Assembly: GCA_015680685.1 (NCBI GenBank)
Contig: MNCI01000449.1
Coordinates: 119,577-169,227, forward strand
Origin: Gnetum montanum
Taxonomy: Eukaryota > Plantae > Gnetophyta
Length of the DNA: 49,651 nt
Direction: 5' to 3'
A program made the position numbers and the translations under genes. Below, piece by piece: positions 1 through 49,651 of the stretch (position 1 is its first letter; the number at the start of each line of letters is the position of its first letter). The notes below the pieces were generated by a model, which was not told where the DNA came from, did no database searches, and worked only from the letters and a program-made list of their open reading frames with translations.

Positions 1-378
1 TTAACTAGCCTAAGTGTGATAAGCAGCTGATTCCTTGACTANNNNNNNNNNNNNNNNNNNNNNNNNNNNNNNNNNNNNNNNNNNNNNNNNNNNNNNNNNN
101 NNNNNNNNNNNNNNNNNNNNNNNNNNNNNNNNNNNNTTCACTTGGGGGACTCCTACTGCGGGCACATGGAAAATATTCTATCTCTGGGTTGATCAATCCG
201 CCAGAGCTTCGCTACTTTACGCCTATGATGTCGAATGAGGGGAGTGTCGCCTCTTATTTATAGATATGGTGGCAGACCGCGATATCGCGTACGCAATATC
301 GTAGGGAAGGATGCGACATCGCGTACGCAATATCACAGGGGATGCGATATCGCGGCCTGTGCAATTCGCGTCTCATCA
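1..378 (-). mobile_element. Younger LTR of the same family (5' end at 378, reading leftwards), inserted into the older element
   Basis: Minus strand begins TGATGAGACGCG, has GCGATATCGC palindromic repeats and a TATA box (tataaata ~255-262). Homologous to 1870-2105 and to 49558-49651. Confidence 0.75.
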
Positions 379-2105
379 ACCTCCATCATGGTCATGCCCT
401 CTGTAACCACAATCTGGATTAGATGAAGAAGAATATGATGATGAAGGGAAAGATGGTCCACGCCTACCCCCTTCCCTTCGATGATCATAACCACGATTGC
501 AATTGTGACTTTCATTTGCCCCCTTATCATGACTTGCTCCTCCAAATTCATTTTTGTCATTGGATCCATTCCAACCAAAACCTAGATTATGAATTGTGGA
601 TTGCATGTTCTGGTTGAGGGCCCCTTGACCAAAGTCAAAGAGAGGAGTGTCACCAAAGACAAAGCCCCCAAAGAAGTGTTTTCCTCCATCCAATGGGTCA
701 AGCAGAGGTGGAAAAGTGTTCGACCCCTTGCCCATCACAAGCTCATGCTATTGCTCCAGTTGATGATCCCATAACCTTTGTGCTTCGGCGGGATGATAAT
801 CCCTTGAATCAAGATCTTGCATCTCATACTCCCCATGAAGATGTTGAAGTCCATGTTGTGCAAGAATTAGCTGGAGCATAGTTGGAACAAATCAATCTGG
901 TGGCAACACAATGTTGCCTTTCATGTCATGCCATCGCAGCATTTCATCTTGATGTAAAATAAGATGAAGTCTAGTACATACTCATCAGGATGAGCATATA
1001 CCACTTAGTATTGCTGAGGTACTTGGTTTGCCCTGAGCAGAGATAGACTCCCGTGATAAGAAGATATTTTATATTAATGAATATATATGCAATGTGTGAG
1101 TAGAATTTAATTTATTTGTAATAATAATTTTTGTTTTTGTAAGATTTGACTCTTAGGGTTTGAACAATGAGGTTACTAAGCTTCACTAAGTTAAGATAGT
1201 GCACGTAGAACTAAAGTCCTTGGCAATAGCACCAATGATGAGTGGCGAGGTACCCCTATGCCCAACCATACAAATCATAGGCATTCACATGCCATCTAGT
1301 CAAATTCTGTAGACTTTAATTACCAAGTACGCTAGAGCTAAATGGTGAGTTCATGTTGTTTGTTTGTTGTCTTCCCAATCTCACTTGTGAAATGCAAGTA
1401 TATGGTTAAGTGTAACTGAGGCATAAGATTTTTATCGTTTTATGTTTTATCAATTTGATTGCCTAAAAATAATAATAAAAGTGAGAGTAATTAAGTGCTA
1501 AGTAAAATATTATCTAATCTAGCCTAACATAAGTAACCGTCCCCACTTCCGGACACATCCTGAACTTCATGTAAACACTACTAGATTGTCAAATGCTAAC
1601 CATTTCTGAGCTACCAAGTGTCACACATATGTTAGAAGGGGTCATGCTTGTGTATTTTAATTAGTTTCTTAATTAATAGAAATTAATTGTTAAATGAATA
1701 ACACTAAATGAGAGCTGCATTAAATCACAATATCTAAATGCATAAAGAAAGAAAGTCTCAAGTGCTGCAAAGATGAATCAAAGAGCTTGTCTTTATTACC
1801 AACACAATGGTGTGTTCAGGTACATCAATGCTTGAATAAAGATCCGATTACACTTAGACCTCCTATTGCAAACACTTGGAAAATATTCTAACTCTCGAAT
1901 GAACAAACTACAAGAATTTCACTACTTGACTTCAAAAATTACATCCGAATTGTGTGCGCAAGGGTTGTATTTATAAGCTCGGGAGTACCTCACGATATCA
2001 CGTGCCCAATAGTGCATATTGGATTGTGATATCGTGTACACAATATCATGTACCTGATATCGCGGCTATCTAGATATCGGAGCCTATGTAAAACACGATT
2101 CATCA
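379..2105 (-). mobile_element. Older Athila/Tat-like Gypsy 5' portion: LTR 1236-2105, PBS, leader and decayed gag start
   Basis: LTR bounded by TGATGA...TCATCA with TATA-like tataaata at ~1968-1975. Immediately inside, the minus strand reads tggtgctattgccaaggac, a CpG-decayed form of the Athila tRNA-Asp PBS tggcgccgttgcc. ORF remnant at 376-738. Confidence 0.7.
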
Positions 2106-4240
2106 AAGTACATACCTATAAACAATAAGATGTTACCTTAGTGGTACAGGTCTTGGCTTGGTAACCCCAAGTAAGAGGTTCAATTCTACTAGGTAGCACT
2201 GAGTTAGAAACTTCTATAAACCTTAGGGTGTACCTATATTTCACTTATTTCAAGTTCCAACACCCAAAGTACATGTTTATAAATCCTTAAAAGATTCAAA
2301 TAAAGTCAATATTCATAGCAACTAATACAAACAAACAAGGTTATAAAGCCAGTATGAGTAGGGAAAGACTAAGAGTAAAATCACTATATAAAAGATAGGC
2401 GAAACACGATATTATCACTAAGGCAAAGTCCATTATTAACAAATCGAAAAAATATGATTTTTTAGTGAATTTTATATTTCTCTAGCAAATATATTTGGGT
2501 ATACATACAATTCCATTAGATTCATTAGGTGATCCTTCAAGTGGATTCACTGCTTCTTTACCATTCTACAAGTTACTTAACGATTTATATGAATCTATTA
2601 CTTAAGAAAGTTTTGAAAGGTATGTTTTTATACAAATTCTAGATTATTTACCTTGTTCCTCAAGTTTTTTGAGTTATTTAAATCTGTTTTGGAAAGATCA
2701 AGTATTGGATGTTGTCCATGCACATTATCGATCAAAACTCATTTTTGGTAAAATTTGTTAATTCGATGATGATTTCCAAGGCCCTTGATATTGGTGTTTT
2801 TAATTATCATCATGCTTTATTAATTATTTGAAAGTGAACTCTCTCTTTTAATCCAATATCTCCTAAATTTCGAAGAGTTCCTTATTTTGTTAAATTGTCA
2901 AATCTTCCATTCATTTTTTTAAAAAGTTGAAACATATATTATCTCTAGAATTGGGCCAATCAAACATTATGAAATCCTTGCTACAACTAGTCATTTTCAT
3001 AGAATTTAACATATGATTAAGGTATATCTTACTTTGCATAAGCAAGAAATGCTTCTGCATGTTGGCAAAATTGACTATGTGTATAAGGCTATTTATTATA
3101 ATCTTCCAAAGTCATGTCACTATTATCATTGAGAGGGTCATATGTTTGATTCATGTCCTTTTATGTTGTGAAAAAAGACTATGCAAGCGCATTAGCACCA
3201 AGCTACTACAAACACTACTAAGGTTTCTTCTACAAAAGTTATAGATCATGCTAATTTTTTTTCTACAGATGTTGTAAATCTTGCAACGATTTCTTCTACT
3301 GATGTTTCAACAGTTGTTCTTTTACTATTGTTCAACAAAATATACCTTTGAGGAAGGTTCTAGTCAAATCCATTTTAAAGAATTCTTTAATGACCAAGGG
3401 GAAAAATGTTTATTCTTAAGATTTCACAGAAACTTTTTGTTGATTCAAATGATTTCCAAATGGTTCTTCATGATAAAAAACATCAAGGAAGTCTATCTAT
3501 TAGCTATTACATGTTAAATCTTCAGAATGGCTGACATGTTCAAGATATTTTAACTACTAATAATTTGTTTATAGTTGGTCAAAATATAGAGATAATATCT
3601 CTTAATAAAGGTCATTTTATGGATAGGGCGGGGGCCTTCTCTACCTCCACCTAATGTTAATCTTTTCACAGAATGCCTAATTTTCTACCATAGAGGGAAG
3701 GTTTTTCAGGAGATTGGTTATAAGGATAAAAACTTGAAAAGACATCCCTTTTTATTGATTTGAAGTTTCTTCTCTCTATAGTACTCCTATGTTTTTGCAC
3801 TTTGAATTTTTATTTCTAATATATATATTTTTTGGGGTTTGACACCCATAAAACATCAAGCATCCTCCAACTTGCCATGACTTGGAGTTTTCAAATCAAA
3901 AGTTCTACCAATAAGTAACACCTCATGATTTGAGTTTTCTTCCTTTATTAGGGCATAAAATATTGTCTTTTGAGATTTTATATAGCCATAATTGGTTATA
4001 AATTTATTGATTTTATAATAGCATACTCTTGGAGCTTGCATAAGACTATAAATTGTTTTCTTAAACTTACAAAAAATTAGGTTAGTATCTTTTACAAATT
4101 CTTTTAATTATTTTATATAGACTTCTTTTTGCAACTTGCCATACAAAAAATACCATTGAAATTTAATTGATAATGAAATAATCAATGTGAAAGTGATTAT
4201 ATAAGCAATTGATGAAGCATTGTTTAGCTATGATATTGCA

Positions 4241-4510
4241 GATGCTACATAACACATGTTATATCGTAGCTACTATATCACATGTTTATTAATACATCTT
4301 AGTTAGCTACTACATTTGTAGATGCTATATAGCATCTGCTATAATGTAGCTATGTTGATGTATGTTAAACATCGTTTGGCTACAATATCATAGATGCTAC
4401 ATCACATTTGTTATATCATAGTTGCTACATTGCATGCTCGTTGATACATCTCAGTTAACTACTACATTGCAAATGCTATATTGCATCTGCTATAACGTAG
4501 CTACATCGAT
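4241..4510. repeat. Diverged ~152-bp tandem repeat rich in gatgcta/tagcatc motifs, probably part of an old LTR
   Basis: gatgctacat...catctgctataa at 4241 and 4393. Confidence 0.6.
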
Positions 4511-4787
4511 GCAGCCTAAGATGTGTTAATGCATGTGTTGATATAGTCTCTATATTTGCCTATAACTATGTGAGCATCTGCTATGTATTTGGCACCATTT
4601 GGTCAATAGTGTAGTCAAACTCTTGTAGTTTTCTTCCATACTCTTAGCAAACAATTAGTGAGTGCATGTAGTTTAGATTTTAGTCAATTGTATGGTGTCT
4701 TATTTGAGTATTTGAGGGGTATTATACCTGAACAAATTCCATGAACAACAATAAGCTCATCGAGATTGGTTCATATTTCATTGCAAT

Positions 4788-5551
4788 ACTTTACTCAGAA
4801 TATATTTTGTTTCAATGCAATTTACTTTCCATGTACTTAGTTATATTTGCATTTTTATGCACATTAATCAATTGGTGGAATAAGCATGGCTAGTTTCAAG
4901 CATAAACACGTATTCATTGGGTAATCCTAATAACATTATTGCTTGTTTTACCTAGTAACATAATATTTGGTAATCCTAGTAATGGATACGTGAGTTCAAG
5001 ATGTGCATGGCAAGTTGGAAACTACTCTCATCACCCTTAGGATAGTTTAGGATGTATCTTCTTATTATTAATTAAATTAAGTAATTAATTTATATATTAT
5101 TATTTAATTTAGTTTAAAACCTCAATAACATCAATAATCATATGCTTCACTTTGGACTAAACCATATGCTTCACTTTACTCAGAATATATTTTGTTTCAA
5201 TGCAATTTACTTTCCATGTACTTAGTTATATTTGCATTTTTATGCACATTAATCAATTGGTGGAATAAGCATGGCTAGTTTCAAGCATAAACACGTATTC
5301 ATTGGGTAATCCTAATAACATTATTGCTTGTTTTACCTAGTAACATAATATTTGGTAATCCTAGTAATGGATACGTGAGTTCAAGATGTGCATGGCAAGT
5401 TGGAAACTACTCTCATCACCCTTAGGATAGTTTAGGATGTATCTTCTTATTATTAATTAAATTAAGTAATTAATTTATATATTATTATTTAATTTAGTTT
5501 AAAACCTCAATAACATCAATAATCATATGCTTCACTTTGGACTAAACCATA
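4788..5551. repeat. Near-perfect tandem duplication, period 385 bp
   Basis: 4788-5166 repeated at 5173-5551. Confidence 0.95.
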
Positions 5552-5947
5552 CATGATAAAGTTACCACTAGTCCAAATGAAAAGCTAACGACTTACAATC
5601 AACACTTCATGATCTTGATACCATAGTAGCCACATCCATGGAATTCAACCAATTGGGCATATTGGACACTCATTGTTCATTAGCAATGCAAAGGTCTCAG
5701 TTCCTTCATCTTGCAAGAATTCTTACACTACAATCCTCACTTTATACTTATCAAAAGCTCTATCTCTTCTCAACTTAGTTGCAAATACCTCTGTATTTTT
5801 TATAGGTTTTCCTTTTGGATATTGTACTAATTCCAATGTCTAGTTTGAGCATTATGTGGATTTTGACTTCCATATCACGTTTCAAATGTGACATTGTAAA
5901 ATCTTGATTTACTATATTATCTTTATCCAGTAAGTTTTAAATTTATT

Positions 5948-6163
5948 AAGAAAAATTATTCAAACTTACAAATTCAAAAGGAGCATTATCATCATCATCA
6001 TCCGTAGCCCAACAAAGATAAGATTAGCTACATGAAATCTTTTTCACAATTCACCAAGAAAAATTATTCAAACTTACAAATTCAAAAGGAGCATTATCAT
6101 CATCATCATCCGTAGCCCAACAAAGATAAGATTAGCTACATGAAATCTTTTTCACAATTCACC
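5948..6163. repeat. Perfect 108-bp tandem duplication containing a short RTE 3'-end fragment (minus strand)
   Basis: 5948-6055 = 6056-6163. The reverse complement reads ...gaaaaagatttcatgtagctaa...ggctacggatgatgatgatga, like the RTE tails at 24440-24492 and 45390-45451. Confidence 0.9.
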
Positions 6164-6990
6164 TGTTACGTATTTGCAATTTCAAAATGAACAATTTGGT
6201 AAAATTAACAAACGAATAGTTTATGATACTTGTATTCTTAAAAGTCCATTACTCATACTAGTAACTTCCCTAAATACAACTTCATTTAACTATCTTATCC
6301 ATACTATGTAACGTGGGTATCAAATGAAACTATTTCATGCTTGTTTTTTTTAAAATTGGCTTAAAAGAATTTGGGTATGGAAAATTTTTTAAAATATGTT
6401 TAAAAATACCATGTGGGGCCACATGCTATGGTATAGGTCACCAACCCAACAAACCATGGTCAAATTCCTCACCTACCCATCATAGTGGAAACCAGAATTT
6501 GCCCTTCCGTAATTAAAGAAAAAAAATACAAAGCACCCTTCAAGGTTGATTCCTCCAATGTACTATAAATCCCAATTTAAAGCTGATGAAAAGTTGAACG
6601 GTTCACTCGAGGCAAAAAAAATTGCTCCTGAGAGAACCAAGGGATTTCAGAATTGAATCAAAGTTAAAGAAGATTTGGTCTAAACCAGTAAAAACAAATG
6701 ATTGAGATAAAAGCTAGGAAGATTTAAGGGGAAAAAAACCTTGGTTAAACAATTTTAAAAACAATCTAACTAGCAAATGATACTAAGCTGGACTGAAACT
6801 TACTATTCCTAAAGCATTCTAGCTTTTCTTTCATTTTTAATGTCTTGCGAAATAAACACGATCCATAAAAACAAATCTTGGTATTCTCATTAGAGGCAGA
6901 ATTAGAATTACAAAAGTCAACTAAAGTGTAAGAGAATCCAACATTTCCTGGAATGGTTACAGAGGAACGACATGACAATATAAATGCATG

Positions 6991-7071
6991 TCAAGGAGCT
7001 ATTTTTTTATTCACTTTCACGTAGGGCAAATTCTTGCAAACATTCCTATAGTCACTTTTGTCAACATAGGC
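6991..7071 (-). CDS. RPL35: Plastid L35 exon 3
   Basis: ttgcag|[29 protein letters not shown]. Confidence 0.9.
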   Translation of the reverse strand, partial: AYVDKSDYRNVCKNLPYVKVNKKIAP

Positions 7072-10000
7072 CTGCAATCAGGAAACACGAATAAGCATTC
7101 AAGTATTTTAAATTACTGGAAAAAACCCTATGCCATTTAAAAATAAGAATCAAACCATTGCATTCAGTTGTTTTGGAAAGAGCAAACATCTACCTATCTA
7201 TAAATTATAGTATGCAAATCTAAATGGAGAAACTCAGTAGACGTCCTTATAAATTAACTAGGTAAAACATCTTCAGTTTTTCTTGTATAGATCATGACAA
7301 CATTACAATTTTAATTCCTCAACAACATGCATAAATAGAAGCTGTGCATTAAGCATACGCTAAAAAGAAGATATCCCCAGTGATAAACGATTTGAAGTTT
7401 AACCATAACAATCGTCAAAGGTTGCCATTTCATCAAGCACGGCCATAACAAATGATGCTTATAATGCATTTCATTTACCATAAACATTAACAAAGAAGCC
7501 AAATTATTCCAGACATTTTTCAAACAGTCAAAAAGAATTACAGTGGCACAAGTTGTACAAAGGACTGAAAATGAAGCTACATGCAATAAGTTTTCCTGCA
7601 AACATATAAGATTTCTTATCGACTCTCATGTCTCTCATCTAAAGAGATGTCAAATTAAACTATTTAATGCCACACTTCTGGCTGAAGTTTTCATGTATTT
7701 TGCTGTTGCAATATTTGTAACTGGGAGAGAAACTTACACGTAAGTAGAAAGCTCGGCTATGCAAGAAATTAATTCATCCATTTCTCCACTAGTTAACGTG
7801 ATACTGGAACTGAGACTTGACGTATTTTTTTCATGTATGAAATCAGTTTCCAAAAGGCACGCCACATGAACAGCAGAACATATTCCTAAATAGGTTTTCA
7901 TATATTTTACTCGATCTTATTTACACCATTTTAGAACAACAGAAATCCTTGCAATAGCAAATGGTGTGCTGTGTGACAGAAGAATTCAAATGACAATGCT
8001 GCAGCTTTCTATGGGGCAAAATGTTGGGACATAAAAAACAACACAAGCAACCTATTTATGTTGCATCAGTGAGAAAGATAGATGATAAACAATATAAGAT
8101 GAGATAGAAATAGCAGTTCTCAAATCCACAAAGGCTTCATAATAGTACCAATGCGTGATTAGATGAAGAACAGTTGCCTTAGATTTGTTGGAAATGTCTA
8201 CTATAAACCAGAAAATGCACCTATTAAAGGATGCTACTCGGTTAATGTTAAAGGAAAGCAACAAAAGAAAGACCGACAGAGACACAAAGTAGCAATGAAA
8301 AGAGATATAAAAGAACCTGAAATAACTAATGAGATGGTTCTTGATAAATGCAGCCAGTGAAAATAACTCATTAAGCAACCATGTATAGTTGGGGTAAGAT
8401 TAAATGATGATGAAGACGACCTATGATTTACAGTCCCATGAGACAAACTGCTTATAATAGTATCTCGTTAGCATTTTATGTTCAAAGAAATCAGACATGA
8501 ACCTTTTCAAATTGTTGATAAAAACTATTGGATATTTTACTAGCCTGTTAAAGAACATTGTAGATTAACTGGTCAAAAAATATCATAGAAACAAACCATT
8601 TTAGAGAGACGCTTTTTCCTTTTCTTCGTTTTATTCACGAGCAAATGTTGTTTTCCAGCTCGCCTGCGTATTAACTTTCCACTTCCTGTTACACGAAATC
8701 TCTTGGCTGCTGCCTATGCAAAGGGGAAACAACAAATGTCATTAATTTAGGACATTTAATAACTTTGTAAGTGGTTGGCATACAGTAAATGACCGTTGTG
8801 TTCATCAGCAAGTATAAACTTGAAAGGAAATGCAATAATACGTATAAAAAATGCCAAACATCATAATTTTTCAAGAAGCCAAACAAAAGAAACAAACTCT
8901 TACCTCCAATTGAAACTCTAAATAAATGGGAATAAAAATTTTTAGCTGCCATGACAAAGATAGAAATAAAGTTATGTAAAACCAGAGTCCAGGTAAAGGC
9001 TAACCAGTGTTTACTTCACTTCACTGAAGTATGAAGCCTTCAATATAATAGAAAAAGGTTTAAAAAATATCAAAAATATTCATCAGAAAATAGGTTTTAC
9101 TAAGCTTTATGCTGAGATTGTTCCCTAAAGTGATAATGCTATTCCTCTGAAAAATAAGAAGTACCAAATGTCCGTGAGAGGCAGAGATGTGCTAAACCAT
9201 TATTTTGTAGTTAAGGTTGACAATACAGAATTCTTTTTTCTCAATAGTAAATGAAAACAATGTGCACCATTGGATATCCATTAAGCTTCGTTTAAAAGAT
9301 CTGAAATACACAAGACTTTCAGATCATGTACACGCAATGCTTGTGTGACATTGTAAAAACCACTGATAATGACTGAAAGAGAAATCAATCAGGTACAATC
9401 AGCCAATCAAATAATTAATCTCTGTTAGTAAGATATATAAATGAAACAGTTAAACTTTGTAATATAAATGCAATATTTGAGTAAGAATTCTTAAATGGTA
9501 AATCTACTTTAATCCTTCTGCACTCTGAGGATCAGAGATCAGCCATCATATATACACTGAAGACAACCCTAAACCGCCATCCCTTATTTAAGGGCAAACA
9601 CAAACACATTTTGGGCGAAATGATATGTTTGAGAACTGACACTAAAATGCATCTTTAAGAAGTTGCACATGTGCCGATAAATATACAGTACCGCCATGCA
9701 TAAATTGAGATAAGATCATCAGGCAGTTATGACAAAAATGCTGTCTCAGCAAAAACATTAGAGCATATTTAATGGTTATTGACCACTTTAAAGATAAATG
9801 AAACTCAACCTCAATGGTTTGTTAAGTTTCTGATATCTTGAAAAACATTCAAAATTTAATTATTAAGGTCAGTCCAAGGTTAAGGCCCTGCAGTTGAATA
9901 TTGCAAGATTAGCCCAGTTAAAAGTACAAAATGACAGTGGAAAAAGCTGCAACATCAAGGAAAGTGCAGGCAAACAAAGTCTGAAAATTAACAAATAGAA

Positions 10001-10737
10001 GATGTAACCATAAAATCAAAAGGCTTAAGAAATCCTAAACAAACGTACATGTTTTCATCATAAATGAAGTTTAATTTTTTTTTTATCTTACTTTCCAACC
10101 CTTTTACCTATCAAACTAAACACTGGTAATTGTAACCAAACTTTGGTTAAAACAATCATATATTTCAAAGATGTTTTGAGAAAGCAACTCTGGTGCCCTA
10201 ATTGAAATCAAGCAATTAGTTGCACTAAATACAGCAGCATTAAACCGAAATCACAGCAAGCAAAGAAAGCGCAAAATTGTTAAAACCTAAAAGTTAACAG
10301 CCTTAATTACACGCTATGGTTTCAAGTCTGAACAATTCCTATTCCATCGTTACAAAAAAAATTGAAAAGCAAATAAGAAAGGAGACAGAAGGAATGCAAG
10401 TAATGCTTACCTTGTTGGTCTTCATTTTGTATGCTTTGCCTTTGGCTAAAGCCATGACTGTAAAGGAGGATTGCTTCTGCTTCTGTTCCTGCCAGTGGCC
10501 AAATGACGACGGGCTTTGAAGGCTTCTCCAAATCGAACTCGAACTCAAATTCCGCGGAAGTGACAGCTTTCCAAAACAATTTGTGGATTTTTTAACGCGA
10601 ACAGCAGAGGACAATGAAAAAGAAGGCGGTGGCATATATGATGAAGAAAGCATGCAAGAACTATTAGCAGCACTTCTTGTTGGAGTAGCAGAGCTACAAA
10701 CGGAGATGTATTTGTAAGTGGCCATGGCCATGGCCAT
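6991..10737 (-). CDS. RPL35: Nuclear-encoded plastid 50S ribosomal protein L35 (bL35c) with transit peptide, 3 exons, ~174 aa
   Basis: Exons 10737-10411, 8713-8597 and 7071-6991 (525 nt, GT-AG). Ser-rich transit peptide, then KAYKMKTNK|[39 protein letters not shown]|[26 protein letters not shown], the bL35 signature. Three tandem ATGGCC starts (10737/10731/10725). Confidence 0.93.
8597..8713 (-). CDS. RPL35: Plastid L35 exon 2
   Basis: catag|[25 protein letters not shown]...RLSKM|gtttgt. Confidence 0.95.
10411..10737 (-). CDS. RPL35: Plastid L35 exon 1 (transit peptide)
   Basis: [10 protein letters not shown]...[11 protein letters not shown]|gtaagc. Confidence 0.88.
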
Positions 10738-11639
10738 CGTCACTGCCAATGTGCTGAAGCTTCAACACAAAGGAGGAGGTAACAGCAGCAGCAGCAGCAG
10801 AAGCTTTCTTCTGTTTTTGTTTTTTGTCACGTCACATCAATCTTATCCTTGTTGCTTGCTTGCTTGGATGACTTGGATAGGATCTCTGCTGCTGCTGCTT
10901 CTGCCGCTTGGCTTGCAGCCCAGAATTTCAATTTGCCAGTTCTATGGATCCAACTTCTATTTCACGTGAAAAAGGAAATTAAACCCACAAAACTGGTAAA
11001 ATGGAAAAATGGCCTTGTGCTAGAGAAATCCTAAAAATTGTAGTGGCAATGGCTGTAGTCAATGAGAGGAAATTCAAGCGGTTTGTTCATTCTCTGCCAA
11101 GGATTTGGAGTTAAGAGGTTGCTCATTCCACTTTTTTTCCTTACTGTATATTTATTATTTGGTTCAGGGAATTTTTCTTTTTCTTTTTTACTTCAAATTA
11201 ATGATATTCTGAAAATTGATTTTTATTTTGAAATAAAAATTAGAATTAGTATTTAATAATTCTTGTCATAGTAATTGTTTGGTTTAAAATTTTGTGTTGG
11301 TATGTATAATAATAATTTTAGTAAAAAGGACCATAATTATTTATTTTCCATGATAAAATCCAACCAATGCATACCCATAATAATTCATGTGAAAAAGTTT
11401 CTCTTGACCTAACATTACAATGATAATTCATGTGAAAAAGTTTCTCTTGGCGCAACATTATGACAATAATTACTTATTTTCCAAAGTCCACCCAAATGGT
11501 GGTTTATTAGAGGAGGAAGGTTGTTGTGGTGTTGGCCAGTGTGTTTTAACCCCAAAATAATCACCTCAAGATATATAATCTAATTAGAATTTTATAGTTC
11601 AACATTGCATACCAAAATCAAACTCATGACTTGGAGCTT

Positions 11640-12430
11640 TTAAATTAAGAGTCTCTAAGCTAACACCTAATTGTTATTACATTTTTTACAAACAAAGTAT
11701 GATCTATTATGCAAAGAAACATATTCCCTCCAAGAACTAGTAATTTATGGAGCACAAGTTGAGGACAAAATTCATTAGGTCTTTAGTTTAAAAGAAACTT
11801 TTCAAAAGGCTTATTTAACTATGACAAGGTAAGAAAGATGTCAAAGATTTCTATATTGATTCTTTAAGTATCAAGCTAGTATTAAATGAAGTTATTATGA
11901 GCAATTGAACAATTTTCTTGGATGTCAGAAAATAGATAATGAACAATGGTTTAACATTTTATGAACTTCAAGATTCAAATGAGACATATGAGTTGGCACT
12001 AAAGGCTACAAAAGCAAACCAAACTAAATAGCAAAGGTAGTAAAGGTTTTAAGAAAAAGATAAAGAAATATGCATAAGTCCTCCCAAAGATAGATTTTGA
12101 AGCAAGAGACAAAAGAAGTGAATTTCAAGAATAGCTTTCATCAAAAGATAGGGTTAAGGACAAGTACAAAAACAAGGGTCAAAATCAAGAAGGCAAAGTC
12201 CAAGGTAATAATTCATAGAATATCCAATACTTCAATTACGAGGAATAAGTCTACAAGTAATGGCAATTTTTAAAGCCTGAAGCAAGTGGCATAGACAACA
12301 AGCTATAAATAATGAAGGAAGAAACTTCCTTGTCATGGATGTTAAGAAAGAGGTCCCATGGACCAAAGATTGCAAAATTTCTAGAATATTAGGAGCAAAG
12401 ACTTTTGTTATGAAGAGTATTTTTCCATAT
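11640..12430 (+). mobile_element. Possible highly decayed copia gag/protease remnant
   Basis: Lys/Gly-rich stretch followed by a degraded zinc-knuckle-like segment (IQYFNYEE*) and later SGA-like sequence; no open frame. Confidence 0.3.
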
Positions 12431-14299
12431 GATGCATCAATTTTGTCCTAAAGAAACCAATATGTAAAATGTATACTAATTTCATAACTACAAATAAGAA
12501 TTAAGAACTTAAATCAATTGCATGCATGCATTGATTCGAGGTCCTTACAATAAAGGAGTTCTTGGTGACTTATAAATAAGTTACATAGAATAATAAAAAA
12601 GGAGTTGTATAGGTTTAAAACATTTTTTTTCTCATCAAGAGAAAAAAAATTACACAATTCAAGCAAAGTCGATGACATTTAATTGGGAAATTCATAAGAC
12701 ATTCTTAAGAAAGCAAAACTTGAAATTCAATTCATTATTTAATTGTATATTATTAAAAATTCTCTTTATTGGAGAGAGATTCTAAAAGTTCCATTACATA
12801 GATTACCATTATAGGGAGCATAAGAAGTGTACTAAAAATAATCCAAACTTGCAACCTCTTACCACCAATAAGGTAACCACTATAACTTGAGGTAACCACT
12901 TTGGCCACTTATCATTGTAACCACTTCAACTTTAGCCATTATCACTCGCTTCAATAACATTAAAGGATATAAGACAACACAATCACAGTTTGACTAATCC
13001 AGTTTCCACCTCTATATTCCATTTTGCATTACATGAAAACTTCAGTTTGCACTCCACTAAAACCAATCCAATATCCCATTTTGCATTCCACAGAAATCAA
13101 TCAGCATCAAAACTTGAATACTCTTTGATAAGACATATATCTACTTCCCGGAATTCCATTTCACACTCTTTCCAATGTTTTAATATTCTGTTGCATATAA
13201 AACTTTAACACATGAAAATGTACAACAAAAAGCATAATAAAACATCTTTAAACCACTAAAATGCTGATTACCAACCTTTCAAAAATCCAACTTTTAAAAA
13301 TCGTGCTATTTTTGAATATTTTTAAATGTAATAGATATCTGAATTGATTTCAATTAAAAACAAGTTGCACATGCACATTGATTGTTTATCAATAGACAAG
13401 AACTCTTTCAATCAAAAGAGCTTCTTCCTTTTATAAAATTTCTTAGAAATTTGACACAAAGGATGCAAGTCGCTCTCCTAAAAATTGCATGATACTAATT
13501 AACAAAATTTTTCTCATAAATTGAAGGTCAGGTTTAACCTTCAACATGAATTATAACAAACAATGGTAACCTTCAAATGCATTAAAACTAGTGCACGTGT
13601 CCGCATACTTGTTTCATCTAATTATCCAACACTAGCATTTGCGTTTATTAAAACCAGTATTCCCCAAAATATATAATCTTAACACAACTGTGGAGTTGCT
13701 TCCATTTCAAGGATCCTAATAAGATACGGTAGTTCAACATCTCCCAAAGAGCAATTTGTTATCTTCAATTGTCCTAACTACCTCCTACTAAATTACTCCA
13801 GCTCTGAAACACACCGTATCACTTATTTCAATTCAATTGCACGCTTCAAACCATGAAAAACATCCAATTAAAATATGAAAAGTCACAAAATAAAAAGATG
13901 TGTTCTCAAAATGCATTACGAAAATACTTAAAAATTGGCAATAAAAAAATGCCATTAACCGTAACGGTGTTTTCTTAGGCCATGACAAAATGCCATTAAC
14001 CGTATTTTCTCACTACATATATTTGTACAACAAAGGATGACAAAATCAAACAATTATGAAACCATCGAAAGATTATTATCTTGTGCCAAAATTCCATGGG
14101 CAGACACAAATGTAGCAGGTAAAGGGGCACTCATCCATCCAGCATTGGTTTGATCATAAGTGCTGCAAGATTGAACAGCCTTCCCCTAAAAATGTCTCAT
14201 TTGTATCCTCTAAACTTCTAAAGCATTCTGCTACAAATAGCATAGAGGCATTTAATAATAAAGAGGAAAGAGAGAGTTCTATAGATGCAGAGTAGGGCA

Positions 14300-14689
14300 T
14301 TAGAAACGCTTGTACCTTCGTTTCTTCTGCTGCATTCTCCAACAACAAGCCACTACTCCAAACCCACAACTTGCAATTGCTATTGCAACTGCAGCACCAA
14401 TTGGTACTGTGACAGCACTAGTGGGAGAAAGATCTTCCGTTATACGTTGCTTTTGATCAGCATTTTGTTTAACTTGTATTGAATTCTTAAGGCTGGCTCC
14501 ATAGTAATTCATAAGGAACTGGTAAACTTCCGTCTTGTTCCAGAGGGTATCTAAGTTTGTTTCATCATGCTTCTTTCTTGAAGAGTCCCAGCAAGTTAGA
14601 CAAAGGTGTTTTGGTGGCCATATAACTTTTGGAAACTTCGGGTCACCTGTTTTTAATTTGGCCTCCTCGACCATTAATCGTTGATTGAC
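14300..14689 (-). CDS. QSOX: QSOX exon 12 (C-terminal CxxC and TM anchor)
   Basis: VNQRLMVEEAKLKTGDPKFPKVIWPPKHLCLTC...ACCWRMQQKKRRYKRF*; a possible alternative donor lies at 14315. Confidence 0.88.
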   Translation of the reverse strand, partial: VNQRLMVEEAKLKTGDPKFPKVIWPPKHLCLTCWDSSRKKHDETNLDTLWNKTEVYQFLMNYYGASLKNSIQVKQNADQKQRITEDLSPTSAVTVPIGAAVAIAIASCGFGVVACCWRMQQKKRRYKRF

Positions 14690-17600
14690 CTGTAAAAAGA
14701 CAGAATTCATGATCCTTAACAGGCTTTGCCAACTGATTTCATAATAAATCATATGAAATGAACTCACCTTATTATGAGCATTCCATAGCCAAAGAACTAA
14801 GTCACGCTGTGATTTTATAGGCTCCTGGACACTGATAACTGGTTACGCTTAGTTTTCACAACCAAGTTAAAATTAAAATATTGCCAGAAATTTACTATAA
14901 GATTTAATATATGCAAACCTGGAACACATATTTGAGAAATGCTGGCGACATTCTTCACAAACAAAAAACTTTCTCACAAAATCACAAATTGCCACAAATG
15001 TGTTCATGCTCTCACCATCTTCAACTCTCACGGACAATGAATGAAACAAAAGCCATAGGCCACAACTGCACCCAAGTATACTTATCAACATACAGAAAGA
15101 AACAAACATGCTGCTTATAATCCTATAATCAAGTTTGCACCTAAATATCATGCTTTATCTGATATCATGTTACAACCATCGCAATAATTATTTTTAAGCA
15201 AAAACTGTGACTACGACGTATGAACAATGTTGTTCCGCTAAACCAGCCCAAAACTAATTCTTAAATTTAAGATAGTGAAAAGCAAATTTCTAAATTAGAT
15301 AGCATTTTCAAGCATCTGGCTCCGCTTGGCCAGACAATAGGATCCAATTCTGGGAGTACTAATACAAAATTCTACAAAAGTTTGCAGAATTTGACAAAAT
15401 ACATAGCCAGTTCTTTGGCTAGGAAAACATCTACTACTTGGCTGTTTTTTTTCAAGCAATACTTTTTGGAAAATGAAGCAACTGATTTTTTTTTTTAAAG
15501 TCCAGCTTTCTTGCCCTGTCAAATAATAATTTGAAAAAGATTTTTTAAAAAAGAAGAATCCAAAATTCAAAAGAATCCAAAATTCAAAACTTCAAGAAAA
15601 CTAAAAAGTGGGAGCATCATGAGCGTTGGGCGAGTGGAGGACATTGGGAGCGTGGGGCATGTTGGAGGGGGTGTGGCGAGTGTTGGCAATGGCGGAGGGG
15701 TTCTTGCGGACGGCAGGTTGGGTCAGGTATCAAGGGGGAGAGCTCGGAGGGTTGGGGGTTGCTGAGGTGGCAGTGGAAGGTAGCACAGCTGGGAGTGCGA
15801 AGGGACCAGCCAGCAGGGCTATGGTGTCACCTAATGGGGAGGAAGGGACTGAAGCTTGCTCATGGGAGGGCAGCACATGAGACTGAAGATGAGGCATCCA
15901 CTTGTAGAGGGTTTGCATGCTTTGGAGCTTAGCCTGCTTGGCAAGTTTATTTCAGAGGGTGTGCAACCTAAGATGGACCTTATCCAACACTGGGCTTGCA
16001 TAGCCTAGGGATTGGCGAATGTGCAAGTCCGAAGCCTAGCGGATGACAGGCTTTTGTTTGTGTTCCAGTTGGAAGCAGACAGGGAATGAGTACTATTGGG
16101 GGGACCATGGTTTGACAGGGCCCATGGGTTGGCTCTTGCGAGGTGGAGGGTAGGGGTCCACCAAGATGCAAATCTCTTCAATCGGGCACCAATTTGGGTT
16201 TGGATCTTGGATCTGCCTCTGGAGTTTTGGACGTCGGTCTTTCTGAAATCACTAGTTGGATTGTTCAGGGAATTTATAAAGTTCAACACTTTCACTGCCT
16301 CGATGGACAGAATGGGCTATGCTCATTTCTGCATCTGGAGGTCATTGGGGTATGAGGATCGGGTCAGCAAAGTGGTTTTGGACCTAGCCCCGGGAGATGA
16401 AAAGATACAGGTCCAGTGTGAGAATCTACCGACCATTAAGCCAGTGCCAAGAGAGGCATTGTCTGCTAGGTGTGCGATGTATGGAAAGGGGCACTTGACA
16501 GCGGACTGTCAGATCTGACTGAAGGGTCAGCTGCACCAATCACAGGGTGGGTGGAACCTAGTTGGGAGGAAGGGTCAAGTGGTGAAGGCAGCAACTGAGG
16601 CACTGGCATGTCAAGTACATAAAGCTAGACCCCATGTGCCTACCATGGGGGCAACTGTTGGAGGAGAGGGGCAAGGACTTATTGAGAAGGTTGGGAAAAT
16701 GTCGATGGCCTTGGGTTATGATACAAGGGAGTCGAAGTTGTTGGAGGGTGAGAGGTTTAAGACTACAAAGGTGTGACAGGATGAGACGGTAGAGGATATT
16801 TCCACCACATAGTCACCTATACACCGAAGGTCAAGGCTGCAACTTTGACGGAATTGCAAGGTGGTGAGCTCCCTCCATTAGGGGAATGGATTACATTGGG
16901 TTGAGGCTCCTCCCATCCAAAGATGCAAGACATCATTGGGGCCCGACAAGCACTTGCTGAATCAGTGTTGGGGTGGCTATGGTTTCCCCGACAGGAAGTA
17001 AGGTTAGTCAGCCGGATGCACTGGCAGCGAGGAAGAAATTGACGCAATTTGATATTGATCTGGGAGTGCAAAAGGCCCTAAAAAAGATGTATCACAAGCG
17101 AGCATCTGTTTCTCCATGAAGATTCTTTCCTGGAACTACAAGGGGCAAGGTACCCCCTACAAACAAAATACCCTTAAAACAATTGTATGGAATGAGGGAT
17201 GTGACATGGTGTGTTTGCAAGAGACAAAGTTGCAAGCAGCTGAATCAAGATTGTTACAATGGGAGGGCTGGAATTTGTAGGTGGTCCCATGCAAGGACCG
17301 TGCATGGGGACTAGCCATTTTATCCCAGTTTCAGATTATGTCGATTGATGAATCCAAATGGAGTCAGACAATTCATGTGACTCATGAAAACATTTGGCTG
17401 ACAAATGTTTACAGGGCGCAGAATTGGGAGGTGCGGTTGCAAGAATTGAGGTGGGTGGCCCAAGTGGTCCCTGATAAAGAGTGGATCCTAATTGACGATT
17501 TTAACCAAAAATTGTACCCATGGGAGAAAATGGGAGAGGACAACATGAAATTGCCTAGAGGACCAGAACATGCTAAGTTTCTACAGGACCAAAATTTGGT

Positions 17601-20600
17601 GGATATGGATACTGAGGGCTACAAATTTACTTGGAGCAATAGGAGATGGGGGTAAGATCAGGTTCAATCTTGAATCGACCGAGTTTGGGTTAGTATGCGG
17701 TTGTTATTGGTATTCGATATTCAAGTCATGAGAAAGGAATGACATGCTTCGTATCACTGATCCATTCTTTGTCAACTTGGCAGTAGTCAGGGTCAAGCTC
17801 CCAGGTCCTTCCATTTCGAGCGCACATGGCTGGGTAAGCCATGGTTGAGGCCAATGGTTCAAGACATCTAGCAAGGCTAATTAGTGGATCAAGAACCAAG
17901 GGAATTCCTAAAAGAGGGACTAAAGCTATTAAAATAAAGACTAAGAGCTAGAGCTTCAGAGGAGTACGATTTCAAGGCTTATAGGGTGCGGTTGCAAAGT
18001 AGCCTTAGGGAGATACAAACACTGCAAGAAAATGGGGCTGATCTAGCCGATGAGGAGCATGAACTATTGGGAGAGCTGTAGGAGCTAGATCTGGAAGAGG
18101 AGGGCTACTAGCGACAATGGGCTCGTAGTACCTGGTTACACGAGGGAGATTGGAACACGTGCTTTTTCTTCGTTGCGGCCAAAGGATGGGGGGAAACGAA
18201 GAAAAAGCTACAATGGATGTTACATGGGGAGACGGGAGAAGGGGCCAAGTGGGCATCACAAGTAGTTAAGGCAGTGCAGGCTTATTGGGACAATATTTAG
18301 CAAGGTACAGAGATGGCACAGATTTCAACTCCTGTGCGGCAAGCTTTGAATGAGACCGAAAACCAGGCTTTGATGTGGCCTTTTTCTAGACTGGAGCTGG
18401 AAACTACTATGAGGTCATGCAAGCCAATAAGGTGCTAGGGCCGGATGGGTGGCCCATAGAATTTTTTCAGGAATTTGATGACATTTAGGGGGCGAACCTA
18501 TTAGATGAGTTCAACAGTATGTTGCAATGGCAACAGGTTCGCAGGGAGCTCAATTGCTCGCGAATTGTCCTTATTCTGAAGGTGCTGAATCCCACTTCGT
18601 CGGCCCATTTTAGGCCAATCAGGGTTTGTAATACTCTTCTAAGACTTTTCACCAAAATGATTGTTCACCAGTTATCACCATTAATGGAGAATCTGGTGGC
18701 AGAGAACCAGGAAGGGTTTGTCAAAGGCTGTTTCCTGCAGGATCAGGTCTTGCTACTTGAGGAAATTCTACACTTGCTGCAAAGGTCTAGATTTCCTGGG
18801 ATGTGTGTAAAGCTAGATATCACCAAGGCCTACGACACTATAAGCTAGGCGGCTTTGAAAGAGATAATGCTCCATAAAGGGTTCAAGCCCGAATTTGTTA
18901 ATCTCTGCATTTGGCTGCAAAGTTCTGGTCGATATTCTTTTAACATTGATCGGAGATTGTGGGCATTCAAGCCGCCAATAAGAGGCCCGCGGCAAGGAGA
19001 TCCATTGTCACCATTGCTATTTATTTTAGTAATGGACATGTTGCAAAACTATTGCATTGTCGAGGGAATGCAAGGGCTGAACATTGCTGGGGTCCACTAT
19101 CTCACTGCGCATTAGGTGGATGATACAATTCTTTTTTCTATGGCAACCGTTCCCCAACTTGAGGCACTTAAGAGAGCCCTAGAGCGAATGGAGTTGGAGC
19201 TAGGTCTCGAAATCAATAAAGGTAAGTCAACAATACATTTGATTAACACAATGGCACTGGTGGGTGGGAGGATAACGCAAGTGTTGGGAATCTTGCTAGG
19301 CCACATGCATGACTCCTATTTAGGGATGACAGTTTTCAATTAGCACCTTAAGAAAACGTGGATGGGACTAGTTCAAAGACTGTGCGAAGACAGATCATTG
19401 GACCAATGGGTTTCTAACTAGAAAAGGAAAGATGCTACTGGCTTTGACTATGTTGATGGCGATGGCAAGATTCATTGCTTCCAAGGGCAAGGGTGGGGAG
19501 AAACTCCACTTGGTGTGTTGGGAGACAACAGTGAGACCGAAAACAGCCGAGGGAATCAGGCTATTATCATTCCATGACGAGGTTAGGCTAGGCATGTAGT
19601 GCCTTGTGAACAAATTGATCGAACAGGAGGAAGGACAGGTGCCATGGGTGAGGCTGATGTGGTAGAAATATTGTAGGTGGGAAGTGGACACTGGGGGGGT
19701 CACAATTATGGCAAAATATCTACAAGCATGTTAGGGAGATGCAAGTGAAGGAGATGCTAAGTAAACATCCCAAAGAGTTGATCTAGGCAATCCATCCACC
19801 GATTGCTAGTTGGATTGATATTTGCTGATGGCAACTTCCCAAAAAGATTAAGGCCTTCGCGTGGTTAATCGCTCATAAGGCGTTGTCGGTGCGTGAACTT
19901 TTAAGAATGTGGGGGATAAATATTAATACAAATTGCCTGTTTTGTACAGCTAATACCAAAACACAAGATCATTTTTTGTATCACTATCAATTTATGCAAG
20001 ATGTCTAGTGAGCTACTAGGCTTTCGCACTACTAAGGCCGAGCAAAGACTCCAAAGAGCTGGCCATGTTGTGGGCAAAGTGGAAGTGTAGAGATAATTTG
20101 ATTCTTTGTGGGAAAAGGCTACTATCACCGAATTCCACTGCCAACATTGGGTTAAATTTGTGAGTTGAAGCGATGCATAGTATGGGGTAGGTGATGATAT
20201 ACAAGCTGGCAGTCACTGAGTTTAAAGGGAACGAAGAGCTTTAGGAGATGATCATAAGAGCTGGATGGGATGAAATGCTACAGCATATTGAGGGGGAGCT
20301 TGGCCTGCCGAATTAGTCTTTCTTTGATAATTGGGTAGGTGATGAAACTAAGTTTCGTAGAAGATGGATTTTGGTGACAAAAATGACCTTAGCAGAGGTA
20401 ATAGGAATGCCAACAAAGGGGGAAATCATTGCTCCGACACTCCACAATCAAACATATGCTAAAGAGTTTATCCAAGGTGGGTGTGGTTCCTCAAATTGCA
20501 AGTGGGCACATACAAAAGGCAGCGATGTCCTTGGTGTGGCAAAATGCAGCTATCTTGATTGACCGATTTTTCATTTAGCTAAGTTGCCCCCACAAGTTGT

Positions 20601-23600
20601 TGGGAGTCCATTTTGCATTTTTGCAATGACTAAACCATGGGATTAGGGTCAAACATGCCTTGCTTCTTTCTAGACTCTCTAAAACATAAGCGGCCAGGTT
20701 GGCATCCTGGGGTGATTATGGCCCTGTGGCAATCAAGGCTGATTGAAATTCCTGGGCAGCTGAGGTCATGGCTGGTTTATCAAAGGAGGCATGGGCAGGC
20801 TGTCCAGGGAACTCAAACGCTCACTAGCAAGGAACAAGGGGAGGATGGTGAGGTTTTGACAATTAGAGGTACTGGTTGGGAGGCAAGGTGGACCAGGAGG
20901 TAGGTGGAGATTCAATAGGAGGCGGATCTTCAAAGGGCAGTGGACCTACAACAAGTGGGGGATCTTCTTGAGATGCAAAGAGTGGTGTAGCCATGCCAGA
21001 AAAGGCCAGAGGGTGATGCAATGCTGTAGGAATGATGGGAACAGACACGAACTCAGCGTGCAAGTCAGGCCGCAGATGATTCATAGAGGCCTGCATCGGA
21101 GAGATCACGGTGAGGTTCAGGGTAGGGCTGTGGGGTGTTTGGTTTGGGCAACTTTTGGTTGTGCGGTTGGGGTTTTGGTCCTAGGGAAGGATTTGGGGTT
21201 GTGGTATGCTGTGTTTCAATACCTAGAATTTTGAGAGCTAATTGGGGGGTGATCATGCCTAGCTTCAGGCCAGGGTGGATGGCACAAGGGAGGGGAGGAG
21301 GGGGTGGGGGGGAGGAGGGGGCAGAAGAGGTGGGATTTTGTGTGGGGGCGGGCTGATTTTGGGGAGTGATATGTTGGAGGTTGGGAGGGTTCTTTTTAGG
21401 CTTCATGCCCTTGTATATATATATTTTTTAGTTAATATATCTCAACATGTTCTCAAAAAAAAAAAAAAAAAAAAGCTAGCAACCAAACTAATAATCTGAC
21501 ATATTATTGTTTTCTCATTATTCATATTGTTTGAGTATTCTTGAAATTCTCATGGAAGCCTTCCAATTTTGGACGGTGTAAAATTCATTTCAAACTATTG
21601 TTAAGGAACAATATTGAAAGTGATTGAACAGAAATGCAATGCATTGCTGAAATGTAAAAGTAGGGCATAATTAAAGGTTCTCACATTAGATTATGAGATT
21701 CCCAGTATTGATTGAAAATACAGAGATTATAATAAAACAAAATATAAAAATATTTGGCATTAGCAACATGTTAAGGAAGATATGAGAAAAGAAATAAAGT
21801 TCATACATGTCATGTAAAGCTTAAAATGGAATTGATCCACTTGTTCCAAAACAAAAATGCGAACAAAAAATGCAGTCAGAGTACAAGTAGGATATCAGTT
21901 ATATATTAAAAACAGTATGAGAGCCCACAGATTCAACTACAGCATGTACTACGTTCCTGAAGCATTTTAACTACTTGAGCTACAGAAATAGCTTTTTGAT
22001 CAATCACTACATATTTGGTCAACATCATATAAGATGAGTTGGCAGCAAACGTGTCCCAGGAATACTCCAACTAGATCAGTGGTCAAGGAAGTGGAGAAGT
22101 ATTGATAACAAACTCTACAAGTTTACTTTACAGAATGTTGGATTTGCATGACATGAATGTTGGAAGAGAAATTCCTAATTTGTAAGCATGATTTGTGTCA
22201 CTTCCTACGCATTATGATTCGAGATAATTAATTTCATCTTTAGAAGAAAGATTGGAACCCCGAAATATGCTATTATAGACTAAAATTATTTAACGTTAGA
22301 AAACAGGAAGTGGCTTGGTTTCTTTCTATATATGAATAAGACATTGTTCCCAAACAAACATGCATGAACATAAAGACAAACAATTACTAAACAGAAGATG
22401 AAGAAGGATACCTAAATCCCCGAGTTGTATTTCTGCTGCCACGACAAAATACCTGTTACACCACAAGGTTAAAAAAACGGGAAAAAACAATAAACCAAAA
22501 AACAAAACAAAACATTTTCAATGTTACAGTCTATAACTAATTACTTTAGATGAGATGGATTATATTAAAATAAATGCGCTGTCCAAAAAGAAAAACATAA
22601 AAGGCTAGTATGGGTCCAACCTTAGGAATCGATTAGTACATTAAAGGAGGTTATTTTATATTCTGTATTTGTTACTATAATTTTTGATAGCTTCTGCAAT
22701 ACAACTTTGATGCTAGGTCACTTGGATGATTACTACAATCTCAAAACAATTTTGGTTGTATTCCAAATATTATATCACTAATAAAATATTTGTCTCACCT
22801 GTTCATAACAAAGACTAGCATTGCAGAGAGAGATTTCAGCATCTAAATTACTAGTAAGGCAGTTTGCCTCCTGACCAGTCAGTTGTCAATTTAAATACAA
22901 CTCGTACAACGTGAGGGTACAAAAAAATGACATCTTCATATTCACCCCATTTGCTGAAGTAGGAAACTAACTATAGAATACAGTCAATGCCGACAAGAAG
23001 CTACACATGATGATAGTGGAATGAATTCAACAAAAATGATTGCTAGATTCTCGATAAATTTTCCAAGGAATGTATCACCATAGAAAGCACTGGAAGATAC
23101 ACGAGTTTTTTGGCTGACACAATTATTTAACAAAATTTTAAGGAATGGAAAAATGCCCAACAATTGGAGAAAAAAATTTGTTGTTCCCATCTACAAAAAT
23201 AAAGGAGACGTACATAATTGTGCAAACTACAAAGAGATCAAGCTAATGAGCCATACTATGAAGCTTTGGGAGAGAGTTAAAGAGCAGTGTCTCAAACTTG
23301 AATCAACAATATCAGAAAATCAATTTGGATTTTTGCCAAGGAGACTACTATAGAGGCTATTTTTTTGATACGATAATTGATGGAGAAATTTAAAAAACAT
23401 AGAAAAAATATATATGTGATCTTCATTGACTTGGAAAAAGCATATGATGAGTTTTTAGAGATATTATTTGGTTGGTGGGCCTTACAAAGAAAAAACATCC
23501 CTGATAAATATATTAATGTGATTCAAGACATATATGAAGGGGCTACCACTAAAATTAGAATACCTTGTGGAACAACATTTGATTTTCCAATCTACATCAA

Positions 23601-26600
23601 GGGTTTGCACTTAGCCCGTACTTATTTGTCATTATTATAGATGAATTAGCAAAGCAACTACAAGGTGAAATATCTTGGTATATGCTATTTTCAGATGATA
23701 TTGTGTTGGTGGATATAACTCAATAAAATATTGCTTCTAAAATGGAGAGGTGGAGACATGCTCTAGAATCAAAAGGCTTAAAAATTAGCAAAAATAAGAC
23801 AGAATATATGGAATGCAATTTTAATAACAGTATAAATAGTGGTGAAATAGAAGTGACAATTCAAGGCCAAAAAGTCCTTCACTGCAAACAGTTCCACTAC
23901 ATCGGATCAATCATCCAATCATATGGTGAAATTGATAAAGATATAACAAATAGAATTGAGGTAAGATGGTCAAAATGGAGATAGGCTAATGGTGTTTTAT
24001 GTAATAAAAGAATATCAATAAAACTAAAGGGAAAATTTTACAGAACAGCAATTAGGCTTACAATCTTATATGGTGTTGAATGTTGGGCAATACAAAAGAG
24101 GCATGAACAACAAATCAGTGTGACAGAAATGGGAATGCTTCAATAGATATTGAATGTTACCAGAAGAGATAAACTACATAATACAAACATTAGAGAATGA
24201 CTTGGAGAGGCTTCTATTTCAAATAAGCTACAGAAATGGTGGCTTAGATGGTTTAGACATGTGCAAAAAAGATCAGAAAGTGAGCCTATAAACAAAGGTC
24301 GCTAAATCACTGTTACAAGAAAGCCACCAAAAGGAAAACCAAAGAAAACATGGGAAAAACAATCAAAGATGATTTGAAGAAACTGCAAATAAATAGAGAT
24401 CTAGATCTTCATAGAGGTAAATGGTCAAAAAAAAAAAAAAACTCATGCAACCAACCACATTTTATTGGGACAAGGCCAAGATGATGATGATGATGTATCA
24501 CCATAGAAATGAATGCTACTAACTTGTATGCACCCAATCAACGATTTACATTTTCTACAAGAAATATTGCATATTGTTGAATCCTTGCATTATAGTAGTT
24601 GCAAAGTAGAATTTCAATTCGTCCAAAAAGCATAATGATGTTTTCGTTGCTTGCTTTAAATTTACAAATCTATATTACAAGATGGTTTTGAAATTCCTCA
24701 AGAAATATTGCATTTTGTTGAATCCTTGTATGACACTAGTTGTAAAGTGGAATTTCGGCCTGCCCAAAAAATTTAATAACATTTTCATAGATTGCTTTAC
24801 ATTTACAAATCACTTTCACAGGATGGCTTTAGGATGGGAGGAGAAGTATGCACATAATGAAAAGAATGTTCTGCCAATATCATCATCATTCTTGCATTGC
24901 CCTAACTACATAGGGTCAGCTACGTGAATCCTTTTCTAGAATTCACTTCTATTAAGAGCCAAATTAGCATCAATACTCAAATCTTAGAGATCTTCCTTTA
25001 TTCCTACAAACCAAGTATTCTTTTGGTCTACCTCTTTGTTGTATCATCCATAGCTTACATTTTTTTCTTTTTTTGGTACAAGACATTTTGAATCATACTA
25101 GATTCATTTTTAGTTGCAATTGATTTCTCAAGGGTTGGAGAGAGAATAAATAACATTACAGTTAATGGCCAATTGAGGTGTAGCAAAGGCTAGTTTTTAA
25201 AGATACAACTAGTTGTAGTAAAAAGAAGAAAAAAAAGAAAAAAATGTAAAGATATAATGACTACAATAAAAACAACTGATTGTAGAAAAAAGGAAAAAGT
25301 TAAGAACGAACGAAGGGCAAAAAATAAAATTTAAGAGATATAACAGCTAAAATAAAAATGGCTACCTCTTTGTTGTTTCCCAACTTTAATAAAGTGTCCT
25401 CTAACATGTGCACTCTCCAGTTTTCTCAGCACATGACCAAACCATTTGAAATTACTATCCTTAATATTCTCATCTATGGGTGCTACCCCAAACTTTCCCT
25501 AATAAGAGAATTAATTTGATCTTTCCTAGTTGCATCCAACATCCACCTTAGCATACACATCTCTACCACAAGCACACATTGAGCTTGATAAACATCCACT
25601 TTAGCACATGCATCTCTACCACATGCACACATTGAGACTAATGCTTTTGATAAGCCAAGAATCCACACCATGAAAAATCATAGTTCTAGTAGCAATTTCG
25701 TAGAACTTCTCCTTAAGCATAGTAGGGATTCTTCTATCACAAACTACATTAGTAACTTCTTGCCATTTCATCTATCCTACTTCAATTTTGTTTAGCATAT
25801 GCATCTCTACCACATGCACACATAAAACCTAATGCTTTTTGATAAGCCAAAAATCCACACCATGAAAGATCACGAGTCTAGTAGTAATTTTGTATACCTT
25901 CTCCTTCAACATAGCAAGAATTCTTCTATCACAAAACACATTACTAAGTTCTTGTAATTTCATCTATCATGCTTCAATTCTGTTTATCACATGATTGTTA
26001 ATATCACTATCCATTTGAACAAGTTATCCCAAGTATCAAAATTGCTTGCTTTGTATAACATTTTGGTGTTGAATTCTAATTTTTATATCTTCATTACTCA
26101 CTTTTAAACTAGAAATGCACTTCTTGCATTCTGTTTTACTTCTGCTAATCCTCAACCCCTTTAATTCTAGAGTAATTCTCCAAGTTTACACTTTTTTAGT
26201 CAAGGCTTCCTTCAATTTATCCACCAATACAATATCATATCATCTACAAAGAGACTACACCACAGGATATGATATTGTAGTTTGTTAGTTAGTTTATACA
26301 TGCTAATGACAAACAAATAAGGGCTTAGAACATATCCTTGATATATCCCTACCTTCACAAGAAAGTCCATAGTCTCTCCACATTTGGTGTTACCTCAAGT
26401 TGCGGCTCCATCAAACATATCTTCAATAGCTTTTATGTACCAAATAAGAATATCCTTGCTCATGCCCACCAAATAATCTCTTAGAAAATCTATTATAACC
26501 TCTCTGAAAATTAATGAAAATCATATGCACAGTCTACTTTTTAAACCTGAATTTCTCCACCAGTTGCATGAACATGAAATAGCTTCCATAGTTAAGAGTT

Positions 26601-29600
26601 GATCTTCCAAGCATAAAACCAAAATAATTATAAGAAACTATTTATTCTTGCCTACCCTTTTTTAACTTCATCGTTTGACTCATAAGCTTGATTCCTCTAT
26701 AGTTTTCACAGTTTTGAATATCTTCCTTCTTGTGGATGTATACTATAATGCTCCTCATCCAATCATCTAACATTTTCCCCTCATCTCAGATTTTGTTGAA
26801 TAGATTTGTTAACTAAGTGATCCCTATATCTCCTGTAGACTTCCATTCCTCTATAGGAGTACCATCCAACCCTATGGCATTACCATTCATCTTTCTTTAC
26901 TTCAAAGGCTAATATATAGATGGCCATTCCTACACTTGATTCAGTGTAATCACCTTCATCTCTAGAAAATTCTTTATTAAGTAGCCATTGAAAATAGATC
27001 CTCGATCTGTCCAAAATTTCCTTGTTTATAAATAAAATCCTGTCATTGTCCGACTTGATGCATTTAATAAGGTTAACCTCTTTACACCTCTTGTTTTGAG
27101 TCTTGGCTAACTTGTAAATCAATTTCAACACCCTCTTTAGCTCCTAACGTCTTGTAAAAAGGTATCAAAAGAGCTAAGTTCAACCTTGCTCGCTGTCTTC
27201 TTTGGCACATTCTTTGCAATCTTGTATCCTTCAAAGACATCCATCTCCTCCTTTGTTACCACTACTTGAAACACTTCATTTCTTTTTATCTTGAACTTTC
27301 TATTGCACTTCTTCACTCCCATCACTATGTTTCCTTTTGAATGTGCTTATTCCCTTTAGATACATCAAAGATTTCCTCCCCCATTCTCTCCATCCAGCTT
27401 TTCATCTGATTGTCACATTGTAGTTCAAATTCCAAGGTCCTTCAACAAGCAATCTATCCTTAAATCTTCTGCCAGTGTAAAGCAAGCAAAGGAATAACCA
27501 TATCTAGGAATTGCATAATATGGTTGCTGGATCTCTGAAAGTTCTTCAAAATTTTGGGACAGGCTCATAGTTTCACATTCTTTGATGCATCAATGTGAAA
27601 ATAAAACATGAAATAAATGTACTTAACAGCGTATCTGTCAAAGACTCAACAAATACATTAACATTTTAACCATCCAGAAATTGCCTCACACTCTAATATA
27701 TTGATCATTTTCATCTCTATATGTCATATTATGTTTGAGTTGATAGATAAACATACTGTTTTTATTGATACTGAAGATTTTACAGCAAATACATTTTATT
27801 TGATGTTATAATTATTTTTTTAAAAATTATAACCTGGACCTGCTGCCCCTATTGGTGGGAGACCTTGACCTCGCAGATGCCAAATTTTACAAACATTGGA
27901 GGGGTGACTCCACCACGTTCTGTGGGGTTCACATTAACCTCACGAAGTCTGCCATCGTTGGGTATATGGGGCTACATGCAGCTGGGGAGGTTGCGTTGCT
28001 GACTAGGTGGGGGCTACAAGATGCCAATGGGTTCTTTTAGGAGCCAATGCCAAAGATTGGCAACGAGCAGGTGCCAAAATCAACCTTGCTGCGGCTTTGG
28101 CAGGAGGTGACTAACCTCATGCAAAAGTATTTCGTATAGTCTGGTAATGCCTGGAAGCTGTAGGAAGCACACTTCACCTTTCTACAACGCACACGGCTGG
28201 AGCACCAAGTAAATCTTCCAAAATTTTTCTTAGCTTCCCTCAGGCAGGAATGATGGAGGAGACACTCTAGCCTCATCTTGGCCCTTTGGAAGGCTGCACA
28301 ACTATTAATGCCGCCTCCAATGAGGCCCTCCCCTTTTATAACTATGTATGCATGGTGGCAGCCCACCCTTGAGGAGCTTCCTCCTCCTCTATGCCAACAA
28401 TGCAAGAGGTTGCGATGAGGGTGGGGGATGGATCTAAATGGCAAGAGTCTATAACCGACCAGCCACCGAGTTTTCAGGAACAACTTCTACAGGCTCAAGA
28501 AATTATCCATAGGGAGTTGTAAGTGAAGTAAGAGGAGGATCTCTCTAGGGCAACCATTGAGGTGGAGTCCATAGTGTGTGGTGAGGAGCACACCAAGTGG
28601 CAGCCACCGAGTTTTCAGGAACAACTTCTACAGGCTCAAGAAATTATCCATAGGGAGTTGTAAGTGAAGTAAGAGGAGGATCTCTCTAGGGCAACCATTG
28701 AGGTGGAGTCCATAGTGTGTGGTGAGGAGCACACCAAGTGGCAAGCAAAGCTACTCAAGCAGGAGTAGGAAGACTAGGCCAGGGCCACATAGGACAAACA
28801 ACACCAGAAAGAAGCGGTGAAAGAGGAAAGGCGCCAAAGAGATCTAAGAGAGGCAACTTTTATGAACAACTTGGAAGAACAACCACATGCTCAAATCAAG
28901 GAAAACCTACTTAGGGAGGAGTAGAAACGCAAACCACATGAAGAAAATACGCAAGAGCAACAAATCCATGGTCCGCTTCAGAAGCAGCAAATGCAAAGTA
29001 GCCAAGATGTTACACATGGGTCCAACGTGTGTCGTTGGCTCAAAATGGAAAGATGCCCATAAATTATTGTGTATCAACCGAAATGCTACCTAAACAACCT
29101 TAAGAAAATTCATTCACATTACTACTAGCAGGCTTCATCCTATTAGGGCTAAAACCCTAGTGCCTAAGGAGCGATAACGAAGAGAAGACCAGTACAAAGA
29201 ATTTCAGGAGGTTGTGGCTTTCATGACCTTTGAGCACCACAAGGCCATTCTTGACACCATCCATGCTCAGGAAAGGGCTTGTTGCCCATGTACTAGGCTA
29301 CCACCGCCTATTTGATGGTCCTAATGTTTGTTTAGTTCCATGTTGGGGGCATGGAGCGGGTTTTGCATCCAAGGCTGGTGGTTTTGGGGGCATGGTGCCT
29401 TGATGTTTTAAAGTTGATTGGTGTTTGCAGGGAGCTATTTTCCTTCACTCCTTTCCTTTTTCCTTTTTTGCTTTCTTTGCCCATCGGTCAATTACAAAGC
29501 ATACCGATATGCTACCAAACAAATTTTTATAATGGTGACAAGGTATGCTTCTTCGTGCTTATGTTTAGAAGATCAACAAAAGTTGAATAAAAATATTTTG

Positions 29601-32600
29601 TGCATGTCTTATCCACTAAGCATTTAAGCACTAAAGATACATCCAATGACAAGCAACGTTATTTTCAAATTAAGCTTTAGTTGTCTCTTGATTCAAATTT
29701 TAAAGTAAAAAATATGAGAGAAAGTGTAGAAGGACTACCCAATGCCCTTGTGGAACATCCCTTCCACAAACATGAAAATTTTGGAATACATCATTCAATG
29801 AGATTTGCTCCTGCTTAGGCTCAACAGACATTGATGATGGCCAAATTTCGTCAAAGTCTACTAGGATATCGACACTTCCCCTTCGACATCTAGAAGGTTA
29901 ACAGGTTAACTAGTATCAAAATAGAAAAGAAAATCATGTATTATCAAATAAGAAATCAAGAAATACCTTTTAGAAGGGTGATGAACTGCCAAACCTTGCA
30001 AAAAATGTATCAATGCAGCTCGAGAATCCATATCAATCATCTGTTTCAAACATCACTTGTCATTATAATGTAATCATATATAATAGTTCGTTAAGAGTGC
30101 GTACTACTATTTCTGACTAGAAAACATTTTTCAGCAAAGGGACTAAAAAAAAAAAGGAAAACTGTCCACCTTTGCTGGAAAGAGGTCAAAGATACTTCCT
30201 GTAGCTTCTTCAATATCATAAATGGCTCGAGCAATCTGCTCTGACACAACAGTAATTAAGATCATTAAGAGTCAAATTGTAAACATAAGAATTGAAAATC
30301 TGAAATACATAATTAAAACTACATGCAAGATGCATGTCCTTTGAACATAGTAATAACTAAAACAAGAAGAAAATATTAGCTCACTAAACCCGGCCAAAAA
30401 GAATAATCTTAATGATCAGATTATTTTCACTAACACAGAAGCGCATGCATTTTTGAGTTTAAAAAGAGGATTTCAAAAGATTATTGTACTTCTGACGGGA
30501 CAGACCCAGGAAGTAAGTATAATTCCAAAAAAACTTTTACATATATAAAGACCTAATGTTCTAAAAAATATTGTAGAAGCTAACACTTTAGATCATGCAA
30601 AATTAAACATAATAAAACACTGTTTTAGACATTTCATGTATGAAAACACAGTGCTGCAAAATTAAAATTCTCTATAGAAACATTACCAAAGGCAAAATTA
30701 AAATTTGTGTAGTAAATTATATGAATGAGACCGTAAAATCTGATAAAATGAATGAATAGGTTTACCGTTGGTCAAGTTTCTGGTAAGTTCATCCCTGTTT
30801 CAGTGGTCCAGTGGCTTATATTGGTTCTTTCCTGGCAGGGGCTTGCTCCCCCTGCTCATTTGCTGCAACCCTCAAAAGTAGTGTAGAAGTGGTCCCAATT
30901 TCTCCAGGGAGTCTTTTGAATCTTGAACTAAGGGACATGAATTGCAGTTGCATGTCCCATCCAGGGTTTTTAACAGGTAGTTTCTCATATCAAACCCCCA
31001 CATTAAAAATCCTATTGGTATGCGTAAGTTTATATTGCAACAGCATATGATAGTGTCTCCAAGAGTAGTATATTGAACTACCATCAAACCCTTGACATTT
31101 AAAACTAGTTTACCTCTTTTATCAGATTCATCTAACACTGCACTGCTTTTGCAGTGAATATTAAATCATCTAAGAAGGAGTTTCTTTATACCTTTAGGGG
31201 TTTGCGCTAGATACATGGTTGGATATGCACTTAATGGTAAAAGTGTTTCAAACAAGTGTCAATTCTCCATTACCTCTTAAAGATTTTCTGAGGATATTGT
31301 GATCCATTTGATGCATGGGAAAAAGAGGCTTAGAAACTGCATGAAATTCTACAAGATTTTTCTCTACAGCCTCAAGTTCACAGATGGAGTGGATCAAGAC
31401 CTTGATCATAAATTTGCATTATAGTAAGCAGTTGTCAAACTAACAATTGAATGAAGATTTTTTTGGAATAGATAGCAATGCCAATATTATCATCTGCTAG
31501 ACTTTCTAGACGCTTCTAGGCAATTGGAGAATAACCCAAGTTTAATAAAATCTTGGATTAGCTCGTAAACACATGTATAAATTGACCTGAATGGTAATGG
31601 AATTAATTGTCTGAGCATTTGCACCAGTTTGGTAAGGGCTTAGGACTTACATTATAAATTGGCATGAACAGTAATGGGATTAATTATAGTTTCGGATGTG
31701 TAGTTGGTTTTGTTTTCATTGCCCTGATCTGGTGTGCTAATATTTGTTTCTGATTGTAGAATCTGTTACTGTTAATATGTCATAACAATGCATAACAATG
31801 GCATCAGAGCTTGTAAAATTGAATAACAAATTAGATGCAGCCTAACAGCATTATTGGAGCTTGTGTGATTCAACATTGGCAAGGAAGCTATAGGCACTGG
31901 TGCAAAGAAGAAAAATGCTAATCACAGATTTGGTAACTGATTTGTCAGATTTGAGCTAATGTAGGTGTCTTGGTGATATGCAAGGGTTTGCTGCAGATAA
32001 GGGTTTTGCACCAATAAACAAGAAGCTTGTGTGCAGTGCCAAGGTGAGATATGACTGAGATAGGCACGTCAGGCATGGTGGCGACATTAATGATATGCAG
32101 GATCTCCAAATCTAGTGAGCAAAGTTTTTGGAAAGCAGAGTATTTCAACAATAAAAGTAACATAGTTTCAAGGGTTTTGGCAGCATTGAATGCATTATTA
32201 TATTATGGTTGGCAATAGAAAGGTTTTCATTATGGCTGGATTTGTCACAAACTTGGTCATTAGTGATGGCAGCGTGGCAAGAACTGCAGAAGTTTTGCAA
32301 CATGATGGTGAAGTTAGTGATGTTGCATGTGTATGCAGTGATTGCATAAGTCGCGATTAAGTGCCCGATTAGGCGTTTGATCGCAATTGCAAGAAAAGAC
32401 CGCACCAATTTAGAGCAGCCACAATTTTTGCAATGACTATGCAACTAAGGCACCCAGTCTTTATCCTACGACAAAGTCGCCTTAGACTTTACAACATGGC
32501 GCATGAGTTTTAATGGATGTAACTGCCTGATATGGAAGACATGCATGAATTTTAATGAATATAATTGCCACTATGAAAAGTGTGCAGTTATGATATGAGT

Positions 32601-35600
32601 TCAACAACAACATATTTAGTGTTTTGAATGGTCCTTCACCAGTGCAAGGACTGCAGTGATTAAAATAGAAATTGGAGTTTTCAAAAGTCTTTGAATAGTC
32701 AACAAAGTATGATTTTTGTGGAAGAACAATATAGTGAGTGACAATAGGCAATAATCTCTTGACTCAGAGGGTAGAGAGTATCCAACAAAGCTAAATTGTA
32801 ACCCACTCACCTTCTCATCCATCCATCACTATTCTTCTCTAACTTTATTTAAAATAAAACACATTTTAAAAATTTAGAATATAAATTTTTAGAATATATT
32901 TTATTTTAAATAAAATTATGAAACAAAAGCTATGAGTGTACAATGAAATGAAATAGAGTGTCCAATGTAGAAGTTGGGAAAAAAATGAATGGTACCTCAC
33001 TATATCTGGAACTAAATAGTGTGCATGAAATTATATTGGAAAAACAAATGCATTGTCTATTCTTCTTCATAACAAAAAACATATAGCATATATTAAAATA
33101 TGAAGTCTAGTTTTGACAAGCAACTTGGTTTAAACCAACAATTATGCTATGAAGATATGGTTCAGAATTCTAAAGGATTTACAAAGACCTTTAAAGACCT
33201 AGTGTAACGTAATGTTTGAATTATTAAGCCTTTATTTTTCTTTAATATAATGGATTTTAGAGTATTGTGAAAGTAAAATTATAACAAAAAATCTTTGTTA
33301 AAGAGCTTGCTAAGAGATTTTCCTCCACTAAGACTCCAAATATCACATATGATATGTTAAGCCTTAGTCTTGCTTTTTTCTCACTGCTTGTTTTTTCACT
33401 TCTCACAACAATGTTAACTGAAGCTTGGAAGTAGATTCCATCTTTTAGTGTTGCTTGACACTGCACCATTAATTCCAATTCATGCTTTTCAGTTATGATT
33501 TGTACTGCATGTCCATGGAATGCAATCAAATCCTTTTATTAACATTATGTAGGTAAAGCAAAGAAAGACTTATGTAGTAAAAGCAAAGGAAGACTTCTTA
33601 TTAGAGTGGAGTTTTGTTTAACCTGACTTGTATTTTAATCAAGTTATATACTTTCAGTTTTCAGTTACATGAATCTGAATTTTTGTATATTTAACTACAT
33701 TTGTAATTATTTTAAATTTTTTAAGTCTGACTCTTTGACCAACTATTTGACCGATTATTTGACAACTAGCCGACTTCGACTCCTTTCTGAAGATGCCGAC
33801 TACAACCTGAATCCAACAACTTAAACACTATGTGTATGTAGCATGGCCACAGTTGCAAAAGTCTCACATAGAGATAGGAGCACAGATGCTGAAAGAGAAG
33901 AGTATGTCTAGAAGCAATGTTGGTTTCTCTTGCAAGTTTGCTCATGTTTTGCAGGACAAATTGTTCTTGCAAGGTTCACTACTTCACTAATCTTTTTGCA
34001 AGATAAGTTTCTCTTGTATGTTTATTGCTATTTTGCAAGATAGTTGTTTATAACTATTGCAAGGTTGTAATGTTTGGAAGTTGTTCTTGGGGATTTGTCA
34101 TTTTTGCAAGAACAATTTGTCCTGCAAAACATGACCATGTTGTTTCATAAGATTAGTTTTTCTTGTGGGAATGGATTATCTTTGCATATCCATTGCCAAA
34201 ATGTATTATTGTGCATGTATATCTCAAACATGACATGAAATTGAATAGTGCACATTTTGATATGGAATTTGAGTTAAGAAGTTGTATTCCCAAGTTTATT
34301 CATCATGTTGACATTAAAGAGGGTGACTATTGGAATAGATAGCAATGTCAATATTATTAGCCACTAGAACTTATAGAAATTTCTAGGCGATTGGAGAATA
34401 GTCCAAGTTCAATGAGACCTTGTGTTAGCTTGTAAGCAATTATATGTATAAATTAAAATGAAGGAAGCTTGTAAGCAATTATATGTATAAATTAAAATGA
34501 AGGAAGATGAAATGATTGCCTACGCATTTGCCCTAATTTGATAGAGGCTCAGTACTTACTTTCAATTTATCACTTTTCATTATGGATTCAGCTGTGGTTG
34601 TTTTTGTTGGCATTACACTAAGCCATTGTGCTAATATTTGTTTCCAATCATAAAATCTGAATTGTTGATGACCCTGACAGATTTAAACCCAATTCAGCAA
34701 GTATCACGATACATTTTTGCATATGCTCAAAGTTCAATAGAATTTTGATCATGGAGAATAGTAGCCTTGTTCCAACCGTGAGGCAAAGCAAGTTGAGAGA
34801 AAATCTAGAAACAAATATTAAGATTACAACTTATAATGTATTCCTGAGCCACAAGGTTAATGGAAGGCAACATAGAGCATGTCCAACTTGGGCTTTGCAA
34901 AGACTGCAAAACCTAGATGCTCATGTTATTTGGTTACAAGAAGTTCTATCCTAAGAATTTCTTTACCAATTTAAGCCAGATCTTACACAATTGGGTTGCA
35001 AATGCATTTACAAGTATAAGAGGCCTTGTAAATGATCGAAACAAACTAGCTTACTGTAGAAACAAGAATAGAAATCATAACATGAATGGTTGTGCAATTT
35101 TCTAAAGAGAAACCATGTTCAGGTTGGTACAAAGATTTGAATAGAAATTAAAAGATGTGGCATTAACATGGATGTTGGTGGTACAATTATCGGGAAAATG
35201 TATATGCATGCCTACAGCCCATGTCATTATACATCTAACATGTTCGGATGTTAGAATCCGCCATGCATCTTACTTGGTAATCAAACTAAGTACAATTTGA
35301 AGGATAAATTGTTTGTATCATTGTAGATCTAACATGTTCAAATGTTAGAATCTTCCAAGCATCTTACTTGGTAAATCAAATAGAGTACAATTTCAAGAAT
35401 AAACTATTTATATCCTATACTGGCCACAGTTCCACTCATTCTTCGTGGAGATTTCAATGGCAAAGCTAAAATTACTGTACATCAATTGTTGAAGTATGAT
35501 CATGTTAAAGAGCATCTAGACAAGAAGCCAGATTTGAAGAATGCTTTGCGATCAATTCAGCATACAATACCTTTGGGTAGTACATATGTAGCTTATTTTG

Positions 35601-38600
35601 ATCTATATGTCGACAAGGCCAATCTCCAAATTCAATGATAAATAATGCTAAAGGATTGTGTTCATCAAGAACCCAGTTTACCAAATCCAATTGTGTTGCC
35701 AAAATTGTTGATGATGGAATAACTTCTTTCTTTGGAGAGCCTTGGATTATATGGGGCGGGGGGCGCAAGGGATGTGGTTGTTGCCGCAGGAAGCAACACC
35801 CGCGGTCTGAAACAACACCCCCCCTAGGGGTTCGTCAACAGCCAATGGCAGGCGCAGTGTGGGCACTCCATCTCATGAGGGAGGTCCAACGTGTTTCGGT
35901 GGTCCTCTGTGTCCACAAAATTGGCGGCCTGCTGGATACCTTGCATGGCCGACTCCTGCCTATTCTGATCAAACGGTGAAGTTCCCCCATCAGGATGGAA
36001 ACGTGCCAAGGTCCGGCGGATGTGGCACCTGAGCTCACCCTAGGAGCTATCACAACTGATGCCTAGGATGAGGTATGGGCACCGCCCCCCTCTAAGTCAT
36101 TGCTGAGCACTGTGCTCGTGTGCCCGATCAAGCTGTCGCTATTGTTGCTCCTCTTCCTCCTGCATGCGTTCCTGTTCCGCCTGCCCCGCCTCTTCATGTT
36201 CCCTTTGGGCAGCTTCCTCCTGTAGCAGTTCTTCTAGCACTTGGGCCCGGATTTCATCCACTAACCAGGCCCGGGCAGCGTTGGCCATGAGGTCTTGCTG
36301 CCTCACCCTCTCTTGCTCCCATTCGTAAAACTGGGCCTCCAAGTTGGCCCGGGCCTGTGCAAGGGCTTCGTGTTATTTGGCCTCCCATTCTTGTCGTTCA
36401 GCCTCACACACTTCGATTGCGTCCCTTTGTGTGGCCTGCCACAGTTCCTCGTTCCAATTTATGCTATGTCCGGAGGTTTCCGGCAGGGGTATTCCGGTGT
36501 GGCGAGGCTGGAAGGGGGGCACCGGTCCCACTAGGTCCACCACTTCCACGTGAAGGTTGTTGCCAGTAGGGTCCAACAGTTGCCCTGGCTAGTCGAAGTC
36601 ATAGAGCCAGGGGGCCAGCAAGAGGGGCCCCCCGCTGGGGGGCACCGTGGGACGACAACAGGTTTTGCCTCCCTTCTGCCCCCGCCACAAGGCTAAGATT
36701 AACCCCGAATGGGGGCCACATCATTTAAGTTGAAGGGCCGCCAGGAAAAAACGGGGAAGGTTAACCTGGTAGCCAAATTTCAGGCAACACAGAAATGCAA
36801 AGTGTATGCCCTGGAGTTTGGAGCCGTTGCCAGATTGGACAAAAAGTCTGTCCACCAAATCTACCGCATAGGCCCAGAGACGGGGTAGAGAGGATCTGGG
36901 CACTTGTCAGCTTTGTGTACGTGGCACGGGCCCTTCAAAAAATAATTTCGTGTCTTGCAAACTGCATGTGGAAGGTAGGATGACCTCTTCGACGACCTAG
37001 GCCCCAAGACAACTGGCAATTGAGGATTCCGTGAAGGTAACCTCGCACCCTCAGAAATAGGTTCGGCCATTGCACCCGTTAGCGAAGAACGCGTCGTTAG
37101 CCATATCTGGGTCCCTAACCAGCCGCTATAGGGGGTCACACCAGCCACACTGCGTCACCATCTGCCAAAGCTCCTCGTCCTCATGACCCCCATCGCCGCC
37201 TCGATTTCTTTCCACGTGCAGAGAGCTTGGAAAACTAGCAGCAAGGGGGCAACCTGTCCTGGTGAAAAATAGTGTGGTTTCTTGCTTTCCATGCTACCCA
37301 TAAAAGTAGCGTGGCCCAAGAATCGCCGATGAGGCACATCGGGGGGGTCACCCCCNNNNNNNNNNNNNNNNNNNNNNNNNNNNNNNNNNNNNNNNNNNNN
37401 NNNNNNNNNNNNNNNNNNNNNNNNNNNNNNNNNNNNNNNNNNNNNNNNNNNNNNNNNNNNNNNNNNNNNNNNNNNNNNNNNNNNNNNNNNNNNNNNNNNN
37501 NNNNNNNNNNNNNNNNNNNNNNNNNNNNNNNNNNNNNNNNNNNNNNNNNNNNNNNNNNNNNNNNNNNNNNNNNNNNNNNNNNNNNNNNNNNNNNNNNNNN
37601 NNNNNNNNNNNNNNNNNNNNNNNNNNNNNNNNNNNNNNNNNNNNNNNNNNNNNNNNNNNNNNNNNNNNNNNNNNNNNNNNNNNNNNNNNNNNNNNNNNNN
37701 NNNNNNNNNNNNNNNNNNNNNNNNNNNNNNNNNNNNNNNNNGCATGTTGATCCGGTTAATGATGGCATTTGGGGGGGTGGCTACGGCCGCCACGAACCGG
37801 GTAACCACCTTGAGGATCCCCGTTGCCACAAGCAATCGCCTTTTTCGAGTCAAGAAAAGATTTGCCTAGTGGCCCATCTTTCTTTCAACTTTCTCCATCA
37901 GCAGCCCCCACGACATGCTCCACCCCCATTGGTAGAGTGGGATGCCCAGGTATGTGTCTTTGCCCATTCCGGACAGGATATTCAGGACTTGCACCACCCG
38001 ATTTTTAACTTGTTCATCCACATTAACAAAATGAGCTGAAGACTTAGCTCTATTAATCTCCAGCCCCAACTCAACTGCCAGTCGGGATAGAGCGATGTTG
38101 ATGCATCGTGCTTGTGGGACCCCCGCCCGATTGAACAGCATTGTGTCATCCGCATAGTGTTCAGCCCAACATGCCACCCCTGCAATGTCCAAGCCGTCTA
38201 CCCCTGATGTGCTACAATAGTTTTGCATTAGATCCATAGTGATGATGAAAAGCAGGGGCGAAAGTGGGTCCCCCTGTCGTAGCCCCCTCCTTGGTGAGGA
38301 GAGACCCCACAACCGCCCCCCCACGTCAAAAGAGAAACTGGCAGATGACTGCATGTGAGTGCAAAGCTGGATGAACCATTGGTCAAAGCCTTTCTGTTGC
38401 ATAATGGACGTCAGGGCTTCCTAGCTGAGCATGTCGTATGCCTTGGTAATATCGAGTTTGAGACAAAGCCCAGGGAAACCCGTAGTTCGAAGTGAGTGGA
38501 GCACCTCCTACATGAAGAGAACCTGATCCTGGAGGGTTCGGCCCTGCACGAAGCCTGCTTGGTTAATTCCCACAAGTTTGGGCATAAGTGGCACAAGCCT

Positions 38601-41600
38601 ATGCACAATCAATTTGGAGAAGATCCGAATAAGCATGATGTAGACTTCGATAGGGCAGAAGTGTTCTGGGCGGTGTGCATCCGATTGTTTTGAGATGCAC
38701 ACAATTCAGGAGCAATTGAGCTCCCTTCGGACCTGCCTCTTGGCCAGCATAAGATTGAACACATCCATGATATTGGGTCCCACAATATCCATGAATGTAT
38801 TAAAGAACTCAAGGCTCCAGCCGTCAAGACCAGGTGCCTTCCCTCCCGGCATGCTATTGATGGTGGCGGTGAGTTCCTGCCACGAAAAGGGGGCCAGCAA
38901 CCACATGTTGTCCTCCTCGTTCAGACATTTATGCCAATAATTTAGTGGTCATGGCAACATGGAGTTGTGCAGCCAATAATGGCAAGTGCCAGGTAACCAA
39001 ATCAATTGGGACAAGAAGAGATTTGGCCACCCCTTCCAGCCAAAGATTTGACCTAACCATGATAGTAATGCTGGACTTTCTCTAAAAGCTAGATGCCAAA
39101 ACAAGATAATCCTCTGAACCCTATATATTTTCTCTTAATTCCATCACTAATAAGGTTCATTTACTCTAATGAAATACATTTTATGTTTGCCAAGACATCC
39201 AGAAACAGGGAATCACAGTTCCAAACAGGCCCCACTGCTGATTGGGTTATACTATGTTTCCTTTTTGCTTTGCTTTATTATTAATTATGTGTGATAACCA
39301 TTTTATCAAGCCTAGCCTGCTTTTTGAGTGATTCCCATTTTGTCTTGAAAGAACATTCAGACGTTTTGTACAGTTTCAATTTGAAGTATTGCAACACCTA
39401 TCTCTTCAAAAAATAATGTAATATTGTGTCACAATATTTGGTAATATTTAGAATAAATTTCAATTTCCTATTCAGAGTTAAATACAAACATATTCACAAT
39501 GCTAACTTTTCTAAGATAGATTACCTCAACTGGATTGGAGTTAGAAACTAAATCAGGAATTTCAAACTTCTCATCATCAATACTATACGACCTGTTAAAA
39601 CAAAAAGTGTCATTACTAAAGTAAATTCTTTTTTTAACATTTTAAACTACAAGATACATTTTAATTTTCTTTCAGAACACTAACAATAAACCAGAATACC
39701 CAGAGGCTGTTCAAAATGAAACTTAAGAATATGTAAAACTTGAAACCCATTACAAAATATAAGTGTATCTATTTAGAAGCATAAATCATAAGAAACCTTA
39801 TACAAATAATGAAAAGAACAAAGTAACGAAATTAACTACAAATTCATACATCTGTAAAGTGTATAACCAAAACAGGAATAGTACCAACATCATGCTAACA
39901 AATATGGTCATATATGATATATCAACTAGCAAGAAGCTCAACCAACCAATACCATAACATCCATTAGAACACAGGTTTGAAAAATCGTAAAAGCTAAAAC
40001 ATGTTAACATTGTAATGAACTTATTTGCTTACTGAAACCAATTTAATATTTATAATGGAGCAAACCTCCAATTTATATTGGTGTGAACACTGGTGTTTAT
40101 ATCAAAGGCAGCCTAAGAAAACTACTATTTATATCAACAACAAACTTTACTGGGAAAAAGTTAAAAGAAGTACAACATGAGAATAAAGCTGAACAACTAT
40201 GATTTCAAATGAGGCAGGAGTCATGAGTTATAACAAGAGCGTTGTTTAAAAATATAAAAGAATAAAAAGAGAAAAGAGATTTTTGAGGGGAAAACCATAA
40301 AACAATGAAATTTCAATTTGCAGAGGCACATTTCATTAACCTGTCCAAAGCATTGAACTGTTTTGTATTCTCTTTCACACATTAACTTTTGGAGAAGGAA
40401 TTGAATTTTGCCATAGGTCTTTCAAAGGTTATCAAGTTTCTTGAGTTAATCATAACAAAGCCCTTGTCATCTTTTTACCATGAATTTGCTTAAACTTAAC
40501 TGTAGTCTAAATTGATTGAGTACAGCTCATAGTATCAATAGTTGTTTTACCTTTAACTTCACTCCTTAAAAAATGGGACTATAATTATTGGTTATGCGAG
40601 GTGCTGAGGATGTATCAATGTCAAAACCTTGAAAGGCAGTAGATTCTTCTTGCTTTTGATTAGCTTCTACAGCTAATTTGCAATATTGCAGAGTTGGGTA
40701 TTGAGTAAATAGGTAGACTTCATGGTAGTGATAAGTGGCTTAAGTGGTTAGTTCATTGACTGGTTAGGCAAGAGGTTTCCAGTTCAAGTCACACTTAAGG
40801 CATTATTATATTACTTTATAGTTCTTCTAAAGCATCATGTTAGTTAGATGTCTTAAGGTGTACTTATAGTTCTTCTAAAGCAGTACTTTACAACATCAAC
40901 TGTTCCAAATGTAAAACTGAAGTACAATAACCTCAATTGATATGCATCAAAAGTTCATGTTGCTTTCTCTACCTAAACTATTGCCTTAGGTAACAGTATC
41001 TATAATCATTTTTCAAAGAAACTGCATTAGAAAGGGAACAAAACATACTTTCCAATCTTTGCATTGATCCAGCTTAGCAAACTCTCAGCAGTGCGTGCAC
41101 CATCAATTCGTTCAATCCCATTTTGAACTTTTAGATCCCAACTACCAAAGGCAAACTGTGACGGTTTGCCCCACAAAAGCATGGGATAATGGGAAACTGA
41201 AAATCTATCACACAGCCTTGTGTTTACCTGTGCTGTCATAGAATGCCAAGGCATCAAACTTTTTGTATCCCGATTGCTATAAGGAAGCTCATCAAAAAAG
41301 CATAGAAAAGACCGTCAAAATATATCTAAAGAGTCATATTAAGAGAGCACGCTGATTCTAGAAACATAGTTACAATATGTAACAGATCCAATATTTCAAA
41401 GGAAAAATATCAAGGTGTGAGGTATCATAAATCACCAAATTGTATGTAGATTAAAATTCAGTTCAGCTCAAGAAAAAAAGGTACACATAAAATACATTTT
41501 TATAGGTGATTTGTAGACACATATAATCCTATTATGCTTCTTAAATACATTTTCCTGTACTGTCAATACAACATATATAAATTTGGGTAACCTATTAGAA

Positions 41601-44600
41601 TAGCCAGTTGATTTAACAATGGTTTTAACAAGAAGCTGTCAAGCTCAACACATATTTTTACCATGCCACACCATACAGAAGTGGACTTGAGCCTTAAACA
41701 TCGTATCAGGCTAAGCACATGAAACGTTGATAAAGAGAAAAATGAAAATCATATAATTCTAACTAGGGATCCAATATCATTCAGATAAAAAATATTGTAA
41801 AATCACAGACGAATATATAACACAAAGCAATGCTTGCTTTTATACCATGATTTCTGTTTTGGTTTTGCTTTCTTGTCTATTTCATGGTGCAGAATTCACC
41901 TCAACATATTTTATTGTGCTGTGTATGTGGTCATAAATTGTTAGATCCTTGGCCTTTTGACCTTTTAGTTATCTGTCCGTACTTGTTATCATTTTTTGGA
42001 AAAATAAAAATAAGATTTTACCAATACTTTCTTTACTTATTTATAGATCGTTAAAAGTTATCTAAATATTTGCCTTAGTTGTAAAGAGAACAGACCTTTT
42101 CAGCACAGTCCACCTTGACCATCAAAACAATGTCAGGATGCACAGCTTCACGACCATTGAAAAGCCTAGCAACTTTCTCGTAATGAGGCTGCCATATAAA
42201 TTTTCCAGTCAAACACAAATATGATCCATGGCATTATGAAACTGCCAGCCAAAAAAGCACCATCTGCATAGTTACCTTGTAATTTTGACAGGCAGGACAC
42301 CTGCAATAACATAAACCAGAACGTCCAAGAAAACTCAAAGACATGAAATTTTGGCACATCAAAATTTATATATTTTTCTTACATCAACCTATCAAGCTCT
42401 TACTAATTTTATTATTTAAAAAACATATAAACTGTAAACAAAACAAGTGCATTTAACAATCAGCATTTACATCTTAACAGTTTTTTCACACAGCTAATCA
42501 ACAGAAAACTATTATCAAACACTTGCATTTGTACAAAAAGCTTGAAATTTTCTAAAGAGCTAATGAACTAAAAAAGGAGGGAAGGAAAAACATACATAGT
42601 AATAAGAACGTTAAAAAGAAAAAAAAAAACATTATGCCCTCCATCACCATTGATTGCCAGGAGAATTTATCAAAGTTATCAAATTATCTAGTTCATGAAA
42701 TTTTTCATTCTGCATCAAAACAAAACAAAAGTTTACTTGGGTTTATAAACTTGACTTAAGGAAATGAAGATTGATGAGAGTTAACAGATGTTGCTGTAAA
42801 AATGCTTGTGAGAATGCAACCCATATCTTTATGCATTTCTCTGCAATAGCTCATAGTTGGAACAAAGTTACACTACCAAAAATATGCATTCTATAGTACC
42901 AAAATCCTTATACGGTTTTATTACATTCCAAATATGGAATCGTGGGTCATGGTATACGAATAAAATTTAGAGTGTTTTTCTAGCAGATGTGATTTCAACT
43001 TTGGAAAGAAAGAAATCTCTAAAATTTTGGAAAGATAAAAGCAACCTATAAAGAGTATAGTGGTTAGCAGTATAAAGTTGGAGGATTCATGAAAATGGCA
43101 CTTTAATGGTCATGTTGGATCTATGAAAATAGGATATAACAGGATTCATGAAAAACATGGATTTGGAGAGCACAACAATATGAGAGATTCACTATTGCAA
43201 TTTGCAAGTGCCTCTAACCTTGCAATTGCAACTACCGATTTCCAGAAAAGGACAAAACATTTAATTACATATAAGAGTGATATGGATAAAATACAAATTG
43301 ATTATTTCTTGATACACAAAAGAGACTACGCCATGTGTAAAGACTGCAAGGCTATACCTTGCAACTCAGCATTGATTAATGGTCATGGACTTAGCTATAC
43401 AGAGTTTCAAAGGTAGTATGAGAAAAGAAACTAAACGCATAAAATGGTAGAATTTGAAGAAAGACAGCATTACCTTATTCAGAGAATAATTACATCAAGA
43501 AGGCACCTGGAATTGCGATTGCTCTACAAATTTAATATCAAGCCAAATGGAAAGACTATTTTGGGTGAAATAAAAGGCAAAAAATACATCCCAAAGGAGA
43601 CATGGTGGTGGAGTGATGGACTGCAACATGCTATCCAAAACAAAACCCAAAAAAAAAATGCTTTAAGAAATGGCAACAAAGTAGAAACCAAGAAAATAGG
43701 TTGTTATACAAAATGGCAAAAAAGGAGGCAACAATAGTAGTAGCCAAAGCCAAACATAAGGCCTTGGACAGCTTTTATGAGAAATTAGGAACAAATGAAG
43801 GAGAAAAATCTACTTATAAATTGGCAAAAATCAGAAATAAGAAATGTATGGACATTGATCATGTCCAATGCATCAAGGAGGCAGATGAAAGAATTTTGGT
43901 AAAAGAAAATGAAATTTTTGATAGGTTGAAAAGTTGTTTTCAAAAATTATTAAATAAAAAATTTCCAAGAGAAAACATCCAAGAAGAAAAACTAGATTTT
44001 GGTTTGGTTAATGAGTTTTCCTTCTTTGAGGTGAAGAAAACTTTATCAAAGATGAAAAATGAAACAGTATTGGACCAAATAATGGAAGCTTGGAAAGCAC
44101 TAGGAGATCCAGGAGTTTCTTGGCTGACACAATTATTTCCCAGAACTTTGAAGGATGGAGACATACAAAACAATTAAAGAAAAAACATAGTTGTTCCCAT
44201 CTACAAAAATAAAGGAGATGTGCAAAATTGTGCAAACTAAAGAGGGATCAAGCTAATGATCCATATTATGAAGCTCTAGGAGAAAGTCATAGAGCAACAT
44301 CTCAGACTTGCACCAACAATATCAGAAAATCAATTTGGATTTATGCCAGTGAGATCTACTATAGAGGCTATTTTCTTAATATGACAACTAATGGAGAAAT
44401 TCAGAAAACAGAGAGAAAATCTACATATGATCTTCATTGACTTGGAAATAAATATATTAAAGTGATTCAAGACATATATGAAGAAGCTACCACTAAAATT
44501 AGAACAGCTTGTGCAACAACATCTGATTTTCCAGTCACAGTAGGTCTACATCAAGGGTATACACTTAATGAGTACTTATTTGCCATTATTATGGATGAAT

Positions 44601-47590
44601 TAACAAAGAAAATACAAAATGAAATCCCTCAGTGTATGCTATTTGCAAATGATATTGTGTTGGTGGATACAACTCAAGAAAATATTGCTTATAAAATGGA
44701 AAGGTGGAGACATGCTCTAGAATCAAAAGACTTAAAAATTAGCAGAAGTAAGACAAAATATATGGAATGCAATTTTAATAATAACATAAACAATGGTGAA
44801 ATAGACGTGACAATTCAAGGCTAACAAGTCCCTTGCTGCAAACAACTCCACTACCTAGGATCAATCCTTCAATCAAATGGCGAAATTGATACAGATATAA
44901 CAAATAGATTTGAGGCAAGATGGTCAAAATGGAAATAGGCTAATGGTGTTCTATATGCTAAAAGAATACCAATTAATGTAAAGAAAAAATTTTACAAAAC
45001 AGCAATCAAGCCTGCTATCTTATATGGTGCTGAATATTGCATAGTACAAAAGAGGCATGAACAATAAATCAGCATAGCAGATATGTGAATGCTTAGATAG
45101 ATGTCGAATGTTACCAGAAGAAATAAACTTCATAATACATACATTTGAGAATTGTATAGGAATTTAGAGTGGCTTCTATTTCAGATAAGTTATAGGAATT
45201 GTAGCTTAGATGGTTTGGGCATGTGCAAAGAAGATCAAACAATGAGCCTTAAAAAAAAAAGTTGCTACATCACTGTTCTAGGAAAGCTACCAAAAGGAAT
45301 ACCAAAAAAGATATGGGAAAAAAATAATTGAAGATGATTTGAAGAAACTACAAATAAACAAAGATCTAACTCTTTATAGAGGCAAATGGTGAAAAAGAAT
45401 TCATATAACTGACCCCATTTTGTTAAAACAAGGCTAGGATGATGATGATGAACCATAGTTAAACCTCAAATTTTAAGCTTTTAGTAAAAAAAATTTCTTT
45501 TAACCTGTCCAAAAAAGTTTTAAAAAGCAACAAACAACTAGACCACTGTATCATAAATGGGAACTTACACCTGTGTTGCCCTTCAGGAGAAGGGTTTGAA
45601 AATTTCTGTACTGAGTAAAATACAGAGAACATTTAAGAATTTTATGCCCTAGGATAATCTAGTTAACTGCAATTCCCCTTATACACCTTTGTCTGCATAA
45701 TTTCCATCAGCACAAAGATTATCACAAGGTTTGAAAACGACACACATCAATAGGATTTGCTCTCAAAAATTTCTTCTCTAACAACGTTCACACTGTCTAT
45801 GCTGATGGTTATATAAATGTTTAGCTAGAGGACATGAAAACTACTCAGGCAATAACAAGTCATCAGGCACCTTCATTTAAAAAAAAAAAATTGGCTTTTT
45901 CCGTTTTGTTAGGCATACAACGATGTGCTTTAGGGAAGTCAAAGAAAACATTTCTTCACATGACAAGATCCACAAATTTCTATCAATGATAGACATACTG
46001 GCTTGGAGAGCAATTTTTAGAACTTGGAAGTATTAATGACTTGCTGTTTCAGAAACAAATGAACTTAACATTAAGGTCCATCTTATTTACATAAAAAATG
46101 GTCTTGCTATTGACAACATGCCTTGAACCATATGGATTACAGGAGCATATCAGAAGATTGTGCGCAGTGGCACTTTGACTTCAATCTACAATAGTATGAA
46201 AAAAAATTCAGTTTTAGAAGATCACTGAGGATTCCAAAGAAACAGAATGTCAAATTTTGAAGATGGTTGCAGATTTCTTCTATCATGCAATTAAATTTTT
46301 TGAATATCACTATAGTCAGCAAGAATGAACCAGTTGAGTGCTCCAGTTTCTATCTACCTGAAGAAGCCAACAAAATTTTCCAAGATAGGTGTTACCAAAA
46401 ACTGACAAGAATCTAATTTGTAGTAAGGTTCATTGGTCCTGCTGGTTCTATTATTGATCATGTCATGGACTATTGAAGTTCCTAGTATGGTATCTTTAAA
46501 GTAGTATGCGTAAAGCAATTCCTAAAAGCAAGAATCAAATCCAAATCTTCTGTACAGGGAAGACATTCTGTAAGAATATTTGTTTTGGATAATCTAAGTA
46601 TTAACAACTACGGATAAAATTTTCTTTAATTACTCAAGAAAAGCGATTAAGGAGCACAATAAAGATTTGCTCATACGCTCCAAAACAAACGGCAGTCAAT
46701 ATAGCTTGATTTCATTTTGTTCCATTACTTACCGTCACTCCCTAATTTTTATGCCACCAGTTTGCCCAACAAGCACTTGAACGTGTATTTTAACCAAGGA
46801 ACAGGGTACCTGTGGAGCTCATCCTTGAACATAATGTTTATTTCGTAGAGGAAAAACATTACAAGAATACGATCATGTTTAAATGCTATTATTTCCGATA
46901 CGCATGCAATTCCGGAAAGAAAGACACGTTAGCCCTTTCAGATGAAAACAAAACCTCTCGTGTTTCCAATCTATAGTCCCTAGTTCGTAATGATGGTCTT
47001 ATTCCCCTCAAATCTCGTAGCTTTGAGTGAATTGTTCTATTAATTGTAAAATTCAAGAAGCCAATGCCAAACTCTTTAAAATTTAACCAGTATCATGAAT
47101 CAAGAAAAACTTACTTGGCCCTTCAAAAGCTAAGGTAAGCAACCTAGAGGCTCACAGTTATATAAATACATGTCAAATAGGCAATTAACAATCAACAAGG
47201 TGTAGTTGATTGGTAACCGAGCAGGTTATGCTGAAACTGAATTGTATGGGGCAGATCCTACGGGTACTCATGGAATTAACAGAAGAAACAGTCTCGGTTT
47301 GAGCATATATCATTGTACATTTCCATGAAATAAGGTAAGGAACAACGAAAACGAAAGTTAAGACTTTCGAAAACACAGCAATAACTAGCTTAACTTAGGA
47401 AGACCAACCAGTGCGCGAAAAATTCGACGAGGACGAAGGACTCGGGCGTGGCCCAGAGAGTGTTGTTGAAGTCGTCGTTGCTCAGCGAGACAGCCGCATC
47501 AGGCATTTGTTCTTTGTCATCCAGCACGCGGCCCCTTGCCGAAGCAACGGCGCTCACAATAATAACAGCAATTACAACACACAAATTCAT
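14300..47590 (-). CDS. QSOX: Quiescin sulfhydryl oxidase (QSOX; signal peptide + thioredoxin domain + Erv/ALR FAD domain + C-terminal TM), 12 exons, ~492 aa
   Basis: Hand-spliced exons, all GT-AG and frame-consistent (1479 nt): 47590-47409, 42300-42276, 42188-42096, 41227-41049, 39591-39525, 30235-30170, 30040-29967, 29889-29739, 22452-22412, 15065-14919, 14831-14768, 14689-14300. Motifs: FFAHWCPAC (Trx CxxC), FCRGS..TRGFSCGLWLLFHSL, FFVCEECRQHF (Erv CxxC), LWLWNAHNKVN, WPPKHLCLTC, TM GAAVAIAIASCGFGVVACCW. The ATG at 47590 is preferred because a signal peptide follows; in-frame upstream ATGs exist at 47620, 47653 and 47674. Confidence 0.93.
14768..14831 (-). CDS. QSOX: QSOX exon 11
   Basis: VQEPIKSQRDLVLWLWNAHNK, cag/gtgagt flanks. 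Confidence 0.93.
14919..15065 (-). CDS. QSOX: QSOX exon 10 (Erv domain CEEC)
   Basis: CGLWLLFHSLSVRVEDGES...FFVCEECRQHFSNMCS. Confidence 0.93.
15600..21474 (+). mobile_element. Near full-length degenerate L1-clade LINE (copy A): ORF1, ORF2, extra ORF3, G-rich 3'UTR, poly(A); in QSOX intron 9, antisense
   Basis: ORF1 from ~15619: DUF4283-like (GGPWFDRAHGLALARW, APIWVWILDLPLEFW) and zinc knuckle CAMYGKGHLTADC. ORF2 from 17116: MKILSWN, CLQETKL, DDFN, FTWSNRR, GPDGW, FRPI, KLDITKAYD, RQGDPLSPLLF, VDDT, zf-RVT (CLFC..QDHFL), WKCRDNLI, ending ~20168. A20 tail at 21455-21474. The 5' end is uncertain and may extend to ~15260. Confidence 0.92.
20173..21115 (+). pseudogene. LINE ORF3 of copy A (conserved N-terminal domain + charged segment; no J-domain seen)
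   Basis: ATG 5 nt after the ORF2 end. NEEL*EMIIRAGW...FFDNWVGDETKF...TLAEVIGMPTKGE...VWQNAAILIDRFFI...GVHFAFLQ...NMPCFFLDSLK...HPGVIMALW aligns by eye with copies B and C. Contains stops and frameshifts; the 3' end is approximate. Confidence 0.8.
22412..22452 (-). CDS. QSOX: QSOX exon 9 (41 nt, between two ~7.3 kb introns)
   Basis: VFCRGSRNTTRGF(S), aacag/gtatcc flanks. Confidence 0.92.
23087..24492 (+). mobile_element. 5'-truncated RTE-clade LINE with (GAT)n tail and 17-bp TSD
   Basis: VPIYKNKGDVHNCANY, KLMSHTMKLWER, NQFGF, FIDLEKAYD, FSDD, LKISKNKTEYM. Tail gatgatgatgat. TSD atgtatcaccatagaaa at 23070-23086 and 24493-24509. Confidence 0.93.
24881..27466 (-). mobile_element. Degenerate RTE-clade LINE (different subfamily), minus strand
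   Basis: Minus-strand RTE motifs (IYKLAK, IKCIKSDNDRIL, EMCMLRWM..TRKDQI..IRESLG) and (atc)n tail at 24879-24889. Probable 12-bp TSD ttctgccaRtRt at 24869-24880 and 27467-27478. Confidence 0.85.
27832..29480 (+). mobile_element. 5'-truncated LINE copy B consisting only of ORF3 (to stop 29315) and 3'UTR; QSOX intron 8
   Basis: FYKHWRGDSTTF...LQDANGFF*EPMPK...PKSTLLRLWQEV...HFTFLQ...QVNLPKFFLASL...HSSLILALW is homologous to ORF3 of A and C. It continues into a Q/E-rich segment and a degraded J-domain (LHPI at 29133-29144). No clear poly(A); boundaries approximate. Confidence 0.8.
28460..28741. repeat. Perfect 141-bp tandem duplication inside ORF3 of LINE copy B
   Basis: 28460-28600 = 28601-28741. 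Confidence 0.95.
29739..29889 (-). CDS. QSOX: QSOX exon 8
   Basis: CRRGSVDILVDFDEIWP...FHVCGRDVPQGHW, tag/gtagtc flanks. Confidence 0.9.
29967..30040 (-). CDS. QSOX: QSOX exon 7
   Basis: MIDMDSRAALIHFLQGLAVHHPSK(R), cag/gtattt flanks. Confidence 0.9.
30170..30235 (-). CDS. QSOX: QSOX exon 6
   Basis: IARAIYDIEEATGSIFDLFPAK, cag/gtggac flanks. Confidence 0.88.
31461..34679 (+). mobile_element. Non-autonomous/decayed Ty1-copia LTR retrotransposon with both LTRs; QSOX intron 5
   Basis: 5' LTR ~31461-31797 and 3' LTR 34328-34679 are similar (ttggaatagatagcaatg...). tRNA-iMet-like PBS tggcatcagagc at 31799-31810, purine tract aaagagggtgac before the 3' LTR, 5-bp TSD GATTT at 31456-31460 and 34680-34684. 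Faint RNase H-like remnants ~33060-33200. Confidence 0.85.
33942..34134. repeat. Perfect 31-bp inverted repeat (hairpin/MITE-like)
   Basis: tcatgttttgcaggacaaattgttcttgcaa (33942-33972) is the exact reverse complement of 34104-34134. Confidence 0.9.
34990..35751 (+). mobile_element. Very old, deleted L1 ORF2 remnant into which copy C inserted
   Basis: Scattered L1 motifs: SIRGLVND (EN start), LRGDFN at 35441-35458, KIVDDGITSFFGEPWI (IGDG..FW.DPW-like). Confidence 0.5.
35752..38930 (-). mobile_element. 5'-truncated L1-clade LINE copy C: RT + C-terminus of ORF2, then ORF3 with J-domain; QSOX intron 5
   Basis: ORF2: KAPGLDGW, QAGFVQGR, RRGLRQGDPLSPLLF, HYADDTMLF, YLGIPL, WKARNHTIF. ORF3 follows in one reading frame from ~37200 to stop 35824. 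N gap at 37356-37741. Confidence 0.92.
35824..37200 (-). pseudogene. LINE ORF3 of copy C: N-terminal domain + coiled-coil-like region + DnaJ (HPD) domain + His/CxC tail, ~459 codons, no frameshift
   Basis: ORF-track fragments 36721-36903, 36373-36576, 36139-36342 and 35824-36009 share one frame and are separated only by point stops. J-domain at 36081-35884: CPYLILGISCDSS*GELRCHIRRTLARFHPDGG...AMQGIQQAANFVDTEDHRNTLD. Confidence 0.85.
39525..39591 (-). CDS. QSOX: QSOX exon 5
   Basis: (K)SYSIDDEKFEIPDLVSNSNPVE, aacag/gtaatc flanks, phase fits neighbours. Confidence 0.85.
41049..41227 (-). CDS. QSOX: QSOX exon 4
   Basis: VNTRLCDRFSVSHYPMLLWGKP...LLSWINAKIG(K), cag/gtatgt flanks. Confidence 0.92.
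42096..42188 (-). CDS. QSOX: QSOX exon 3
   Basis: PHYEKVARLFNGREAVHPDIVLMVKVDCAEK, ag/gt flanks. Confidence 0.93.
42276..42300 (-). CDS. QSOX: QSOX exon 2 (25-nt exon carrying WCPAC)
   Basis: ttgcag|G TGT CCT GCC TGT CAA AAT TAC AAG|gtaact. Confidence 0.92.
43095..45451 (+). mobile_element. Degenerate RTE-clade LINE (end of EN + RT), same family as the 23087-24492 copy; QSOX intron 1
   Basis: FNGHVG, QIDYFL, ETWWW, YKLAKIR, VGLHQG, MLFANDIVLV, LKISRSKTKYM; ggctaggatgatgatgatga tail. An internal deletion at ~44448 removes KAYD. 5' boundary approximate. Confidence 0.9.
47409..47590 (-). CDS. QSOX: QSOX exon 1 (signal peptide, start of Trx domain)
   Basis: MNLCVVIAVIIVSAVASARG...VLVEFFAH(W); donor TG|gttggt. 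Confidence 0.85.
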
Positions 47591-48489
47591 GGCAACTACC
47601 GCAGAAGAAGGCACCACCATCAAAGAACCAGGAATGAATGAAGGAACATACATATGTAACCGATCTTGCACCATTCAATGCACTTGCACGCACTCGTTCA
47701 AATCAAATCAATTATCTGACCGATCCGCAACGCTGATGTTGTTATTGTTTATGTAACCAAACCCTAGGATCCCTTATGCAATGTAAAAACAAAAAACAAA
47801 AAAACTCTTGAAATTTATTAAACAATCTCCCGTGGGAACTGCATTGGATCCAGCAGCGTCAACATTAATTGTTAGAATTGGCCGTGTAAAATCCGCGACC
47901 TGCTGCAGCTCTTGTCGTTACTGTTAAAGTTTTTCTTTTCAAATTGCGGTAGCTGCTTCTGTGGATAATCTGACTGGCCGTTGTCTGCTCGTCGAAATGT
48001 GTAAAGTTAGTGAATTTTCGGTAAAACCAGTTATGTTAGGAATGTCTTATTTCAACGGCTTCGCTATTTTGGTCAACAAAAGCAACTCCGAAATTTTGTA
48101 TATTTTGTTTCCGTATCGTCATGCTCATGCTCATGCTCGTCACATGACATGGAGGAAACACGTCGTTGGCGGACCTCCAAACGCACAGTTGGTGACCCCC
48201 CTCCAAACCCATACCAACCCGCATTACCGGATTTTTGTTAATGAAATTTTTTACTTTAGTTGATGAATCTATAAGACTAGTGGCAAATTTCCTTTTTACC
48301 TGTGACTTAGAATTTTTTTTCATGGAATTTTTTTAAATTTTATAATTAAGCTAGTCATTGAATTCAACCCGTGACTTGGGGTTAACAACTTGTTGTAGCT
48401 AACAAACAAATAATAAATGAAAATGTTCACTTGGGTAATTAAAATCAACAAATGCTCCCAATTAGAACTTTGTCACTTAGCATTGCCCA

Positions 48490-48556
48490 CCAAAATTGAA
48501 TCCATAACTTGGAGCTTTCAAATCAAGAGTCTTACTACTAGGCTAACACCTCATGC
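48490..48556 (-). mobile_element. Putative tRNA-derived SINE head; related copies at ~3866-3930 and ~11612-11670
   Basis: Minus strand reads gaggtgttagcctagtagtaagactcttgatttgaaagctccaagttatggattcaatt, with A-box- and B-box-like motifs; the catRacttggagYtttYaaat core recurs three times. Confidence 0.5.
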
Positions 48557-49557
48557 AAAAATATTTTAAGATGGCAACCTAGTAAGCAACATAAATAGAA
48601 TGCAAGGTTTAGTAAAACATAAGATCTAAATGGAATTGAACTTGAAAATGTGAAGTTGGGCCTCAAGATTGAAAAATAAGAATTTACACCAACACAAAAT
48701 ATTTCCTTGAAATCAAACAAATAAAATCCTACCTCAAGTCAGAATTTTAAGATAAAAATCTACGACAACACAAAATTACTTGTAACATGAATCAATGTGT
48801 TCCCAGTTTTGTCACTGAACCTTTTTAGAAGTTATTATGTTTTAGTTCTACCAATGTAAATTTAAACCATTGTAATGGTTCCAAGTGTAATGGTGGGATT
48901 AAGAAAAGCAAATGACACTCATACAAAGTTGAAAGAGATCAAAACTCATCTACTTAATGGTCCCAAGTGTCACGGTGGGACTCAAAAAAAGAAATGACAC
49001 CTAGACAAAGCCAAAAGAGATTAGACCCCATTTACTTAACTTTGACATGTTATGGCTCATACTATTGAGCTATTTTCAAATAGAGAGATTATGCTAAAGA
49101 TTAGGTTTATGATCATGCCTTTTTACAATTGGTGGTAATGGTCATTCCTTTTGAGATTTTGAACCATTGTAAGTTCTATAAAAAGAATTTATAATATTTT
49201 GACTCTCGTTGACACATTTATTAAGAATGGTCTCAATGACATACTAGTTGAATAGAATGTCATGTGAATATACCAAGAATAATAGGTTCTCTTTTTAAGT
49301 GTAGGCCTTAGCCTAGTTGGTACATTCATGCGCTTTGCACTTTGAGGTACCACGTTCAAAGCCCAATACCAACACTCCAATATGCTAGCTTAGGAGATTA
49401 TTCTAAGTCTAGATGATGCAATCTAATCCTCTCAAAAAATAGTTACCACTCTACACTATCCTATCCAACACTACACTACTAATTCAAAATAAAATTGGTT
49501 CATTTTAATTAATTAGTTACCAAGCAAAAGCTAAAAATATTCATTAATAAAACTTAG

Positions 49558-49651
49558 TGATGAGACGCGCTCTGCACAGGCCGCGATATCGCGTACGTGA
49601 TATCGCGACCGCCGCGATATCGCATCCCATGCGATATCGTGTACGCGATAT
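49558..49651 (+). mobile_element. Start of an LTR of the same Athila-like family
   Basis: TGATGAGACGCG...GCACAGGCCGCGATATCGC is the reverse complement of the 345-378 end; runs off the window. Confidence 0.75.

Follow-up and report, generated by a model that had tools for sequence, protein, structure and literature searches.

A conserved coding module at the 3' end of a decayed plant L1-type LINE, probably a C-terminal extension of ORF2

Introduction

The stretch 20173-21474 of the 49,651-nucleotide window analysed here from Gnetum montanum (contig MNCI01000449.1) is probably the 3' part of a dead plant L1-type LINE in which a coding module extends the C-terminus of ORF2. This LINE lineage carries an extra domain of about 180 codons directly after the zf-RVT and ORF2 C-terminal region and within the retrotransposed unit. 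A discrete third open reading frame with its start at 20173, directly behind the ORF2 stop, as proposed in the initial annotation, is not supported. Three copies in the window, here called A, B and C, carry the module, which by its pattern of conservation reads as coding in all of them.

The LINE copies and their remnants

Copy A (15605-21474, plus strand) is a near full-length, dead L1-type LINE with the Pfam order ORF1, endonuclease, reverse transcriptase (RT) and zf-RVT and with an uninterrupted poly(A) tail of 20 residues (21455-21474) at its 3' end. GC content and GC skew are raised across 16-22 kb; the approximate 5' end was set at the jump in G+C, which returns to background exactly at 21475, directly after the poly(A) tail. 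The ORF1 remnant (16096-16518, plus strand) matches DUF4283 (PF14111; Pfam E 4.2e-11) and is followed by a CCHC-like motif spotted by eye only. The ORF2 remnants (17281-20160, plus strand) comprise the endonuclease (17281-17655), the RT (18519-19115; RVT_1 at 18519-18848, E 1.3e-11), the downstream zf-RVT (19829-20005, E 1.3e-11) and a C-terminal 'WAKWKCRDN' stretch (20020-20160) that can be aligned to 37324-37250 of copy C. In the decayed endonuclease piece, Exo_endo_phos_2 reaches E 0.0014 and 18.9 bits, below the Pfam cut-off of 27.4 bits. The upstream LINE described previously is thus present in decayed form, and by the order of RT and zf-RVT together with the DUF4283 ORF1 it is an L1-type plant LINE.

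Copy B (27837-29475, plus strand, 3' end approximate) is 5'-truncated and consists of the tail only, that is, the domain, a coiled coil with an exact 141-nt duplication and a decayed J-like end. The part homologous to the copy A domain (27837-28358) begins within about 10 codons of the domain start, and the upstream flank is AT-rich. Copy C (35827-38906, minus strand) comprises an RT (38906-37866), an assembly gap (37356-37741) and a tail from 37293 to 35827 with a weak J-domain including an HPD tripeptide at its end; the part homologous to the copy A domain is 37179-36676 on the minus strand. The copy C tail is a single frame of about 490 codons with 10 stops and no frameshift, and copies B and C are 39% identical across 177 aa (E 9e-32), 31% across 132 aa and 29% across 76 aa.

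The conserved tail domain

In copy A, the conserved domain of about 180 codons (20230-20765, plus strand), which has no Pfam match, is distributed over three frame segments (20230-20478, 20480-20650 and 20640-20765), so that the match spans two frameshifts (at about 20478 and 20640) and six in-frame stops. Colinear tblastn matches connect copy A with copy C (linked E ~2e-17) and with copy B (E 1e-5 to 3e-4). The frame assumed after 20480 in the initial annotation was wrong; the one that matches copies B and C is that of 20480-20650. Nucleotide identity in the tail is highest at codon position 2 (0.61-0.70) and lowest at position 3 (0.30-0.34), and the three copies have no stop in common. At the DNA level, no match is detectable in the tail. 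Related contigs, assembled from three DNA runs (X5, X6 and X7) and compared with copy A, drop 1 or 4 nt at 20474-20478 and thereby restore the copy A frame.

Database searches identified few leads. Pfam searches with 28 tail pieces from copies A, B and C recovered no family except a weak DnaJ match in copy C, a PDB sequence search with tail pieces gave no useful match and an Rfam search of the whole window gave nothing. The apparent absence of the domain from protein databases rests on three tail pieces (C 36724-36906, A 20317-20559 and A 20634-20900) used as queries in word-indexed searches, which returned no candidates. A phmmer search with C 36864-37154 against 1.8 billion representatives, a query that according to tblastn is not in the tail coding frame, gave three matches, all multi-stretch matches to internally repetitive proteins and judged spurious. 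The ESM Atlas provided sub-threshold leads only, among them a weak one that points to Transposase_32 (rank 27, score 0.81). Neither Transposase_32 (PF20167) nor the plant mobile domain (PMD) matched pieces of A, B or C at E up to 1-10, a search of low sensitivity with such short fragments. MAFFT misaligned the short stop-bounded tail pieces and a profile was not obtained.

That no piece has a Pfam, PDB or database relative could be taken to mean that the similarity among the copies is due to chance or composition and that the stretch is nothing else than a long non-coding 3' UTR. This reading is highly improbable in view of the E values between A and C and between B and C, the colinear and equally spaced segments, the single long frame of copy C, the coding-like codon-position pattern and the relatives that repair the frameshift at 20474-20478.

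The junction between ORF2 and the module

The ATG at 20173-20175 that was proposed to start a third ORF is present. Reading from it gives ATG CAT AGT ATG GGG TAG, that is, an ATG and four codons in the ORF2 frame before a TAG at 20188-20190 (20173-20190, plus strand). The ATG had been placed 5 nt past the end of ORF2; the nearest in-frame ORF2 stop, the TGA at 20161-20163 on the plus strand, lies 9 nt upstream in the same frame. With the TAG met after five codons, and six in-frame stops and two frameshifts in the tail, an open ORF3 from 20173 does not exist. The TGA is itself private to copy A because nearly all related contigs of the three DNA runs, as well as 11 of 11 RNA reads, have TGG (Trp); A>G at 20163 accounts for 124.2 of 134.2 (X5), 130 of 138 (X6) and 255.2 of 255.2 (X7) of the summed contig depth. 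Termination-reinitiation, an internal promoter or a subgenomic RNA, which had been suggested from the tight spacing, are not supported, given a stop that the family reads as TGG and an ATG that is soon stopped.

Homology of copy A to copy C continues through every junction stop: TAG 20242 aligns to TGG in copy C, and TAG 20314 to Asp in copy C and Ala in copy B. The copy A segments 20020-20160 and 20230-20478 share one frame, that of ORF2, although this agreement has a 1-in-3 chance of being a coincidence. Because copies A, B and C are all dead and no intact copy is at hand, continuity from ORF2 into the tail is deduced rather than seen. Copy C needs one frameshift for this continuity, which counts against an extension. 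In favour of one, its tail frame is open back to 37293, where it overlaps the ORF2 end in another frame with the shift at or near a C5 run. The stop of its ORF2 frame is TAG 37235-37237, and a conserved Met follows some 70 nt downstream.

A true three-ORF LINE, in which ORF2 ends shortly before the domain and ORF3 starts from this Met (ATG 20248 in copy A, not 20173) by reinitiation or from an RNA of its own, is an unlikely competitor. The Met occupies the same alignment column in copies A and C, with TAG 20242 two codons before it in copy A, and the stop of the copy C ORF2 frame with the tail in another frame fits such an arrangement, as does the start of the domain about 75 codons past zf-RVT, near the point at which ORF2 of plant L1s that lack RNase H usually stops. 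However, TAG 20242 faces a TGG in copy C, the copy C tail frame remains open over the roughly 40 codons before the Met and aligns there to ORF2-frame sequence of copy A ('SFPSSLHVE' versus 'SPNST..L*VE'), and the copy A tail stands in the ORF2 frame. The one stop checked in relatives, that at 20161, is TGG in them. The earlier suggestion that the same ORF follows ORF2 in copy C holds insofar as the same extra coding stretch follows there, on the minus strand; its status as a separate ORF is unsupported. We therefore favour an ORF2 extension.

The module within the mobile unit

The order in copy A is ORF2, domain and poly(A) tail, and related contigs join 19811-20003, within ORF2, to 20150-20578 or 20150-20613, reaching into the domain. 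Another related contig covers 20200-20883 and rejoins at 21358; about 11 related contigs cover 21398, and the final ~100 nt before the poly(A) tail are common to them, as would be expected of the 3' end of a family. Summed X5 depth in successive bins over the boundary of ORF2 and domain (103, 218, 188, 187) shows no fall, and declines only past about 20750, to 58. The junction at about 20765 does not stem from misassembly, since it recurs in a contig that covers 20437-21160, with 8 differences, and comes from a different sample of this organism. The post-ORF2 segment is not flanked by paired repeats such as would delimit a nested element, and in the search for target site duplications around copy A the best candidate pair was equalled by 21 of 300 shuffles, none being significant. 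Three diverged copies, one of which (B) is tail-only, related contigs that run from ORF2 into the module and have the 3' end in common, and depth that holds at the boundary of ORF2 and module place the extra coding module inside the retrotransposed unit, as initially annotated. Of the claim that ORF3 is an integral gene, what stands is a module integral to the 3' part of the LINE lineage; a discrete ORF3 does not.

The domain is followed by a G-rich region of about 690 nt (20766-21454, plus strand; 260 G versus 94 C) with GGAGGGGA-type repeats and then by the 20 A residues at 21455-21474, both as previously described. It may encode a C-terminal part particular to this lineage and then pass into 3' UTR, or be UTR throughout. 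The longest stretch free of stops has 124 codons (P 0.045 versus shuffles). A G4 motif occupies 21288-21312, some 145 nt before the poly(A) tail; the window contains just one other. Comparison of 20766-21454 with the coiled-coil, J and 3' regions of copies B and C, as DNA and as protein, performed no better than shuffles, Pfam and PDB gave no match, and a few related contigs cover it.

A minus-strand proline-rich gene fragment (20860-21406) was considered and rejected, its open stretches of 113 and 81 codons being not longer than in dinucleotide shuffles (P 0.14) and without Pfam match. More generally, the post-ORF2 segment might be foreign to the LINE, by nested insertion, 3' transduction or such a gene fragment, as the missing match of 20766-21454 in copies B and C, the proline-rich minus-strand reading and the 3-4 fold lower depth past about 20750 could indicate. 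For 20230-20765 this origin is excluded, since the tails of copies B and C are homologous to it and related contigs bridge it to ORF2. For 20766-21454, lacking bounding repeats, with minus-strand stretches of chance length, with contigs that join 20883 to 21358 and share the last ~100 nt, and with G+C that drops to background at 21475, it has little to recommend it, and overall a foreign origin is improbable. A module native to the LINE is the reading that we retain.

The J-like end

In copies B and C, from sister lineages, the domain is followed by a coiled coil and then by a weak end that resembles a J-domain. The J-domain of copy C matches PF00226 with E 0.091 and 13.3 bits, against a cut-off of 27.8 bits, over profile positions 18-63, with its HPD tripeptide within 'RFHPDGG'; a PDB sequence search with this end gave no match. 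In agreement with the initial annotation, no J-domain is detectable in copy A: DnaJ (PF00226) did not match any copy A piece at E up to 10, and none of its three frames aligns significantly with the J region of copy C or that of copy B (P 0.05-0.8). Copy A may be a 'J-minus version' or may equally have lost such an end by decay, as its final 690 nt are decayed and unalignable and even the copy C J-domain reaches only the above Pfam E of 0.09.

Interpretation as an ORF2 extension

In an ancestral active element, the domain would have been translated as a C-terminal extension of ORF2p from one long ORF2, and the present stops and frameshifts would reflect decay after insertion. Many of them are of the TGG>TGA/TAG, CAG>TAG and CGA>TGA type, which G>A and C>T transitions would be expected to produce. 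[quoted passage not shown] A more far-reaching and rather doubtful scenario is that a plant L1 clade extended ORF2p by an ancient domain of about 180 residues essentially absent from protein databases, with sub-lineages that acquired different C-terminal ends, a coiled coil and Hsp70-recruiting J-domain in B and C and a G-rich-encoded end in A. If true, this would amount to modular evolution of a LINE-encoded chaperone-recruiting tail.

The value of the analysis lies in the correction that the module is integral to the element, that a three-ORF and reinitiation reading is unsupported and that the existence of a 'J-minus' variant is not established. The usual description of ORF2 proteins in LINEs is endonuclease-RT, sometimes with RNase H. 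A long conserved C-terminal ORF2 module, common to diverged plant L1 lineages and without database relatives, would represent a new accessory function for non-LTR retrotransposons, and a real J-domain in the sister copies would suggest that a LINE recruits host chaperones. Literature searches on J-domain or DnaJ LINEs, or on plant LINEs with an ORF3, yielded no relevant report.

Comparison with known systems

The mammalian L1 3' UTR reportedly contains a G-rich, G-quadruplex tract; copy A equally has a G-rich tract with a canonical G4 motif upstream of its poly(A) tail, although sequence and host are unrelated. The extreme C-terminus of ORF2 tolerates inserted domains (PMC4686597). A close parallel is offered by plant L1 LINEs that have added an archaeal-type RNase H at the ORF2 C-terminus (Smyshlyaev et al. 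2013, as cited in PMC4686597). They are likewise plant L1-type LINEs with a foreign module at the extreme ORF2 C-terminus after the RT and zinc-binding region, whereas the module here is not RNase H, is without Pfam match and, in the sister copies, precedes a coiled coil and a J-like end. In insect R1 LINEs, the C-terminus of ORF2 carries an SF1 helicase domain of tobamovirus-like type, which other elements of the clade lack (PMC4686597); common to both would be an extra domain fused after a complete ORF2 domain set, while LINE clade, host and domain are different. Finally, plant LTR retrotransposons possess additional ORFs (aORFs), including 3' aORFs of Athila with partial similarity to Transposase_32 (PF20167) (PMC11728184). 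In both cases an accessory coding module lies towards the 3' end of a retroelement from a plant, and the one weak Transposase_32 lead from the language model makes kinship a candidate idea; in contrast, the element here is a non-LTR retrotransposon, its module has no Pfam match to PF20167 or PMD and is probably fused to ORF2.

Architecture and surroundings of copy A

Copy A (about 15605-21474, plus strand) is a plant LINE of the L1 type, near full-length and now dead with stops throughout; over its extent, G+C content and GC skew are elevated against the plant-like, AT-rich DNA of the window. Pfam recognizes DUF4283 (16096-16518, E 4e-11), an endonuclease remnant (17281-17655, E 0.0014), RVT_1 (18519-18848, E 1e-11) and zf-RVT (19829-20005, E 1e-11), all on the plus strand, and the 3' end is formed, as initially annotated, by an uninterrupted A20 at 21455-21474. 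A target-site duplication is not demonstrable, the best candidate pair being equalled in 21 of 300 shuffles.

An Erv1/Alr-family exon lies at 14873-15151 on the minus strand (Pfam E 3e-9), and ORFs at 14300-14767 and 41027-41257, equally on the minus strand, resemble a QSOX-type sulfhydryl oxidase gene. If these are exons of one gene, copy A and its relatives copy B (27837-29475, plus strand) and copy C (35827-38906, minus strand) would all reside within its very long introns. A second LINE-like repeat pair unrelated to these copies (23083-24493 and 44093-45451, plus strand, 83-91% identical, RVT_1 match at 44462-44824) has both 3' ends formed by GATGATGATGATGA, without an extra tail. The window also holds an exact 300-nt repeat (4788-5087 and 5173-5472) and assembly gaps at 42-136 and 37356-37741, the latter breaking copy C ORF2 directly upstream of its tail, the coding stretch that follows ORF2.

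A conserved domain downstream of ORF2

Copy A was translated in three frames, with X for each stop, and compared with the rest of the window. Its segments 20230-20478, 20480-20650 and 20640-20738 match copy C at the protein level, in colinear order and with equal spacing, at 37179-36676 on the minus strand (linked E about 2e-17) and, in the same manner, the tail matches copy B at 27837-28325 on the plus strand (E 1e-5 to 3e-4), while DNA similarity among the tails is not detected by blastn. Identity amounts to 0.61-0.70 in second codon positions against 0.30-0.34 in third ones, a measure that leans on the protein-guided alignment. Judged from these matches and identities, copy A bears a domain of about 180 codons (20230-20765), interrupted by stops and two frameshifts at about 20478 and 20640; the matches to copies B and C also show that the frame initially read after 20480 was wrong.

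The entire tail is common to copies B and C, with 39% identity over 177 aa in the domain (E 9e-32), 31% over 132 aa in a coiled coil and 29% over 76 aa in a J-like end. The coiled-coil part of copy B holds an exact 141-nt tandem duplication (28460-28741). Protein database searches with tail pieces returned no credible matches; for kinship with Transposase_32, a protein language-model search gave one sub-threshold lead and Pfam no support.

The tail is part of the mobile unit

Contigs from three DNA runs, one on a second sample of this organism and two on related organisms, were aligned to 15550-21540 at a likeness of at least 80%. A same-locus contig covers 20437-21160 with 8 differences, and the junction at about 20765 is therefore not an assembly artefact. 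More diverged related contigs link 19811-20003 to 20150-20578 or 20150-20613, one runs from 20200 to 20883 and rejoins at 21358, and about 11 contigs cover position 21398, inside the final 100 nt preceding the poly(A). Across the ORF2/domain boundary, summed depth in one run (X5) does not drop (103, 218, 188, 187); it falls only past about 20750 (58, 38, 68, 47), a single copy amounting to about 8-10. Copy A itself runs from ORF2 through the domain to the A20; copy B starts within about 10 codons of the domain start with an AT-rich flank upstream, which is the pattern of a 5'-truncated LINE insertion. A repeat pair bounding a nested element around the segment after ORF2 was sought and none was found. 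The tail module thus belongs to the LINE lineage as an integral 3' component, bearing out the proposal that it lies inside the retrotransposed unit.

Orthologous contigs of two other organisms are nearly identical to the 15550-21540 region, so the insertion is older than their split. Oligo-dT RNA-seq reads map to both strands of this region at low depth and mostly with less than 90% likeness, and diverged family members are therefore transcribed.

Relation of the tail to ORF2

The initial annotation placed a separate ORF3 at an ATG at 20173, 5 nt after ORF2, and proposed termination-reinitiation. The ATG exists, but it sits three codons 3' of the TGA at 20161-20163, in the same frame as the C-terminal ORF2 stretch 20020-20160, so that the gap is 9 nt and in frame; nothing is open from there, as the sequence reads ATG CAT AGT ATG GGG TAG. 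A 16-nt direct repeat (20182-20197 and 20330-20345, 15/16 identical, copies 148 nt apart) marks the ORF2/tail junction of copy A, in a stretch where copy A is about 12 codons longer than copy C.

An in-frame C-terminal extension of ORF2 is the probable arrangement, favoured by frame, stop, frameshift and copy C alignment evidence. In copy A, the first segment of the domain is read in the frame of the ORF2 C-terminus. The last base of the presumed ORF2 stop (20163) is G in 124.2 of 134.2, 130 of 138 and 255.2 of 255.2 summed contig depth and in 11 of 11 RNA reads; the family codon is therefore TGG (Trp) and the TGA private to copy A. Equally, TAG 20242 faces TGG in copy C, and TAG 20314 faces Asp in copy C and Ala in copy B. 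Deletions at 20474-20478 in related contigs, of 1 nt or 2+2 nt, exactly repair the first frameshift. The tail of copy C keeps to one frame over about 490 codons (37293 to 35827; 10 stops, zero frameshifts), open back to 37293 and overlapping the ORF2 end in another frame; the overlapping part aligns with ORF2-frame sequence of copy A, and the frame shift between the two lies at or near a C5 run. With the stop private and the tail in the ORF2 frame, neither a three-ORF architecture nor, given the wrong spacing, reinitiation is established for copy A. A separate ORF3 starting instead at a Met that copy A (20248) and copy C have in common is unlikely in the face of this evidence.

The three-way alignment contains no stop column common to all copies. 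Two columns are shared by two copies, one with TGA in B (28251-28253) and C (36721-36723) against CGG in A (20691-20693), the other with stops in A and B against CAG in C. The simplest reading of both is that CpG/CHG sites decayed in parallel by C>T change; an in-frame stop conserved within the domain would be the less simple explanation.

The 3' region and the J-domain

The last 690 nt of copy A before the poly(A) (20766-21454) are G-rich (260 G, 94 C) and show neither protein nor DNA similarity beyond shuffles to the coiled-coil, J and 3' regions of copies B and C, nor a match in Pfam or PDB. The longest open stretch has 124 codons (P 0.045 against shuffles); minus-strand proline-rich ORFs were rejected as genes, being not unusual (P 0.14 against shuffles). 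The only two canonical G4 motifs of the 49.6-kb window, 21288-21312, about 145 nt upstream of the poly(A), and 18226-18253, are both on the plus, sense strand of copy A. A few related contigs share 20766-21454, and several of them skip or replace 21217-21356.

The J-domain of copy C is weak (PF00226 E 0.091), with the HPD tripeptide present and no PDB sequence match. For copy A, initially proposed as a J-minus version, a J-domain is indeed not detectable, but with a 3' region unalignable to copies B and C a J-less version is not established; the absence may reflect a real J-less sub-lineage, internal loss or decay.

Comparison with known elements

Neither a LINE that bears a J-domain nor one that bears the tail of copies A, B and C turned up in full-text literature searches. 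Plant LTR retrotransposons carry accessory ORFs of unknown function, some with partial Transposase_32 similarity (PMC11728184). LINEs are known to gain foreign domains at the very C-terminal end of ORF2; plant L1s have done so with an archaeal-type RNase H and insect R1 elements with an SF1 helicase (PMC4686597). The copy A lineage, with its probable extension of ORF2, resembles these LINEs in having acquired a domain at this end.
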